A program made the position numbers and the translations under genes. From Acidobacteriota bacterium (GTDB lineage: Bacteria > Acidobacteriota > UBA6911 > RPQK01 > JAJDTT01), in NCBI GenBank assembly GCA_965209055.1, contig OZ242374.1, positions 3,808,001-3,872,000 of the forward strand: a stretch of DNA of 64,000 bases, given 5' to 3'. The notes beneath the pieces were generated by a model. The model saw only the letters and a program-made list of their open reading frames with translations, was not told the DNA's origin and searched no databases. Shown one piece after another: positions 1 through 64,000 of the stretch (positions are counted from its first letter, which is position 1; each line of letters starts with the position of its first letter).

Positions 1-1586
1 AAGGGCGCAGGAGCCCCTGTTTGGTGTTCTGCTTCAACCGCCGGGAGTGCTGGTCGGTGGCGGAACGGCTCAAGGGCCGGCCCCTGGTGGACGGGAGCCG
101 GAAGCGAAAGCTGGCCGCTCGCCTGCGGGACTCGGACCTGTCGGATGGAGCTGGACCCATCCTGCGGCAGCTCCTCTTGCGGGGCGTGGGAATCCACCAT
201 GCCGGGGTCCTGCCCAAGTATCGGCGTGTTGTGGAGCAGTTGTTCCAGCGCCGGCTGCTTCCGGTGGTCATCTGCACGGAGACCCTGTCGGCCGGGATCA
301 ATCTGCCGGCCAGGTCCGTGGTGCTGAAGAGTCTGGTCAAGGGCCCGCCGCGGCGGAAACGGGCGCTGGACGCCACCACCGCCCATCAGATCTTCGGCCG
401 GGCCGGGCGGCCCCGATGGGATCGTCGGGGATTTGTCCTGGCCCTGGCTCCGGAAGAAGAAGTAAAGCTTCTGCGCCGCAAGCGAAAGTTGGAGTCGATC
501 CCCGCCCGGACCCGCAAGTCGGCGTTTCGCCAGGCCCGGAAGTCCCTGGCGCGGAGGATGAGGTCCCGTCGCCATGCCCGCGCCTCCTGGGACCGGTCTC
601 AGTTTCGCCGTTTGGTTGCGGCGCGGCCGGCGGTCCTGGCCAGCCGGGGGCCGCTGCCCTGGCGGTATTTGGCCTACCTGCTGAAGCGTTCGCCACAAGT
701 CGACGAGGTCCGGACCATGGTCGGAAAGCGGTTGCTGAGCGCCCGAGCGGTGCAGTCGGCTCAAGGGGCTCTGAACGACATGCTGCTCACCCTGCGCCTC
801 GGAGGCTACGTGACGTTGGACCCGGAACCGCCTCCCCAAGAAGAGGTTTCGCCCGACTACCGTCCGGTGCTTGCTCAGGCCACGCTTCGGCTGGACCGGC
901 TGCTGGCCTTTCGCGGCATCAATCCTCTCTATGGCGACTTCCTGAGCGAGATGCTGCCGAAGGGTAGCCGAAGCGAGAGGATTCAGGCTCTGGAAAGCGT
1001 CCTTGAGCTTTCCGGAGCGGTGGCCAGAGCGGTTCCGGTGCCGGAATCCCGGCGGCTGGACCCCGGTCCCCTCGAGACGGCCTGTCTCGATCCCGAATTG
1101 GTTCGTCCGGGACCAACCGGGGACACGCAATCAACGCTCCGGCAGCACCTCTTGGAGGCAGGTCCGGGACCGACCCTGGCCGCCAAGTTGCGTCTCGTGT
1201 TCGATGGACGGTTGCCTCAGGTGACTCAGTTGAAGGTTCGGCCCGTCTGGGCCGCCGGGGATCTGCTCGACCTCGGGGGTGACTTCAACCGGTTCGTCCA
1301 CAGCCGCGGGCTGGTCAGGCAGGAGGGGATTCTGTTTCGCCATTTGCTTCGCCTGGCGCTGCTGTGCGGGGAGTTCGCCGCGCTCCCGAATTGGGACGCC
1401 GCCTGCGGTTGCGACCTGGAGGAAGTGGCGCTCGCACTGCGCCGGAGTTGCCGCCGGATCGACCCCGAGAGCACCGACCGGTTTTTGGAGCGGAGCGGCG
1501 GTTTCGAACCGCCGAACAGGAACGGCGGTTTCCAACCGCCGAACAGGAGCGGCGGTTTCCAACCGCCGGACACCAAAAAACCGTGA
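1..1586 (+). CDS. Ski2-like DEAD/DEAH-box helicase, C-terminal part (5' truncated by window edge)
   Basis: SF2 helicase motifs VFCFNR, GIHHAG, TETLSAGINLPARSV, QIFGRAGRP; C-terminal tail encoded by REP repeats. Confidence 0.85.
   Translation, partial: GRRSPCLVFCFNRRECWSVAERLKGRPLVDGSRKRKLAARLRDSDLSDGAGPILRQLLLRGVGIHHAGVLPKYRRVVEQLFQRRLLPVVICTETLSAGINLPARSVVLKSLVKGPPRRKRALDATTAHQIFGRAGRPRWDRRGFVLALAPEEEVKLLRRKRKLESIPARTRKSAFRQARKSLARRMRSRRHARASWDRSQFRRLVAARPAVLASRGPLPWRYLAYLLKRSPQVDEVRTMVGKRLLSARAVQSAQGALNDMLLTLRLGGYVTLDPEPPPQEEVSPDYRPVLAQATLRLDRLLAFRGINPLYGDFLSEMLPKGSRSERIQALESVLELSGAVARAVPVPESRRLDPGPLETACLDPELVRPGPTGDTQSTLRQHLLEAGPGPTLAAKLRLVFDGRLPQVTQLKVRPVWAAGDLLDLGGDFNRFVHSRGLVRQEGILFRHLLRLALLCGEFAALPNWDAACGCDLEEVALALRRSCRRIDPESTDRFLERSGGFEPPNRNGGFQPPNRSGGFQPPDTKKP
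1492..1572. repeat. Three tandem 27-bp GGAG-type REP palindromes
   Basis: GGA(G/A)CGGCGGTTTC(G/C)AACCGCCG(A/G)ACA x3; CGGCGGTT/AACCGCCG stem. Confidence 0.85.
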
Positions 1587-1680
1587 ACCGCCAACCCCGC
1601 GGAAGAAGAAAACGGGCGCGAGGAGAATAGGGGCATTTGAACTTGGCGGCTTGATGATTGCCCCAACAAGGAGAAATGAA

Positions 1681-2448
1681 ATGGAATCGATCCCGAGGCG
1701 GAATCTGTTGGGTGTTTCCGGAGCCCTTGCCGGCGGGACGTTGTTGGGACTCGCTGAGAGCGAGAGCGAGGAGCCCGGAAAGAAGTCCAAACGGGAGCCT
1801 CGGCTAAAGGTCGTCGTCGTCGGCGCCCACCCGGACGACCCCGAAACCGGTTGCGGCGGAACCATGGCCCGTTACGCTGCAGCGGGCCACCGCGTGACGG
1901 CCCTCTACCTGACCCGCGGCGAGCGGGGCATCCGGGGACAGTCGCTGGAGGAGGCCGCGAGCATCCGCACCGCCGAGGCTCAGGAAGCCTGCCGAATCCT
2001 GGGGGCGAGACCCCTCTTCGCCGGACAGATCGATGGCGACACCGCGACCGGCAATCGGCGTTACGAGGAATTCCTGAAGATCGTTCAGGGAGAAGACCCG
2101 GACCTGCTGTTCACCCACTGGCCCATCGACCGCCACCGGGACCACCGCGCGGCCAGCATGCTGGCGTTCGATGCTTGGCTGAAACTGGATCGGAAGTTCG
2201 ATCTCTACTTCTATGAGGTCGTTTCCGGGAGGCAGAGCCAGACCTTCTCACCCACTCACTACATCGACATCACCGCCACCGAGTCCCTGAAGAAGAAGGC
2301 CACCTACGCCCACGCCAGCCAGAACCCGGAGGGGCTGTACCGCCGCCACGACCTGATGAACCGGTTTCGCGGCTCCGAGTACCGCTGCGAGTTCGCCGAA
2401 GCCTTCGTACGCCACGTCCAGGGTGCGGATCACGAGTTCCGGTTCTGA
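1681..2448 (+). CDS. PIG-L/LmbE family deacetylase with Tat-like signal
   Basis: AHPDD and HRDH metal motifs; N-terminal PRRNLLG followed by a hydrophobic stretch. Confidence 0.9.
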   Translation: MESIPRRNLLGVSGALAGGTLLGLAESESEEPGKKSKREPRLKVVVVGAHPDDPETGCGGTMARYAAAGHRVTALYLTRGERGIRGQSLEEAASIRTAEAQEACRILGARPLFAGQIDGDTATGNRRYEEFLKIVQGEDPDLLFTHWPIDRHRDHRAASMLAFDAWLKLDRKFDLYFYEVVSGRQSQTFSPTHYIDITATESLKKKATYAHASQNPEGLYRRHDLMNRFRGSEYRCEFAEAFVRHVQGADHEFRF

Positions 2449-2464
2449 GCGGATGCCGACTGGT

Positions 2465-2698
2465 TCAGGAGCCCATCGTTCTCGCATGCCGCTGGTCAAG
2501 CTCGTCGAGCAACCCTAAGCCGCGCGTCACATCACCTCGCGCTGCGCGCATGCGAAATCTCATTTCCGTATCGTGTTCGGTCAACGCTCGAACTGAGAGT
2601 TCTTCCATCAGCTTGTTGAGACTCAGGCCACGCTGGGCAGCCATGGCCTTCAACCGATCACGATGGGCATCAGGAAGCCGAATCGTTAACGTAGCCAT
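2465..2698 (-). CDS. Ribbon-helix-helix antitoxin
   Basis: MATLTIRLPD...LKAMAAQRGLSLNKL RHH pattern; directly downstream of PIN toxin. Confidence 0.8.
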   Translation of the reverse strand: MATLTIRLPDAHRDRLKAMAAQRGLSLNKLMEELSVRALTEHDTEMRFRMRAARGDVTRGLGLLDELDQRHARTMGS

Positions 2699-2699
2699 G

Positions 2700-3128
2700 T
2701 CAGTGAACCTCCTTCAACCAAGCACCTGGAGTGGCAACACGGAAACTGTCAAATACCAATTCGCCTGCCGCAATATCTCTGACGTTCCCTGTCACGATCC
2801 ACTCGGCGTTACCTGCAATTGCCAACTCGATCAGATGGTTATCGGACTCGTCCGGCAGATTGGGGCGCCATAGAAATGTGATGTTGACCCATTGGCAGAC
2901 GTTGAGAAGAGCATCAAATAAAGCCTGCCGATCCCCTGGACCGATCAATGCCGTAGCGAATAATTCCTGTCTCGACAGTACATCCTCATACTCGAGAAAC
3001 AAGGCGTTGCTGATTAGCGGCCGGGCGTTGCCGCCAAAACATCGCCGCAGTACTTCCCGGGCTGCACCATCGGGCGATAGGATCGCGGAAACCAGAACAT
3101 TGGTGTCAACGACGATCCGTGGTGCCAC
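2700..3128 (-). CDS. PIN-domain toxin
   Basis: VVDTNVLVSA, EYEDV, DESDNHLIELA, IVTGNVRD PIN acidic residues. Confidence 0.9.
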   Translation of the reverse strand: MAPRIVVDTNVLVSAILSPDGAAREVLRRCFGGNARPLISNALFLEYEDVLSRQELFATALIGPGDRQALFDALLNVCQWVNITFLWRPNLPDESDNHLIELAIAGNAEWIVTGNVRDIAAGELVFDSFRVATPGAWLKEVH

Positions 3129-3294
3129 AGAGTGATAGTGTATATGCTATCATTCTGATCTGCAACTCTTGGAGTCGGCAACGCGACTGTCGTGCCGTCC
3201 CGGCGAACTGACCCAATTGGGGCAGAGCCCCAACCGACTGGATTATGGCTTTTGGAACATCCGTGCGGATCATACCGGTCCGAATGCCCAATCC

Positions 3295-6200
3295 CTAAAA
3301 AACCAGCTTCAACCCGAACTGCGCCGAGATGGGACCCGGGGTCTGGTCCAACTGCATGAAGTTGGGGTCGCCCAGGATGGCGTTTCTCGCTGCGAGGGGG
3401 GTGCTGTAGTAGTTGCCGGCATTCGTCAGGTTGAAGACCTCGAAGGTGAAGCGAATCAACGCGGTGTCGTTGGCGGAGAGGGAAAACTCCCGGCTGAGCC
3501 GGAAGTCCCAGCGGAAGTAGGCTCCAGTGGAGAAAGGATAACGTTCCAGCAGGGCGCCGTTTTGCACCGGGCGAATGGGATTGAAGTCGTTGGAGCACTG
3601 GAAGCTGTTGTCGAAGACCGATCCCGGGGATCCGTCCGCCACACCGGGATCTCCGCAGCGGCCCGAATACGCCGGAAAAGGCCGTCCGCTACGGGCGGAC
3701 ACCAGGGTGCTGATCCGGAGCTTGCCCGGCAATTCGAAATAGCCGAAAAACGAGAACTGGTGGGTGATGTCCAGTTGGCTGCGTCCCCAATCCAACTCCA
3801 GGAAGTTGAAGGGATCCGAAGGTCCGTAGGAGGCATCGCTGGAGCGGTCGCTGGTAGCGTTGTCTTCATTGTTGGAAAACGAGTAGTTCACCGCGAACTG
3901 GGTTCGATTCCGAAAATCCTTCTTCAACTGGACGATCAGCGCGTGATATCTGGCCTCTCCGAAGCTGGCGATCGCATTGGCGTTGCCGACGTTCGGATCC
4001 AGGCGCGGCAGGTTGAATCCGCCCACCGTGCGGCCGTGCTCGTCCAGAGTCGCGCCGGACGGGTCCAGGTTCCGGTCCCAGGGTGTCGAGAAGAACCCGC
4101 CGGTCCGCAGATTGGCGGAGCGGTTGAAGGTATATGTTCCGGTGATGCTGAGTTCGCCGGCAATCTGTCGTTCGATTCCGACTTGGCCGTTGATCACTCG
4201 CGCGCTCTGGTAGTTGGGATCCACATAGTCGATGGGCGGCGGACCGATGAGGCTCTCGACCTCGGGAGTCGCCATCGAGGGGAGCAGCCCGGGATAGCTC
4301 AGGCCGAATCCGAGCAGGTCGGTGGATGAACCGAAGAATGGGACGAAAACGACGGCGGATCGCAGGCCCGGCCCGGACAGCATTCCCGCTACGAAAATCG
4401 TGGGAGCGGCAGCGTAGTAGATGCCGGTGCCACCACGGATGATTGTGCTGCGTCGACCGCCCACGTCCCAGGCGAATCCCACCCGGGGCGCGAAATTGTT
4501 GAAGTCGTCGGGCACATCGGAGGAGGCTGGAGCCAGTTCGACCGAGACCCGGTTTCCGCTGATGCGGGGCTTGCCGACCGGCAGCATCGCCTCGGGCAGG
4601 CCGAATCCCGATTCCGGGTTCCAGACTCCGTCCCAACGCAACCCCAGGTTCAAATTGAAATCGGCGTGCACCCGCCAGTTGTCCTGCACGAAAAACGACA
4701 GTTCGTGCTGCCAGAAGTCGGTAAGCGTGCCGCTCTCCACCACGCCGATACCGTTGATTCCCACGCGCTGGAGAAGGAAGGCGGGAGTGCGGGCCGCGAA
4801 GTCCTCCAGGCTGAAGAACGTGTAGACACCCCCGGCGAACCCGATGAAGGTCTGGTTGGACGCGTTGGAGTTCAGGTCGCCCCCCAGCTTGAGGTCATGT
4901 CTTCCGAAGGTGCGGCTGAAACTGTCGATGATCTGGTAGCGCTTGTGCTGGCTGTCGATGGGAAGAAAGAAGACCTGCCCGAAGTTGCCCGTATCGGTGA
5001 TGGATGTCTCCGGACCGGGAGCCCGCTGCCGGCGGGGCCGGATCTCCTGCGAATAGGAGAATCGCAGTTCATTGACACTCGCGTTTCCCAGAAGAGAGGT
5101 GATGGATTGGGCCGCGGCCCAGCCTTCATTGACAAAGTTCTCGAAGTTGGACTCCACACGGCCCAGCACGAAGGTCTGGCTGCCGGCGTAGCCGGTGAAG
5201 TTGTCGGTCTCGTTGCGGGTGTAGTTCAGACGGGTCGTCGCCAGGTGGTTGCTGGTGAGGTTGTAGTCGAATTTGGTGAGTACGGCAGTCAGGTCCTGGC
5301 GCTGGGAACTGCTGTGCTCAAGGTCGGCCAGGGTGGAGCCGCCGTAGAACGACGGGACCGGACAGGGGCAGGGTTCGGCCGATACGTCGCGGGCGAAAAC
5401 TGCGGTCAGGGGCCCCTTCTGCTGCTGGGCGTCCAGGGCCAGGAAGAAGAAGGCCCTGTCCCGGGAGATCGGTCCCCCCACGGTCCCTCCGAACTGGTGC
5501 CGGGTGTTCAACCCCGGCGCGATGGTGGTTTCCGGGTCGGCCGGCACCGAGGTGTCTGCGATGAAGGTGTTGGACTGGAAGAACCAGTGGGCCGACCCGT
5601 GCCAATTGTTGGTGCCCGACTTGGTCACCACGTTGATCAAGCCTCCGGTGGCGTGGCCGAACTCGGCCGAGAGACCCGTGTCCCGAACCTGGAACTCCTG
5701 AATCGCGTCCTGCGGCACCGTGAAGTTCTTGGTTTCCAACGAACCGAACCATTCGCCGAAGAAAGAGTTCCGATTGTCCACTCCGTCGATGATCAGTCCC
5801 GTGTACTCTCCTTGTTGCCCCTGGAGCCTGACGGGAGAGCGCAGTCCCGGAGTGGTGTCAGCCGTCGGCGACAGGTTGGCGAAGTCCCGGAAGTCGCGTC
5901 CGCTGATGGGCAGGTTCTCCACGTAGTCGTTGTTGATGGCGGTATTGACCCGGGTTTCGCTCGTATCCATGCGGCCGGTTCCACTCTGGACGGTAATCTC
6001 CTGACCGACCGCCTCGAGCTGGAGGGTGACGTCCTCGATCAACTCCTGGCCAATGGAGAGCACCACGCCCTCCACGATGGTTCTGGCGAAGCCGGGCATG
6101 GAGACCTGGATCACATACTCGCCGGCCGGCAGGATATCGGCTCGAAACCGTCCGGCGTCGTTGCTGACCAGCGCCCGCTCGGCGCCGGTGGAGGCATTGA

Positions 6201-6363
6201 TGACCGTCACGCCGGCACCTGGGATCACGGCGCCGGAGGGGTCGAAGATGGTGCCGCTGATGGCGCCTTTTTCCAGAGTTTGGGCCACGCCGAACACACA
6301 GAGGAGGACTAGTAGGGGCAATAGGGGAAGAAACGATTGTCTGGTCGACTCTGAGCTCAACAT
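3295..6363 (-). CDS. TonB-dependent receptor, Oar-like, with N-terminal carboxypeptidase-regulatory-like domain
   Basis: GAISGTIFDPSGAVIPGA, LPISGRDF, IQEFQV...AEFGHATGGLINVVTKSGTN, C-terminal QFGLKLVF; AAAAGGAG SD before ATG 6363. Confidence 0.9.
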   Translation of the reverse strand: MLSSESTRQSFLPLLPLLVLLCVFGVAQTLEKGAISGTIFDPSGAVIPGAGVTVINASTGAERALVSNDAGRFRADILPAGEYVIQVSMPGFARTIVEGVVLSIGQELIEDVTLQLEAVGQEITVQSGTGRMDTSETRVNTAINNDYVENLPISGRDFRDFANLSPTADTTPGLRSPVRLQGQQGEYTGLIIDGVDNRNSFFGEWFGSLETKNFTVPQDAIQEFQVRDTGLSAEFGHATGGLINVVTKSGTNNWHGSAHWFFQSNTFIADTSVPADPETTIAPGLNTRHQFGGTVGGPISRDRAFFFLALDAQQQKGPLTAVFARDVSAEPCPCPVPSFYGGSTLADLEHSSSQRQDLTAVLTKFDYNLTSNHLATTRLNYTRNETDNFTGYAGSQTFVLGRVESNFENFVNEGWAAAQSITSLLGNASVNELRFSYSQEIRPRRQRAPGPETSITDTGNFGQVFFLPIDSQHKRYQIIDSFSRTFGRHDLKLGGDLNSNASNQTFIGFAGGVYTFFSLEDFAARTPAFLLQRVGINGIGVVESGTLTDFWQHELSFFVQDNWRVHADFNLNLGLRWDGVWNPESGFGLPEAMLPVGKPRISGNRVSVELAPASSDVPDDFNNFAPRVGFAWDVGGRRSTIIRGGTGIYYAAAPTIFVAGMLSGPGLRSAVVFVPFFGSSTDLLGFGLSYPGLLPSMATPEVESLIGPPPIDYVDPNYQSARVINGQVGIERQIAGELSITGTYTFNRSANLRTGGFFSTPWDRNLDPSGATLDEHGRTVGGFNLPRLDPNVGNANAIASFGEARYHALIVQLKKDFRNRTQFAVNYSFSNNEDNATSDRSSDASYGPSDPFNFLELDWGRSQLDITHQFSFFGYFELPGKLRISTLVSARSGRPFPAYSGRCGDPGVADGSPGSVFDNSFQCSNDFNPIRPVQNGALLERYPFSTGAYFRWDFRLSREFSLSANDTALIRFTFEVFNLTNAGNYYSTPLAARNAILGDPNFMQLDQTPGPISAQFGLKLVF

Positions 6364-6524
6364 TGAACTCCTTTTCGCACGCAACGTCACCGAGAGAGCC
6401 AATCGCCACGCCATCCTCGCCGTCGGCGCGGCACTGTTCGAGACCGTCGGCTCCTGAGCGTCCATTTGGTGCAAGAAACCTGCTACCAAGAGAGATTTCT
6501 TAGGATTCATTTCCGAAAGAATGC

Positions 6525-7766
6525 CTATTTGATCCCCGGCGTGATGACAGCTACGGATCCCGTCGTTGTGTTCTGCAACAGACCGGCCACCGTGAAGAGT
6601 CCGCCCTCCGTGCTCCGAATGATAGCGTGCCCGGCGAATGCGGTCCGGGCACCCAACACATCAGGGAACAATGGGGCCTCGTCAAGGTAGCGGGCAAGAT
6701 GTTGACCGGGTTCGAGAGTGAGATCAATACGCGCGATGCCGCTCCCGTCAGCAACGTGGAGCACAATTTCCAAATCGACAGTTTCTTCCAGGTTGGGATT
6801 GAATAGGGCGATGCCGGTGTTTTCCTCCGCCGACTTGCTGACAAAGACCGTGGCCTCGGCCGTCGGCTTCGCGGCTGGGACCGAGACCCGGTGTCCCAGA
6901 ATTTCGTAGACGAGGGAACCTCGCAGCAGGGAATCCTCCCCCAGCTCGGATACGACGGTCAGGGGTCCCACCTTCAAAGACCCGGCGCCGCTGGACCATA
7001 GATCGAGGTGACCCCGGGCAGGAACCGAATGGGCCTGGCTTTCGATGATTCCACCCATGCCGTCCAGAAAGCTGATGACCACCGGATCGTCCGTCGTGGC
7101 TGAGAGGTTAAGCAGAATCAGTCGAGAGCGGTTCGTGAAGCCTCCAAATTCACCATCGACATAATGGGGGAAGATCAGATTGGAAGAACCCGGCGGGCAG
7201 GCGTCCGCCTGGTCTGCGGAGCAATCCCGGACCACCAGATCGGTCGACTCGCATCGGGACAGAACCAATTCCAGAGCGTCGGCCTCCGCCTGGTCGATGG
7301 TCAGGTCGTATTTGAGGCGAACCTGCACTACGCGGCCGGCGAACCAACACCGGTTTTCGTCGGGCAGCCACTCGGCGGCATCCCGATCTCCCTTGACGCT
7401 GTTCAGGTGCGGACTGGCGAGGGTCAAGTTGAGAAGATCTCTGGAAAATTCCTTTTTCGTCTCCGCATCGGCCGAACACAGGCCGCTGTCGTGGGCCTCC
7501 GAAAGAGAGACCAGGTGCTCGATTGTGGTCTCGGACGTGCCTGCGAAGCAGCGCCCGGTGTAGGGCTCGTAAACCTGTTCCATCTCGGCGACAATCTCGT
7601 CTTCCAAAGCCGGAGGAACGGGATAGTCCCCGCGGTCGTACTCGGAGCATCTTTCTTCCGGAGCGATCTGGAGGCCTCTCCAGGACTGGATCTGATCAGC
7701 CCGATCGGCTCCGGCGATCCACCAAGGCGTATTGGTCAACAGAAGCGCGAGCAACGGTCGATTCAT
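6525..7766 (-). CDS. Secreted HNH endonuclease (DUF1524-like) fused to C-terminal beta-rich domain
   Basis: Signal peptide; IEHLVSLSEAHDSG...NLTLASPHLNSVKGDRDAAEWLP. Confidence 0.75.
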   Translation of the reverse strand: MNRPLLALLLTNTPWWIAGADRADQIQSWRGLQIAPEERCSEYDRGDYPVPPALEDEIVAEMEQVYEPYTGRCFAGTSETTIEHLVSLSEAHDSGLCSADAETKKEFSRDLLNLTLASPHLNSVKGDRDAAEWLPDENRCWFAGRVVQVRLKYDLTIDQAEADALELVLSRCESTDLVVRDCSADQADACPPGSSNLIFPHYVDGEFGGFTNRSRLILLNLSATTDDPVVISFLDGMGGIIESQAHSVPARGHLDLWSSGAGSLKVGPLTVVSELGEDSLLRGSLVYEILGHRVSVPAAKPTAEATVFVSKSAEENTGIALFNPNLEETVDLEIVLHVADGSGIARIDLTLEPGQHLARYLDEAPLFPDVLGARTAFAGHAIIRSTEGGLFTVAGLLQNTTTGSVAVITPGIK

Positions 7767-7909
7767 TGTCTACTCCCCTCTTTGTGCGCAGGTCCTTGAG
7801 AATATTCGGGCCAGGACGCAGATCAAAGGGGACGGGAATAGCGTGAGATCGCTTCAAGTCGTCGCAGCCAGACCGGCGGTTTGGAGTGGGGTTATCATCC
7901 TCCGGTCCT

Positions 7910-8050
7910 GGAGGGGACAGGAATGTCCCCTCTCCTGTTTAAAACGGAGGCGATTTCCAATCGCCCGGTCTTCGTCGCCAAGTTGTCACACCGGAGTTCG
8001 GCGATTGGAAATCGCCGCTCCAGTTCGGCGGTTAGGAAACCGCCGCACCC
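7910..8050. repeat. REP/BIME-like cluster
   Basis: Palindromes GGGGACAGGAATGTCCCC, GGCGATTTCCAATCGCC, GGCGATTGGAAATCGCC, GGCGGTTAGGAAACCGCC. Confidence 0.8.
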
Positions 8051-8080
8051 ATCCTTCCGTGGCGCTGCAAGTGGCGGCGG

Positions 8081-8572
8081 CTATAGGTCATAGAATTTCA
8101 AGTCCACGTTCTTGCGAAGGCGGGTGATGTAGATGATCTGTCCCGTGTGGTAGGCGAAGTGTTCGACGACGTGGAGGACGGCCTGAAGTCCGGTGACGTC
8201 GTAGACCTGAATTCTGCGGGTTGTGGAAAGATCCTTTTCGGTCAACGATTCCAGTACCTGGGTTGCCTCTTGGACGGTTGTCTCCAGCATCTCCAGCAAT
8301 TGGTCCTTGGGAAGGGGGAGGCGCCGGGAGAACTCTGCCGGCCGCCGTCGCCGGTCCTCCTCCTCACCCAAGCCTGAGACGATCCATTGCCGGACGTTTC
8401 CACACAGGTGCAGGACCAGATTGCCGATGCTGTTGGTGTTCTCGTGGGCCCGCCACCAGATGTCCTCCCGGGAGAGGATCTCAAGACAGCGGCGGACCTT
8501 GGGCAGGTAATCGTCGTTCAGATGGTGGCAAGCCTGCGACAGGAAGTGTTGAGCCGAATCGTAAGACGTCAT
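8081..8572 (-). CDS. DinB/DUF1572 family protein
   Basis: NSIGNLVLHLCGN and HVVEHFAYHTGQI motifs. Confidence 0.85.
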   Translation of the reverse strand: MTSYDSAQHFLSQACHHLNDDYLPKVRRCLEILSREDIWWRAHENTNSIGNLVLHLCGNVRQWIVSGLGEEEDRRRRPAEFSRRLPLPKDQLLEMLETTVQEATQVLESLTEKDLSTTRRIQVYDVTGLQAVLHVVEHFAYHTGQIIYITRLRKNVDLKFYDL

Positions 8573-8640
8573 TTCAGCCTCCGCTCATCTGCGATGCCAG
8601 AAGTGGGAAACGATTCGGCAGGCGAAACGGGGGCTTGGCA

Positions 8641-8676
8641 GACGCCGGAATGGGGGACAAGAATGTCCCCCCTCCT
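8641..8676. repeat. REP downstream of DUF1501 copy 1
   Basis: GACGCCGGAATGGGGGACAAGAATGTCCCCCCTCCT, nearly identical to 13622-13657. Confidence 0.75.
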
Positions 8677-8689
8677 GCCCGATCTCGAA

Positions 8690-10153
8690 TCAGGACAGAA
8701 TCCCCTGGATCACGCTTCCGTGAACGTCGGTGAGCCGGAAATCCCGCCCGCCGAAGCGGTAGCTGAGCGCTTCGTGGTCGAGCCCCAGGAGGTGGAGGAT
8801 GGTGGCGTGGAGATCGTGGATGGTCTGGCGGTTCTCCACCACGCGGTAGCCGTACTCGTCGGTGGCGCCGTAGATGAACCCCTTCTTCAGGCCGCCGCCG
8901 GCCAGCCACAGGCTGAAGCCGAAGGGGTTGTGGTCCCGGCCGTCCTTGCCCTGGACGAACGGCGTCCGTCCGAACTCGCCAGAGAAGATGACCAGGGTCT
9001 CGTCCAGGAGGCCCCGGGCCTTGAGGTCCTTGATCAGCGCCGCCACCGGCTGGTCCACGACCAGGGCGTTGGCGGTGTGCCCTTCGAACAACTTGGTGTG
9101 CTGGTCCCAGGGATTGGCATCTATGGCCTCGCCGCCGCCCCGGACCGTCGTCAGCTCCACGAAGCGCACGCCCCGTTCCACCAGCCTTCGAGCCACCAGG
9201 CACTGGCGCGCATAGGCCGCCTTGGTCGGAACTGCGGAGTCGACGCCGTACAGTTTTCGGGTGGCCGGGGTCTCTCCACTCAGGTCCACCAGCTCGGGCA
9301 CCGAGCTCTGCATTCGGTAGGCGGTCTCGTAGTTCCGGATGGCCGCTTCCACCTGCGGGTGTCGGCCGGCAGTAGCCAGGAATTCCCGGTCCAGGGAGTC
9401 GATCACCGAAATCCTCTGTCGCTGGCGGAGGTCCGATTCCCGGGGACGGATGTTGCCCAGAGGTTCCTTGCGTTCGGGATAGATGAACGAGCCCTGATGG
9501 ACGGCCGACAGGAATCCGTTGCCGAAGATGTTGATGCCTCCCAGCGGGACCCCGCCGCTCCCCAGCACCACGAATCCGGGCAGGTTCCGGTTCTCGCTGC
9601 CCAGGCCGTAGCTGATCCAGGCGCCCATGCTGGGAAACCCGGCGAAGGGCGTCCCGCAGTGGAAATAGAAGTTGGCTTGGGCGTGGGACATGAACTTTGC
9701 GGTCATGGAGCGGATCAACGTCAACTCGTCGGCGACGCCGCCGATGTGGGGAAAAAGATCGCTGACGGGGATTCCGCTGCTTCCGTAGCGCTTGAACTCC
9801 CACGGACTGGGGAAGATGTTGCCGTCCAGGTTGAACATGGTCCGTTCGGTCTTGAACGGCATGGGCTCGCCCGCTTCCTTGTCCAGTCGGGGCTTGGGGT
9901 CGAAGGAATCGATCTGGGACAGGCCTCCCGACAGATAGCAGAAGATGACGTTCTTGACTTGAGGCTTGTGGTGTCCTCGTTTAGCGGCTAACGGATTGTC
10001 GGGAGGGGAGGGAGTCAGGCCCGCGTAAGCCGGGTCGGCCATGAGAGCCGAGAGGGCCAGCATCCCGAATCCGGTGGACGTCTGCCGCAGCATCTCGCGC
10101 CGGGAAAATCCGGACGGGAATGACGGCGAGGTGTAGTGCGGCACAGGCGGCAT
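8690..10153 (-). CDS. DUF1501 family protein (Tat-exported), copy 1
   Basis: SRREML Tat motif; [49 protein letters not shown]. Confidence 0.92.
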   Translation of the reverse strand: MPPVPHYTSPSFPSGFSRREMLRQTSTGFGMLALSALMADPAYAGLTPSPPDNPLAAKRGHHKPQVKNVIFCYLSGGLSQIDSFDPKPRLDKEAGEPMPFKTERTMFNLDGNIFPSPWEFKRYGSSGIPVSDLFPHIGGVADELTLIRSMTAKFMSHAQANFYFHCGTPFAGFPSMGAWISYGLGSENRNLPGFVVLGSGGVPLGGINIFGNGFLSAVHQGSFIYPERKEPLGNIRPRESDLRQRQRISVIDSLDREFLATAGRHPQVEAAIRNYETAYRMQSSVPELVDLSGETPATRKLYGVDSAVPTKAAYARQCLVARRLVERGVRFVELTTVRGGGEAIDANPWDQHTKLFEGHTANALVVDQPVAALIKDLKARGLLDETLVIFSGEFGRTPFVQGKDGRDHNPFGFSLWLAGGGLKKGFIYGATDEYGYRVVENRQTIHDLHATILHLLGLDHEALSYRFGGRDFRLTDVHGSVIQGILS

Positions 10154-10197
10154 CGAGTTTCAGTTTACAGAGGGGCCGCTTTTCCGTCGAGCGTCCC

Positions 10198-13100
10198 CTA
10201 CTGGAGATAGATGAAGCTCTTCAGGTTGAAGATAACGTGGGCAAGATCGGCCCAGACTCCTCGGTCCGTGAGAACCAGATGCTGCCGCGTCTTCCGCTGC
10301 TCGATGACCGTGTCGAGATACCCTTCGAGGTGGGAAGCCTCCTGGGCGGTGGGTTCCCGGCCCAGGGCCTTGAAGAACATGTGGTGGATGCGGGACGAGA
10401 CGGTGATGCTCTCACCGCCCGCCAGATGCTTTCCCCAGGACTCGGCCTGGTGCCAGGCGAAGGGACTGTTGAGCAGGGTCAGGGATTGGGTCGGGTCGTT
10501 GGTCTGATCCCGTTGGCCCCGGGTGCTGGCAGGTTTGGGTTGCCCGAAGGTCTCCAGAAAAGAGTTGTAGGCGTTTCGCCGAATCTCCTGGTAGATGCTG
10601 CGCCTCTCGGACCCGTCAGGGGAGCCCGACGGCCCGAGTCCGGTGCTCTTGTCCTTCTCGGTTTTGCGTTGGATCGGTATCGAGGGTCCGTACAGCGTTG
10701 GGTCGAGACTTCCGGAGATGCGCAGCATGGCGTCGCGGATCTCCTCGGCTTCAAGCCGTCTCAGGTTGGCATGCTGGTGGAGCCGGTTGGCAGGGTCCTT
10801 TCGGAGCGCCTTCGCGGAACCCTGGCTGCCCATGCGGTAGGTTCGGGAGGTGACCAGCCGGCGCACCATGCTCTTGATGGAAGATCCCTCCTGCATGAAT
10901 CGATGGGCCAGGTGATCCAGGAGTTTGGGATGTGTGGGCGGCTCGCCCAACTTGCCGAAGTTGTCCGTGGTGCGCACCAGGCCGTATCCGAACAGGTAGC
11001 GCCAGATCCGGTTTACCATCACCCTGGAGGTCAGGGGGTTGTCGGTGGCGGTGAGGTCCCGGGCCAAGTCCAGGCGGACACGCTCCGGATCGGGGTAGGG
11101 AAGGCTTCCCAGGGCCGTAAGATAGCGCCTGGGTACCGGTTCACCGTGAGCATCCTGGTCCCCGCGGACCAGGAAGGGATGGTCCGGCGCCGCTTCGTCC
11201 AGGATGGAAGGGGCGCGCCGGGGAACCGGCACCTTGGACTCGACTTCCCGATATTGGGCCAAGAGGGAATCCAGGGAGGGGAGCCGGTCCAGGGACCGGG
11301 ACAGCAGGTCGGCGCGGACGAACGCGTCCAGATACGCGGCCTGCAGCTCGGAAGCGCCGCCGTCCCGCCAGGCTTCGACGGCCTCCACCAGGCGGCGGAC
11401 CAAGCGCTCGGCCAGCTCGGCGGTCGATCGAGGCGGCAGGCCGCGGAGCAGGTAGAGAACCGGCGGGCGCGTCTCTCTGGGCGTCTCCTTGGTCTCGTGA
11501 AACAGGATCCGGCTGGCACCGATGGCGGAACGGCCGTCGGTGAGCTTCTCCGCCTTGGTTCTGGTCTCGGCGGAGTCGTATCTGACGAGTGTGACGTCGT
11601 CCCGGGTGGCCAACTCGATATAGGCGGAGAATCCTTTCCAATAGGCCACGTCCCATTGGACCCATTCCATCCGGTCCGTTTTAAGGACGTGCCGCATGTG
11701 GTAGATGCCGCCTCGGGGGGCGGCGTAGTTCTCCACGATCAACTGGGCGAAGCTGAAGTCCGATCCGAGGACGCTGAGGCTGATGAAATTGCTGTCGATG
11801 GTGAAGCGGGGCGACTGGATCACGCCGTTGTGCTTGGCCGAAAGGAGATGGGTGTAGACACCCCCGGGATAGATGCCGCTGAGGATCCGTTTCCCTTCGG
11901 CGGCCACGGAGAACTCGCCCGGAGGGGACGGTTCGGGAGGAAGTCCGGTTCCGTGGCCGATCCACTCCCCGTAACCGGGGCCGGACAGATCCCAGCGAAC
12001 CTGAAACTGTTCCCGGTTGAAGCCTCTGCCGGTGCGGACCCGGTTGTCCCATTCCTCCTTCAAGGCGCCCCACTCCTGACGAAATTCGGCTCCATTCTTG
12101 CCGGCCAGGCGAATCCACGCCGCCAGGGGGCTGCCCGGTTCGCACCGTGTCTCCTTCAGTGCGCGGTTCAACGCCTGCTCGGCGACCGGGACTTCGGCAG
12201 CCTTGTCCCCGTCTGTTTCGACCGGAGCCGCCTCGGCCTCCGGGGCCGCCGGATCAGCGGCAGATTCCGGTGAAGTTTCAGTTTCGCAGGGAGAGTCGCC
12301 TGATTTATTGAAGGCTTCCTGCGGCGCTTCCAACAGCGTGGAGGTTAGCGCCGAAGCTTCCTGGATCCAGATTTCAGCCAGCTTCAGCCGGATTTCCTCC
12401 TTCAACTCCGAGAGCTGGCCCCGGCCCCAATCCAGGCGCTCCGGGTCGTCAATGGCCCGCTGGGTCGGCCGGGCTCCATAGAGCACGCCGTACAGGGCGT
12501 AGTAGTCATCTTGGCTGATGGCGTCGAACTTGTGGTCGTGGCAACGCGCGCACGAGATGGTGAGCCCCTGAAATGCCTTGGAAACGACGTCGACCTGGTT
12601 GTCGGTCCACTTGATGCGGTCTCCCAGCGGGTCCACCGGCTGGAACCCGTGCTCCACCATGCGGAAGTGAGCCGTGGCCAGGAGGGACTCGTTGATCCCC
12701 AGGGCCGGGTTCATCCGGGGCGAGGGGAGCAGGTCGCCGGCCAGGTGTTCCCGGATCAACTGGTCGTAAGGGACGTCTGCGTTCAGGGCCCGAATCAGGT
12801 AGTCGCGGTAACGCCAGGCGTATGGCGCCTTGGGGTCGCCCTGACTTCCGTGGGATTCGGCATAGCGGATCACGTCCATCCAGTGACGGGCCCAGTGCTC
12901 TCCGAAGTGGGGCGAGTCCAGGAAGTCGTCCACCAGGTTTACGTAGGCCCGTGGAGAGGGATCGGCGACGAAGGTTTGGACCTCTCCAGGGAGGGGTGGA
13001 AGCCCACGCAGATCGTAGGAAAGGCGCCGGATGAGCGTGTATCGGTCCGCCGCCGGCGCCGGTTCCAACCCCTCCTGCTCCAGCCGGGCCAGGATGAACC

Positions 13101-13617
13101 GGTCCATGGGCTGACGCGGCCAATCGGTGTCGGCCACCGCAGGTGGCGGGACGGACCGGACCGGTTGCCAGGCCCAGTGGCTGCGCTTGCGGGCTTCCAG
13201 GTCGAAGCCGTCGGCCGGCGCCTCGGAAGCTTGTTCAATATCGGGCCAAGCGGCTCCCATCTTCACCCATTCGATGAGCGACTGGATCTGGGCATCCGAC
13301 AGGGCGCCGGTGGGCGGCATCAGCGCAGGACGGCCTTGAACCCGTTGGATCAAGGAGCTCTCCTCCGGCTTGCCTGCAACCACGGCCGGTCCCGAGACGC
13401 CTCCCTTGATCAGGTCTTCCCGCCGGTCCAGGCGCAACCCGGCAAATGGCGTCGCCGTCTCGGCGCTGTGGCATTCGTAGCAGTGGTTGGCCAGCAGGGG
13501 GCGGATTTCTTTTTCGAAGAATTCCAGGGAGGCGGGATCCGTAGGTGCGGCCGGAGCGGCAGTCAGGCAGACGAAGAATGCGGAACCTAAACTCAACCTT
13601 GGCAATTGGCTCTTCAT
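10198..13617 (-). CDS. PSD1/planctomycete cytochrome c protein (DUF1549/DUF1553), copy 1
   Basis: [52 protein letters not shown]; start trimmed to MKSQL signal peptide. Confidence 0.92.
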   Translation of the reverse strand: MKSQLPRLSLGSAFFVCLTAAPAAPTDPASLEFFEKEIRPLLANHCYECHSAETATPFAGLRLDRREDLIKGGVSGPAVVAGKPEESSLIQRVQGRPALMPPTGALSDAQIQSLIEWVKMGAAWPDIEQASEAPADGFDLEARKRSHWAWQPVRSVPPPAVADTDWPRQPMDRFILARLEQEGLEPAPAADRYTLIRRLSYDLRGLPPLPGEVQTFVADPSPRAYVNLVDDFLDSPHFGEHWARHWMDVIRYAESHGSQGDPKAPYAWRYRDYLIRALNADVPYDQLIREHLAGDLLPSPRMNPALGINESLLATAHFRMVEHGFQPVDPLGDRIKWTDNQVDVVSKAFQGLTISCARCHDHKFDAISQDDYYALYGVLYGARPTQRAIDDPERLDWGRGQLSELKEEIRLKLAEIWIQEASALTSTLLEAPQEAFNKSGDSPCETETSPESAADPAAPEAEAAPVETDGDKAAEVPVAEQALNRALKETRCEPGSPLAAWIRLAGKNGAEFRQEWGALKEEWDNRVRTGRGFNREQFQVRWDLSGPGYGEWIGHGTGLPPEPSPPGEFSVAAEGKRILSGIYPGGVYTHLLSAKHNGVIQSPRFTIDSNFISLSVLGSDFSFAQLIVENYAAPRGGIYHMRHVLKTDRMEWVQWDVAYWKGFSAYIELATRDDVTLVRYDSAETRTKAEKLTDGRSAIGASRILFHETKETPRETRPPVLYLLRGLPPRSTAELAERLVRRLVEAVEAWRDGGASELQAAYLDAFVRADLLSRSLDRLPSLDSLLAQYREVESKVPVPRRAPSILDEAAPDHPFLVRGDQDAHGEPVPRRYLTALGSLPYPDPERVRLDLARDLTATDNPLTSRVMVNRIWRYLFGYGLVRTTDNFGKLGEPPTHPKLLDHLAHRFMQEGSSIKSMVRRLVTSRTYRMGSQGSAKALRKDPANRLHQHANLRRLEAEEIRDAMLRISGSLDPTLYGPSIPIQRKTEKDKSTGLGPSGSPDGSERRSIYQEIRRNAYNSFLETFGQPKPASTRGQRDQTNDPTQSLTLLNSPFAWHQAESWGKHLAGGESITVSSRIHHMFFKALGREPTAQEASHLEGYLDTVIEQRKTRQHLVLTDRGVWADLAHVIFNLKSFIYLQ

Positions 13618-13621
13618 GGCT

Positions 13622-13657
13622 GACGCCGAAATGGGGGACAAGAATGTCCCCCCTCCT
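13622..13657. repeat. REP downstream of DUF1501 copy 2
   Basis: GACGCCGAAATGGGGGACAAGAATGTCCCCCCTCCT. Confidence 0.75.
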
Positions 13658-13658
13658 A

Positions 13659-15122
13659 TCAGGCCAGAATACCCTGGATCACATGCCCATGGACGTCGGT
13701 GAGCCGGAAGTCCCGGCCTCCGAAGCGGTAGCTGAGCGCCTGGTGATCGAGACCCATGAGATGGAGGATGGTGGCGTGGAGATCGTGGATGGTCTGCCGG
13801 TTCTCCACCACCCGGTAGCCGTACTCGTCGGTGGCTCCGTAGATGAATCCCTTCTTGAGGCCGCCTCCGGCCAGCCAGAGGCTGAATCCGAAGGGATTGT
13901 GGTCCCGCCCGTCCGTGCCCTGGACGAACGGCGTCCGGCCGAACTCGCCCGAGAAGATGACCAGGGTCTCGTCCAGCAGGCCCCTGGCCTTGAGGTCCTT
14001 GACCAACGCCGCTATCGGCTGGTCCACTGCCAGGGCGTTGGAGCCGTGCCCGTGAACCAGCTTGGCGTGCTGGTCCCACGGGTTGCTCATGCCCCCCTGA
14101 CCGTCGCCCCGGACCATGGTGAGCTCCACGAAACGCACGCCGCGTTCCACCAACCGTCGAGCCACCAGGCACTGGCGGGCGTAGGCGGCTTTGGCAGGAT
14201 TCGCGGAATCGATGCCATACAGTTTACGGGTGGCGGGAGTCTCTCCACTCAGGTCCACCAGCTCGGGCACCGAACTCTGCATCCGGTAAGCGGTCTCGTA
14301 GTTGCGGATGGCGGCTTCGACTTGGGAGTGTCCGGCGGTACCCGCCAGGAATTCCCGATCCAACTCGTTGATGAACGAGAGCTTTCGCCGCTGGAGGGGG
14401 CCGGATTCGCGGGGACGGATGTTGCCGAGAGGATCCTGGCGTTCGGGAAAGATGAACGAACCCTGGTGGACGGCCGACAGGAAACCGTTGCCGAAGATGC
14501 TGATGCCTCCGAGAGGGATGCCGCCGCTGCCCAGCACCACGAAACCGGGCAGGTTCCGGTTCTCGCTGCCCAGGCCGTAGCTGATCCAGGCGCCCATGCT
14601 GGGGAACCCGGCAAAGGGCGTCCCGGAGTGGAAGTAGAAATTGGCCTGGGCGTGAGCCATGAACTTGGCGGTCATGGAACGGATCACCGTCAACTCGTCG
14701 GCCACGCTGCCGATGTGGGGGAAGAGGTCGCTGACGGGGATTCCGCTGCTCCCGTAGCGTTTGAACTTCCAGGGGCTGGGCATGATGTTGCCGTCCATGT
14801 TGAACATGGTCCGTTCGGTCTTGAACGGCATCGGCTCGCCGGCTTCCTTGTCCAAGCGGGGCTTGGGATCGAAGGAGTCGACGTGGGAAAGCCCACCCGA
14901 CAGGTAGCAGAAGATGACGTTGCGAACCCGGGGCTGATGATGACTTGGCTTCGGGGCCAGCGGATTCTCGGGTGGGGCGGGGACCAGGCCCGCGTAAGCC
15001 GGATCGGCCATGAGGGCCGAGAGGGCCAGCATTCCGAATCCCGTGGAGGTCTGGCGCAGCATCTTGCGGCGGGAGAAACCGGGTTGGAAGCAGGGTGTCC
15101 GGCCGGGCGTCAGCGTCGACAT
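13659..15122 (-). CDS. DUF1501 family protein, copy 2
   Basis: Same motifs as 8690-10153; start at MSTLT before SRRKML Tat motif. Confidence 0.92.
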
Positions 15123-15168
15123 CACCATCCAGTCTACTGCGGAACCGTCCGCCGGTCGAGAGCCGGAA

Positions 15169-15301
15169 GGAGGGGCGATTTCCAATCGCCCGGTCTTCGT
15201 CGCCGCTCTGCTACGGGGAGCCCGGCGGTCGGGAACCCGCCGTGCCAACGGGCGACAAGGATGTCGCCCCCCCTGGTCGGCGGTTGGGAAACCGCCGCTC
15301 C
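15169..15301. repeat. REP/BIME-like cluster
   Basis: GGGCGATTTCCAATCGCCCGGTCTTCGTCGCC, GGCGACAAGGATGTCGCC, GGCGGTTGGGAAACCGCCGCTCC. Confidence 0.8.
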
Positions 15302-15361
15302 GCTCCGCTCCCATCCTTTTTCTACCGGGGAATTGCCGGGCATGGGCCGGTGGGGGAGTTC

Positions 15362-18300
15362 CTACTGGACATAAATGAAATTCTTCAAGTTGAAGAGGGC
15401 ATGGGCGAGGTCGGTCCAGATCCGCTGGTCGGTGAGGATCAGATGCTTGCGCGTCTTCCGCTCGGCGATCAGCGAGGAGAGATACTCCTCGGCTCGGGCC
15501 GCCTCGAGAGGGGAGGGTTCCCGGCCCAGGGCCTTGAAGAACATGTGGTGGATACGGGTGGTGGCCGTGTTGCCCTCCCCGGCGGCCAGATGTTTGCCCC
15601 ACGCCTCCGCCTGATGCCAGGCGAAGGGGCTGTTGAGCAGGGTCAAAGATTGAGCCGGGACGTTGGTCTGGTCCCGTGTCCCGAGAGTGCTGGCGGGCTT
15701 GGGCAGGCCGAATGCTTCCAGAAAGGGGTTGTAAGCATTGCGCCTGATCTCCTGGTAGACGCTGCGTCTCCCGGCGCCATCCAGGGGCCCGGGCGGCACG
15801 AACCCTTTGCTCTTGAGCTTCCCGATCTCGTGGTAGACGGGAATGGAGGGTCCGAACGCCTTCGGGTCCAGGCTCCCGGAGACGCGCAGCATGGCGTCGC
15901 GGATCTCTCCGGCGTCCAGTCGTCTCAGGTTGGCATGCTGGTGGAGCCGATTGGCCGGATCCTCCCGGAGGGAATCGGCGGATGCCCCGCTGCTCATGCG
16001 GTAGGTCCGGGACGTGGCCAGCCGGCGCACCATGCTCTTGATGGAATAACCCTCCTCCACGAACTGGTTGGCCAGATGATCCAGGAGTTCCGGATGTGTG
16101 GGCGGGTCGCCCAACTTTCCGAAGTTGTCCGTGGTGCGGACGATTCCGTATCCGAACAGGTGCCGCCAGATGCGGTTGACCATCACCCGGGCCGTTAGCG
16201 GGTTGTCGGGTGAGGCGAGGTCTCGGGCCAAGCCCAGGCGCACCCGGCCGGGATCGGCGTAGGGAACGCCATCCAACGCCGTCAGATATCGTCGGGGCAC
16301 GGGCGCGCCGCGAGCGTCCTGGTCCCCGCGGACCAGGAACGGATGATCCGGCGCCGCTTCCTCCAGGACGGAGGGGGCGCGCCGGGGAACCGGCACTTGG
16401 GATTCGATTTCTCGGTATTGGGTCAGGAGTGCGTCCAGGGAGGGGAGCAGGTCCCGGGAACGGGACAAAACGTCCGCTCGAACGAACGCGTCCAGATACG
16501 CGGCCTGAAGCTCGGATGCTCCGCCGTTCCTCCAGGCTTCGATGGCCTCCACCAGGCGGCGGCCCGTTCGCCGGGCCAGATCTTCGGGTGAGCGGGGCGC
16601 CGCGCCCCGGAGCAGATAGAGCAGGGGAGGACGCGTTTCTCTGGGCGTCTCCTTCGTCTCGTGGAACAGGATCCGACTGGCGCCGATGGCGGACCGGCCA
16701 TCGGTGCGCTCTTCCGGCTGGGTTTTGAACTTCTTGGAGTCGAAGTAGATCTTCGTGACATCGTCCCGGGTGGCCAACTCGATGTACGCGGTGAATCCCT
16801 TCCAGTACGCCACGTCCCATTGAACCCATTCCATGCGGTCCGTTTTGGGGACGTGCCGCATATGGAAGATAAGGCCTCGAGGAACGGCATAGTTCTCCAC
16901 GATCAACTGGGCGAAGCTGTAGTCCGATCCGAGGACGCTGAGACTGATGAAATTGGTGTCGATGGTAAAGCGGGGAGACTGGATCACCCCGTTGTGCTTG
17001 TCTGAAACGAGGTGGGTGTAGACACCCCCGGGATAGATACCGTTGAGGACCCGTTTGCCGTCGGCGGCCACCGAGAACTCGCCTGGCCGGGACGGTTCGG
17101 CGGGAAGTCCGGCGCCGTGTCCGATCCACTCGCCATAGTCGGGGCCGGACAGATCCCACCGGACCTGGAAGTGCTCGCGGTTGAAGGCTTCTCCGGTGCG
17201 GATCCTGGTGTCCCATTCCTCTTTCGAAGCGGCCCATTCCTGGCGGAAGGTGTCGCCTTCCTTGCCCGCCAGGCGAACCCAGGCCGCCAGCGGACTTCCA
17301 GGTTCGCAGCGGGCTTCCGCCAATGCCCGATGAAACACCTGGCCGGCAGCCGACTCCGCGGTTCCGGCGCCCTTTGTCTCATCCGTCTCGACGGGAGCTG
17401 CCGTGGTCTCCGGGGACGCCGGATCATCGGGCGAGCCCGGTGGCGCCGCAGGCTTGCACGGAGAATCCGTTGGGTTGGCGAAGGCTTCGCGCGGTGTCTC
17501 CAACAGCTTGGAGCTCAGGGCGGACGCCTCCCGGATCCAGGCGCCGGCCAGCTCCTGGCGGATCTCTTCCTTCAGGCCGGTCAGCTCGCTACGGCCTCGA
17601 TCGAGACGCTCCGGATCGTCGACGGCCCTCTGAGTCGGCCGGGCTCCGTAGAGCACTCCGAATACGGCGTAGTAGTCCTCCTGACTGATGGCATCGAACT
17701 TGTGGTCGTGGCAGCGCGCACACGAGATGGTGAGTCCCTGAAACGCCTTGGAAAGGACGTCGACCTGGTTGTCCGTCCACTTGATTCGGTCTTCCAGCGG
17801 GTCCACCGGCTGGAACCCGTGCTCCACCATGCGGAGGTGAGCCGTGCCCAGGAGGGATTCGTTGATGCCCAGGGCCGGGTTTATCCTGGGGGAGGGAAGC
17901 AGGTCTCCTGCCAGATGTTCCCGAATCAACTGGTCGTAGGGGATGTCGGCGTTCAGGGCCCGTATCAGGTAGTCGCGGTAACGCCAGGCGTAGGGTGTGT
18001 CCGGGTCGCCTTCGCTGCCGTGGGACTCGCTGTAGCGGACCAGGTCCATCCAGTGGCGGGCCCAGTGTTCCCCGAAGTGAGGTGAGTCCAGGTAGTCGTC
18101 CACCAATTCCTCGTAGGCTCGTGGAGAGGGATCGGCGACGAAGGCGCGGACCTCTCCGGGGAGGGGTGGGAGTCCCCTCAGATCGTAGGAAAGGCGCCGG
18201 ATCAGAGTGTACCGGTCCGCGGCCGGCGCCGGTTCCAGACTTTCCTGCTCCAGTCTGGCCAGGATGAACCGGTCCATGGCGTGCAACGGCCAATTCGAGT

Positions 18301-18787
18301 CGGTCACCGCCGGCGGGGAGACGGAGCGAACCGGCTGCCAGGCCCAGTGGCTGCGTTTTCGGGCTTCCAGGTGGAATCCTTCACCCGAATCCGCCGAGGC
18401 CGTCGCGGGATCGGTCCAGGGGGCTCCCATCCTGACCCATTCGATGAGCGACTGGATCTGTGCATCCGAAAGCGCTCCGGTGGGAGGCATCAGGGCCGGC
18501 CGGCCCTGGACCCGGTGGATCAAGGGGCTCTCGTCCGGTCTGCCTGCAACGATGGCCGGTCCCGAAACGCCCCCCTTGATCAGGTCGTCGCGCCGGTCGA
18601 GCCGCAGACCGGCGAAAGGTGTCGCAGTATCGGCACTGTGGCATTCGTAGCAGTGGTTGGCCAGCAGGGGACGGATCTCTTTTTCGAAGAATTCCAGCGA
18701 GGCGGGATCAGAAGGGGAGGCGAGAGCGGCGGTCAAGCAGAGCAAGAGCGTGGAACCTGCGCCCAAGCTTGGAGAAAAACTATTCAT
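15362..18787 (-). CDS. PSD1/planctomycete cytochrome c protein, copy 2
   Basis: Colinear paralog of 10198-13617 with CYECH and CARCHDHK. Confidence 0.92.
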
Positions 18788-18927
18788 GGCTGAACCCGGT
18801 TTCGACCCCGAGGGCTCTCCGTTGCTGCCGGAAAGTGTAGCGACGGTGGACGGCCCAGGGCAAGGAATCCAAGGACAACTCGTGTCTCACGATGAATCGA
18901 ATTGCTGTTGGCTGCGGTCCTGCAGGT

Positions 18928-20592
18928 CTACCAGGACTTGCGAATCCGGATGGGTGTGTCCGCGCCTGAGGGATTGAGCACAATGGTGACGCTTGTCGAT
19001 TCCTGGAGTTCGAGACGAGTTTCCAAGCTCTCCGCGTTCGGCGGACTTAAAGAGAGAATATAGGTCTGAGGTTCCAGACCGTTGACCCGGAAATGCCCGT
19101 CCGATGGGGAGACGTCTGCGAACATTGGATCGAATAGAAAGGGACGGACTTCGTGTTGGGGAGCGGTTGGAGACAACCGGAGGGAGAATTCTCTTATCGG
19201 CTCATTATCTCGGTTCATGACGCAACCAGACAACGAAAGTCCAGGATGCAAGGGTATCGTGACGAGTTGACTCGCAGGAGCAATCAAGGCGGATTCATAG
19301 GTAACGTACTCGCGATGAGCGACCAGTATCCGGTGTTTTCCCGGAGGAACGCCTGGAATCTTGAAAGTGCCGTCCGATGAGGTAAGAGCACCGAGTCCTG
19401 TACCCTGTTCGAACCTGACGAAGACCTGTGCAGCCGTCACAGACAGACCCTCATCGTTGACAACGACGCCTTGGACCGTCGATTGCCCGACCAGGATCAA
19501 GTCGATTTCATTGTTCCTGCTTGGCTCAACCGTCAGGATCTTGGCTCCAATGGCCGAAGCAAATCCATCAGCGTAAGCGGAAATCCGATATTTGCCCCGG
19601 TGCACTCTGGAAAAGAAGAATTCTCCCGTCAGGTCGGTCGACGACTCTCCAAGACTGTGGGGAAGTTGACTATTTGGCTCAAAGTCGCTGAGACCGACGG
19701 TCGCTTCGTGAATCGGATTTCCGTCCGCATCCCACACGTGACCGGATACGGAGCCCAATTCCGCATCCGGCACTCGATGCATCGTGATGACCACCTCCTC
19801 ATCCAGGGGCAAGGTCACAGGAACGCGAGCAGCAAGTTCATGCCCAGGATGCGCGGCCTCGGCGAAGAATGTCCCGGAAACAGGCGGCTTGGGCATCAGG
19901 AAACGGCCTGAGTGGTCACTCTGGACCATTGACTTCTTGGTGAACCGCCCTGGGGTCTCTTCTTGCAGCCAGACGGCCGTTCCAGCGATCCCTCGGGAGT
20001 GACGGTCCACGACTCTGCCCCGAAGTTCCACCTGGGGTGTCATCAGGATTTTTTGGTACAGGTCTCCCTCAGCAGGAGCAACGAGCAGTCGGCCGGTGTA
20101 ATAGCTCCAGTAGCTGTCTGCCTCGGCACGGAGCGTGTGCCGCCCTGCACGGTGGACGGTCATCTGAAACCTGCCGTCGTGACCGCTGACGGCTTCGGTC
20201 CGCTCGTCCCCGTTTCCAACCGGAGATACTGTGATGCGTGCGTCTTGTATTGCAGTGCCATCCTCGCTGTCTACGACGATGCCGGTGATGGTCGATTGCA
20301 ATGCGCGCCGTTTCTCCGTGCCAATAGATTGCGGAGGCCTGCCTTGGTTTGGAACGGATTCGTCTGGAACTGCCGATGTCGAACCTTCGAGCCTGACATG
20401 CCCTCGCTCTGCCTCTCTATTGCGCACTGAGCCAGAATCCCGGTCTCCATCGTCACGAGTCTCCTGCGGAGTGAGATTGACCGCATTTGAGGACTCTTCC
20501 CGTGGTCTATGCAAAATGACCCACAGGCAGAAAATCAGAACCAGGATGCTGATCCCGGTGAGGATGAACCGGGGCCGGGATGGCTTTCTCAT
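18928..20592 (-). CDS. Membrane-anchored protein with repeated carboxypeptidase-regulatory-like (Cna-B-like) domains
   Basis: N-terminal TM; repeated GxVVDxxGxxI motifs followed by DGxF. Confidence 0.75.
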   Translation of the reverse strand: MRKPSRPRFILTGISILVLIFCLWVILHRPREESSNAVNLTPQETRDDGDRDSGSVRNREAERGHVRLEGSTSAVPDESVPNQGRPPQSIGTEKRRALQSTITGIVVDSEDGTAIQDARITVSPVGNGDERTEAVSGHDGRFQMTVHRAGRHTLRAEADSYWSYYTGRLLVAPAEGDLYQKILMTPQVELRGRVVDRHSRGIAGTAVWLQEETPGRFTKKSMVQSDHSGRFLMPKPPVSGTFFAEAAHPGHELAARVPVTLPLDEEVVITMHRVPDAELGSVSGHVWDADGNPIHEATVGLSDFEPNSQLPHSLGESSTDLTGEFFFSRVHRGKYRISAYADGFASAIGAKILTVEPSRNNEIDLILVGQSTVQGVVVNDEGLSVTAAQVFVRFEQGTGLGALTSSDGTFKIPGVPPGKHRILVAHREYVTYESALIAPASQLVTIPLHPGLSLSGCVMNRDNEPIREFSLRLSPTAPQHEVRPFLFDPMFADVSPSDGHFRVNGLEPQTYILSLSPPNAESLETRLELQESTSVTIVLNPSGADTPIRIRKSW

Positions 20593-20644
20593 AACCCGAG
20601 AACCAGTGTTGGATTTCGTCTAGAATACCTGTTCATAGGGAGCC

Positions 20645-21817
20645 ATGGGAATCCACCGCCCCTACCTGTCGGCAACCATCGGACTCACGACCGCCATCAT
20701 GACTTTGATGACCGCATGCTCCAGTTCGGAGGCAGTCATGGTCGACTGGTCCGCGGGAGATTTCCAAACCGTTCTGGAGTCCAGCGTGCGGCAGCTTCGA
20801 TCGGACACGGGTCTCACCGGCGTCGCCGCCGCCGTGATGACCGCTGGCCGGTTCAAGGGTGTGGCCGTCGACGGCGAACGCCGTCGAGGCTCAGGAATCC
20901 CGGTGACCATAAACGACCGTTGGCACGCTGGCTCGATAGCCAAGTCGATGACGGCGACATTGATCGCGGTTCTGGAAGACGAAGGCGAAGTGTCCATCGA
21001 CAAGTCTCTGCCCGAGTTGTTGCCCGAAATCAAAATGGCCGGCGGCTGGCGTCCCTGCACGCTGAAGCACCTGTTGACCCACGCCGCCGGCGCGCCCGCC
21101 AACTTTCCGATGACGGTCTTGAAGGTGTGGCCCGGCACCGCGGAAGAACTCGTCGCCGCGAGACGCCAATTCATCGCCGAGATTCTGGCCGAGGAACCGG
21201 AATCCCCCTGCGGAGAGCGCTACTCCTATTCCAATGTCGGTTACACCATCGTCGGCCATATCGCGGAGACCATCGCCGGTAAGCCTTACGAATCCCTGAT
21301 GAGGCAGAAGGTGTTCCTCCCCCTGGAACTGAACAGCGCGGGATTCGGCCCGCCGAAGGGGGACGAGCCGAACCAGGAACCGCTCGGTCATATGAAGTTG
21401 CTGTGGTTGCGGTACGCCCTCGATCCGTTCGAATGGCCCGCCGACAATACACCCGTTATGGCGCCGGCCGGAGGGGTGCATCTGAGCATCCGGGATTTGG
21501 CGTGTTACGGCGCCATCCACCTCGAGGGAGCAAACGGGACTGCAACCTCCATCCTTCCTCAGGAGAACTGGGAACGCCTGCATACGCCTTTTCTCGAGGA
21601 CTACGCACACGGTTGGGTCCGATACCAGCGGGAATGGGCGGGAGGACCGTTGATCTGGCACAACGGCAGCAACACGCTCTGGTACGCCTTGCTGATGCTG
21701 CTGCCCGCCAGGAACACGGTTCTGGCGTTTGCGACCAACGATGGCGCGATCGAGGAAGCGGAGAAAGCATTTGTCGGATTGGCCCGGCAGTTGAGCGAGG
21801 GGACGCCGGCATCGTAA
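20645..21817 (+). CDS. Serine hydrolase, beta-lactamase class C-like family
   Basis: GSIAKSMTA (SxxK), LLTHAAG, YSYSNVGY, HNGSN. Confidence 0.9.
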   Translation: MGIHRPYLSATIGLTTAIMTLMTACSSSEAVMVDWSAGDFQTVLESSVRQLRSDTGLTGVAAAVMTAGRFKGVAVDGERRRGSGIPVTINDRWHAGSIAKSMTATLIAVLEDEGEVSIDKSLPELLPEIKMAGGWRPCTLKHLLTHAAGAPANFPMTVLKVWPGTAEELVAARRQFIAEILAEEPESPCGERYSYSNVGYTIVGHIAETIAGKPYESLMRQKVFLPLELNSAGFGPPKGDEPNQEPLGHMKLLWLRYALDPFEWPADNTPVMAPAGGVHLSIRDLACYGAIHLEGANGTATSILPQENWERLHTPFLEDYAHGWVRYQREWAGGPLIWHNGSNTLWYALLMLLPARNTVLAFATNDGAIEEAEKAFVGLARQLSEGTPAS

Positions 21818-21851
21818 TCACGATTGGCGCGCACAGAACCTTAGCTGGGGC

Positions 21852-23504
21852 ATGATGGGATCAAATGCTGTGTCGGCGGTCCTGATTGCCGCGCTGGCGG
21901 CCACGGCATGGCTGCCCGCGGCGCCTCCTGAGGAACCGCAGGTCACGGTTGGCTGGCAGAAGCAACTGTTTCTGGACGACCGGGTCATCGACTCCACCAA
22001 ACACATCTCTCGGGTCCTCAAGGAACCGCAGCGCTGGCCGGGAAATCCGCTGATCGTCGGAGACATGCCCTGGGAGACATGGACCGTATACCTGAATGGC
22101 CGCGGCGTCCTTTACGACGATGACGAACGGCAGTTCAAGATGTGGTACCTCTCCCCGACCTTCGATGGCTCCGCTCCCAGCGGGCTGAGATACAAGGTCT
22201 GCTACGCCTTTTCCGACAACGGCGTCCAATGGACCAAACCCGATCTGGGCTTGGTGGATTGGGAGGGTTCCCGCAGTAACAACATTCTTCCCTGGGGATG
22301 GCATTGGATGCGCCGGCCCAACGTCATCCGTGATCCGCGGGATCCGGATCCTCAACACCGTTTCAAGATGCTCTACACGGATGTCATCGGCGATTGGCCG
22401 CGGACCGGCTATCGAGAGTTGGCGGGAATCACCAAGGCCACGTCCCCGGACGGAATTCACTGGCGACACAATGTGGACGGCAGGCCCTGGCGGCCGGGCG
22501 GCAACGGGACCAACGTGTTGGGCTGGGACCCGGCTGCGGGCAAATATGTCGTCTACATTCGGATGTATCCGCCCGGAGCCTCGCCTGATGAATCGCAGAT
22601 CTCCATCTTCCGTTCTACGAGTGACGACTTTCTTCGGTGGTCCAAGCCGGAGCTGGTGTTGGCTCCTGAGCGGGAAGGCCTGGACTTCAAGGGTTTTGCG
22701 GCATTGATTTACGAGCACTACTACGTCGCTTGGCTCTGGGTGTGGAAAGGCCGGGAATCGCATTTCGAGCTGGCGGCCAGCCGCGACGGGCTCGAGTGGC
22801 AACGGATCTTTCCGGGGACGGTTGCGTTCCCTCTCGGGGCACCCGGGACGTGGGACTCTGCCATGGTCTCCCTGAACACGCCCATCGTCCGTGACGGGCT
22901 GATCTGGATCTACTACGGAGCTTGGAATCATCCTTACCGGCGGGAGGCAATGGAGCGGGTGCAGCAAGATTGGATCGAAGCAGGGAATCGGATGCAGAGA
23001 GCCATCGGTTTGGCGACGCTTCGACTGGACGGTTTCGTATCCCTGTCGGCGACTGGAAGTCCTGGGAGGGTAACGACGAAGACCTTTCGCTTGCCGGGAG
23101 GGTCCTTGTTCGTGAACGCCGATGTTCGGGGTGAGCTGAGAGCCGAGTTCCTGGACTCGGAGGGACGGGTTCTTGCCGGCTATTCCGCTGAAGACTGTGT
23201 TCCGATTCGCACCGACGGGATCCGTCAGATGATCCGCTGGGACCTGTCCTTCCAACTGGATTCGTTGCAAGGCCGGGCTGTACGGCTGCGTTTCCACATG
23301 CGCGAAGCGGACCTGTATGCCTTCTGGTTCCAGCCCCACGCCGGCATGGGGAGGCGGCATTCTTGCCGCCGATTGGAACGGCTCGAATGGGCCCATTTAA
23401 ACAGACAAGAATCCATATTTAAAAATGCGAATTGTGACTGTTATAGAAATGTTTATGATATAGGCAATCGCGTCTCCTATAATAAATTGCGGAAAAATAA
23501 GTAG
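21852..23504 (+). CDS. GH32/GH130-like five-bladed beta-propeller hydrolase
   Basis: QLFLDD, FKMWY, YAFSDNGVQWTKPDLG, SPDGIHW, ASRDGLEW, LRLDGFVSL. Confidence 0.75.
   Translation: MMGSNAVSAVLIAALAATAWLPAAPPEEPQVTVGWQKQLFLDDRVIDSTKHISRVLKEPQRWPGNPLIVGDMPWETWTVYLNGRGVLYDDDERQFKMWYLSPTFDGSAPSGLRYKVCYAFSDNGVQWTKPDLGLVDWEGSRSNNILPWGWHWMRRPNVIRDPRDPDPQHRFKMLYTDVIGDWPRTGYRELAGITKATSPDGIHWRHNVDGRPWRPGGNGTNVLGWDPAAGKYVVYIRMYPPGASPDESQISIFRSTSDDFLRWSKPELVLAPEREGLDFKGFAALIYEHYYVAWLWVWKGRESHFELAASRDGLEWQRIFPGTVAFPLGAPGTWDSAMVSLNTPIVRDGLIWIYYGAWNHPYRREAMERVQQDWIEAGNRMQRAIGLATLRLDGFVSLSATGSPGRVTTKTFRLPGGSLFVNADVRGELRAEFLDSEGRVLAGYSAEDCVPIRTDGIRQMIRWDLSFQLDSLQGRAVRLRFHMREADLYAFWFQPHAGMGRRHSCRRLERLEWAHLNRQESIFKNANCDCYRNVYDIGNRVSYNKLRKNK
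23348..23371. repeat. REP palindrome inside 3' end of hydrolase ORF
   Basis: GGGGAGGCGGCATTCTTGCCGCCG. Confidence 0.55.
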
Positions 23505-23625
23505 AGAACTCGATTGATTTGTTTAGCTTAGTACCGCGAAATGAAGGGAGATTCGTATTTGACCTCCCAAGCCATGCTCTATCGTCCGGGGATCCGGGAG
23601 ACCACAAACACGCCACGTATAGCCA

Positions 23626-26043
23626 TTACTGATCGGCTTGCCGGGCCATCCGGTAGCCGACCTGGCGCTCATTGAAAATGTAGGTCGGGTTGGCCGCGTC
23701 ATCGCCCAGCTTCTGGCGGAGCTTTCTCACGAACGCGCGCAGCGTCCGGGAGTCGCTGGTGTCCCGCCGGCCCCACACCTGCCGTAACAGCGACTGATAC
23801 GTTACTGTCCGGCCTGCGTTGACCGACAGCGTTCGGAGCAACTTGTATTCTATGGCGGTCATCCGCACCGGCTGGCCTGACAGGGTCACCTGGCGGTCCT
23901 CATAGTGAATGGCCAACTCTCCCAATTGGAAGGTCTTGGGCGCCTCGCCGCGGCGGCGTAAAGCTGCCCGGACTCTCGCCAACAACTCTGTTTGAGAGAA
24001 GGGCTTGACGATGTAATCGGCAGCTCCCATCTCGAAGGCTTTGGCGATCAGCTCGTCCCTTCCGTAGCCGGAAATGAAGATAACCGGCAGACGCGCCATC
24101 TCAGGGATGCGTTTCATCAATTCAATTCCATCGGTTCCCGGGAGCATCAGATCCATCAGGACCAAGCGGGGCTGCTCCGTGGTGACGAGGTGATCCACCC
24201 GATCCGGGTCTCCCGTCATGAGTGGGGAGTAACCTTCCGTCACCAGGGCGTCCCGAACGTAGCGGAGCGTCTGCGGATCGTCGTCCACCACCAGGATTTG
24301 CGATTGTCCCAATCCCTCCGGGGCTGAGCGGGGAGAATAGAGGTCGAATCCTGCCGCGGCAGCGGTTCTGGTCTCCTTGGCCACCGGAATAGTGAAGGTA
24401 AAGCACGCGCCCAGGTCTTCCCCGCCACTCTCCGCTCGGATGCGCCCCCCGTGGGCTTCCACCAGTGCCTTGCAGATGGCCAGTCCCAGCCCGGATCCTC
24501 CGATCCCGCGTTCGCTGCCGCCGACGCGCGTGTACTTGCTAAACAGGTGCGGCAGCAGTTCCTGTGGCACGCCCTTGCCTTTATCCGTTATCGAGATCGC
24601 TACGAACAGGTCGTTCCGTTCCGCGTCGACGCGTATTGGGAAGGACTGGGGAGAGTGCTTGGCCGCGTTGGAGAAGAGGTTGTTCAAGACTTGGACGATG
24701 CGCTGCCGGTCAGCCATCACCCAAGGCAGGTCGGGAGGCAGGTCAATGTGGATGCCGTGCTTGCCGCCTCCACTCAAAAAGGTGGTCCTGGCCTGATCCA
24801 CCAAGCTGGCTACCTCTGTGGGAACGGGGTTCACCGACAACGTGCCCGTCTCGATGCGCCCGGCATCGAGCAGGTCGTTCAGCAGGTCGTTCATATGATC
24901 GGCCTGCTGCTCGATGATACGGAGGAACTGCTGAACTACGGCCGGATCCACGGCTCCGGAGGCATGTACCGCAGTGGCGGCCGATCCCTTGATGGACGTC
25001 AACGGAGCCCGCAACTCGTGCGTCACCATACCCAGGAACTCGGACCGCAAACGCTCCAGTTCCTGGATCGGCGCCAGATCCTGCAGGGTGACGACCACGG
25101 ATTCGATAATGCCGTCCCGGGATCGGATCGGGGTAACGTTCACCAACGTTGTGACACTGCGCCCGTCGGGAACCTGGAGAACCATCTCCTCGGCGCGCAC
25201 CGTCGTGGCCGTACTCAGCGTCTGCGCCAGTGGATGCTTTTCCAGAGAAACCTCTTGCCCGTCGGCGCGCCGACAGGTGACGATCTCCAGCAAGCGCTCT
25301 GGGGGATGGCCCGGTGGTAGCAGAAGTTCCACAAGCCGCTTCGTCTCCCGATTGAACAACACTGGCTTGCCGGTCCTGGCATTAAAGACCGCAACACCCA
25401 CCGGCGAGGTGTCGACCAGTGCTTCCAAGTCGGCCCGCGCCCGCTGCTCGTCCCGGTGCGTACGGGCATTGGCGATTGCCGTCGCCGCCTGGGCGCCGAA
25501 CATCACCAGCATCTCCTCGTCCTCACTCGTGAACTCCCGTCCCCCTTCCTTCTGGCTGAGAAAGAAAGTGCCCATGTGCACGCCCCGGTGACGCATCGGC
25601 GTGCATTGCAATGTGGTTGGCAGCGACCGGTCCGGCGAAAACCCGAGCGACCGGACATAGCCGGGAAGGTCACGTAATCGCAATGTTTCCGGAATGTTCT
25701 GGAAGTGTTCGAAAAGCCGCAATCCGTCAGCCCAATTCTCAATCTGTTGCTGCTCGTCGGAAGTGTAGCCGGACGTGACGTAGTCCTGAACTTGCCCCGA
25801 GTTGTCGATGGTAACAATCACACCGTAACGAGCACGGGTGAGGACGCGGGCGCTTTCCACGACCTCATGCAGAACGGTGTTGACATCGAGGCTTGAGCTA
25901 ATGCGCAGGATAGCCGAACTCAGTCTGGAGTTTCGTTCCCGAAGTACTTCGATTTGTCGTCTCAGATCGTCGGGACTGGCCAATGGTTCATCCTCACCGG
26001 AAATTGGAGCGAGACTCGATTCGGTTCCGCCGAACATCGCCAA
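23626..26043 (-). CDS. Hybrid GAF-PAS-HisKA-HATPase-REC-OmpR-type wHTH signalling protein, copy 1
   Basis: H-box THELRAPLTSIKG, N/G boxes, REC VVDDD..MDL..KPF, wHTH LRQKLGDDAANPTYIFNERQVGY. Confidence 0.9.
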   Translation of the reverse strand: MAMFGGTESSLAPISGEDEPLASPDDLRRQIEVLRERNSRLSSAILRISSSLDVNTVLHEVVESARVLTRARYGVIVTIDNSGQVQDYVTSGYTSDEQQQIENWADGLRLFEHFQNIPETLRLRDLPGYVRSLGFSPDRSLPTTLQCTPMRHRGVHMGTFFLSQKEGGREFTSEDEEMLVMFGAQAATAIANARTHRDEQRARADLEALVDTSPVGVAVFNARTGKPVLFNRETKRLVELLLPPGHPPERLLEIVTCRRADGQEVSLEKHPLAQTLSTATTVRAEEMVLQVPDGRSVTTLVNVTPIRSRDGIIESVVVTLQDLAPIQELERLRSEFLGMVTHELRAPLTSIKGSAATAVHASGAVDPAVVQQFLRIIEQQADHMNDLLNDLLDAGRIETGTLSVNPVPTEVASLVDQARTTFLSGGGKHGIHIDLPPDLPWVMADRQRIVQVLNNLFSNAAKHSPQSFPIRVDAERNDLFVAISITDKGKGVPQELLPHLFSKYTRVGGSERGIGGSGLGLAICKALVEAHGGRIRAESGGEDLGACFTFTIPVAKETRTAAAAGFDLYSPRSAPEGLGQSQILVVDDDPQTLRYVRDALVTEGYSPLMTGDPDRVDHLVTTEQPRLVLMDLMLPGTDGIELMKRIPEMARLPVIFISGYGRDELIAKAFEMGAADYIVKPFSQTELLARVRAALRRRGEAPKTFQLGELAIHYEDRQVTLSGQPVRMTAIEYKLLRTLSVNAGRTVTYQSLLRQVWGRRDTSDSRTLRAFVRKLRQKLGDDAANPTYIFNERQVGYRMARQADQ

Positions 26044-26105
26044 ATCGAAAAACTCAGTGTCGAATGTACTGAAGTCGGCGACCCAAATTATAGGTTACCC
26101 CCGTG

Positions 26106-26158
26106 TAAGTTAACCGTAATTTCACAGAATTCACCTTAATTTTCGCGCTAATTTCACC
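26106..26158. promoter_or_regulatory. Tandem 10-12-bp-period direct repeats, putative wHTH binding boxes
   Basis: TAAGTTAACC, TAATTTCACA, GAATTCACCT, TAATTTTCGC, TAATTTCACC at 26106/26117/26127/26137/26149, between divergent genes. Confidence 0.55.
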
Positions 26159-26164
26159 GGGTCG

Positions 26165-26542
26165 TTGCGATACTTGATTCCGGTCTTGCGTTTGGTCTCT
26201 TGTGGGAGTTTTTCAGGAAGGGGCGTGTTTGTGCGTACGATATTCCTGATCGCTCACATCCATATCCTGTTGTCGGCAGCCACGCCGGTGGAAGCCCAAC
26301 TACCTCCCGAGATTCTCGCCGACTCTTACCTGTTGCAGGTGGAGCAGGCCGTCCTCGATGGAGACCCCAAGCGAGCCTGGGGCACGATACAAAAGGTCAT
26401 AGTCTTGCGAAGGGACCACAATCCGGAGCTGTCCGAGTTCCATCCGGATCCTCCAGAGGGCCGGGAGACCATGAACACGGCAACGGCGGCGTTTACGCGT
26501 CACTCTGCCGTGGCATGCGGTAACCGACTTGACGCTCGGTGA
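26165..26542 (+). pseudogene. Truncated secreted protein (signal peptide + QLPPEILADSYLLQ helical N-domain)
   Basis: Signal peptide ending VEA-Q; protein-like until ~ELSEFH, then runs into the 3' end of the convergent kinase. Confidence 0.5.
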
Positions 26543-29015
26543 AGATGTAGGTTGGGCTGGCCGCATCGTCGCCGAACTTTTGTCGGAGCTTCCTCACGAA
26601 GGTCCGGACCGTCCGGGAGTCGCTGGTGTCCCGCCGGCCCCACACCTGCCGTAACAATGCCCCATACGTTATTGTCCGGCCCGCATTTACCGACAGCGTT
26701 CGGAGCAACTCGTATTCAATGGCCGTCAGACGTACCGGTCGGCCTGACAGGGTCACCCGGCGATCCTCGTAGTGGATGGCCAACTCGCCCAATTGGAAGG
26801 ATCTGGGCGGCTCGCCGCGGCGGCGCAGAGCCGCGTGGACTCTTGCCACCAGCTCCGCTGGGGAGAAGGGCTTGACGATGTAGTCGGCGGCTCCCATCTC
26901 CAGGGCTTTGGCGATCATTTCGTCCCTTCCGTAGCCGGAGATGAAGATGACCGGCACACGGGCCATCTCGGGGATGCGTTCCATCAACTCGAATCCGTCG
27001 GTTCCAGGGAGTATCAGGTCCATCAGGACCAGCCGGGGCTGCTCCGTCGTGACGAGGTGAGGGACCTCTTCCGGGTCGCCCGTCATGAGCAGATGGTAAC
27101 CGGCCGTTACGAGAGAGTCCCGAACGTACCGGAGCGTCTGCGGATCATCGTCAACCACCAGGATTTGTGTTTTCCCTCTTTCCTCCCGAGGCAAACGAGA
27201 TAGACTCCGCGCGAAATCGGTCGCACCGCCGGTTCCGGTCTCTTCGGCCAGGGGAAGTGTGAAGGTAAGGCGCGCACCCAGACCCTCCCCGCCACTTTCC
27301 GCCCGGATGCGCCCCCCCTGAGCTTCCACCAGTCCCTTGCAGATGGCCAATCCCAGCCCGGTACCTCCGATTCCGCGGTCGCTGCCGCCGACACGCGTGT
27401 ACTTGCGGAACAGGTACGGCAGCATTTCCGGGGGCACCCCCTTGCCTTCGTCCGATACCGAGATCGCTACCTGGAAGTCCTGCCATTCCGCAGCGACCCG
27501 AATAGGAAAGGACTGGGGAGAGTGCTTGGCCGCGTTGGAGAAGAGGTTGTTCAAGACTTGGACGATACGCTTCCGGTCGGCCATCACCCAAGGCAGGTCA
27601 GGAGGCAGGTCGACTTGGATGGGATGCTTGCCGCCTCCGGTCGAAAACGTGTTCCTGGCTTGGTCCACCAAGCTGGCTACATCTGTAGGAACGGGGATCA
27701 CCGACAACGTGCCCGTCTCGATGCGCCCCGCATCCAGCAAGTCGTTGAGCAGGTCGTTCATGTGGTCGGCCTGCTGGTCGATGATGCGAAGGAAATGCTG
27801 AACGACGGTCGGATCTGGAGTCGCCGGGGCTAGTGCGGAGTTGGCCGATCCCTTGATGGAAGTCAGCGGAGCCCGCAACTCGTGGCTCACCATTCCCAGG
27901 AACTCGGTTCGCAATCGCTCCAGTTCCTCAATCGGCGCCATGTCCTGCACCGTGACGACCACCGACTCGTTCGTCCCGTCCTCGGACCGGATCGGCGTAG
28001 CGTTCATCAGTGTCGTGATACTCCGGCCGTCGGGGACTTGGATGACGGTTTCCTCGGCGCGTATTGCAGAAGCGTTGCTCAGTGCTTGCGCCACAGAAAG
28101 CTCTTCCAGCGAGATTTCCCATCCGTCCGGGCGGCTCAGAGTCACTGTCTCAAGTAGTTCCTCCACGGGGTGGCCCGGCGTGACCAAGCCTTGGACGATC
28201 CGCTTCATCTCCCGGTTGTATGAGACCGGCTTGCCGGTCTTGGCATCGAAGACCACCACCCCGACGGGCGAGATGTCGACCAGGGCCTCCAGATCGGCGC
28301 GGGCCCGTTGCTCGTTTCGGAACGCACGGGCGTTCGCAATCGCGGTCGCCGCCTGAGATCCGAACATCACCAGAACCTCTTCGTCCTCGCTCGTGAACTC
28401 CCGGCCCCCTTCCTTATCGCTTAGAAAGAAAGTGCCCACATACACACCCCGATGACGCATCGGGGTGCATTGAAAGGTCTTCCCCATTGCAAGATTTGCC
28501 GAATAACCCAGCGACCGGACATAGCCGGGCAAGTCTCGTAGTCGTAATGCCTCCGGGAGGTCCCGGAAGTGTTCGAAGATATGCACTCCGTCGGGGGAGT
28601 TCTCAAGCAGTTGCTGCTGGTCAGGGTTGAGGCCGGAAATGACACAGTCCTGCACCTGTCCCGAGTCATCGATGGTCACAATCACGCCGTTGCCGGCACG
28701 GGTCAGAGCGCGGGCGCTCTCCAGGACCTCCCGAAGGACGGTGTTGACGTCGAGGCTTGAGTTGATGCGCAGGATCGCCGAACCTAGTCTGGAGATCCTT
28801 TCCCGCAGTATTTTGTTCTCTCGTCTCAACTCGTCAGGACTTGTCATTTTCCCATCCTCGCCGGATCTCGAAACGGGACTCACCTGAACTTCGTCAACCG
28901 TCGCACCGCGGAGAACACCGGTTGGGAACATTGTGAACTCGTCAGGCATCGTTAGTGGAGTAGTGGCATGCGACAATAATTCAGAATTCATGATCCGGAC
29001 CTGCTCGTTCACCAA
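26493..29015 (-). CDS. Hybrid GAF-PAS-HisKA-HATPase-REC-wHTH protein, copy 2 (start uncertain)
   Basis: SHELRAPLTSIKG; colinear paralog of 23626-26043. Confidence 0.9.
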   Translation of the reverse strand: MVNEQVRIMNSELLSHATTPLTMPDEFTMFPTGVLRGATVDEVQVSPVSRSGEDGKMTSPDELRRENKILRERISRLGSAILRINSSLDVNTVLREVLESARALTRAGNGVIVTIDDSGQVQDCVISGLNPDQQQLLENSPDGVHIFEHFRDLPEALRLRDLPGYVRSLGYSANLAMGKTFQCTPMRHRGVYVGTFFLSDKEGGREFTSEDEEVLVMFGSQAATAIANARAFRNEQRARADLEALVDISPVGVVVFDAKTGKPVSYNREMKRIVQGLVTPGHPVEELLETVTLSRPDGWEISLEELSVAQALSNASAIRAEETVIQVPDGRSITTLMNATPIRSEDGTNESVVVTVQDMAPIEELERLRTEFLGMVSHELRAPLTSIKGSANSALAPATPDPTVVQHFLRIIDQQADHMNDLLNDLLDAGRIETGTLSVIPVPTDVASLVDQARNTFSTGGGKHPIQVDLPPDLPWVMADRKRIVQVLNNLFSNAAKHSPQSFPIRVAAEWQDFQVAISVSDEGKGVPPEMLPYLFRKYTRVGGSDRGIGGTGLGLAICKGLVEAQGGRIRAESGGEGLGARLTFTLPLAEETGTGGATDFARSLSRLPREERGKTQILVVDDDPQTLRYVRDSLVTAGYHLLMTGDPEEVPHLVTTEQPRLVLMDLILPGTDGFELMERIPEMARVPVIFISGYGRDEMIAKALEMGAADYIVKPFSPAELVARVHAALRRRGEPPRSFQLGELAIHYEDRRVTLSGRPVRLTAIEYELLRTLSVNAGRTITYGALLRQVWGRRDTSDSRTVRTFVRKLRQKFGDDAASPTYIFTERQVGYRMPRQSDA

Positions 29016-29254
29016 CAGTTCACGCAGTCGCGTTCTCGCGAGCGTGGAATTAGCGGGGTGGGTGGCCGTTGGATTCAGAGTAGGGGGAACCTGGACACGG
29101 CGCTGCCAAGCTGCAATGAAACGCAGTAAAAGGATTGGCGCGCATCGTCAGCATGATCCGGGCCTGAACTTTCCCTATTATTCTGGAGCTTCAGGAACAT
29201 AGGGCACTACTGATCAGGGATAAAAAACCAAAGCGCACATGAAAGGGAGCCAGG

Positions 29255-30040
29255 TTGATGATTAGAGGAAGTATGGCACTTGCGCTGTTTTGCATCGCGG
29301 CCCTTGCCGCTGGCGTGCCCGGACAGGAGGACTGGGAGGAAGGGCGCCGGCATTTCGGCAATGAGGACTACAAGCGCGCCCAAAAATCGCTGGAGCAAGC
29401 CGTGCGCAAGAATCCCGGCAGCTCGAAATTCCATTTCTGGCTGGGACTCGCCATGGGGCGAAGGGCCGAAAGTATGACGGGTTTCGGCCGTTTCCGGGCG
29501 ATGGGCCTGGCGAAGAAAGTCAAGGTGCAGTTCGAACGCGCCGTGCAACTCGACGGTTCGAATCTTGACGCTTTGGAAGCCCTCCAGAACTTCCACCTCA
29601 AAGCTCCCGGCATCGTGGGCGGAAACAAGGCGGAAGCTCGGAAGTTGGCCGATCGGATCAAACAGCTTGACAAGGCGCGAGGCGCCATCGCCTGGGCCCG
29701 CTGCTACAAACATGACAAGGACTTCGAGAATGCAGCCGCGCAGTATGCCTTGGCCCGCAAACTTGCTCCGGACAACACCGAATGCTTGGCTGAGCACGCC
29801 GCTTTCCTCTCCACGCGTCGCCAGCATGGGGAGAGCGACGAACTCTTCGACGCCGCGTTCGAACGGGATCCCGACAACCGCAAACTTTGGCTGACTGCGG
29901 CCAAATCGTGGATCGAAGCGAAGCGCTCATCCCTGTATCCGAGAGCGCGGAAGCTGCTGGAACGTTTTCTCGAGAACGCGAAATCGGTCCCGAACCTGGA
30001 CACCCCGTCTCAGGTCCGCAAGCTGTTGAAAAAGCTCTGA
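29255..30040 (+). CDS. Secreted tetratricopeptide-repeat protein
   Basis: Signal peptide; TPR-like helices; FERAVQLD...APGIVGG. Confidence 0.75.
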   Translation: MMIRGSMALALFCIAALAAGVPGQEDWEEGRRHFGNEDYKRAQKSLEQAVRKNPGSSKFHFWLGLAMGRRAESMTGFGRFRAMGLAKKVKVQFERAVQLDGSNLDALEALQNFHLKAPGIVGGNKAEARKLADRIKQLDKARGAIAWARCYKHDKDFENAAAQYALARKLAPDNTECLAEHAAFLSTRRQHGESDELFDAAFERDPDNRKLWLTAAKSWIEAKRSSLYPRARKLLERFLENAKSVPNLDTPSQVRKLLKKL

Positions 30041-30130
30041 GGGCCGGCAGAGGTGCAGTGCCCGACAGCGTACGTGCTCGTAGAGTCGGACTCCTGAAAT
30101 TTGAAGCGTGTAAGATTTTCGCCTGACACC

Positions 30131-30367
30131 ATGCGGATCGCCATCAACATTCCGACGTCGATTTTGAAAGAGTTGAAGAGCATTCAGACAAAGGAAGGGG
30201 GTACATTGGACGAACTGGTCACCGGATTCTTGGCCGAGGGGCTCCGCGCGCGCTACGCTGGCCAAACCGATCCTGAACTTGACTGGAAGAGCAAATCGAT
30301 GCGCGCACGCGTAGACTTGACCGAGAAGGAGGCTGTCTACGCGATCATCGCTGCCGACGCATCTTAG
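30131..30367 (+). CDS. VapB-like antitoxin
   Basis: MRIAINIPTSILKELK; C-terminal W..KSMRARVDLTEKEAVY; followed by VapC remnant. Confidence 0.75.
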   Translation: MRIAINIPTSILKELKSIQTKEGGTLDELVTGFLAEGLRARYAGQTDPELDWKSKSMRARVDLTEKEAVYAIIAADAS

Positions 30368-30519
30368 ACTACACCATTGAAATCGTTGCGCGTGGCAACT
30401 TGGTGCCGGACGGACACGTGGCAACGCTGGCAAGAGTACATGGCGTCCGTGCCATCTACACTCACGATCGGGACTTCAGGAAATTCCCGTTTCTCAAAGT
30501 GGTCGATCCGGTTGCATAA
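30364..30519 (+). pseudogene. VapC/PIN toxin remnant with internal deletion
   Basis: Frame reads LDYTIEIVARGNLVPDGHVATLARVHGVRAIYTHDRDFRKFPFLKVVDPVA*, the C-terminal third of a VapC. Confidence 0.75.
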
Positions 30520-30579
30520 CAGCCCGTGGTAAAAGTCGTCACGGCATTCGACCGTCCCTGCATCCCGGCGGGCTGCATT
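30519..30579. mobile_element. Left half of palindromic MITE, ending in attL core
   Basis: TA|ACAGCCCGTGGTAAAAGTC inverted relative to 40509-40527 (17/19); core CCGGCGGGCTGCATT at 30565-30579. Confidence 0.7.
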
Positions 30580-30733
30580 TTACGGGCTAGCCATGTCGTC
30601 TATTTATGTCCAGTACTGTACATAAGTGTCTGTTTATTATTGATTTATAAGGAGTTCGGGCGTCCGACGGTGTCCCATACCGATCCGCTTCGTCCCCTTG
30701 CATCCACGATATTATGGGGGTATAGTGGTGGGT

Positions 30734-31957
30734 ATGACACTTGTGAAACGTCCCCCGAAACGCAAGCCGCGCGGGCGGCATCCCCTCAACGCCCTGACAC
30801 CGGTCTTTGTCCGCAACGTGAACCAGGCCGGACGCTACTGCGACGGCCAGGGCCTCTATCTCGACGTCCGGCCCACGGGCAGCCGGGGCTGGATTCAACG
30901 CCTCACCATCCGTGGCCGCCGAGCCGAGCTCGGACTCGGTGGTTACCCCCTGGTCTCGCTCAAGGAAGCGCGCGAGAAGGCGTTCGCCAACCGCAAGCTG
31001 GCCCGCGAGGGAGGCGACCCCCGGGCCGAAAAGCGGGAGTCTGTGGCGATGCCCACGTTCGCGGACGCCACCCGGACGGTCTGGAAGCAACTGCGGCCGG
31101 GCTGGCGCTCCTCCCGCCATGCGCGGCTCTGGCTGGGGAGCCTGGAGCACCACGCCTTTCCCCGCATCGGTGAGATGCCGGTTGCGGAGGTGACGAGTGC
31201 CGACGTGATCGGAATCCTCGCTCCGATCTGGCACGAGAAGGCGTCCACCGCCCGGAAGCTGCGCCAGCGCATCCGCGCGGTCCTGGAGTGGGCCGTGGCG
31301 ATGGATCTTCGGCCCGACAACCCCTGTGACCGGATCGGCCCGGTGCTTGGTGCGCAGGGGAAGGTAGTGCGTCACATGCGGGCGTTGCCCCACCGCGAGG
31401 TGGCAGCCGCACTTGAGTCGGTGCAGGGGTCCAACGCGCGGCCGGTGTTGAAGCTGGCCTTCGAGTTCCTGGTGCTGACGGCGACACGCTCCGGCGAGGT
31501 CCGCAGGGCCGCGTGGACGGAGATCGACCGGGAGGAGGGAGTATGGACCATTCCGGCCGCGCGGACGAAGGGGAATCGGGAGCATCGGGTCCCGCTCAGT
31601 CGTCGTTCGTTGGAGATCCTCAATCAGGTGCGGTCGGTCGGTGGCGTTGGCCCATTCGTGTTTCCGAGCGTGCGCGGCAAGCCAGTCGGAAACACGGCGA
31701 TGGCGGAGCTGCTCCGGAGGTTGGGGATCGCGGCGGTACCGCACGGCTTCCGGTCGAGTTTCCGGGACTGGGCGGCGGAGGAGACGGATCATCCGCGCGA
31801 GGTGGCGGAGGCGGCGCTGGCGCACAAGGTGCGCAACCCGATCGAGGCGGCCTACCGGCGCACGGACCTGTTCGAGCGCCGGCGTCGGCTCATGGACGAA
31901 TGGGCGGACTACCTGGCTGGCGAGAGTCGAAACCCGGCGGCCGTCCGGCTCCGTTGA
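30734..31957 (+). CDS. P4-like tyrosine recombinase/integrase with N-terminal arm-binding domain
   Basis: DGQGLYL..GLGGYPLVSLKEARE; catalytic TATRSGE, HGFRSSF, LAH, AAYRR; upstream TGGGGGTATAGTGGTGGGTAT arm-type repeats. Confidence 0.95.
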   Translation: MTLVKRPPKRKPRGRHPLNALTPVFVRNVNQAGRYCDGQGLYLDVRPTGSRGWIQRLTIRGRRAELGLGGYPLVSLKEAREKAFANRKLAREGGDPRAEKRESVAMPTFADATRTVWKQLRPGWRSSRHARLWLGSLEHHAFPRIGEMPVAEVTSADVIGILAPIWHEKASTARKLRQRIRAVLEWAVAMDLRPDNPCDRIGPVLGAQGKVVRHMRALPHREVAAALESVQGSNARPVLKLAFEFLVLTATRSGEVRRAAWTEIDREEGVWTIPAARTKGNREHRVPLSRRSLEILNQVRSVGGVGPFVFPSVRGKPVGNTAMAELLRRLGIAAVPHGFRSSFRDWAAEETDHPREVAEAALAHKVRNPIEAAYRRTDLFERRRRLMDEWADYLAGESRNPAAVRLR

Positions 31958-32222
31958 TCCGCCGTGCGTAGAGCGCCAGCTTGAAAGCCTGCGCGAAGCC
32001 ATAGCCCGCCGATTCGCCGCCTGAAACCCACTCAGGCGCAGTCTTCGAGAATTCCCGAAAAAACAAGCCCGCCATTTCGCCTGTGTTGGCTTGGTGAGAC
32101 CGGGCCAAGGGTTCGGGATAGGCCGTTGGACGTTATCCTCTCCCATGCGGGGCATTCTCTCACGACAGACTGGAATTCTCCTTTCCCCATCTTCGCAGAG
32201 GCCTTCCCGCAGGGATCAATGA

Positions 32223-32331
32223 AGAAGTGAGCGACCCCCCCGCGCATGCCGCGCCGGTGTCCAACGGAGTGGAACACTGGCAGCGCTTGCGTGACGTGCG
32301 AGGCACGAAAACAGGGGGGTCGCTCACTTCT
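32223..32331 (-). other. Long branched hairpin HP1
   Basis: 18-bp stem AGAAGTGAGCGACCCCCC / GGGGGGTCGCTCACTTCT. Confidence 0.75.
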
Positions 32332-32639
32332 CCTACCCGGACTCCCCGTCCGGGCGCGCCTTCTCCCGAAAGGCGGGGACAAACCGAAGGGGCTCAACAG
32401 AATGGCGGAAAGGGAGCGTGTAACACTCGCTGCTCCGAGAGTGGAACACACCCCCCCATGTGTGTTTCACATCCTGGGACTTCGCCGGACAGGACCGACG
32501 GAGGTGGAACACGGCCCGGGAGCGGTCCGCCACATTGCCGTCAATGGGGCTTTCCGTACTCTTCGCAGCCCGTGGATCCACGACGTCCACAGGGTCCACC
32601 CGGGACCGGGCGTGCGCGGCCCCTCAGGCGCTCCACAAA

Positions 32640-33040
32640 CTTAACCCCGGTTCCGCTGGAATCCGGACCGAGAGCCAGGTCCGGCCCCAGTCGATGCGGA
32701 TGCGGTTTTGCGGGATGGGGGCGGTGGCCCGCTCCGGCCGGAGGTCGTCGCGGGCCACCGCGACGACGTGGAACGGTCCTTTCCGTGCGCGCAACGCGGC
32801 CCAGAGCCGGGCGTGCTCCGCCCCCCACGAGGGCAACTCCGAGTCGGTGTCTCGGCCGGGATCGACATAGACGAAGGTCGCCCGGTCCTCCTCCAGGGCC
32901 AGGGGGACCTTGCGGGGGAAGTACCGGCCCCGTCCCTGGGCGTGGCCGGCATAGTGGCGGCGGATCCGCCGCCGGGAAAGGCCGAGCGCCTCCAGCGCCT
33001 GCGACAGCTGCGTCACCTGCGGATCGACAGGGTTCATGGA
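32640..33040 (-). pseudogene. Fragment of a replication/relaxation-like mobile-element protein
   Basis: ALEALG...RYFPRKVPLALEEDRATFVYVDPG..WGAEHARLWAALR; paralogous remnant at ~36080-36360; family assignment is inference. Confidence 0.55.
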
Positions 33041-33118
33041 GAGGTGAAAGGGCTTCCCGGTGTCGATCTGGAGGTGTAAGGGAGACAATGGAGGCGAGTT
33101 ACATCGCGGAAGTCTTTC

Positions 33119-33420
33119 GACTTACACGAGCGATTTCCCCGATCTCTTTGACGCTCAAGCAGTTACGGACATATTCTCGGCTCCGCCGCGTCCGCACGGG
33201 GAAAATGGAAGTGGACGGGAGCGACCCCCCCTTTTTGCTGCCCGGTGCGGGCACGGCGGTGTTGCGCAACTTACGTTTGCGCAACACCGACTGGGGGGTC
33301 GCTCCCGTCGCATCTATCCCTGTCGGGAAGGCCTGAACTGACACCTGCGGTGTGGCCGGCTAGAGTCTAATGAGCGCCCGGTACGGCAACTTGGAACGGT
33401 CCCTCCATCATGCGGCCAAG
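33119..33420 (+). repeat. ~300-bp structured element, copy A (contains hairpin HP2, 33214-33309)
   Basis: Colinear similarity to 36470-36773; 17-bp outer stem, 13-bp inner stem. Confidence 0.8.
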
Positions 33421-33684
33421 GCGTTGCCGTAGACGGCCTCTGTAGGCCTGGAACGAACCGAAGAAAGGTTACGTAAACGCTCCCCGAACCAACACCCCAC
33501 CGCAACGATCCGCACCCGACGGCTCTCCGCCAGCCGGTCGATCTCATACGCGCGTCTTTATCATTATGTCAGTCATGGCCTCCAGGTCCGCCGTCGTGGA
33601 GCGAACTGCGGGACAGGGGCTCCAAAGGAGGTTTCATGAGTCCCTTGCTTCGGTCGAGGATCTTTTTGCAATCCCAGGCCAAAC

Positions 33685-34866
33685 TCAAGGCCCACCGTGT
33701 TGGTTGGACCGCCATTGATCGACCATCCAATCCATGACCCTGATGAACTCAGTCAATCGACCACCCCTCACGAGTTCCGAAAGGTTGATGCGAGGCCATC
33801 CTGTCATGCCTGCTCTTTTGAGCGAAAATCCAGGGATTCCAACGAGCTTCTTCCGAAGCGAATCCCTGACTTCCTCCCGGTCAAACGGTGCGCGACGCCG
33901 TAAGGCTGTCATGCAAAGCCACGTCGCCCTTGCGCTGCTTTCCATCTGGAGCAACGCTACCGATCCGGGAAGCCGGATCAGGCACTGTGGTCCGCGAGTC
34001 GTGGTTTCGAACGTGAGATCGAGGCCCATCTTCCTCGACCAAGTAAGGATCTCGCGCACTGCAAGCAATACGTTTCCGTCTCGGTCTTCGTGGGTACGAA
34101 CCGCATCCAGGAAGGTTTCTTCTTCCATGGCAACTCGTGGTGGTCTCGGTTGTGTTATCTGCTTGGTTTGCCTCCTCGCCTCCGTTTGTCCCGTAACTCT
34201 TGGGACCAAGACTCTGACTCCCTCGCCGGTAAACTGGTGAATCTCAACCGCAAGCGCCTCCGTAGGAGTCATCACCTCGTTGAGGAATTCAATGATCCGC
34301 CGCAACTCTGTGGGAATCGTATCCGCTACGAAAAGCAGCCGAATTCTCTTGTCGCGAAGATTGCTCTCTACGGCATCCCAGAAGTGATCCACGTAGGATT
34401 CATCCGCTTCGCTGGCGCGTCCGAGAAAATCCTGAAGTTTCAAACTCGCGTTCTCGCCGTCTCTTCTGCAACCTTCCTCGAATTGCGAACGAACCCACCC
34501 AACAGGCCAGTGCACTGTTGAGTTTGCCGCATAGTCAAGCATCTGGCCGACGACCTCTCGGCGGATCCTGCTGTCCGAACTCCGCTTAACCTCGACGAAC
34601 GTGGGGATGCCATCCTGATCGAGAAACAGGTGGTCGAGCGACCATCGGCCGGCACCCGTGTCGTCGTGGACGGTCATTTCGCGCGCGACTAGCAGAAACC
34701 TGCGGGGAAAATCGGGATTGATCTGTTCGCCGCCGAGGAGATCCGGATGCTTAGTCACGATTGTCTGTAGCAAGTCCTCGGAGTCGTACTCTGTCTCGTC
34801 CAATGGCGCAAGTTCCTTGTTCGGGTGCAGCAAAAAAATCCGGCCACTTTGCGTCATGGGAGTCAA
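33685..34866 (-). CDS. PD-(D/E)XK nuclease, NucS/EndoMS-like N-terminal domain
   Basis: SEDLLQ, SLDHLFLDQDGIPTFVEVKR, VVGQMLDYAAN. Confidence 0.75.
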   Translation of the reverse strand: MTPMTQSGRIFLLHPNKELAPLDETEYDSEDLLQTIVTKHPDLLGGEQINPDFPRRFLLVAREMTVHDDTGAGRWSLDHLFLDQDGIPTFVEVKRSSDSRIRREVVGQMLDYAANSTVHWPVGWVRSQFEEGCRRDGENASLKLQDFLGRASEADESYVDHFWDAVESNLRDKRIRLLFVADTIPTELRRIIEFLNEVMTPTEALAVEIHQFTGEGVRVLVPRVTGQTEARRQTKQITQPRPPRVAMEEETFLDAVRTHEDRDGNVLLAVREILTWSRKMGLDLTFETTTRGPQCLIRLPGSVALLQMESSARATWLCMTALRRRAPFDREEVRDSLRKKLVGIPGFSLKRAGMTGWPRINLSELVRGGRLTEFIRVMDWMVDQWRSNQHGGP

Positions 34867-35464
34867 TTCGTCCGCTGCCCGTCAAACTCTTCGGATCAAG
34901 CTCTGCGAGCAAGAGTCAGCTTGCCATGGTTTCGGCATTCTATCGGACCCAGAAGTGACAGGAAGCGCCGATCCCGGAGCGTCGCCCGCTTTTTCCCGGC
35001 GCCACCACCCGAAGCAGGTCCGCTCAAAGCACATGGCCTTTCCCTGCGGGGACGAGAAAGGGGCGGGGCTGTCCAACAACGCTTGTGAGGAAACGGACCA
35101 GCGCCACCCGAGAAAACGAATTCTCACGATACCGGAGAGGTTTTGACCGGACAAGAAGAAGAGACACACCAACTGAAAACCCCTGGCAAGAGAACGCCGA
35201 GTCTCCCAGGTCGAGCGGTATCCCCCGTGGAATATCAGAGATTTCCCACCGGGTGAGCCCTTTTGCTGACCCCACAATCAGCACCCCCCACGGAAGAAAG
35301 CCGGGCATTTGGCTGGAAGCACGACGAGACCGCACGGGTGTCCCATTCTGATGGGACGCGCGACGAACAGGAGCGCCCGGTTCACTGGCGGCAAGGAGAG
35401 CCGCCAGGGGTTCTGGCGCCACTTGGGGAGTCTGGGGGGATAGGTCCCCCCAGTCCGTCATCCG

Positions 35465-35653
35465 TTACGGCTTGCCGTAATTGTGGCCCAAGACGACGTC
35501 GGCCCGCCGTTCGAGGACCTCGACCACGGTCGCGGTCCAAGCCTCTCGGCCCCGCGTTGTGATCTGGACGGAGCAGCCGACTGGGCTTTCGGGGAGATTG
35601 CCGGTGTCTCCACGCGGCGACCCGGGGCTGCTGACGTGTCCGTTCACGGCCAC
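35465..35653 (-). pseudogene. Small beta-rich domain remnant, paralog of 38475-38735
   Basis: LPESPVGCSVQITTRGREAWTATVVEVLERRAD vs LPERLAGCSIEITPRRGDSGTATVTKVIERRGD. Confidence 0.55.
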
Positions 35654-35676
35654 GAAGGGCCAGAGACATCCGTTTC
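35638..35676 (+). repeat. 39-bp module-end repeat, copy A
   Basis: GTCCGTTCACGGCCACGAAGGGCCAGAGACATCCGTTTC; 33/39 match to 40286-40324. Confidence 0.7.
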
Positions 35677-35815
35677 ACCCCAAACTGGCGCCAGAAGTCG
35701 CCGCCGCGCCCTTTCCCTCTTCCGTTGCTTGGCTCAGAGACATTTTCCTTTAATCCCTTCCCCATCCCCCCGTTCGGTCTCCGCCCCCCTCCGGGTTGGC
35801 CGGTGCCATCGAGGG

Positions 35816-35983
35816 TCATTCAGGGCCGTTGGGATAGGCTTTGAAGACGCCGGCCAGCAGGATCGAGAACACGACAACGACGAACGTCACGACGACGAGC
35901 GCCACCAGGCCGACCCACTTGAGGATGTGCCAGACGACGGACCAAACCGTTCGCCAAGGCGCCCTCACGGTTTCGCCTTGCAT
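35816..35983 (-). CDS. 55-aa single-TM membrane peptide
   Basis: MQGETVRAPWRTVWSVVWHILKWVGLVALVVVTFVVVVFSILLAGVFKAYPNGPE*, preceded by GGAGGTGA SD; below ORF-track cutoff. Confidence 0.65.
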   Translation of the reverse strand: MQGETVRAPWRTVWSVVWHILKWVGLVALVVVTFVVVVFSILLAGVFKAYPNGPE

Positions 35984-36079
35984 ATCACCTCCAAGTCTAC
36001 GACGGCATTATGCCACTTCGAATGGGCTTTGCCGACCGATTGTCACCACGGGAGGACTCTGCCTGAGGCCGAAGGTGTC

Positions 36080-36360
36080 CGGATTCGAGCGGCGGGGCAT
36101 TCCCAAGAATCCTCATCCCCGACAAGTGTACTGCGGCGCGGTGGGGAGGACCCGGCGCTACTTGGCATTCAAACTGCCGATTGCCTTCGAGGCGGCCCGG
36201 ACCGTCTTCGTCCGTGTCGATCCCGGGCACTCGACAGACCAGGTCCTGCTCAACTTCTACGGTGGGGTGACGGCCGCCCTGAAGCGGGTCGTCGAGCTGC
36301 AACCAGCGGCGGAAGGTCGCTCCTTCCAGGTCGTGATCGGCGGTGAACGCACTTGGCATT
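36080..36360 (+). pseudogene. Second replication/relaxation-like protein remnant
   Basis: RQVYCGAVGRTRRYLAFKLPIAFEAARTVFVRVDPG matches the motif order of 32640-33040. Confidence 0.5.
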
Positions 36361-36469
36361 CGCAAATGCTGCGGGAGGCTCGTTTCGGCAGTGCGAAAAG
36401 GGGGTCACGTGGCCGATCCGGGAGTGTGAATGGGACATGCGCGGTGGATTCACAAAAAGCAGTCCCGAA

Positions 36470-36773
36470 GACTCACAAAGACGCTTTCCCCGATCTCCTT
36501 GCCTTTCATTCAGTAACGGCCACATTCCCGGCTTCGCCGTGCCCGATCCGGGAGATCGGAGGTAAACGGGAGCGCCCCCCCCCCTTTTTCCTGCCCGGTG
36601 CGGGTGCGGGGGTGCTGCGCAATTTACATCTGCGCCACACCCCCTGGGGGGGTCGCTCCCGTTTAAAATATCCTGACGGGAAGGTCAGAATTGACACCCG
36701 TGGCGTGGCGGAACAGAGCCTGATGAGCGCGCGGATCGGTAACTTGGAACGGTCCCTCTATCAGGCAGCCAAG
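36470..36773 (+). repeat. ~300-bp structured element, copy B (contains hairpin HP3, 36563-36665)
   Basis: Colinear with 33119-33420, with compensatory stem changes. Confidence 0.8.
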
Positions 36774-36893
36774 ATGCTTCGGAGTCGGCGAACCTATTAC
36801 TGTCCACACTGTGGCTATCAGGGCCGCCGCAGTCCCTGTCCTCGCTTCGGCGACAAGTGCGAACCCATCCCAGTCAGGAGAAAGAAACGCTGA
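36723..36893 (+). CDS. 56-aa zinc-ribbon-like small protein
   Basis: MSARIGNLERSLYQAAK...CPHCG...CPRFGDKC; truncated paralog MSARYGNLERSLHHAAKALP* at 33370-33432. Confidence 0.55.
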   Translation: MSARIGNLERSLYQAAKMLRSRRTYYCPHCGYQGRRSPCPRFGDKCEPIPVRRKKR

Positions 36894-37473
36894 GCTTCGA
36901 GCGAACGTGCGCCGCCGGCCGCGATCTGCTGGGCAATGCGCATTCCCCAGCACTATGGGCACTGCGAGAAGGTCACCGAGACCCTGTTGCACTGGATGGA
37001 GTCCCGGCCCTGTGTCCGGTGCGGCCGGGACATTCGCATGGTCGAGCCGCTGTGTGAGCGTCGTAGTCGGTGTCAGATGGTGGTCGCGCACTATCGGGAA
37101 CGGGCCGACCGGCGAGACGACGGCGGGCTGGGTCAGCCGGCCAGCGAGAAACAGGGAATCAGCTATCTCACCATCCCGGGACCGGAAGCGGAGGACCGTC
37201 TTGGACATGGCAGCGATCCGGTGGCGACACTTAGGGGAGCGTTCTGGCGGCAAGTCGATTTTGCATTCTTCGGGCGTGATACGCCTCCGGCGCTAAGGGC
37301 GACCGGGAAGTACCAGAGGCAAGGTAGGCTGTGATGATACCTGCGAATCATGTAGCCATGCTGTTTCCCAAAGGAGCCCGCTACCGACCCCCTGATCCGC
37401 TTCCTGATTGGGGTCCCTGCAGGCGATTGGCCGATCGTTTCCCAAGCTCCCGTGAACACAGTAGTCGTCTCTA

Positions 37474-37512
37474 TTGACACCAAATATATATCCATTATAA
37501 TCGATATAATGG
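37474..37512 (+). promoter_or_regulatory. Sigma70 promoter with overlapping palindromic operator
   Basis: TTGACA(37474)-16bp-TATAAT(37496); CCATTATA-N5-TATAATGG at 37492-37512. Confidence 0.7.
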
Positions 37513-37539
37513 TTTCATTGGAAATGGGGAGGGACTAGA

Positions 37540-38469
37540 ATGAAGACACTCCGTATGGACAATCCAACTTACGAGAGGCTGGCAAGTCATGCTCGACCAT
37601 TCGAAACTGAGAGTCAGGTCATCAACCGCGCTCTGGATGAACTCGATCAAAAGGCGAATACTTCTTCCTGGGCCAATGGTCCTGGGATGCATTCGGAAAG
37701 GCGGATCGATCCGCTACGCCTCCCTGACATGATGTTCACAAAGGTGTTAGATGCAAGCATTCATGGAAGGGTGGTCATACGGCCGAACTGGAACCGTCTG
37801 CTGCTGAGAATGGTTAGGTTGGCAAATGAGCACGCTACTAATTTCGATGAGCTCGTCCGCCTCTTTCCGATGACCAATATCGTCTCCGGGCGGAAGGTCA
37901 ACCAAGGTTTCCGCTACCTGTCCGACATCAACGTTTCAGTGCAAGGGCAACCTGCCAACTCAGCCGGTCCATCAATCGTGATGACTGCACAGAAACTCGA
38001 TATTGCCTTGAACATCGGTTTCATGTGGCGGGACAAGGAAGAAGCTGCATATCCTGGAGACCGCGGCCGTATCCTGATGACCGGCTCCACAATCTCCAGA
38101 GAGGACAGAATGCAATCGCCGCCGGAGCCGGTGAAGGAGCCCTCGCTCCTAATCCTAAGGGGAAAGCGCGATGGCATCGCTGTAACTGCACACGGTCGCG
38201 AAAACGAGCGAGGCTTCCTCGTACGGTCTGGTTCGATAGCAGCTAAGACCCAGACTCGATCGATTTCCAAGGGCTACTCTAAGTTGCGAGATGATCTGGT
38301 TCGACAGGGAGTCTTTAAGAGTGAGGGACTCGTGTACCGACTCGACCGAGACTATCTCTTTCGCTCACCCTCCGCCGCATCCAGTGTCCTTTTGGGTAGA
38401 GAAAGTAATGGGCTCACCGAATGGAAGGACCCCACCGGGAGAACACTGAAGGAGATCCAGGAGGACTGA
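37540..38469 (+). CDS. RHH/SeqA-N-like + SepA-family core + DUF4357 (RAMA-like) protein
   Basis: MKTLRMDNPTYERLASHARPFETESQVINRALD; C-terminal FLVRSGS...DYLFRSPSAASSVLLGRESNGLTEWKD..GRTLKE. Confidence 0.75.
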   Translation: MKTLRMDNPTYERLASHARPFETESQVINRALDELDQKANTSSWANGPGMHSERRIDPLRLPDMMFTKVLDASIHGRVVIRPNWNRLLLRMVRLANEHATNFDELVRLFPMTNIVSGRKVNQGFRYLSDINVSVQGQPANSAGPSIVMTAQKLDIALNIGFMWRDKEEAAYPGDRGRILMTGSTISREDRMQSPPEPVKEPSLLILRGKRDGIAVTAHGRENERGFLVRSGSIAAKTQTRSISKGYSKLRDDLVRQGVFKSEGLVYRLDRDYLFRSPSAASSVLLGRESNGLTEWKDPTGRTLKEIQED

Positions 38470-38474
38470 CTCAG

Positions 38475-38735
38475 ATGACCGTGGGCGCCCTCCCGACTCA
38501 ACCGCCGCCGGTTGAGCCGCCTGCGCCTGCGAATCGGAGTTGGAGTCATTACAAGCTCGAAGATGGCTCCTGGGATCCGTCCTACCTGAGCGACGCCGGC
38601 AAGCTCCCCGAGCGCTTGGCCGGATGCTCCATCGAGATCACACCCCGGCGGGGAGACTCAGGTACCGCCACCGTGACCAAGGTCATTGAGCGCCGGGGGG
38701 ATTTCATTCTGGTCCGTGACTCGGGCAAGGGTTAA
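38475..38735 (+). CDS. Small hypothetical mobile-element protein
   Basis: Paralog of 35465-35653. Confidence 0.5.
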   Translation: MTVGALPTQPPPVEPPAPANRSWSHYKLEDGSWDPSYLSDAGKLPERLAGCSIEITPRRGDSGTATVTKVIERRGDFILVRDSGKG

Positions 38736-38760
38736 ACTGGACTGAATTGGAGGGAAACCC

Positions 38761-38997
38761 ATGGGAGTCATGGTAAGCGAGATTTACGACGCGTTGATCG
38801 ATGCTGGCGCGACTGAAGCTAAGGCACGAGCGGCGGCAGAGGCCATCCCCATCAGTGACCGGTTAGCCACCAAACAGGACATAATCGAACTCAAAACCGA
38901 CATCGCCAGCCTGAAAGCAGATTCCAAGATCCTCAAGTATGTCTTCGCTCCTGCTGTCATCCTCTTGCTCCTCAAAATCGCATTCTTCTCCGGCTGA
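38761..38997 (+). CDS. DUF1640/CCDC90-like coiled-coil + TM protein
   Basis: YDALIDAGATEAKARAAAEA..LATKQDI, C-terminal TM, GGAGG SD. Confidence 0.7.
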   Translation: MGVMVSEIYDALIDAGATEAKARAAAEAIPISDRLATKQDIIELKTDIASLKADSKILKYVFAPAVILLLLKIAFFSG

Positions 38998-38998
38998 T

Positions 38999-39793
38999 AT
39001 GAAGCCGCCCACCGACGCTCCGGCCAACGTCCACGTGGACCCGGAATTCAAGAGTTGGACGCCGCCTGCAATCTGGTGGGAGCAACCCGAAAGGTTGTCG
39101 TCGTTGATGACCTTCTACCTGTGCCGTCCGGGGGGCATTGCCCGGAGTGAGGCAGTCTCGATAGTCAAGCCGTATATCAAAGAGCGCGGGTATAAAACTC
39201 GTAGCACGGTCGCGGATTGGAAGGCTCATGCAAAGTGGTGGACGGAACCGAAACGCCACCCTGAATTCATCTTCGACGAAAAAGCCTATGCGGCAGGAAC
39301 GCTCGTCTTGATTTCGGATGGTCCACTAGGACGGAAGGAACTCATCGAGCTAATCGAACGCCTACACCGGAACACCCGGAACAGGAGGGGACATTCTGGT
39401 ACTGTTCCGGTCAAGTATGAGCCAAAGGACTACGACATCGGGAATGGGAGCAAATACGTGTATGCCTACTACTATCCCAGATACCGCGAAAAAGGGGAGG
39501 CAGATTTCCTGATCAAGATAGGCCGCGCTAACGATTATCCAGAACGGATCAAAGCCCAAACAACGGAGATACCAGAAGAAGCCGAAGTCTCAGTAGTGTG
39601 GCGAACGGACCAGCCAGAGGCCGCAGAGAAGCTGTTACACGGACTTTTGACATTCCGTGGCAAACACGTGCTCGATGCTCCAGGCAGAGAATGGTTCCGG
39701 ACATCACCCCATGAAATCCGCCAAATTATTGAGTGTATTCAACCGGGTGTGAGCATCCAGAATATCCCGACGGCTGAGGGGATTCAGACCTAG
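38999..39793 (+). CDS. GIY-YIG nuclease, T5orf172/MUG113-like
   Basis: YVYAY, LIKIGRA, ERI..Q, AEKLLH, GREWF. Confidence 0.8.
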   Translation: MKPPTDAPANVHVDPEFKSWTPPAIWWEQPERLSSLMTFYLCRPGGIARSEAVSIVKPYIKERGYKTRSTVADWKAHAKWWTEPKRHPEFIFDEKAYAAGTLVLISDGPLGRKELIELIERLHRNTRNRRGHSGTVPVKYEPKDYDIGNGSKYVYAYYYPRYREKGEADFLIKIGRANDYPERIKAQTTEIPEEAEVSVVWRTDQPEAAEKLLHGLLTFRGKHVLDAPGREWFRTSPHEIRQIIECIQPGVSIQNIPTAEGIQT

Positions 39794-39951
39794 GACACCA
39801 GTCTTCTCCACTTTGGCCGATTCCCACCTGATTCCAGGCCCCGCAAGCCGCGTTTGTTTTGGCGGCCATGCAAAAGTGCAGTAAGGTGGCCGTCGATAAT
39901 GTCAAGCCTTGTGGCGTGGGCGCGTGGGTATCCAGGACCGAAGGTCCGTTG

Positions 39952-40284
39952 GTAACCGTTCGGTCAAGCCGTGGGGATCGACTTCCTGAGCCGGGCCTAC
40001 GGCCTGGCGCTCAATGGGGGGCGAGCACCTGACGAAACGGCACTCTTCCACCTCCAACGGGATGGAGGTTCAGAGTGGCCCTTGTGACCAATGATGTCGG
40101 AACGATGCGGTTGGATCGCGTGCCGGCAAGGACTTTGCCGCCGACGGTCACCTGCCGTTATCCTTTCCCAGGGAGGTCTTACCGCCGCGAAGAGTGGTTC
40201 AAGTCCGATAGCAACCCACCGGGAATTGATCACGCGGCGAGGATGACAACCGACCGTTCTTCCACGGCTTGACCTAACGATTAC
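39952..40284. mobile_element. Non-autonomous IS derivative (MITE) with GTAA ends, IS66-like
   Basis: TIR GTAACCGTTCGGTCAAGCCGTGG / CCACGGCTTGACCTAACGATTAC (21/23); flanking direct repeat GGTCCGTT at 39943 and 40285. Confidence 0.7.
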
Positions 40285-40285
40285 G

Positions 40286-40324
40286 GTCCGTTTACGGCCA
40301 CGAAAGGCCAATGGCATCCGATTC
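40286..40324 (+). repeat. 39-bp module-end repeat, copy B
   Basis: GTCCGTTTACGGCCACGAAAGGCCAATGGCATCCGATTC. Confidence 0.7.
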
Positions 40325-40413
40325 GATCAGGTGGACAGAATGGGGGGAATAGCGTCGCCGAAATATTCGTAACTCTTTTATGGTAAATGGTTTACGGAGA
40401 TTATGGGATCAGT

Positions 40414-40527
40414 CCGGCGGACTGCGTTGCGATTCGGGCACATACTCCCGGTATGCACCCGAATCGCGCCTTGTCCGGCGGGCGCAGGAACGGTCTCGGT
40501 GCTCGCGGGACTTTCACCACGGACTGT
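40414..40527. mobile_element. attR core plus right half of palindromic MITE
   Basis: CCGGCGGACTGCGTT; hairpin GCGATTCGGG..CATAC/GTATG..CCCGAATCGC (40429-40467); GACTTTCACCACGGACTGT|TA. Confidence 0.7.
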
Positions 40528-40561
40528 TAAGATCGTCCACCCAGGGTCCGGTGCTCTGTTT

Positions 40562-40582
40562 GACTTTCACGACGGGCTGCTA
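40562..40582. mobile_element. Orphan extra right TIR of the same MITE/IS family
   Basis: GACTTTCACGACGGGCTGC|TA. Confidence 0.6.
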
Positions 40583-40589
40583 GAATGAC

Positions 40590-41582
40590 GTGCCCATGAG
40601 ACATCGAGCACGAATTGGATTTCTAGTGACCCTTGCCCTTTTGCTGGTGTTCTCGGCGCCGGCCTGCGGGCCGGCAACGGAAGAAGACGGCCGCATGAAG
40701 ATCGCCGGGATGTTCATGCAGGAGGACCAGTTTTTCCGTCTGGTCCGGTTCGGTATGCAGCAGGCCGCCAAGGAGGAGGGTGCCGAGCTGCTGCTCTCCA
40801 CCGTGGACGGCAAGCCGGAAAAGGAGCTCCAACTCGTCAACACCTACATCGCCCGGCAGGTGGATGCCATCGTCCTCTCGCCCCTGAGCGCCACCGCCTC
40901 GGTCACGGCTCTGCGGCGGGCCCACGACGCCGGCATCCAAGTCATCGCCTACAACTCCACTGTCGAGGGCGGAATCCCCGCCGCCTTCATCGAGAGCGAC
41001 CAGTCCAACCTGGGCTCCCAGACCGGTGATGCGGCCCGCACATACATCGAGGAGAAACTGGGCGGACAGGCCCAGATCGCCATTCTGGCCTTCAAGTCGG
41101 CGCTGACGGAGCAGAGCGAAGCCCGGACCAACGGTTTCAAGAGCCGGGTCACCGATCTGCCCGGAGTCGAGATCGTGGCCGAGCAGGATGCCTGGCTGCC
41201 GGAGATGGGTATCCGCAAGGCGGGCGACATCCTCACGGCCAATCCCGGGATCGACCTGATCTGGTGCGCCAACGAGGGGGGAACGGTGGGCGCCGTCATG
41301 GCGGTCAAGAGCGCCGGACGGGGAGGCGAGGTCGTCGTCTTCGGGACCGACGTGAGCGACCAGATGCTTGGTTTCCTCCTGGCGGAGGACCAGATTCTGC
41401 AGGCCGTCACCGGCCAGAAGCCCTTCGAAATCGGCTACCAGTCCGTCAAAGCGGCCGTCGCCGTGATCCAGGGGAGGGAAGTCGAGAGCCACGTCTCCAT
41501 GTCCGGGGTGTTGCTTGAGCGCAGGGATCTCGAGATCGTTCGCGCCTACCGGGCCCGGCTCCAGGAACTCATCGCCAACTAA
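40590..41582 (+). CDS. Sugar ABC transporter substrate-binding protein (RbsB-like)
   Basis: Signal peptide; FF..V..GMQ, VDAIVLSP, R.NGF, IWCANE. Confidence 0.9.
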   Translation: MPMRHRARIGFLVTLALLLVFSAPACGPATEEDGRMKIAGMFMQEDQFFRLVRFGMQQAAKEEGAELLLSTVDGKPEKELQLVNTYIARQVDAIVLSPLSATASVTALRRAHDAGIQVIAYNSTVEGGIPAAFIESDQSNLGSQTGDAARTYIEEKLGGQAQIAILAFKSALTEQSEARTNGFKSRVTDLPGVEIVAEQDAWLPEMGIRKAGDILTANPGIDLIWCANEGGTVGAVMAVKSAGRGGEVVVFGTDVSDQMLGFLLAEDQILQAVTGQKPFEIGYQSVKAAVAVIQGREVESHVSMSGVLLERRDLEIVRAYRARLQELIAN

Positions 41583-41584
41583 CC

Positions 41585-43078
41585 GTGAATCCCGTCTCCA
41601 AGCCGATCCAGCTCGAAGCCCGCGGGATCCGGAAGGAATATCCGGGGACCGTCGCCCTCAAGGACGTCTCGGTCCGGTTCGAAGGGGGCAAGGTGCACGC
41701 GCTCATCGGCCGGAACGGCGCCGGGAAGAGCACCCTGGTCCGAATTTTGGCCGGCTCCACTCAACCCACTGCGGGCCAGGTCCTGCTTGACGGCGAACCC
41801 GTCGAGTTGAGATCGCCCGGCGACGCCTTCCAACGGGGGATCGCCACCGTCTACCAGGAGCTGAGCCTGGTGCCGGGGTTGAGCGTGGCCGAGAACATCC
41901 TCCTGGGACGGATGCCCCGAAACCGGGGTCCGTTCATCGACTGGGAGTCGGCCGCCGACCGGGCCCGCTCCGTGCTGGCCACCATGGACGTGGAGATGGA
42001 TGTTGACGAGCCGGTGGGCCGGTTGGGCTTCGCCCAGCAGCAGACGGTGGAGATCGCCAAGGCCATGTCCTTCCGGCCTTCGGTCCTGATGCTGGACGAG
42101 CCGACGTCGGGACTGGCGCGGCACGAAACCCGCAGCCTCTTTCGGCTCGTGCGCCAACTGGCGGAACAGGGAGTAGCCATCCTCTACATCTCCCACCGGC
42201 TCCAGGAGCTGAGGGAGATCGCCGACCGGGTCACCGTCCTTCGGGACGGCAATCACGTGGCGACAGTTGAGATGGAGGAAACCACGGACGGGGAGATCGT
42301 TCACTACATGTTCGGGGAGACCGTGCAGAAGGAGCGTCCCGCCGATCTCCTGGCCGGCCGGGAGCCGGTGCTGCAGGTTCGGGGACTGTCCCGGGGCGAG
42401 GAATTCCAGGACGTGAATCTGACCCTTCACCGGGGAGAGATCCTGGGGATCGCCGGCATGCTGGGATCGGGACGCACCGAGTTGCTCAAGTCGATCTTCG
42501 GAGCCCTGCCGTTCAATCATGGTGACATTCTCGTCTCCGAGAAGACTTACGAAAAAGTTTCTCCTTCCGAAATGAAGAATCTTGGTCTCGGGTTCGCCCC
42601 CGAGGACCGGAAACAGGAGGGACTGGTCCAGACCCAGAGCATCCGGTCCAACCTCTGCCTGGCCAGTCTGGACCGGATTTCGAGTCGGGGATTCCTGAAC
42701 CGGCGGCGGGAGCGGAGACTGATCCGGGAGCAGGTGGATCGCCTGCACATCAAGGCCCCCGACGTGGAGGAGGCCGTCTCCTCGCTCAGCGGAGGCAACC
42801 AACAGAAGGTTGTGGTGGGAAAGTGGCTCGGCACCTCATTGCAGGTGCTGCTCCTGGACGAGCCCACGCGCGGGATCGATCTCCAGGCCAAGCAGCAGAT
42901 CTTCCAATTGATGTGGGACCTGAGCCGCCAGGGGATCGCCGTACTGTTCGTCTCCAGCGAGCTTGAGGAACTGGTGGAGGTGTGCCACCGTATCCTGGTC
43001 ATGAAGCACGGCCGGATCGAGCAGGAAGTCCGGCCCGAAAACACCACCGCCGACCAACTCTTCGTCCAGTGCATGTAA
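41585..43078 (+). CDS. Sugar ABC transporter ATPase (RbsA-like, two ABC domains)
   Basis: GRNGAGKST, LDEPTS, LSGGNQQKV, LDEPTRGID. Confidence 0.95.
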   Translation: MNPVSKPIQLEARGIRKEYPGTVALKDVSVRFEGGKVHALIGRNGAGKSTLVRILAGSTQPTAGQVLLDGEPVELRSPGDAFQRGIATVYQELSLVPGLSVAENILLGRMPRNRGPFIDWESAADRARSVLATMDVEMDVDEPVGRLGFAQQQTVEIAKAMSFRPSVLMLDEPTSGLARHETRSLFRLVRQLAEQGVAILYISHRLQELREIADRVTVLRDGNHVATVEMEETTDGEIVHYMFGETVQKERPADLLAGREPVLQVRGLSRGEEFQDVNLTLHRGEILGIAGMLGSGRTELLKSIFGALPFNHGDILVSEKTYEKVSPSEMKNLGLGFAPEDRKQEGLVQTQSIRSNLCLASLDRISSRGFLNRRRERRLIREQVDRLHIKAPDVEEAVSSLSGGNQQKVVVGKWLGTSLQVLLLDEPTRGIDLQAKQQIFQLMWDLSRQGIAVLFVSSELEELVEVCHRILVMKHGRIEQEVRPENTTADQLFVQCM

Positions 43079-43101
43079 TCCGGCTGACCCCTTCCCAAGT
43101 G

Positions 43102-44052
43102 ATGGCCTGGGCCCGAAGCTCCATCCTGGAGCTGGTCCTGGTGGTCCTCTGCCTGGTGCTGGCGTTTCAGGCGGAGGGCTTCCTCACCGTAGTCAACCTG
43201 CTCAACGTCCTGCGGAACGTCTCCATGCAGGGGATCATCGCCTTCGGCATGACCATGGTCATCATCTCCGGCGAGATCGACCTGAGCGTGGGATCTGCCG
43301 TGGCCTTCGCCGGGTGCGTCACCGCCTGGCTGACGCAGTGGCTGGCCGCCCTGGGAGTAGCCATGCTGGTGGCTCTTCCCCTGGCCATGGTCTCGACGCT
43401 CCTGGTGGGCATGAGCATCGGAGCCCTGACGGGCCTGATCCGGGTCCGATTCGCCGTCCCCAGCTTCATCATCACCCTGGCCTGGATGACCGTGCTGACG
43501 GGAGTCGCCCAGCTCATCACCGGCGGCTTTCCGCTGACCCCCTTTCCCGAGTGGTACAACTTCTTCGGGGGCGGCTACCTGTTCGGCGTGCCCTTTCCGG
43601 CGCTGGTCTTCCTGCTGGTCTTCCTCACCACCCATGTCCTCATGGGCTACACCTCGTTCGGGCGTTCCGTCTATGCCGTGGGAGGGAATCCGGAGGCGGC
43701 ACGCCTCAGCGGGATCCGGGTCGGCCGGGTGAAGGTGGTGGTGATGGCCAGCGTGGCCTTTTTGGCCGCCCTGGCAGGGATCATGCAGTCGGCCCAGATC
43801 ATGGCCGGATCGGCGACGACGGCGCGGGGTTGGGAACTGGACGTCATCGCCTCGGTCATCATCGGCGGAACCAGCCTTATGGGCGGGGAGGGGAGGATCC
43901 GGGGCACCCTGATGGGCGTCATCTTCCTGGGCATCCTGGTCAACGGAATGACGTTGATGAACATCAACGAGTACTGGCAGTACGTGGTCCGGGGCACCCT
44001 CATCCTGGCCGCGGTTCTCGTCAACCGGATCAACGAGCGGTCTCGGGACTAG
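43102..44052 (+). CDS. Sugar ABC transporter permease (RbsC-like)
   Basis: GEIDLSVGS, VPSFIITL, GRSVYAVGGNPEAARLSGI, ELDVIASVIIGGTSLMGG. Confidence 0.95.
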   Translation: MAWARSSILELVLVVLCLVLAFQAEGFLTVVNLLNVLRNVSMQGIIAFGMTMVIISGEIDLSVGSAVAFAGCVTAWLTQWLAALGVAMLVALPLAMVSTLLVGMSIGALTGLIRVRFAVPSFIITLAWMTVLTGVAQLITGGFPLTPFPEWYNFFGGGYLFGVPFPALVFLLVFLTTHVLMGYTSFGRSVYAVGGNPEAARLSGIRVGRVKVVVMASVAFLAALAGIMQSAQIMAGSATTARGWELDVIASVIIGGTSLMGGEGRIRGTLMGVIFLGILVNGMTLMNINEYWQYVVRGTLILAAVLVNRINERSRD

Positions 44053-45116
44053 CTATCCAGAGTCAATCGTCCGTCGCGGACGATACAACGCGACCCGGCC
44101 AAAACGGTCGCGCCGGGACAGGTCAGATCCATATTCAGGGTGGATTCGTTCTTTCCACCCAGGTACCTGTTTTCTCCCAAAGCAAAGAACAGCATCCCTG
44201 ATTTACATTCGTCAACGCCTATGTTTCCCGTTGGGGAGTGGATGCCCGGGTTGACTCCAATCCCGATGTGGCTGATTCGATCACGGTGGCCGGAATGTGT
44301 GCCGACAAAGTCCGTAAAGGACTTGGGGCTGTTGGCTGCCGAAATGCCGGAAATACGGCCGTCCACAAAGGTAAGAATCAGATCGCGGACGTTTCTCCAC
44401 CGTTCAATACAAATGGAGCCTTGAACGGTGGGTTCCGGTACGGTAAACGATACCGCACCGAACGGCAGGTTCAGAACGAAACTGTCGCTGAGGCGGCCAT
44501 CGTTCTCGAATACGGGTCTGTCGCCAAGCTGACACTCCAGGCGGCCGCTATTGGGAGTCCTGATGTCCAGGACGCTTCCATTTTCAATGATCTGCTTGAC
44601 GGACCGTACACGCCGGTCCAATTCGATCCTGTCCACGTCAATCGAGTTCTCCATTGCGCGATAGATGTCCCCTCTCGGGACCAGGAGCTCATCCTGTGGC
44701 ACCGCGCCCGGATGCGCGATCATGCAGTTGGGAACGCGCCTGGATTCCTGTTGATGCAAAAGCATTCCTATGGCTTGGTTCCATGCCTGAAGCCGTTCGG
44801 GAGGACAAGAATCCGTCAATGGACGCCAGTCACGCTCGATGACGATGGCGGCAGCGGCCCTGGTGGCGAGGTCCAATAGAAACGGTGACGGAGATCGAAG
44901 CCGCTCAATGGGCAACGTCCGAATGCGTTCCGCCTCGTGAGCAATCGAGGTGACGTTGAGGCAGGGGATCGCCTTGGCTCTTTCTACCGCGAGCGATACG
45001 GCTTCGATGCATTTCCACATGGCAGCGTCGCCGCGAATTTCAACGAACTGACCTGCCTGAATCTCCAGGCCGGCGACGGCCATGTCCGCCAGCTTCTTGT
45101 AGAGCAATGGCGACAC
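44049..45116 (-). CDS. Peptidase M29-like aminopeptidase homolog, degenerate active site
   Basis: M29 layout (NLP.G, IGIG.N, DE, ALG.N..LGG.N.S...D) with several metal ligands substituted. Confidence 0.7.
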   Translation of the reverse strand: MSPLLYKKLADMAVAGLEIQAGQFVEIRGDAAMWKCIEAVSLAVERAKAIPCLNVTSIAHEAERIRTLPIERLRSPSPFLLDLATRAAAAIVIERDWRPLTDSCPPERLQAWNQAIGMLLHQQESRRVPNCMIAHPGAVPQDELLVPRGDIYRAMENSIDVDRIELDRRVRSVKQIIENGSVLDIRTPNSGRLECQLGDRPVFENDGRLSDSFVLNLPFGAVSFTVPEPTVQGSICIERWRNVRDLILTFVDGRISGISAANSPKSFTDFVGTHSGHRDRISHIGIGVNPGIHSPTGNIGVDECKSGMLFFALGENRYLGGKNESTLNMDLTCPGATVLAGSRCIVRDGRLTLDS

Positions 45117-45454
45117 TAAACTCCCTTGTCGCCAGGTCGAACGGAGAAATCCCGCCGGTCCCGGTAGAGTCGAGCCCGGTTCAGGACAAACTCATGTTTG
45201 GTCGCATCCAAATCGATATTCATGCAGGGGGTGTAGGTCCAATACTTGTACTCCCCGATGAAGAGGTAGGTGAACGACTTGCTGAAGAACTTCCCGTCGA
45301 TCCCCTCGCCGTCCCGGATGCGTTCGCAGAAGGCCTCAAGTAGCGCCTGCTGCTTGTCCTTCCTGATGAGAACGTACTCGTGCGGCCAGGTATTGCGGTA
45401 GGTCTTGGCCTCGCGCCACGGCGCTCTCGCGATCAACTCCGTCAAGTTCGGCAC
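45116..45454 (-). CDS. Hypothetical protein
   Basis: WREAKTY..TWPHEY...YKYW; abuts start of M29 gene. Confidence 0.65.
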   Translation of the reverse strand: MPNLTELIARAPWREAKTYRNTWPHEYVLIRKDKQQALLEAFCERIRDGEGIDGKFFSKSFTYLFIGEYKYWTYTPCMNIDLDATKHEFVLNRARLYRDRRDFSVRPGDKGV

Positions 45455-45485
45455 GAATACCCCGTTGCTGCGATTCGTGCTTTGC

Positions 45486-46418
45486 TCACGCCGCGGGCCG
45501 CACCGCCTTGACCAGTTCGCGAATGTGTTCGGGAGTAGTCCCGCAGCAGCCGCCGATGATCTTGATTCCCATATCGGCCATGCGGCGAAAGCGTTTCGCC
45601 ATCCAGCGCGGCTCTTCGTCGTAGACGATCTTCATGTCCACCAGTTTGGGGATGCCGGCGTTGGAGTGAACCACCAGCGGCTGGTCGGTCAGATCCGTCA
45701 TGATGTCGGAGATCTCCACCATTCTCTCGATGCCGTTCCCGCAGTTGGTTCCCACCACGTCGGCGCCGGCGGCGTCCAACTTGAGGACGCCCTGCTCGGG
45801 AGAAATTCCCATCATGGTGAAGTAGCCGCGCGGACCCTTGTCGAAGGTCATGGAGACCAGGACCGGAAGCCCGGTGGCCTCCTTGGCGGCCTGAACGGCC
45901 AGCGTCGCCTCTTCCACCGCGGTCATGGTTTCGGCCAGGATCGCATCGGCGCCCCCTTCGGCCAAGGCAGACGCCTGCTCGGCAAAGGCTTCGAACATTT
46001 CCCGTTCGGTGACCTCGCCCAGCGGCTCGACGAACTCCCCCGTAGGTCCCATGGAACCCACGACGTAGCAGTCGTCGCCGGCGCCCTCGCGGGCGAGTTG
46101 GGCCGCCAGTTTGTTGAAGCGGTGAAGCTGGTCGCCGTAGCCGTATTTCTTGAGCATGAAGCGGTTGCCGCCGAAGGAATTGGTGAGCACCATCTCCGAT
46201 CCCGCCTCGGAGTAGGCGGCGGACATTCCCCGAACGATGTCGGGATGGTCGGCGTTGAAGGCCTCGGGACAACCGCCCGGCTCCAGGCCGTGCATCTGGA
46301 GGTAGGTTCCGGTGGCCCCATCCGAGATGATGGGTACATCCTGGGCCAATCGGCTCAACAACGGCGGCCTGGGCATAGCCGGAACAGGATACTCGGATTT
46401 TTCAATTGGAGTCGACAA
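45486..46418 (-). CDS. Homocysteine S-methyltransferase family (stand-alone Hcy-binding domain)
   Basis: DGATGT, TNSFG, GSMGP, GTNC, SNAG.P, IGGCCGTTPEHI. Confidence 0.92.
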   Translation of the reverse strand: MSTPIEKSEYPVPAMPRPPLLSRLAQDVPIISDGATGTYLQMHGLEPGGCPEAFNADHPDIVRGMSAAYSEAGSEMVLTNSFGGNRFMLKKYGYGDQLHRFNKLAAQLAREGAGDDCYVVGSMGPTGEFVEPLGEVTEREMFEAFAEQASALAEGGADAILAETMTAVEEATLAVQAAKEATGLPVLVSMTFDKGPRGYFTMMGISPEQGVLKLDAAGADVVGTNCGNGIERMVEISDIMTDLTDQPLVVHSNAGIPKLVDMKIVYDEEPRWMAKRFRRMADMGIKIIGGCCGTTPEHIRELVKAVRPAA

Positions 46419-46790
46419 ATCGCACCGGGGCTATTGCGCACAGACGAAATTCGAGGAGGTCGTCCAGACAGCGAAAATGGACGAGTTCCCGTGATCGTTG
46501 GGGGCGCGAATGGCCATGAATGACGGCCGTCCGAGTTTTCAGGCAGAATTCTACTGAAATGAAACGCAGAATCTACACCGACACCTCCGTGATTGGGGGT
46601 GTCCTTGATGTGGAATTCACTCAGTCGTCACAGATCCTGATGGATACGTTCAGGCATGGTGAGGCGACGTTGGTGATTTCAAACCTTACGGAGCTGGAGC
46701 TTTTGTCGGCTCCGTCCGGTGTACAAGCCACGCTAGCTCAAGTGCCGGAGGTGCACCGGGAACGCGTTGAGATGACGGAAGAGGCGTTAG

Positions 46791-47981
46791 GGAAGGTCTG
46801 ATTAAGTCGAGTCAGCGTTCTGCACGATAATTCTTTCATCATCACTGCGTTGGGGGGAAAGACGATGTCGCAACGGACGTTCGCAGATCTGGAATACGAC
46901 ACCAAGAAGCGGGTGACCCGTCGAGAGAAGTTTCTGGCCCGCATGGACGGGTTGATTCCGTGGGAGCATTTGGAAGCCCGGATTGAGCCGTTTTACCCGA
47001 AAGCGGGACGGGGCCGGCGTCCCTACCCGCTCTCGACGATGCTGCGGGTTCACTGCGTGCAGCTGTTTTACAACCTGAGCGATCCGGGGATGGAGGATCT
47101 GCTCTATGAGGTGGAATCGGTGCGGCGGTTCGTGGGCCTGAAGCTCACGGGGCCGCTGCCGGACGAGACGACGATTCTGAAGTTCCGTCATCGGCTGGAG
47201 GAGCATGGTCTGGGGGAGGCGCTGTTCGAGGAGATCGGTTCTCACCTGCAGCGGCAAGGCCTGCGGCTGAGCCGTGGGACGATCGTGGACGCGAGTATCC
47301 TGGCGGCGCCTTCCTCGACGAAAAACAAGGATCGGGCGCGGGATCCGGAGATGCACCAGACGAAAAAGGGAAAACAGTGGTATTTCGGAATGAAGGCCCA
47401 CTTGGGGGTGGACGCCCAGACGGGGGTGGCGCACACGGTGGTGACGGCTCCGGCCAACGAGCATGACGTGACGCGGGCCTCCGAATTGCTGCACGGCTCG
47501 GAGTCGCAAGTTTGGGGGGATTCCGGATACCAGGGAGTGCAGAAGCGGTCGGAGAATCGAGATCGGCCGATGGATTGGCAGGTGATGATGAAGCCCGGGA
47601 AGCGTTGGCAGCTGTCGCCGGAGAGTGAGGCGGCGTTGGCCGAGCGGCGCAAGGCATCGGTTCGGGCGAAGGCCGAACATGTGTTCGGGTACCTGAAACG
47701 GCATTTCGGCTACGCCAAGGTGCGCTACCGCGGGCTGGCGAAAAACACCCAACGGATCTATCTGCTGGTGGGATTCGCCAATCTGATGATCGCCGAGCGC
47801 TCCGGTGTGACCGCCTGATCGGAATGCGGCACGGCTGTGTTTGAGGCTGGGGAAACCGTCTCGCAATCGCTTGGTCAAGACCAATTCAGGGTTGCAAATC
47901 CCACGTTACAACGTCTGGATCCGAAAAAGGCAGAGATACAAGGTCTGTTTCGCCCCGTATGAGGACTTATTCAGACCTTCC
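46791..47981 (+). mobile_element. IS5 family element, 1191 bp
   Basis: TIR GGAAGGTCTGATTAAGTC / GACTTATTCAGACCTTCC; TSD TTAG at 46787-46790 and 47982-47985. Confidence 0.95.
46865..47818 (+). CDS. IS5 family DDE transposase
   Basis: TRREKFL, PDETTILKFR, IVDAS, WYFGMKAH.GVD, GDSGY, RAKAEHVF, KVRYRGLAKN. Confidence 0.95.
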   Translation: MSQRTFADLEYDTKKRVTRREKFLARMDGLIPWEHLEARIEPFYPKAGRGRRPYPLSTMLRVHCVQLFYNLSDPGMEDLLYEVESVRRFVGLKLTGPLPDETTILKFRHRLEEHGLGEALFEEIGSHLQRQGLRLSRGTIVDASILAAPSSTKNKDRARDPEMHQTKKGKQWYFGMKAHLGVDAQTGVAHTVVTAPANEHDVTRASELLHGSESQVWGDSGYQGVQKRSENRDRPMDWQVMMKPGKRWQLSPESEAALAERRKASVRAKAEHVFGYLKRHFGYAKVRYRGLAKNTQRIYLLVGFANLMIAERSGVTA

Positions 47982-48204
47982 TTAGTGCTTGCGGGGCTGT
48001 ACATTGACGCCCGCGCCATTGGTCCGGCAAACAGGGCAGACGCCCAACACATAGCCATAGCAACGGTCAGCCGAGTAGATGCGTTGGTGAGTTGGAACTT
48101 CAAACATATAGTGAACTTGAAGCGAATACAGGCTTATAATTCGGTGAATCTACGTGAAGGCTATCCTATCCTGGAGATTCGAACTCCCAGGGAGGTCATC
48201 GACT

Positions 48205-48417
48205 ATGGCAATGATTGAGAAAAAGTTCGACGCTGTGCAGGTGATGCGCTCGATTCGGGATCGCATCAGTGACGAGATCGATGGCATGACCTTCGAGGAG
48301 GAGCAGTCCTATATCAAAAAGCGCCTTCGGGACGCATCCAACACGCCTGTCATTGGTTCTGGTGACAAAGGATTTCCTGCGCCCGGTAGGCTCGCAAGGC
48401 CAACGAGAGACAACTGA
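48205..48417 (+). CDS. Small partner (antitoxin-like) of PIN toxin
   Basis: KKFDAVQVMRSIRDRIS; overlaps toxin 3' end. Confidence 0.7.
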   Translation: MAMIEKKFDAVQVMRSIRDRISDEIDGMTFEEEQSYIKKRLRDASNTPVIGSGDKGFPAPGRLARPTRDN

Positions 48418-48611
48418 AGTGATGAGAGCCACCAGGCTTGGTCGGCAATCCAAGGTGGCGTTCCGTGTCTGACCGTTGGTCTGACTCCTTGCCTCTTCAT
48501 GCACGCTACCGCTGAGCGGCTCCGGCGACCCTGTCACCCTGTGGACGACCCGTACCCCCACTTGACTCCCCTTGGAGGCGGGGATAGCGTGACCGCACTG
48601 GGGGTGAAGCC

Positions 48612-49196
48612 ATGGAAATACGTGAGGACTTGCGCGAATCGGTCCGGAATTCGTTGCCGGAGTTGTCGGAAATCATCGACGAAAGCCTCCGGAATCTGGT
48701 CGTGGACGCCTGGGCCTACTGCCTGGGCCAGAGCTCCTTCCGGTCCATCGACGAGATTCGCCCCTCGGGCAACCCCGACACCCCTACTCTCAAGGAGGGC
48801 ACCCAGACCGACCACATCCGCGGGGTGACCCGCCTGGCGCTGGCCCTGGGCGACACCCTCAAGGAACAGTTTCCCCAGCTCCCCATCGACCGGGACCTGC
48901 TGGCCGCTTGCGCGCTCTGCCACGACGTGGGCAAGCCCTACGAGTTCGACCCCGAGCGCCAGGCGCGCTGGAGCAGCCGGCCCGCCGCCTCGGGCTGGCC
49001 CCCCATCCGCCATCCCCAGTACGGGACTCACGTCTGCCTGACGGTGGGGTTGCCCGAGGAGGTCTGCCACGCCGCCGGCTGCCACTCGGGCGAGGGGGAG
49101 CTGGTCCGCCGGTCGCTTCACGTGACCATCGTCCACCACGCCGACTATGCCTTCTGGCGGCCTCTGGAGGCGGCCGGCCTGCTGAATTCGGATTGA
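48612..49196 (+). CDS. HD-domain phosphohydrolase
   Basis: DHIRGV, CHDVGK, RHP, HS, HHAD. Confidence 0.85.
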   Translation: MEIREDLRESVRNSLPELSEIIDESLRNLVVDAWAYCLGQSSFRSIDEIRPSGNPDTPTLKEGTQTDHIRGVTRLALALGDTLKEQFPQLPIDRDLLAACALCHDVGKPYEFDPERQARWSSRPAASGWPPIRHPQYGTHVCLTVGLPEEVCHAAGCHSGEGELVRRSLHVTIVHHADYAFWRPLEAAGLLNSD

Positions 49197-49263
49197 GGCT
49201 GATTATCCCGGACAGCGCCTGGAAACCGCCCCGGGAGGGTGGATCGGATTTCGGAGGGAAGCG

Positions 49264-52104
49264 GTGATGGGAGTCCGCGTCTGGCCACTCTTTTCGCTGT
49301 TGGCTCTGGCCGCAGGCTGCGCCCTGGACTCGGCCCCCGTTTCGAACCGTCCGGCGAGCCAGCCTCCGGTCCCCGAAGCCACCTACCGCCTGACCTTCGG
49401 TCTGAAGGACGCTTCTCCGACGGCGTGGGACGGGCGCCTGGTTCTCTCCCCGGGACAACGGATTCAGGCGTTGCCTGACCTGCTCCGGGAGCACAACCTC
49501 GCGACCGGCGAGGACCCGCTCTTCCCCAACGACTACGTCCGGACCGGGTCCAGTTGGGTCGTGAGCTCGCGGAAAGCGTGGATGCGGGATCCGGAGGCCT
49601 TCCAACTCGAGTATCCCAGCGTCCTGGTCCAGGTCTGGGAGAACCCTTCCCAGGGACCGATCCGGATCGAGACCGTCCGGGGCGCCTTTTCCTTCGCCCC
49701 CCGGGAACTTCCCCCATTCTCGTCCGCCGAGTATCTGGACGGGGGTGTGCTGGTCGAGGCCGTGCCTTCACCCCTGGCCGTCGATTCCCGATACGCGGGA
49801 CAACAGGACCACCCGGCGATCCGGGCCTCCGGCTCGGGGGAACTCTGGCTGGCGTGGCAGGAGTACGAGAACGACTCCGATGCGGTCTGCGTCCGGAACC
49901 TTTCGGGGGATTCCTGGGGGCCGACGCAGGTGCTGGCAACGGAGTCCGACGTGTTCCAAACGGCGGTGGCCGAGGACGACTCCGGGCGGGTCTGGGTGGT
50001 CTGGTCCATGCAGGTGGACGGCAATTGGGATCTCTACGGCCGATCCCATGAGCGAGGCCGCTGGTCCGGATTGGAACGGCTCACCGAGGGAGCGGGTCCC
50101 GACACGCACCACTCCCTGGTCCGGGATGCCGCGGGACGCCTCTGGCTGATCTGGCGTTCCGTGCCGCAGGACCGGGCTCAAATCATGGCCCAAAGCCTGG
50201 AGAAGGGCCGGTGGTCGCCGCCCCGGCAGATCAGCACGGGGGATTCGGCCGCGGGCAACAACTGGTGGCCCGTGGCCTCGGCGGGACCCGACGGCACTCT
50301 GGCGGTGGTTTGGGACGGTTACGCCTCCGGCAGCTACGACGTCTATCTGCGGGTCTGGTCTTCGGGCCGGTGGATGCCGGTCCGGAGGGTGGCGGGAACC
50401 GCCCGATTCGAGGCCAACCCTTCGGTCACGGTGGGTCCCGAAGGCCGGATCTGGGTGGCTTGGCAGGAGTCGGGCGTGGAGTGGGGCAAGGACACGGGGC
50501 GGCTGTCCCGGGTGCAGGGGACACAGCTTCGCGAGTCCAGGGAGATCCGGATCGTCTGCCTGGACGGTGAGAAGCGGTTGGCCACGGAGGGGTCGCTCTC
50601 CACGATTTTCATCGGAGACCTCTGGGAGATGCCCCACCTGGAGACGGGGCCTTCCGGAGAACCCTGGCTGCTGGTCCGGAAACTGTATCTGCGCCAGCCC
50701 GACATCCGGGAAGTGAGAGGGAAGCTGGGACCCGTCTACTATCCCCGCTGGGACATTCATCTGACCCAATACCGGGCCGGCCAATGGAGTGCCCCCATGC
50801 GTCTGGCCCGCACCAGCGGCCGCAACGCCCTGATGCCCTCCGGCTCCAGGGCTCCGGATGGCGCGTTCTGGCTCACTTGGGCCACGGACCACCGGAACGC
50901 CAAGAGCTACATGCAGCAACACAACCAGGTCTTCCTGGCCAAGCTGCAGCCGCCGGAGTTGGAACAAGGCGTTTCCCTGGTTCCCGCCCCGTCGCCGGCG
51001 GAGGATCCTCCGGTCCCGCCCATCCATCCCGACGAAGAGGAGGAGTTGGACCGAATCCGCGCTTTCCGGGTAGAGCATCGCGGCAAGAACTACTCCATCT
51101 ACCGGGGAGATCTCCACCGCCACACCGAGATCTCGATTGACGGAGCGGCGGACGGCACCCTCCTGGATGCCTACCGGTATGCCGTGGATGCCGGTGGGTT
51201 GGATTTCCTGGGAGTGAGCGATCACACCCACCATGTTGACGAGCCCTACACCTGGTGGCGGAGCCAGAAGACCGCCGACCTCTTCCAACTGGAGGATTTT
51301 GTCTCGTTTTACGGCTACGAGCGGTCGCTCAGTTTCCCCAGCGGTCACCGGAACATCTTCTTCACCGAACGGGGGAAGCCCATCCATCCCATCCTGGGGC
51401 CTGAGGAGCGGGGCCAGGAGGGCGCCGAGCGGCTCTTCTGGTACCTCCGCCGCCACGGGGGAACCTCCATCCCTCACACCACCGGCAGGTCCAACGATTG
51501 GCGCGACAACGACCCCGAGGTGGAGACCCTGGTGGAGATCTACCAGGGTCTCCGGGACACCTATGAGCACGCCGGAGCGCCGCAGCCCGGAACCTTGAAG
51601 CCCCGGAACGCCGAGGAACGTCCCGGCTACGTCTGGAACGCTCTGGCCAAGGGCTACCGGTTGGGATTCATCGCCTCCTCGGACCACCACTCCACCCACA
51701 TGAGCTACGCCTGCCTGCTGGCCGAGGAACTGACCCTGGAGAGCCTGATGGAGGCGATCCGGAGCCGGCGGGCCTACGCCGCCACCGACAACATCATCCT
51801 GGACGTCCGTTTCGTCCACGCCGGCGGCGAGCATCTCATGGGCGAGGAGTTCGACGTATCGGGACCGCTGCGCCTGAAGGCCAGAGTGGTGGGGACCGAT
51901 CCGCTCCACCGCGTGGACATCATCCGGAATGAGGCCATCGTCTACCAGGTGTCTCCCGAGAAGGAGCAGGAGATCTCCTTCGAGTACGTGGACGCCGACA
52001 CGGGCGAAGGCGAGCACTACTACTACGTGCGGGTCCTGCAGCAGGACGGCATGGTGGCTTGGGGCTCTCCCGTCTGGGTGACCTACCAACCGTCCGAGCC
52101 ATGA
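49264..52104 (+). CDS. Lipoprotein with beta-propeller-like repeats and PHP/DUF3604-like metallohydrolase domain
   Basis: LAAGC lipobox; GDLHRHT, SDH, GYE, HRN, IPHT, SSDHH, YYYVRV.Q.DG..AWGSPVW. Confidence 0.8.
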   Translation: MMGVRVWPLFSLLALAAGCALDSAPVSNRPASQPPVPEATYRLTFGLKDASPTAWDGRLVLSPGQRIQALPDLLREHNLATGEDPLFPNDYVRTGSSWVVSSRKAWMRDPEAFQLEYPSVLVQVWENPSQGPIRIETVRGAFSFAPRELPPFSSAEYLDGGVLVEAVPSPLAVDSRYAGQQDHPAIRASGSGELWLAWQEYENDSDAVCVRNLSGDSWGPTQVLATESDVFQTAVAEDDSGRVWVVWSMQVDGNWDLYGRSHERGRWSGLERLTEGAGPDTHHSLVRDAAGRLWLIWRSVPQDRAQIMAQSLEKGRWSPPRQISTGDSAAGNNWWPVASAGPDGTLAVVWDGYASGSYDVYLRVWSSGRWMPVRRVAGTARFEANPSVTVGPEGRIWVAWQESGVEWGKDTGRLSRVQGTQLRESREIRIVCLDGEKRLATEGSLSTIFIGDLWEMPHLETGPSGEPWLLVRKLYLRQPDIREVRGKLGPVYYPRWDIHLTQYRAGQWSAPMRLARTSGRNALMPSGSRAPDGAFWLTWATDHRNAKSYMQQHNQVFLAKLQPPELEQGVSLVPAPSPAEDPPVPPIHPDEEEELDRIRAFRVEHRGKNYSIYRGDLHRHTEISIDGAADGTLLDAYRYAVDAGGLDFLGVSDHTHHVDEPYTWWRSQKTADLFQLEDFVSFYGYERSLSFPSGHRNIFFTERGKPIHPILGPEERGQEGAERLFWYLRRHGGTSIPHTTGRSNDWRDNDPEVETLVEIYQGLRDTYEHAGAPQPGTLKPRNAEERPGYVWNALAKGYRLGFIASSDHHSTHMSYACLLAEELTLESLMEAIRSRRAYAATDNIILDVRFVHAGGEHLMGEEFDVSGPLRLKARVVGTDPLHRVDIIRNEAIVYQVSPEKEQEISFEYVDADTGEGEHYYYVRVLQQDGMVAWGSPVWVTYQPSEP

Positions 52105-53504
52105 GCCATCTGCCGCAGCGTTTCCTTCCCCCGGTCCTCATCGGACTGCTGGTCTGGTTCGTGCCGCCGCCGGACGAGGTCCAGCTCCAGGCCTGGCGCC
52201 TCCTGGCCATCTTCCTGGCCACCATCGCGGGGATCCTGGCCAAGACTCTTCCCTTGGGCGCCATGGCGCTGCTGGGGGTCATCGCGTCCATGCTCACCGG
52301 CGTCCTGAAGCCGGACGAAGCGTTGGCCGGGTTCGGGTTCCCGGTGGTCTGGCTCATCGTGTCCGCCTTCTTCATCTCCCGGGGATTCCTGGTCACCGGC
52401 CTGGGACTGCGAATCGCGTACCTGTTCATGGCGGCGGTGGGAAAAAAAAGCCTGGGGCTGGCCTACAGCATGATCGGAGTCGATCTGGTCCTGGCCCCGG
52501 CCATCCCCAGCAACACAGCTCGTTGCGGCGGCGTCATCTGCCCCATCCTGCAATCCGTGGCCGTCTCCTTCGGGAGCCGGCCCGACGGCGCCAGCGCCCG
52601 CCGGCTGGGCGCGTTTCTGATCAAGACGTCCTATCAGGGCGGCGTCGTGGTGAGCGGCATGTTCCTGACCTCCATGGCGGGCAATCCCATGGCGGCCGGG
52701 CTGGCTGCGGGGATGGGAATCGAGATCGACTGGACCACGTGGTTCCTGGCCGCCCTGGTTCCCGGACTGCTGTGTCTCATGACAGGCCCCTGGATTCTCT
52801 ACCGGATCTATCCTCCCGAGATTACCGAGACGGCCGGAGCCGCCCGAATGGCAAAGCGGAAGCTGGAGGAGATGGGGCCGCTCAAGCCGTCCGAGCGGAT
52901 CATGCTGGGCACCTTCGCCCTCCTCCTGATCCTGTGGATCTTCGGCGGTAAACTCGGAATCAGCAGCGCGGTCGCGGCGCTGACCGGACTGGCCATCCTG
53001 CTCCTGACCGGGACGCTGCGATGGAAGGACATCCTGGGGGAAAGAGGAGCCTGGGACGCGCTCATCTGGTTCGGGGTCCTCATCAACCTGGCCAGTCACC
53101 TCAACTCCATGGGGCTGATCCCCTGGTTCGGAGATCAACTGGCCGCCGTACTGGGAGATGGGCACTGGATGAAGTCCTTCGTCCTCTTGAGCCTTCTCTA
53201 TTTCTACAGCCACTACCTGTTTGCGGGAAACACGACGCACATCAGCTCCATGTACGCTCCCTTCCTGGCGGTGGCCATTGCGGTGGGAACCCCGCCCCTG
53301 CTGGCGGCTCTGGTATTGGGCTATTTCAGCAACCTGTTCAGCGGCATGACGCATTACGGCACCGGCCCCGCTCCGGTCTTCTTCGGGACAGGCTACGTGG
53401 AGATGGGCGACTGGTGGAAGCTGGGCGGCCTCCTCAGCGTGGTGAACATCCTCATCTACTTCGTCGCCGGCGGGCTGTGGTGGAAGGTGCTGGGGATCTG
53501 GTAG
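52101..53504 (+). CDS. DASS family dicarboxylate/anion transporter
   Basis: PAIPSNTAR.GG, MFLTSMAGNP, THYGTGPAPVFFG.GY, WWK.G. Confidence 0.92.
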   Translation: MSHLPQRFLPPVLIGLLVWFVPPPDEVQLQAWRLLAIFLATIAGILAKTLPLGAMALLGVIASMLTGVLKPDEALAGFGFPVVWLIVSAFFISRGFLVTGLGLRIAYLFMAAVGKKSLGLAYSMIGVDLVLAPAIPSNTARCGGVICPILQSVAVSFGSRPDGASARRLGAFLIKTSYQGGVVVSGMFLTSMAGNPMAAGLAAGMGIEIDWTTWFLAALVPGLLCLMTGPWILYRIYPPEITETAGAARMAKRKLEEMGPLKPSERIMLGTFALLLILWIFGGKLGISSAVAALTGLAILLLTGTLRWKDILGERGAWDALIWFGVLINLASHLNSMGLIPWFGDQLAAVLGDGHWMKSFVLLSLLYFYSHYLFAGNTTHISSMYAPFLAVAIAVGTPPLLAALVLGYFSNLFSGMTHYGTGPAPVFFGTGYVEMGDWWKLGGLLSVVNILIYFVAGGLWWKVLGIW

Positions 53505-53543
53505 ACGGGATCGGCGAAGCGATTCGTCTCCCAAGGTCCGATC

Positions 53544-54914
53544 ATGAACGACATGCGAGATTTGTTGCAGGAGACGGCCGAGCGCGCCGCGAAGTTCCTC
53601 GAATCACTCCCCGAACGCCGGGTCTCGGCGCTACGAAACGCGGAAGAGCTCGTGGCGGATCTCGGAGGCGAGTTGCCCCAAAAGGGACTTCCGGCATCGG
53701 AAATCGTGGAGCGGCTCGACGTGATCGGCGTGCAGGGTGTGGTGGCGAGCGCCGGACCTCGCTACTTCGGCTTCGTCACAGGCGGCGCGCTGCCGGCGTC
53801 GCTGGCCGCGAATTGGCTCGCGGCGGCGTGGGATCAGAACGCCTTCAGCGAGGCCGGCTCGCCGGCCGGTGCCGCCATCGAGCAGGTCGCGATGCGCTGG
53901 GTGCTCGAAGCGCTGGAATTGCCGGCGGACGCAGGGGCCGCGTTCGTCACCGGAGCGACCATGGCCAACTTCACCGCACTCGCTGCGGCCCGGCGCGCGG
54001 TCCTGCTCGCGCACGGTCACGATGTTGACCGGCATGGACTCCACGGGGCGCCGGAGATCACGGTGGTCGTGGGCGAGCAAGCCCATGCCACTCTGTTCAA
54101 GGCGCTCGGCATGCTGGGTCTCGGACGCGACCGGGTGTGCCGCGTGCCCGTCGACGCCCAGGGCCGGATGAAAGTTGGTTCGGTTCCCGATCTCGACGGG
54201 CCGGCGATCGTCTGCACTCAGGCCGGGAACGTGAACAGCGGCGCGTTCGACCCGGTGGGCGAGGTGTGCGACGCGGTGGGAGGCAGGGACGCCTGGGTCC
54301 ATGTGGACGGCGCCTTCGGCTTGTGGGCGCGAGTATCGAGACGGCTCGGTGCCTTGTCCGGCGGCATCGAACGTGCCGATTCGTGGGCGACCGACGCCCA
54401 CAAGTGGCTGAACGTGCCCTACGACAGCGGTCTTGCCATCGTCCGTGATGCGGGTGCCCTGCGCGCGACGATGTCCGTGGATGCCGATTATCTCCCCGGC
54501 CGGATCAGCCGCGATCCGTTCGAGTTCACGCCGGAAACGAGCCGCCGGATGCGCGGGGTCGAGATCTGGGCCGCATTGCTCGCGCTCGGCCGGGACGGAA
54601 TCGAGGAATTGGTGGATCGCAACTGCCTCCAGGCGCGGCGGTTCGCGGCCGGACTCCTCGATGCGGGTTGGGAGATTCTCAATGATGTGGTTCTCAATCA
54701 GGTACTCGTCGCGTTCGGCGACGATCGCATCACGACTGACGTCATAAGGGGCGTGCAGCGTGAGGGAACCTGCTGGTGCGGGAAAACGAACTGGAACGGC
54801 CGGGCCGCGATGCGCATCAGTGTCTCGTCGTGGGCGACGACCGACAAAGACGTGGAGCGAAGTCTGGCTGCGATTCTGCGTGTCGCCGATGACATGGCGC
54901 GCCCGCGTGTCTGA
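53544..54914 (+). CDS. PLP-dependent group II amino-acid decarboxylase
   Basis: PRYFGFV.GG, GATMAN, HVDGAFG, DSWATDAHKWLNVPY. Confidence 0.92.
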   Translation: MNDMRDLLQETAERAAKFLESLPERRVSALRNAEELVADLGGELPQKGLPASEIVERLDVIGVQGVVASAGPRYFGFVTGGALPASLAANWLAAAWDQNAFSEAGSPAGAAIEQVAMRWVLEALELPADAGAAFVTGATMANFTALAAARRAVLLAHGHDVDRHGLHGAPEITVVVGEQAHATLFKALGMLGLGRDRVCRVPVDAQGRMKVGSVPDLDGPAIVCTQAGNVNSGAFDPVGEVCDAVGGRDAWVHVDGAFGLWARVSRRLGALSGGIERADSWATDAHKWLNVPYDSGLAIVRDAGALRATMSVDADYLPGRISRDPFEFTPETSRRMRGVEIWAALLALGRDGIEELVDRNCLQARRFAAGLLDAGWEILNDVVLNQVLVAFGDDRITTDVIRGVQREGTCWCGKTNWNGRAAMRISVSSWATTDKDVERSLAAILRVADDMARPRV

Positions 54915-54941
54915 CTCTGTGAATCGAGTGACAATCCGGTT

Positions 54942-56357
54942 TCAACGGGTTTGGCGGGCCCTGTTTCCGTTCTCCGGCACGTCAATGACAAGCAGCGTCA
55001 GGTCGTCGTCCAGAGCGAGCCGCGGTTTGCGAGTCCATCCGATCAGTTGGCGAAGGGTGTAGTCGGCGAATTCATCCGTCGTGGTGTCGGAACGCTCCAC
55101 GAGCATCTTGAGCAGACGTTCTGATGTGAATTCCTCGCCGTCGGGCGCGGCCGCCTCCGTGACGCCGTCGCTGTAGATGACGATGCGGTCGCCGGGAGCC
55201 AGAGGGATCGTTGCGGTCTCGTAACTCTGGACGGGCAGGACTCCCAGCGCGATACCGTTGATGTCGACCTCGTTGCCGGACCTCCGCGTGGGCGAATAGA
55301 TCAGTGGTGGCGGGTGGCCGGCGCTCGCGACACGCAGTTCGTTTGCCTCCAGGTCGATATAGGCGTAGGTGACGGTTACGAAGTGGAGGTCCGTCTGATC
55401 GTAGAGGGCATCGTTCATCCCGGCCAGGACCCGGGAGGGTTCCGCCACGGCATGAGACTGTGACGCCGACGCAGTCTTTACCATGGTGGCGATGAGGGCG
55501 GCCGGAATGCCGTGTCCGGTGACGTCGGCGACCATGACGCCGAACCGGTGATCGTCGATGGGGATGAAGTCGTAGAAGTCGCCGCCCACGGCGTCCATGG
55601 GGATGTAACGCACGCTCAGCTTCTCGGGTTCGATGCTCGGCCCTTGCCGGGGAAGGAGGGAGTGTTGAATCTGCCGTGCGGTATTGAGTTCCGACTCGAT
55701 GGTGGCGAGCCGCTTTTCGTTGTTGAGGGCGCGGTGCAGCAACGCGTAGCAGATGGCGGCGGCGAGCACGAAATTTCCGATGGGACCGAACAATATGGTC
55801 CACGGGAGCAGTTCGAGCCGCGCGAACACGTCGTGGAGGATGATGACGGAGGCAATGACCATGGCAATGTAGGCGGGGGCGGTTTCCCGTTCGTATCGGA
55901 TGTGGCCGGTGAAGTAGTTGGCGATGGTGGTCAGGATGTAGATGAGGAGCAGGTTGACGTGGACCGGGAGCATCGAGCCCGGCGCGCCGTTGTACAGGTC
56001 GACCGTCATCGCAACGATCACGAAAATGATGTGGAACTGCCAGATCCGGCGAAAGCAATTGAAGACGCCTTTGGTCCTCCAGAACACTTCAACGAAGAAC
56101 CATGCGGCGATTCCCTGGCTGTAGTAGGCCCCGAAGGTGATGTAGTCCCAAACGGCAGGGGGGATTGGGGTTGCGCTTCGGATGGCCTCGACCGGGCCCA
56201 GAATCCGGATTCCGTAGAGCAGCCAGCAGACGGCGAAAGCGGGTAGCTCGATTCCGCTCCGTGAACGTACGGACCCCCAGAGGAGGAACACGGCGAGGCC
56301 GTTGAATACCAGGATGGATCCGACCGCGATGTCCAGAACTTGCGGGTCTGTCGTCAT
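54942..56357 (-). CDS. Membrane-bound SpoIIE/PP2C phosphatase
   Basis: Multi-TM N-terminus; ARQIQ..LLP, VGGDFYD, ADVTGHG, SAGHP, YSDGVTE, DDLT. Confidence 0.9.
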   Translation of the reverse strand: MTTDPQVLDIAVGSILVFNGLAVFLLWGSVRSRSGIELPAFAVCWLLYGIRILGPVEAIRSATPIPPAVWDYITFGAYYSQGIAAWFFVEVFWRTKGVFNCFRRIWQFHIIFVIVAMTVDLYNGAPGSMLPVHVNLLLIYILTTIANYFTGHIRYERETAPAYIAMVIASVIILHDVFARLELLPWTILFGPIGNFVLAAAICYALLHRALNNEKRLATIESELNTARQIQHSLLPRQGPSIEPEKLSVRYIPMDAVGGDFYDFIPIDDHRFGVMVADVTGHGIPAALIATMVKTASASQSHAVAEPSRVLAGMNDALYDQTDLHFVTVTYAYIDLEANELRVASAGHPPPLIYSPTRRSGNEVDINGIALGVLPVQSYETATIPLAPGDRIVIYSDGVTEAAAPDGEEFTSERLLKMLVERSDTTTDEFADYTLRQLIGWTRKPRLALDDDLTLLVIDVPENGNRARQTR

Positions 56358-56500
56358 GGGGAGAATTTGAGTCGCTTGGACCTCGCTTTTGGCGCGTGCA
56401 TCGTAACTATATCTGGCGCTTGGGATGTCTCCAAACCAGGAGGGGGCAGTCTTGTCCCGTCGTGAGGCGGCAGTAGGAAAACCTCGCGTTTCCAAGAAAT

Positions 56501-56582
56501 AGGAGGGACGATTTCCAATCGTCCGGTCTTCGACGCCAAGTTTGTCACTCCGGGATTCGGCGGTTAGGAAACCGCCGCTCCT
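56501..56582. repeat. REP/BIME-like pair
   Basis: GGACGATTTCCAATCGTCC + spacer + GGCGGTTAGGAAACCGCCGCTCCT; spacer shared with 7946-8050. Confidence 0.8.
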
Positions 56583-56601
56583 AGAAAAATGGAGGTTGAA
56601 G

Positions 56602-59118
56602 TCAGTCGGTTTCGGCTGAGGAGAACAAAGTCACGTGGCCGTTGGTTTGTCCCACCGCGAACACCTGGATTCGGTTCGGCCCGTCCCGGAGAGAAGACTC
56701 GGGGACGATCGCCTGGAAACGACGGTCGCCCCTTCGTCCTTCGAATGTAGCAGCAACGGCTCGGACGGTTCCGTTCACGGCCACTGCCAGAATCTCCGCG
56801 TACTTCGTCGAGACCCGTCCTTCGACGGCGGCCGGAATGAAGTCGGAGTCCAGTCGCCGCCTCAGCCTTGAAAGAAAGCCTGGCTTGTCCAACTCGATCC
56901 GGAGGTCCGGAGCCGGTCGTACCGTTAGTTGATCCAGCCGTTTCCCGATCAGGGCACGGAATGGCTCGGGCTGGAACAATCCGTCTTCGCCTGCGTCCCA
57001 AGCCCGCTCCCGGAGACCGATTTCGAAGTCACTGGGCTTGGAGGCCGCCATGAGCGACTCGGATGTGAGCGGCCGTGTGATCAGAAAGGATCGTTGCTCG
57101 TTCTGATCCAGGGAGCAGATCTGGCCGGCGTCGGCGGTCTTGGGTTTATCGAAACTCTCGTCCGATTCGGTGGGCCAGGGGAAACTCGCCGGATATTGGG
57201 CCTCGCGGATTCGGTCCCCGAAAGACGCAAAGCAACGCACCGAGGGATCCCCTTGGAGGAGTTCCCGGTCCAACTCGATCAAGAACCCCGAATTCTCCAA
57301 TTCCGCGGCCTCGAAGGACTCGACCACGTCCGGGCGCGGGCGCCGAGCCATTCCCCGATAGACCAGTTCGCCGTTGGCGAACACGAGTATGGAGTCGGCC
57401 GGCGCCAGGGTTTCCATGTCTGCCGCCCAGCCGAAAAACACGATCCTGTTGCCGCTCTCGTTCACCTCATCCAGATGAACGCGGGATCTACGCTGGGTCA
57501 CGTCGAACGACCGCCCTTGGAGGCATATCGTCGTTTGAGAACGCAGAAACTGATACGGACGAGCGATGTTCAGAGCGGTGGAAGCCAGATCCCGGTTTTC
57601 CGGGGGCTCGGTTTCCATGACCGGGATTCCGTCTGTGGGCCATGGCGCCGGAACCCCGAGGATGCCGGCAATGGTGGGGAGGACATCCGTGGTTCGTGTC
57701 GGGCGATCCGACGCCCGGCCCTGTTTTTGGTGGGGAGCCTTGATCAACAGTGGCACGTTCAGGATGTTCTTGAAGTTGGCGTCGGTCATGGCTCGCCTGG
57801 ACCCGCCGGGCCGAAAGCTGACGCCGTGATCCGATGAGACGACAATCAGGCTCCGATCGTAGAGATCGTGTGATTTCAACTTCTTGAGCAGGCGGCCCAG
57901 GAGCCGGTCGGCGAATCCCACCTGCAGCAGGTGACGCTGGTACGCCAGGGTCACCAGGGCTTCATCCCGGGTCCAGAGGCCCCGCTTCCCGAAGAGGCTG
58001 ATGTCCCCACCGGACAGATAGCGTTTTCCCGAGGGGAGATAGACCCAGGGCAGGTGGGGGATCTGAACGTGAATGAAATGCAATCCGGGCTCCTCCGGTC
58101 CCGGAATCGACTCCAGGAATGACTCGAATTGCCGGGCCGGATGACCCAACTGCCAAGTCCATCCGTATCGGATGTCAGGCAGGCGGTATGTCAGATCCTC
58201 GGGCAGGACGAGATGAAGATAGATCAGGGAAACATCCACCAGCAGACGAATCAGGCTCTGCACGAGGGAGCTCGCGCGCGCCTGAGACGCCGGGCAGAGA
58301 TGCGTCGTGGATTCGAAGACGTGGAGCCGGTGGGAATTCCGGAGCCAGGTGAAGAGATTGTCCGGATAGTCGGCCCGCGTGGGGCGTGCCGTCCGGTCCG
58401 GTTCCGGGAGATTCCCGGTCAGCATGGCCGCGACGGCGTATTGGGTGGAAGGGGAAACCGTCGCCGCATTCCGGAACCAGGCGGCGTCTTCGGCCAGACC
58501 GGCAAAATTGGGAAAACGCAAGGGGTCGATGCCACCCCGGCGGTCTAGGAGAGACTGAAGAGGGAGTTCGTCGAAGACCAACATGACGATGGGCGTCTGC
58601 GTCCGACCGCTATCCAATGCGACGCCTTGCGGCGCGTCCGGATTGAGAACGCTCTGAACCGAGGGATTAGCCAGAAAGAGCGCCGGAACGATGAGCAGGG
58701 CCGGCGACAGGAGGGTCAGATACCGGCGCGCAGTTGACGAGCGGTCGTAGACGATTGCCGCCGACCCCGCCAGCAGGCCTACTGCGCCGGAGAGGAGTAT
58801 TCCCGCATCCGGCATGAGGGTCTTCAGGACCAGCAGGCCGAAAAGAACAACAAGGATCCCGATGCCGGCGCCGTAAAACCAACGCTTCGCGCCGATGGCC
58901 CATCCCGCCAGACAGGTCCCCGCAACCACCAGTCCCGGAACGGCGAGGACCAGGAAGAAGATCAGAAACGACGCTTCCAGGACTCCCACCTGACGCGAGA
59001 CCAGGTACTCAGTCTGGCGGGAGAGCAGATCCAGAACCGGCTGTGCCACCGACAAGCTGGAGAGAGTCCCGATGTGCAGGGCGTATTTCCAAACTCGGTT
59101 CTCTCTCGTGGCCGGCAT
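56602..59118 (-). CDS. Membrane sulfatase-like/LtaS-type hydrolase-transferase
   Basis: N-terminal TMs; VFDEL, SPSTQYAVAAMLTG (Thr at nucleophile position), HVQIPHLP, SSDHG, DVLPT. Confidence 0.8.
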   Translation of the reverse strand: MPATRENRVWKYALHIGTLSSLSVAQPVLDLLSRQTEYLVSRQVGVLEASFLIFFLVLAVPGLVVAGTCLAGWAIGAKRWFYGAGIGILVVLFGLLVLKTLMPDAGILLSGAVGLLAGSAAIVYDRSSTARRYLTLLSPALLIVPALFLANPSVQSVLNPDAPQGVALDSGRTQTPIVMLVFDELPLQSLLDRRGGIDPLRFPNFAGLAEDAAWFRNAATVSPSTQYAVAAMLTGNLPEPDRTARPTRADYPDNLFTWLRNSHRLHVFESTTHLCPASQARASSLVQSLIRLLVDVSLIYLHLVLPEDLTYRLPDIRYGWTWQLGHPARQFESFLESIPGPEEPGLHFIHVQIPHLPWVYLPSGKRYLSGGDISLFGKRGLWTRDEALVTLAYQRHLLQVGFADRLLGRLLKKLKSHDLYDRSLIVVSSDHGVSFRPGGSRRAMTDANFKNILNVPLLIKAPHQKQGRASDRPTRTTDVLPTIAGILGVPAPWPTDGIPVMETEPPENRDLASTALNIARPYQFLRSQTTICLQGRSFDVTQRRSRVHLDEVNESGNRIVFFGWAADMETLAPADSILVFANGELVYRGMARRPRPDVVESFEAAELENSGFLIELDRELLQGDPSVRCFASFGDRIREAQYPASFPWPTESDESFDKPKTADAGQICSLDQNEQRSFLITRPLTSESLMAASKPSDFEIGLRERAWDAGEDGLFQPEPFRALIGKRLDQLTVRPAPDLRIELDKPGFLSRLRRRLDSDFIPAAVEGRVSTKYAEILAVAVNGTVRAVAATFEGRRGDRRFQAIVPESSLRDGPNRIQVFAVGQTNGHVTLFSSAETD

Positions 59119-59149
59119 GTCTTATCGAATGGTGTGCCCGCGCTGGCCT

Positions 59150-59176
59150 GGGGCGCCCCACAAGGGGCACCCCCAC
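59150..59176 (-). repeat. REP-like palindrome
   Basis: GGGGCGCCCCACAAGGGGCACCCCCAC. Confidence 0.5.
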
Positions 59177-59214
59177 TATACGGTTTGCGGCGAACGCCCG
59201 AGCGCCATTCGGCC

Positions 59215-60507
59215 TTATCCCTCCCTGGACGTCGAGCTCGTTGCCTCGTCCTGGGCGCGGACTTTCGGAAGTTTGGCGATCAGGAACAGCGACACCACCG
59301 CCGCCGCCAGGGCGAAAATAAAGCTGGCCTGGAACCCGAAATGGTCGGCCAAGGCCCCGTGGGTGCTGGGAGCGAAGAAGCTGGCGCAACTGGTCATCAT
59401 CAGGATCGACATGTTCCGGGTGGAGAGCGCGGGTGACGAGATCCCGACGATGTAGTTGGGGAAGTAGGCGCCGCCCAGCTCACCGGCTCCCATCAATCCG
59501 AAGGCGATGAGGAAGAAGTAGCCGGGAACCGTCCAGCCCCAGATGATGGAGGTCCCCAGCAGTACCATGCAGACGAAGAGGGAGGCCCGCAGGCCGTACC
59601 GCAACGTGATCACGCCCAGGGCATATCCGGCCACGGCCTTGAATCCGAAGCGAAGGGCCATCACCCAACCCGAGTAGTCCTTGGGGTCGCCGCCCAAAAC
59701 CTCCCGGCTGTACAGCGAGAGGGTGGGCATGGCGGTGAAGACCATGAACCACATGAAGAAGCCCAGCCACAGGTAGACCAGCGTGCGGTTTTGAACGAAG
59801 GACTTGAAACTGCCGGAAAAGTAGCTGACGAAGGGTTGACGCGGGGTTTCCGGGACCGAAGCCAGATGGTACCGGCTGGTCAGGTAGCAGGCCATGCCCA
59901 TGCTGGGCGCGCCGATGAGGTAGAGCACGGCGAAGTCATAGGGGTAGGGGAGCCACTCGATGCCACCCCCCAGCACGTACTGGGCCCAGAGGGATCCGGC
60001 CACGGCGAAGATCGGTCCCAGGGCGAAGGTCCACTTGAAGGCCCAGGCGCGGCCTTCAGGTGTCGTGCCCCGCTTCAGGCACTGGTACTTGTACACCTGG
60101 TAGGTGTAGGCGGAAAAACCCTGGATCAGGCCCTGACCGATGACTGCGGTCAAGCGGACCGTATCGCTGAACGGCGCAAAGAGGCAGATGCAGACCAGCG
60201 AGATCATGGTGGTGGTCACGGCGCAGGCGACCACGGCGGTGGTCCGGACGAACCGGTGGGGAACCAGCCACGACAGCAGGGGAGGAGCGAAGGCGCCCAG
60301 AAGATAGGTGGAGGCCGGAAGGTTGGCCACCATGGCGCTGGCCCCCAGCTTGTCCGCCAGCGCGGCCTGGACCACGCCCACGTAGACCACCGGCGCCGCG
60401 AACATGAAGATGCACATGGACACGATGTAGAGGAGGCCGTTGCGGCGGCTCATCTCTTCGGTGGGGAGGAAGAGTGTACCGGTCGCGCCGGGTTCATGGG
60501 GCAGCAT
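59215..60507 (-). CDS. MFS transporter
   Basis: About 12 hydrophobic segments in two halves. Confidence 0.8.
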   Translation of the reverse strand: MLPHEPGATGTLFLPTEEMSRRNGLLYIVSMCIFMFAAPVVYVGVVQAALADKLGASAMVANLPASTYLLGAFAPPLLSWLVPHRFVRTTAVVACAVTTTMISLVCICLFAPFSDTVRLTAVIGQGLIQGFSAYTYQVYKYQCLKRGTTPEGRAWAFKWTFALGPIFAVAGSLWAQYVLGGGIEWLPYPYDFAVLYLIGAPSMGMACYLTSRYHLASVPETPRQPFVSYFSGSFKSFVQNRTLVYLWLGFFMWFMVFTAMPTLSLYSREVLGGDPKDYSGWVMALRFGFKAVAGYALGVITLRYGLRASLFVCMVLLGTSIIWGWTVPGYFFLIAFGLMGAGELGGAYFPNYIVGISSPALSTRNMSILMMTSCASFFAPSTHGALADHFGFQASFIFALAAAVVSLFLIAKLPKVRAQDEATSSTSREG

Positions 60508-60512
60508 TGGTC

Positions 60513-61163
60513 TCAATGGCAACCTCGGCACTCAAAGCTGGTTCCGTGGCAGGGCAGGCAACTGGCCTTGTCCAGTTGGATCTTGCCCGTCCCGTGGAGA
60601 TCGGCGAATTCCTGGGTGTGATCCGCGGGCCGCAGATTCACCCCCTCCAGGTGGCAGTCGCCGCAACTGAAGGGGTTGTCGATCTCCGAGTGACAGACCA
60701 GGCAGTCGGACATGACGGGAAGGGGAGTGGCCTCTCCGGCGTCGAGTCCCCGGTGGCAGGCCATGCAGCCGCCGGACTGGTCCAGGAGGGGCCGGATCTC
60801 AGGTGATCCCAAATACTTGCCGCCGTCGATGGCAGCCGCAAGGAGCGGGGCGAGGTCGCCCATCCGGACATGGAAGGCGTGATCGAATCGGTAGGTGCGC
60901 TCCGGAGCGGTCCAGCGGAGCCGGGCCGGGTCGAGAGGCGTGCGCTCGGGGTCGGAGTGGCACGACAGGCAGACCTCGGGCCGCGGGAAGATCTGATCGC
61001 CGGCTTGACGGCTGGTTTCGGCCCCGGCGTGGCAGTGAGCGCAGGCCAATCCCAGCTCGAGATGAACCGGGTGGGAGAAATCCGGGGAGGCGAGGAGGGT
61101 CAAGCCGAACACCAGGGGCGCGCCAAAGGCGAAGCCGGTTTGGCTCATGCGCTTCCCGGACAT
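60513..61163 (-). CDS. Multiheme c-type cytochrome (7 CxxCH)
   Basis: CAHCH, CLSCH, CMACH, CLVCH, CGDCH, CLPCH, CRGCH; signal peptide; FSH/FDH distal-His motifs. Confidence 0.9.
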   Translation of the reverse strand: MSGKRMSQTGFAFGAPLVFGLTLLASPDFSHPVHLELGLACAHCHAGAETSRQAGDQIFPRPEVCLSCHSDPERTPLDPARLRWTAPERTYRFDHAFHVRMGDLAPLLAAAIDGGKYLGSPEIRPLLDQSGGCMACHRGLDAGEATPLPVMSDCLVCHSEIDNPFSCGDCHLEGVNLRPADHTQEFADLHGTGKIQLDKASCLPCHGTSFECRGCH

Positions 61164-61263
61164 GCGGACCGCTCCCGTCTGGGACGCAGGGGGCCATCGC
61201 CGGGGCGGGCCTGTGCGCCGATTCGCTCCGCGAACACCGGTCCGCGGCGACTGTGGCGGCGGG

Positions 61264-62469
61264 TTAGCTCTTGGGATCGTAGGACACCCGCCAGATCTTG
61301 CCGGCCCCGTCGTCGGAGATCAGCAGCGACCCGTCGACCATCTGCAGCAGCCCCACCGGCCGTCCCCAGACCTCGGGACGATCGGGCGCCAACATCCAGC
61401 CCGTGAGGAAATCGGTGGGACCCGAAGTGGGACGGCCCTTCAGGAAAGGGATGAATGCAATGGAATACCCGACTCGCACCGCCCGGTTGGAGGAGCCGCG
61501 AAAGGCCAGGAAGAGGCCGCCGTGGTATTTCTCGGGGAACTGGCTCCCGCTGTAAAAGAGAATGTCCAGGACCGACACGTGTGCGCCCAGCAGGACGTCC
61601 GGGTAGCGGCTGCTGTCGACCTTCTCCTGGTCGGTCTCCTTGTGGCGCGGCTCCTTGTGGGGACCGGAATAGGCGTCGGGGAAGCCGTAGAAACCGCCCT
61701 GTTCGATGTGGACCAGATAGTCGTCCGGCAGATCGTCGCCCAGTCCGTCCCGTTCCTGCACGCTTCCCCAGAGCTCATCCGTCCCCGGGCGCCAGCGCAG
61801 ACCCACGGTGTTGCGCAGACCGGTGGCGAAGATCTCGTGTCCGCTCCCGTCGGGATTGATCCGGTTGAGGGCTGCGCGGACGGGAGGGTCCCCCTTGCCG
61901 ATGTTGGAGCTGGAACCCACCGTTACGTAGAGCTTTTCGCGCTGCCGGTCAAACAACAGGGTCCGGGTCCAATGACCCTTGCCGAATCCCGCCATGGAGA
62001 AGACCTCCTCGCCCTCTCCCGTGATCCAGAGGTTCTTGTAGGGATAGCGTTTGACGGAGGTGGGCTCGGCCACATAGAGGTAACCCTGGTAGCGGGCCAA
62101 ACCGTAAGGCCGGTCCAATCCTTCCAGGAGGACGGTCTTCTTGCCGTGCATCAGCCGGGTGACGGTTCCCGTCGGTTCATTCCGCTTGCCGCTGTCGGTG
62201 ATCAGAATCTCACCGGTCGGACCCAGGAGCATGAAGCGCGGCTTCTCGAAACCGCTGGCGATGACCTCGGCCTGAAACCCGTCGGGGAGCTTCAGGCTGG
62301 CCCCCTCGGGCCGGGGCACGATCTGCGGTCGGTTGCTGGACGATTTGGAATGGAACGGCTCGGGAAGCTTCCTCCAGTTCACCGGAAGATCGGACGATTG
62401 AGCCAGGACGGCGCCACCGGCCGCCAGCAGGATGCACCAGGAGAATCCGAGGAGTTGACGCGCCTTCAT
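61264..62469 (-). CDS. PQQ-dependent sugar/L-sorbosone dehydrogenase family
   Basis: LPDGF, HWTR, GSSSN, GLRN.VG, ERDGLGDDLP, GRPVGL..DGSLLISDD. Confidence 0.9.
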   Translation of the reverse strand: MKARQLLGFSWCILLAAGGAVLAQSSDLPVNWRKLPEPFHSKSSSNRPQIVPRPEGASLKLPDGFQAEVIASGFEKPRFMLLGPTGEILITDSGKRNEPTGTVTRLMHGKKTVLLEGLDRPYGLARYQGYLYVAEPTSVKRYPYKNLWITGEGEEVFSMAGFGKGHWTRTLLFDRQREKLYVTVGSSSNIGKGDPPVRAALNRINPDGSGHEIFATGLRNTVGLRWRPGTDELWGSVQERDGLGDDLPDDYLVHIEQGGFYGFPDAYSGPHKEPRHKETDQEKVDSSRYPDVLLGAHVSVLDILFYSGSQFPEKYHGGLFLAFRGSSNRAVRVGYSIAFIPFLKGRPTSGPTDFLTGWMLAPDRPEVWGRPVGLLQMVDGSLLISDDGAGKIWRVSYDPKS

Positions 62470-62597
62470 GATGGTTCGGGATGGTAGTTTCCGCACGCGG
62501 GCGAGTCAAGGCGCACCGCCCTCGATTGACTCGGCGCCGGAGGGGGCGAAACAATGCGGACCGGACGACGCTGACACCGGAGTTTCTGGAGGCGTGG

Positions 62598-63422
62598 ATG
62601 GTGGGGGATCGCCGGTTGCCTTCTGCCCTGGACCGCTGGCCGCGGATTCGGGATCGGCTTCAGGCCCGCCGGCTGCTGCTTTTTCTGTCCTACGACGGAG
62701 CGCTGGCCCCCCTGGTCTCCCGGGAGGACATGGCGGTGCTGTCCCGGGGAATGAAGGAGGCGCTCCGCCAACTGGCCGGCCTTTGCCCCACGGTGATCGT
62801 GAGCCGGCGGGGACGACAGGACCTGGCCTCCATGGTGGATATCGACGGCCTCTATCACGCCGGCAGCGACGGGTTGGATTTCTCGGGACCGGGACTGAGG
62901 GGCGGGTCGCGGGCCAAGGTGGAGTGGGTGCGGCAGGTTCGCTCCCTCGCGGCCGACCTGGTCCAGGCGTTCCTGGGAACCGACGGTGTCCTGGTGGATC
63001 CCAGGGACGTTTCCCTGGGCCTCCAATTGGATCCGGCCGCCCGGGCCCGCTCCCCTGAAATAGAGCGCATTCTCGATTCGGTTCTCAGGGGATATCCTCG
63101 CCTGCAGAAGATCCGTGACCGGGATGGTCTGCTGGTGCGGCCCCGTTTGGAATGGGATCGGGGAAGGGCGGCCACGCGGATCGCGGCCGAGTTGGCGCCG
63201 TCCGGAGCCGGACGGATCCCCCTTTACGCGGGGACGCACCCGGCCGACGAGACGGCCTTTCATGCGCTGAGCGCAGCGGGGCTGACCCTCGTCGTGGGCG
63301 GGGCCGGATCGGCCACCGGGGCCCACTATCAGCTTCAAAATCCGGTCGAATTGGAGTCCTTTCTCTTTCGACTCTCGGACCTTGTTCGAGGGACTGAAGA
63401 CGTATCGCGGCGGGGGAATTGA
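62598..63422 (+). CDS. Trehalose-6-phosphate phosphatase (OtsB)-like HAD protein, catalytically degenerate
   Basis: FLSYDGAL, IVSRR, AGSDG, WDRG, AGTHPADETAF align to OtsB motifs; GGAGG SD. Confidence 0.75.
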   Translation: MVGDRRLPSALDRWPRIRDRLQARRLLLFLSYDGALAPLVSREDMAVLSRGMKEALRQLAGLCPTVIVSRRGRQDLASMVDIDGLYHAGSDGLDFSGPGLRGGSRAKVEWVRQVRSLAADLVQAFLGTDGVLVDPRDVSLGLQLDPAARARSPEIERILDSVLRGYPRLQKIRDRDGLLVRPRLEWDRGRAATRIAAELAPSGAGRIPLYAGTHPADETAFHALSAAGLTLVVGGAGSATGAHYQLQNPVELESFLFRLSDLVRGTEDVSRRGN

Positions 63423-63423
63423 C

Positions 63424-64000
63424 ATGCGGGCCATGATCCTGAGGCGGCCGGGAACGAGCCTGGAGCCGGTGGACCTGCCGCCCCTGCACCCGGGACCGGG
63501 GCAGGTGCGCGTCAGGGTTCGGGCCTGCGCCGTGTGCCGCACGGACCTGCACGTGGTGGACGGAGATCTGACCGGCACCAAGCTGCCCATCATCCCCGGG
63601 CATGAAATCGTGGGAGAAGTGGCCGAGTTGGGTCCCGCAGTGCGGCGGCACTCCGTCGGGGACCGGGTCGGAATCCCCTGGCTGGGATGGACCTGCGGGC
63701 AGTGCGGTTACTGCCGTTCGGACCGGGAGAATCTCTGCGAACGGGCCCGGTTCACCGGGTATACATTGAACGGAGGCTACGCCGAAGAGGTCGTGGCCCA
63801 CGAGCGCTACTGCTTTTCGTTGCCGCCGGAGTACTCGGACATCGAGGCGGCCCCCCTCCTGTGTGCCGGCCTCATCGGCTACCGGTCGTTGGTCATGGCC
63901 GGCCCGGGACGGCGTCTGGGCCTCTACGGGTTCGGCGCGGCCGCCCATATCGTCGCCCAGGTGGCCCGGCACCAGGGCAGAAGCGTCTACGCCTTCACCC
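63424..64000 (+). CDS. Zinc-dependent alcohol dehydrogenase (3' truncated by window edge)
   Basis: CAVCRTDLH, PGHEIVG, CGQCGYC...NLC, GLYGFGAAAH. Confidence 0.92.
   Translation, partial: MRAMILRRPGTSLEPVDLPPLHPGPGQVRVRVRACAVCRTDLHVVDGDLTGTKLPIIPGHEIVGEVAELGPAVRRHSVGDRVGIPWLGWTCGQCGYCRSDRENLCERARFTGYTLNGGYAEEVVAHERYCFSLPPEYSDIEAAPLLCAGLIGYRSLVMAGPGRRLGLYGFGAAAHIVAQVARHQGRSVYAFT

Follow-up and report, generated by a model that had tools for sequence, protein, structure and literature searches.

A P4-type integrase island with defence cargo probably inserted into a multicopy MITE of a sponge-symbiont acidobacterium

We describe an integrative island with defence cargo (island A) in the genome of a sponge symbiont, which is assembled as a single 6.08-Mb contig. 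The island occupies positions 30572-40420 (9,849 bp) of the window, the 64,000-nucleotide stretch of DNA that was analysed, and interrupts a 158-bp MITE whose two parts lie within 30520-40526. We consider it probable, at roughly 85%, that island A was placed there by its own P4/CP4-57-type tyrosine integrase, with the left arm of the MITE as the site-specific target. By this model a MITE derived from an IS5/IS1182-like IS would first have landed in a TTAA where a PIN-like frame ends. The island would have entered the MITE afterwards, by recombination at the 7-bp overlap CCGGCGG, which is part of a near-palindromic core of 15 bp with the form CAGnCCGnCGGnCTG. Because the MITE is multicopy, each genome would offer many equivalent attB sites; sister islands with different defence cargo appear to fill several of them, and the repeat would serve as a set of landing pads for anti-phage defence islands. 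The targeting of multicopy repeats is already known for serine integrases, with precedents in the Vibrio PLE in VCR and phiRv1 in REP13E12.

Structure of the interrupted MITE

The direct repeats, inverted repeats, arm symmetry and hairpin described in an earlier note on this DNA are all present at the positions given here. The island is bounded by direct repeats, CCGGCGGGCTGCATT at 30565-30579 (attL) and CCGGCGGACTGCGTT at 40414-40428 (attR), both on the forward strand and identical at 13 of 15 positions. From this repeat only the 7-bp CCGGCGG is common to all of the islands discussed below; this probable crossover overlap lies at 30565-30571 in attL and 40414-40420 in attR. Both sites were called from the sequence, from alignment and from a read-contig joint running from 30564 to 40414, in which seven letters fit either side. 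The polymorphic positions of the repeat read G..A in attL and A..G, as in the MITE, in attR, which fits a crossover to the left of them.

The left part of the MITE (30520-30571, forward strand), which was aligned with intact copies, comprises the inverted repeat CAGCCCGTGGTAAAAGTC, the left arm and the 7-bp overlap, and the right part (40421-40526, forward strand) comprises a central hairpin at about 40430-40468, the right arm and the right inverted repeat. Against an nhmmer profile built from nine intact copies, the two halves match positions 2-63 and 46-164, respectively. The MITE proper is non-coding and runs from CAG to CTG; its 19-nt terminal inverted repeats (30519-30537 and 40509-40527) carry two mismatches, and three inverted-repeat matches were found against none in shuffled windows. 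The arms are symmetrical, with GACCGTCCCTGC at 30550-30561 standing opposite the reverse complement of 40484-40495. As single-stranded DNA, an intact copy is predicted to form one long hairpin (-53.8 kcal/mol, z = -6.55), a value equalled by none of 200 shuffles.

An element of about 160 bp with TA on both sides had been proposed; the element itself stands, while the TA gives way to a TTAA-like target duplication of 4 bp, ATAA on the left (30516-30519) and TTAA on the right (40527-40530), both called from the sequence, a contig and the empty orthologous site. Intact copies of the MITE have duplications of TTAG, TTAA, CTAA, CTAG and TTGA. The left duplication, which reads TTAA in the empty site, overlaps the stop codon of a weak PIN-like frame whose match (E = 0.0036) is below the curated cut-off. 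An additional inverted-repeat-like match at 40562-40580 was rejected as a piece of the MITE; it is promoter-like (TTGACT..TAGAAT) and conserved at the locus in the genus genomes inspected.

The MITE family has an IS5/IS1182-like parent and is confined to the genus, with at least 20 copies in each of eight other genus genomes examined. As the earlier note had supposed, it is multicopy here and intact empty copies persist: this genome holds 12 well-conserved intact copies and 6 divergent full-length matches, together with many halves. The core is exactly CATCCCGGCGGACTG in 5 of 12 aligned intact copies. Every occupied copy has a core of the CCCGG(C/A)GG type, and the six intact copies that carry the CAGGCGCGG variant are all empty, although these counts are small. 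A second CCGGCGG in the right arm, in the context TGTCCGGCGGGCGC, is used by none of the observed islands, so the 7-mer alone is insufficient to explain the choice of site.

The integrase and its attachment arms

The integrase gene (30734-31957, forward strand) encodes 407 amino acids from its ATG, within an open frame that begins with TTG at 30698. Its Pfam domains, Arm-DNA-bind_3, Phage_int_M and Phage_integrase, make up the P4-type architecture, its PDB matches are CP4-like integrase domains, and the catalytic R, K, HxxR, H and Y were seen by eye in the translation. Between the overlap and the gene lies the integrase-proximal arm (P', 30572-30733, forward strand), which contains the integrase promoter region as well as GTCCAG-type repeats. 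This arm is kept in every integrase clade, including those with different cores. The integrase-distal arm (P, 40250-40413, forward strand) is homologous to the distal arms of islands B-E and of remnants F and I, and two GTTTACGG motifs within it, at 40290 and 40390, are candidate arm sites. The usual targets of P4-type integrases are tRNA genes; neither a tRNA nor a tmRNA gene is present at either junction of island A, and no excisionase or AlpA-type gene is recognisable within it. What the sequence shows directly is the anatomy of the island, the recurrent use of one position and the existence of unoccupied sites; from it we infer that the integrase is active, where exactly it cleaves, and that the island excises and travels between cells. 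The genome encodes 16 paralogues of the integrase. The wider family spans several phyla of MAGs at 75-87% identity, and most of its members use a different core, which begins the structured repeat R2.

Sister islands in other copies of the MITE

Five islands (A-E), of 8.9-16.2 kb and each with an intact, closely related integrase (93-100% identical in protein), split a MITE at profile positions of about 42-63 with the core duplicated, and at least two integrase-less remnants (F and I) match them in both distal arm and MITE position. This recurrence strongly supports the earlier proposal that a P4-type integrase uses the MITE as attB, and the sister islands, lying in other copies within one genome, bear out the idea that the family provides many landing sites. 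The note had also proposed testing whether the att cores of close integrase homologs fall in the same MITE position. In the genomes G007 and G004, from two other species of the genus, integrases 86-88% identical lie next to MITE halves with the core position unchanged; an integrase fragment in G008 (91% identical) also adjoins a MITE half.

The MITE duplications flanking the islands are ATAA/TTAA for A and C, TTAG/CTAG for D and CTAG/CTAG for E. The flanks of A, C and E are unique, while B and D lie within a segmental duplication whose copies show 97.0% and 99.3% identity in the flanks outside the islands, against only 93.6%, 88.6% and 80.5% across the segments that the islands share. The MITE halves differ in their variants from island to island, and each variant is also seen in an intact copy. 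The unique flanks, the divergence of B from D and the differing MITE halves together point to independent insertion events.

The orientation of the islands also varies, the integrase adjoining the left MITE half in A and the right half in B-E. In the integrase tree A is nested in the B-E clade (clade support 100/99), and the integrases of G007 (left half) and G004 (right half) are sisters (98/90). Tyrosine integrases do not usually insert DNA both ways round, and an explanation may lie in the central base of the overlap. On the strand that encodes the integrase, A has the overlap CCGGCGG and B-E have CCGCCGG; since only the central base is asymmetric, both orientations could arise. Either the attP sites would differ at this base between the A and B-E classes, or a central mismatch would be tolerated. 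Island B has 2 mismatches between its core copies over 12 positions, and one of them affects the central base.

The islands have in common a 2.8-kb backbone of integrase, R2 repeats and ORF154, plus short arm sequences, and a variable cargo that is mosaic between islands. This arrangement bears on an alternative in which integrase activity was limited to one or two ancient events and homologous recombination or gene conversion then copied or swapped the islands between MITE copies or duplicated regions, through the MITE halves and the backbone. The backbone and the 52- and 106-bp MITE flanks could supply homology, and the mosaic cargo and the location of B and D in a large duplication would suit such exchange. 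We nevertheless regard it as unlikely: stretches of 50-100 bp offer little homology for general recombination to work efficiently, site-specific integration predicts both the exact core duplication that every island has and the two orientations, and in other species the same junction accompanies diverged integrases. The integrases of A-E, moreover, are full-length open frames with 93-96% protein identity among islands, a sign that their function was maintained, which argues against this alternative.

Empty sites and the partner insertion sequence

In relatives, the A locus lacks both MITE and island in G001, its flanks lie close together in G004, and the MITE is present in G008; a contig from run X23 has the empty state, joining 30515 to 40527. 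On this comparison the A locus was ancestrally empty. At the A and E loci there are relatives that lack both MITE and island, and examination of three island loci (A, C and E) found no orthologous site with the MITE only. An intact, island-free control MITE at 1,238 kb is without an ortholog in 7 of 7 assessable genus genomes; as it is equally missing, the lack of MITE-only sites says little.

The joint absence of MITE and island is also what would be seen if, after one or two integrations, the MITE ends and the enclosed island had moved to TTAA-like sites as a large non-autonomous transposon, mobilised by the transposase of a partner IS. Such an IS, with the same inverted repeats as the MITE, does exist, and the inverted repeats and 4-bp duplications around the islands are intact or near-intact. 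Its only full-length copy (G000 4557525-4559001), however, has an in-frame stop, and elsewhere there are just two partial copies. Composite transposition also sits poorly with the occurrence of both orientations relative to the MITE among even the most closely related integrases, with MITE-half variants that are shared with different intact copies, with the equal absence of the control MITE, and with islands B and D having diverged far more than their duplicated flanks. We judge it very unlikely, and find no support for the earlier suggestion of a DDE transposase mobilising all 10 kb; separate integrase events better account for the two orientations and for MITE halves that differ between islands. 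Finally, short-read contigs break at the MITE repeat, but a chance resemblance, in which the two MITE halves would be unrelated fragments, or a mis-joined contig is close to refuted by the single-contig genome, by run X19 contigs that cover the island at 13-16x and its flanks at 16-19x with 0 differences in the listed pieces, and by five recurrences of the architecture here in addition to those in other genomes.

Comparison with known systems

Among known systems, island A can be set beside the P4/CP4-57-type tyrosine-integrase islands and satellites of tRNA and tmRNA genes, which it resembles in the arm-binding, central and catalytic domains of its integrase, in the position of this gene beside one junction, in its short flanking direct repeat and in a variable, defence-rich cargo behind a conserved integrase end. 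It differs from them in its target, an internal site of a MITE rather than a tRNA, tmRNA or protein gene, in having many attB copies per genome of which several are filled at once, in the use of both orientations, and in its lack of any recognisable excisionase, primase or capsid-hijacking gene.

The integrase of the Vibrio cholerae PLE is a serine recombinase. The PLE is an anti-phage island that integrates site-specifically into the ~124-bp VCR repeat, which has more than 100 copies, and its transductants land beside different genes (PMC5481146). Both systems place an anti-phage island in a multicopy repeat, whereas VCRs are integron attC sites in one array, that of the superintegron, and not dispersed transposon relics. 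The REP13E12 family numbers only a handful of copies. The attB of the prophage-like element phiRv1 in Mycobacterium tuberculosis lies inside multicopy REP13E12, and its recombinase is of the serine type (PMC9317374). Thus phiRv1 is likewise an integrative element with its attB in a multicopy repeat, and is unlike island A in its serine recombinase and in a target that is not a MITE. Dispersed palindromic repeats are neutral multicopy targets for IS1397 and IS621 (IS110-type), at REP and other repeats, and for the Neisseria Nf prophages in dRS3; this group uses DDE or DEDD transposases and not a tyrosine integrase with arm sites. Integrons, in which IntI acts on attC, share with our system a tyrosine recombinase with many imperfectly palindromic, structured sites and variable cargo. 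The MITE with its long hairpin and R2 with its compensatory pair changes both belong to this general kind of site. The integrase, however, is of P4-type and not of IntI architecture, and whole 9-16-kb islands take the place of single promoterless cassettes.

Backbone and cargo of island A

Downstream of the integrase, a variant R2-like structured repeat that begins GCCTTCCCGCAGGG (32196-32415, forward strand) scores 70.9 bits with covariance model R1. ORF154 (32624-33088, reverse strand), a conserved backbone gene present in islands A, B and D, is apparently short at its N-terminus, other family members having 219-265 amino acids; no Pfam domain was found in its 91 relatives. Two full-length R2 repeats follow on the reverse strand, at 33130-33337 (226.8 bits with R1) and 36481-36690 (209.7 bits). 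From the core of each a zinc-ribbon gene diverges on the forward strand: a truncated copy of 20 codons at 33370-33432, and at 36723-36893 a gene for a 56-residue protein (CPHCG...CPRFG) whose match to CoiA_N is only weak.

The cargo includes a 393-residue protein (33685-34866, reverse strand) with a match to candidate defence family PDC-S11 (PADLOC E = 3.7e-12), with a nuclease-like motif read by eye only and no Pfam or NCBIfam match. On the forward strand are a protein that joins a SepA-family N-terminal region to a DUF4357 C-terminus and matches candidate defence family PDC-S14 (37540-38469), and a T5orf172/MUG113-domain protein with a PDC-S57 match (38939-39793). No primase or capsid-hijacking genes were recognised in the island. 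An ARAGORN call of tRNA-Val at 33235-33319 was rejected, since it lies inside an R2 repeat and has no Rfam backing. The R2 repeat shows compensatory pair changes, and about 63 copies of it are present in this genome.

Probable integrase-mediated insertion into a dispersed MITE

The 9,849-bp integrase island of the window (island A, 30572-40420) divides a 158-bp MITE (30520-40526) at a short core sequence. The anatomy supports the earlier note's proposal that a P4-type integrase uses this MITE as its attB, a reading to which we assign a probability of roughly 0.85: the same core position is used in island A, in four sister islands of the source genome G000 (B-E), in two integrase-less remnants (F and I), and in two other genomes of the genus (G007 and G004). 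From this arrangement we infer recombination by the integrase into the MITE.

The MITE and its divided copy

The source is a single 6.08-Mb contig of 62.8% G+C, of which the window represents bases 3,808,001-3,872,000, and most public sequencing runs that hold this stretch are labelled as sponge metagenome. The 15-nt direct repeats described in the earlier note lie at 30565-30579 (attL) and 40414-40428 (attR) and are identical at 13 of 15 positions, while the 19-nt inverted repeats at 30519-30537 and 40509-40527 match with two mismatches, three such repeats being found versus none in shuffled sequence; the arm symmetry and central hairpin of the element were likewise found. The genome was searched with a profile built from nine intact copies, the halves in the window not having been joined beforehand. 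The left piece corresponds to profile positions 2-63 and the right piece to 46-164, and together they therefore represent exactly one element with about 18 nt duplicated.

The element is non-coding, carries terminal inverted repeats of 18-19 bp, and gives 66 nhmmer matches in G000 with both strands counted. The expectation that it would be multicopy and have empty intact copies was borne out by 12 well-conserved intact copies, six divergent full-length matches and many halves. The TA proposed for its ends did not hold: intact copies are surrounded by a target duplication of 4 bp (TTAA, TTAG, CTAA, CTAG, TTGA), exact at seven of the 12 (TTAG, TTAA, CTAA, TTGA, TTAA, CTAG and TTGA) and differing by one base at the remaining readable copies. 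As single-stranded DNA, an intact copy folds into one long hairpin (-53.8 kcal/mol, z = -6.55). A 1,477-bp partner IS with MITE-like ends, CAGCCCGTGG(G/C)AA, is found at G000 4557525-4559001 and encodes a DUF772-domain transposase of the IS5/IS1182 type with one in-frame stop; only two further copies were found, both partial. The small element is a genuine MITE. Each of the eight other genus genomes has at least 20 matches to it (up to 306 first-look candidates), and none was found in six genomes of the sister genus.

Insertion polymorphism is seen at the loci of islands A and E and at an island-free MITE at 1,238 kb, all of which occur without the MITE in related genomes. In a contig of X23, a public sequencing run, 30515 is followed immediately by 40527, with one TTAA remaining; the empty sites carry a single TTAA or GTAA, and at the A locus G001, another genome of the genus, is empty with the sequence GGTTGCGTAAGCG. 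In the closest relative, G008, the MITE is present at the A locus and the contig ends within it. No MITE without an island was found at loci A, C or E in the eight genus genomes, a result made uninformative by the control, since the island-free MITE at 1,238 kb is equally absent from all seven assessable relatives. The MITE insertions are young.

The MITE insertion point at the A locus is a TTAA overlapping the stop codon of a weak PIN-like frame (30101-30519), which ends at the MITE. This frame lacks an in-frame start codon in its last 77 codons and is preceded by an ORF of 88 codons in a different frame, which suggests a possible frameshift in the gene; after 30062, a contig of run X1 carries 22 additional bases. 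On the other side of the island, the stretch TTGACTTTCACGACGGGCTGCTAGAAT (40559-40585) resembles the MITE inverted repeat at 16 of 19 bases and was rejected as a MITE fragment. It has a -35/-10 promoter shape ahead of a periplasmic-binding-protein gene (40590-41582) and is kept at the A locus in all five of the relatives G001, G004, G006, G007 and G008.

Architecture and cargo of the island

Island A measures 9,849 bp between its two CCGGCGG copies, a figure also given by a contig joint at which seven letters fit either side. It begins with an integrase-proximal arm of about 160 bp, followed by the integrase gene, a conserved G+C-rich stretch of 1.4 kb in which two inverted R2 copies (a structured repeat) flank an ORF of 154 codons (ORF154), the variable cargo, and a distal arm of about 160 bp. 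The integrase (407 aa) has the three domains Arm-DNA-bind_3 (PF13356, 7.6e-19), Phage_int_M (PF22022, 1.9e-23) and Phage_integrase (PF00589, 1.5e-16), all past the curated cut-offs; this N-terminal arm-DNA-binding, central SAM-like and C-terminal catalytic arrangement is that of the P4/CP4-57 type. Sequence matches in the PDB are to CP4-like integrase domains and cover the N-terminal and central domains only. For the catalytic set of this type (R, K, H-x-x-R, H/W and a nucleophilic Y), the candidate motifs ATRSGE, TKGNREHRVPL, HGFRSSF and LAHK..AAYRR were picked out by eye in the translation.

Neither ARAGORN nor an Rfam search of 29500-41500 places a tRNA or tmRNA at either junction, in agreement with the earlier claim that the island is not at a tRNA. 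The sole ARAGORN call in the window, an 85-nt tRNA-Val(tac) at 33235-33319, lies inside the inner hairpins of an R2 copy, has no Rfam support and is in all likelihood a false positive; Rfam gave three weak matches in 29500-41500, all of which fall under their gathering scores and were taken as chance.

The cargo of island A comprises proteins with matches to the candidate defence families PDC-S11, PDC-S14 (a DUF4357 protein) and PDC-S57 (a T5orf172 protein). No excisionase was recognised in the island, and Pfam, NCBIfam and PADLOC gave nothing usable for ORF154, a small zinc-ribbon ORF and several other ORFs. ORF154 (32624-33088, minus strand) belongs to an unnamed family of 91 relatives with no Pfam domain; the full-length members have 219-265 aa, an additional N-terminal region and the invariant motif ATFVYVD..TDSEL. 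A diverged stretch paralogous to it lies on the opposite strand at 36018-36426 (+), near a second R2 copy. As a candidate arm site, GTTTACGG has three matches in the window against 0.79 expected, a number reached in eight of 100 shuffles, and is suggestive only.

Sister islands in the same chromosome

G000 encodes 16 full-length integrase paralogues at 60% identity or more, of which four are 93-96% identical to that of island A. Islands B-E (8.9-16.2 kb; G000 571-580 kb, 4,957-4,969 kb, 68-84 kb and 2,474-2,485 kb, respectively) each interrupt a further MITE copy at the profile position used by island A, again with a duplicated core, and remnants F and I split the MITE there as well, carrying the same distal arm and no integrase of this family. 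One position of the MITE is thus occupied by five islands and at least two remnants, and five intact copies have the identical core. Remnant F (G000 4556128-4560882) also holds the only full-length copy of the partner IS, with its in-frame stop.

The islands have in common a 2.8-kb integrase end and the short distal arm, and differ in cargo. Island B carries a PDC-S26 nuclease, island C a type I hsdR/S/M system with PrrC (PADLOC, 1.5e-99), and island E a type ISP enzyme with a PD-T4-6-like kinase, while island D, unlike the others, carries two large LRR proteins and a methyltransferase. The cargo is dominated by known or candidate anti-phage systems, which marks these as defence islands, the PDC families counting as candidates only. 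In island C (L003, 6440-7576) the PrrC-type anticodon-nuclease homologue lies between hsdS and hsdM of the type I system; this hsdS-PrrC-hsdM order is the classic prr arrangement, here on a MITE-integrated island.

Two other routes by which the islands could have come to lie in MITE copies, spread of an island by homologous recombination and composite transposition of MITE and island together, are regarded here as minor rivals. Islands A, C and E have unique flanks, and the MITE halves at different islands carry different variants, each of which is found also in a different intact copy. Islands B and D lie in a segmental duplication of inverted orientation (G000 570.5-581.4 kb and 66.9-85.0 kb), the outside flanks of which are 97.0% and 99.3% identical over at least 1.5 kb on each side of the MITE. 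The islands themselves, of 8.9 kb and 16.2 kb, show 93.6%, 88.6% and 80.5% identity over shared segments; they have diverged more than the duplicated flanks, which implies either two separate fillings of the duplicated MITE or the replacement of one island. The MITE of island A has its inverted repeats at both ends, and the only full-length partner IS has its transposase frame interrupted. Integration by the integrase into the MITE remains our preferred reading. A lone right junction of the island-A type, comprising distal arm, core and right MITE half, was observed at G000 983069-983181; the next nine bases, TTAAGATCG, are those that follow the MITE in the window, and this junction may be a partial duplicate of the attR region of island A.

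Contigs of four public runs were compared with 28500-42500, and among the joints listed there is none from 40414-40420 back to 30565-30571, the form that a circular attP would take; these contigs break at the MITE and drop rare forms such as circles, so the joints weigh neither for nor against excision. The joints 30564 to 40414 and 30562 to 40417 have a shorter side of just 19-23 nt and are expected from any intact MITE copy elsewhere, while a joint from 40530 to 30516 in run X1 is such as two abutting MITEs would give. Bins of the island cargo without cover in the contigs of X1, X3 and X23 are not interpretable.

Core, crossover and orientation

The core, CAGnCCGnCGGnCTG in general form, is nearly palindromic. 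Within the 15-nt repeat of the window attL has G and A where attR has the A and G of the MITE, and these polymorphic bases place the crossover to their left, within CCGGCGG. All occupied copies have the form CCCGG(C/A)GG, which is also seen in five of the 12 aligned intact copies; the six intact copies with CAGGCGCGG are all empty, a difference resting on small numbers of copies that are not independent. A second CCGGCGG in the right arm of the MITE is used by no observed island.

The integrase adjoins the left MITE half in island A and the right half in islands B-E, and the homologous arms are turned round with respect to the MITE. On the coding strand of the integrase gene, the 7-mer reads CCGGCGG in island A and G007 and CCGCCGG in islands B-E and G004, a correlation with orientation that arises from the MITE sequence itself. 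The attP sites of the two classes would then differ at the central base, or the enzyme would tolerate a central mismatch. The integrase tree has 26 rows; copies with internal stops and partial copies were left out (the G000 3.14 Mb copy, L022-L025, L030, L031, L034, L035, L037, L039, L042 and L043). It places the integrase of island A within the clade of B-E (100/99) and pairs those of G007 and G004 (98/90), which means at least two switches of orientation among very closely related enzymes. These two orientation classes and their one-base overlap difference offer a natural experiment on how overlap asymmetry relates to the direction of tyrosine recombination.

Comparison with known systems

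Islands with a multicopy repeat as attB are already known. PLE satellites are described as integrating into VCRs, of which there are more than 100 copies (PMC5481146), and phiRv1 as residing in REP13E12 through a serine recombinase (PMC9317374). As in these systems, the same internal position is filled in several copies of a repeat, and empty copies are present. The present islands differ on the serine-recombinase criterion, their integrase being a P4-type tyrosine enzyme; they differ further in that the repeat is a dispersed, transposon-derived MITE, in the presence of at least five putatively live sister islands in one chromosome, and in the two island orientations. Unlike P4-type islands at the 3' part of tRNA or tmRNA genes, they have a MITE as attB. 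The combination of a tyrosine integrase with a MITE attB may be new: no description of it was found in a literature search with most subscription journals outside its range, and a term search of PMC11410982 yielded no passage on this element.

A dispersed MITE as attB of a tyrosine integrase provides many neutral landing sites and allows a chromosome to hold several sister defence islands at once. The long dispersed homologies that result can drive rearrangement and the exchange of cargo. Since islands are usually mapped at tRNA genes, repeat-parked islands are missed by standard island finders, and in short-read assemblies they fall into contig breaks. Of possible interest to those who build genetic tools for relatives in uncultured lineages is that the integrase is small and its multicopy target short and defined.

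Integrase relatives and their junctions

Within the genus, the integrase of G007 (86-88% identical) adjoins a left MITE half, that of G004 (86%) adjoins a right half at the same core, and a fragment in G008 (91%) also adjoins a right half. Close integrase relatives were found in MAGs labelled Acidobacteriota. More widely, we inspected 39 relative loci with integrases 59-87% identical to that of the window, labelled Acidobacteriota, Longimicrobiales and other Gemmatimonadota, Ca. Versatilivoraceae, Ca. Palauibacter, Latescibacterota, Aminicenantes, Gammaproteobacteria and Vicinamibacterales. The junction holds the MITE core at two of these loci, CCTTCCCGCAGGG or a close variant at 16, CGTTCCCGCGGGG at seven, and nothing recognisable at 14. 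The idea that homologous integrases would share the MITE core stands for the four close paralogues, G007 and G004, and fails for the other paralogues and most relatives: measured from the conserved integrase-proximal arm, the corresponding place is taken by another sequence. Since TCCCGGCGG, the MITE core, is similar to TCCCGCAGG, the use of the MITE has the look of a modest change of target confined to one genus.

The integrases of loci L074-L118, 75-87% identical, come from MAGs of Acidobacteriota, Longimicrobiales/Gemmatimonadota, Ca. Palauibacter, Ca. Versatilivoraceae, Latescibacterota, Aminicenantes and Gammaproteobacteria. Such identity across phyla implies recent exchange between very distant bacteria, although some bin labels may be wrong, and suggests that defence genes are being actively exchanged among Acidobacteriota, Gemmatimonadota and other phyla.

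The R2 repeat

The R2 repeat is about 209 nt long, starts with GCCTTCCCGCAGGG and has about 63 copies in G000, three of them in the window at 32196-32415 (+), 33130-33337 (-) and 36481-36690 (-). Its long stem, GACGGGAGCGA...TCGCTCCCGTC, shows compensatory changes: in an alignment of 58 rows, long-stem pairs switch between CG and AU (37 and 14 rows) and between GC and UA (47 and 10 rows), and in the 22-row model alignment 10 of 40 predicted pairs have compensatory changes. R2 has no Rfam entry. Its first 13-14 nt are the widespread core CCTTCCCGCAGGG, which is the junction core of the sister integrases that do not use the MITE.

A covariance model places R2 about 0.05-1.4 kb downstream of the integrase in the window (three copies), in islands B-E and in other Acidobacteriota, with weaker matches near the integrase at Versatilivoraceae, Palauibacter and Gemmatimonadota loci. 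R2 lies beside nearly every integrase of the family, dispersed and in either orientation, and we consider this association across phyla the lead most worth following. At three loci (L088, L101 and L102) direct copies of the core flank an integrase cassette, with R2 following; the genes downstream of R2 are varied and often defence-like, and at the core end of R2 there is often a small zinc-ribbon gene in divergent orientation. R2 may act as a target or an arm, as an attC-like site, or as a leader RNA. Unlike an integron with IntI, attI and an attC array, the integrase here is P4-type and R2 is dispersed in both orientations. An empty site was sought for one island of the R2 type, which does not use the MITE (G000 3.918-3.920 Mb), and none was found, its flank being unconserved in the genus and giving only short matches of 74-77% in three of eight genomes.

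A joint reading of these observations, which we consider rather improbable, would see island A as part of a P4-type integrase lineage, spread across unrelated phyla of mostly sponge-associated bacteria, that has specialised in the short near-palindromic cores of multicopy structured repeats of its hosts. R2 would be an attC-like, fold-dependent site or an RNA or DNA cofactor and would constitute, with the integrase, an integron-like cassette exchange; targeting of the MITE would be a recent retargeting to the similar TCCCGGCGG in one acidobacterial genus, with orientation set or left free by one central base of the overlap.

An additional repeat family of about 1 kb, with some 25 copies at 89-97% identity, occurs at G000 783-791 kb and about 25 other places, near some R2 copies, and G000 is unusually rich in dispersed repeats.
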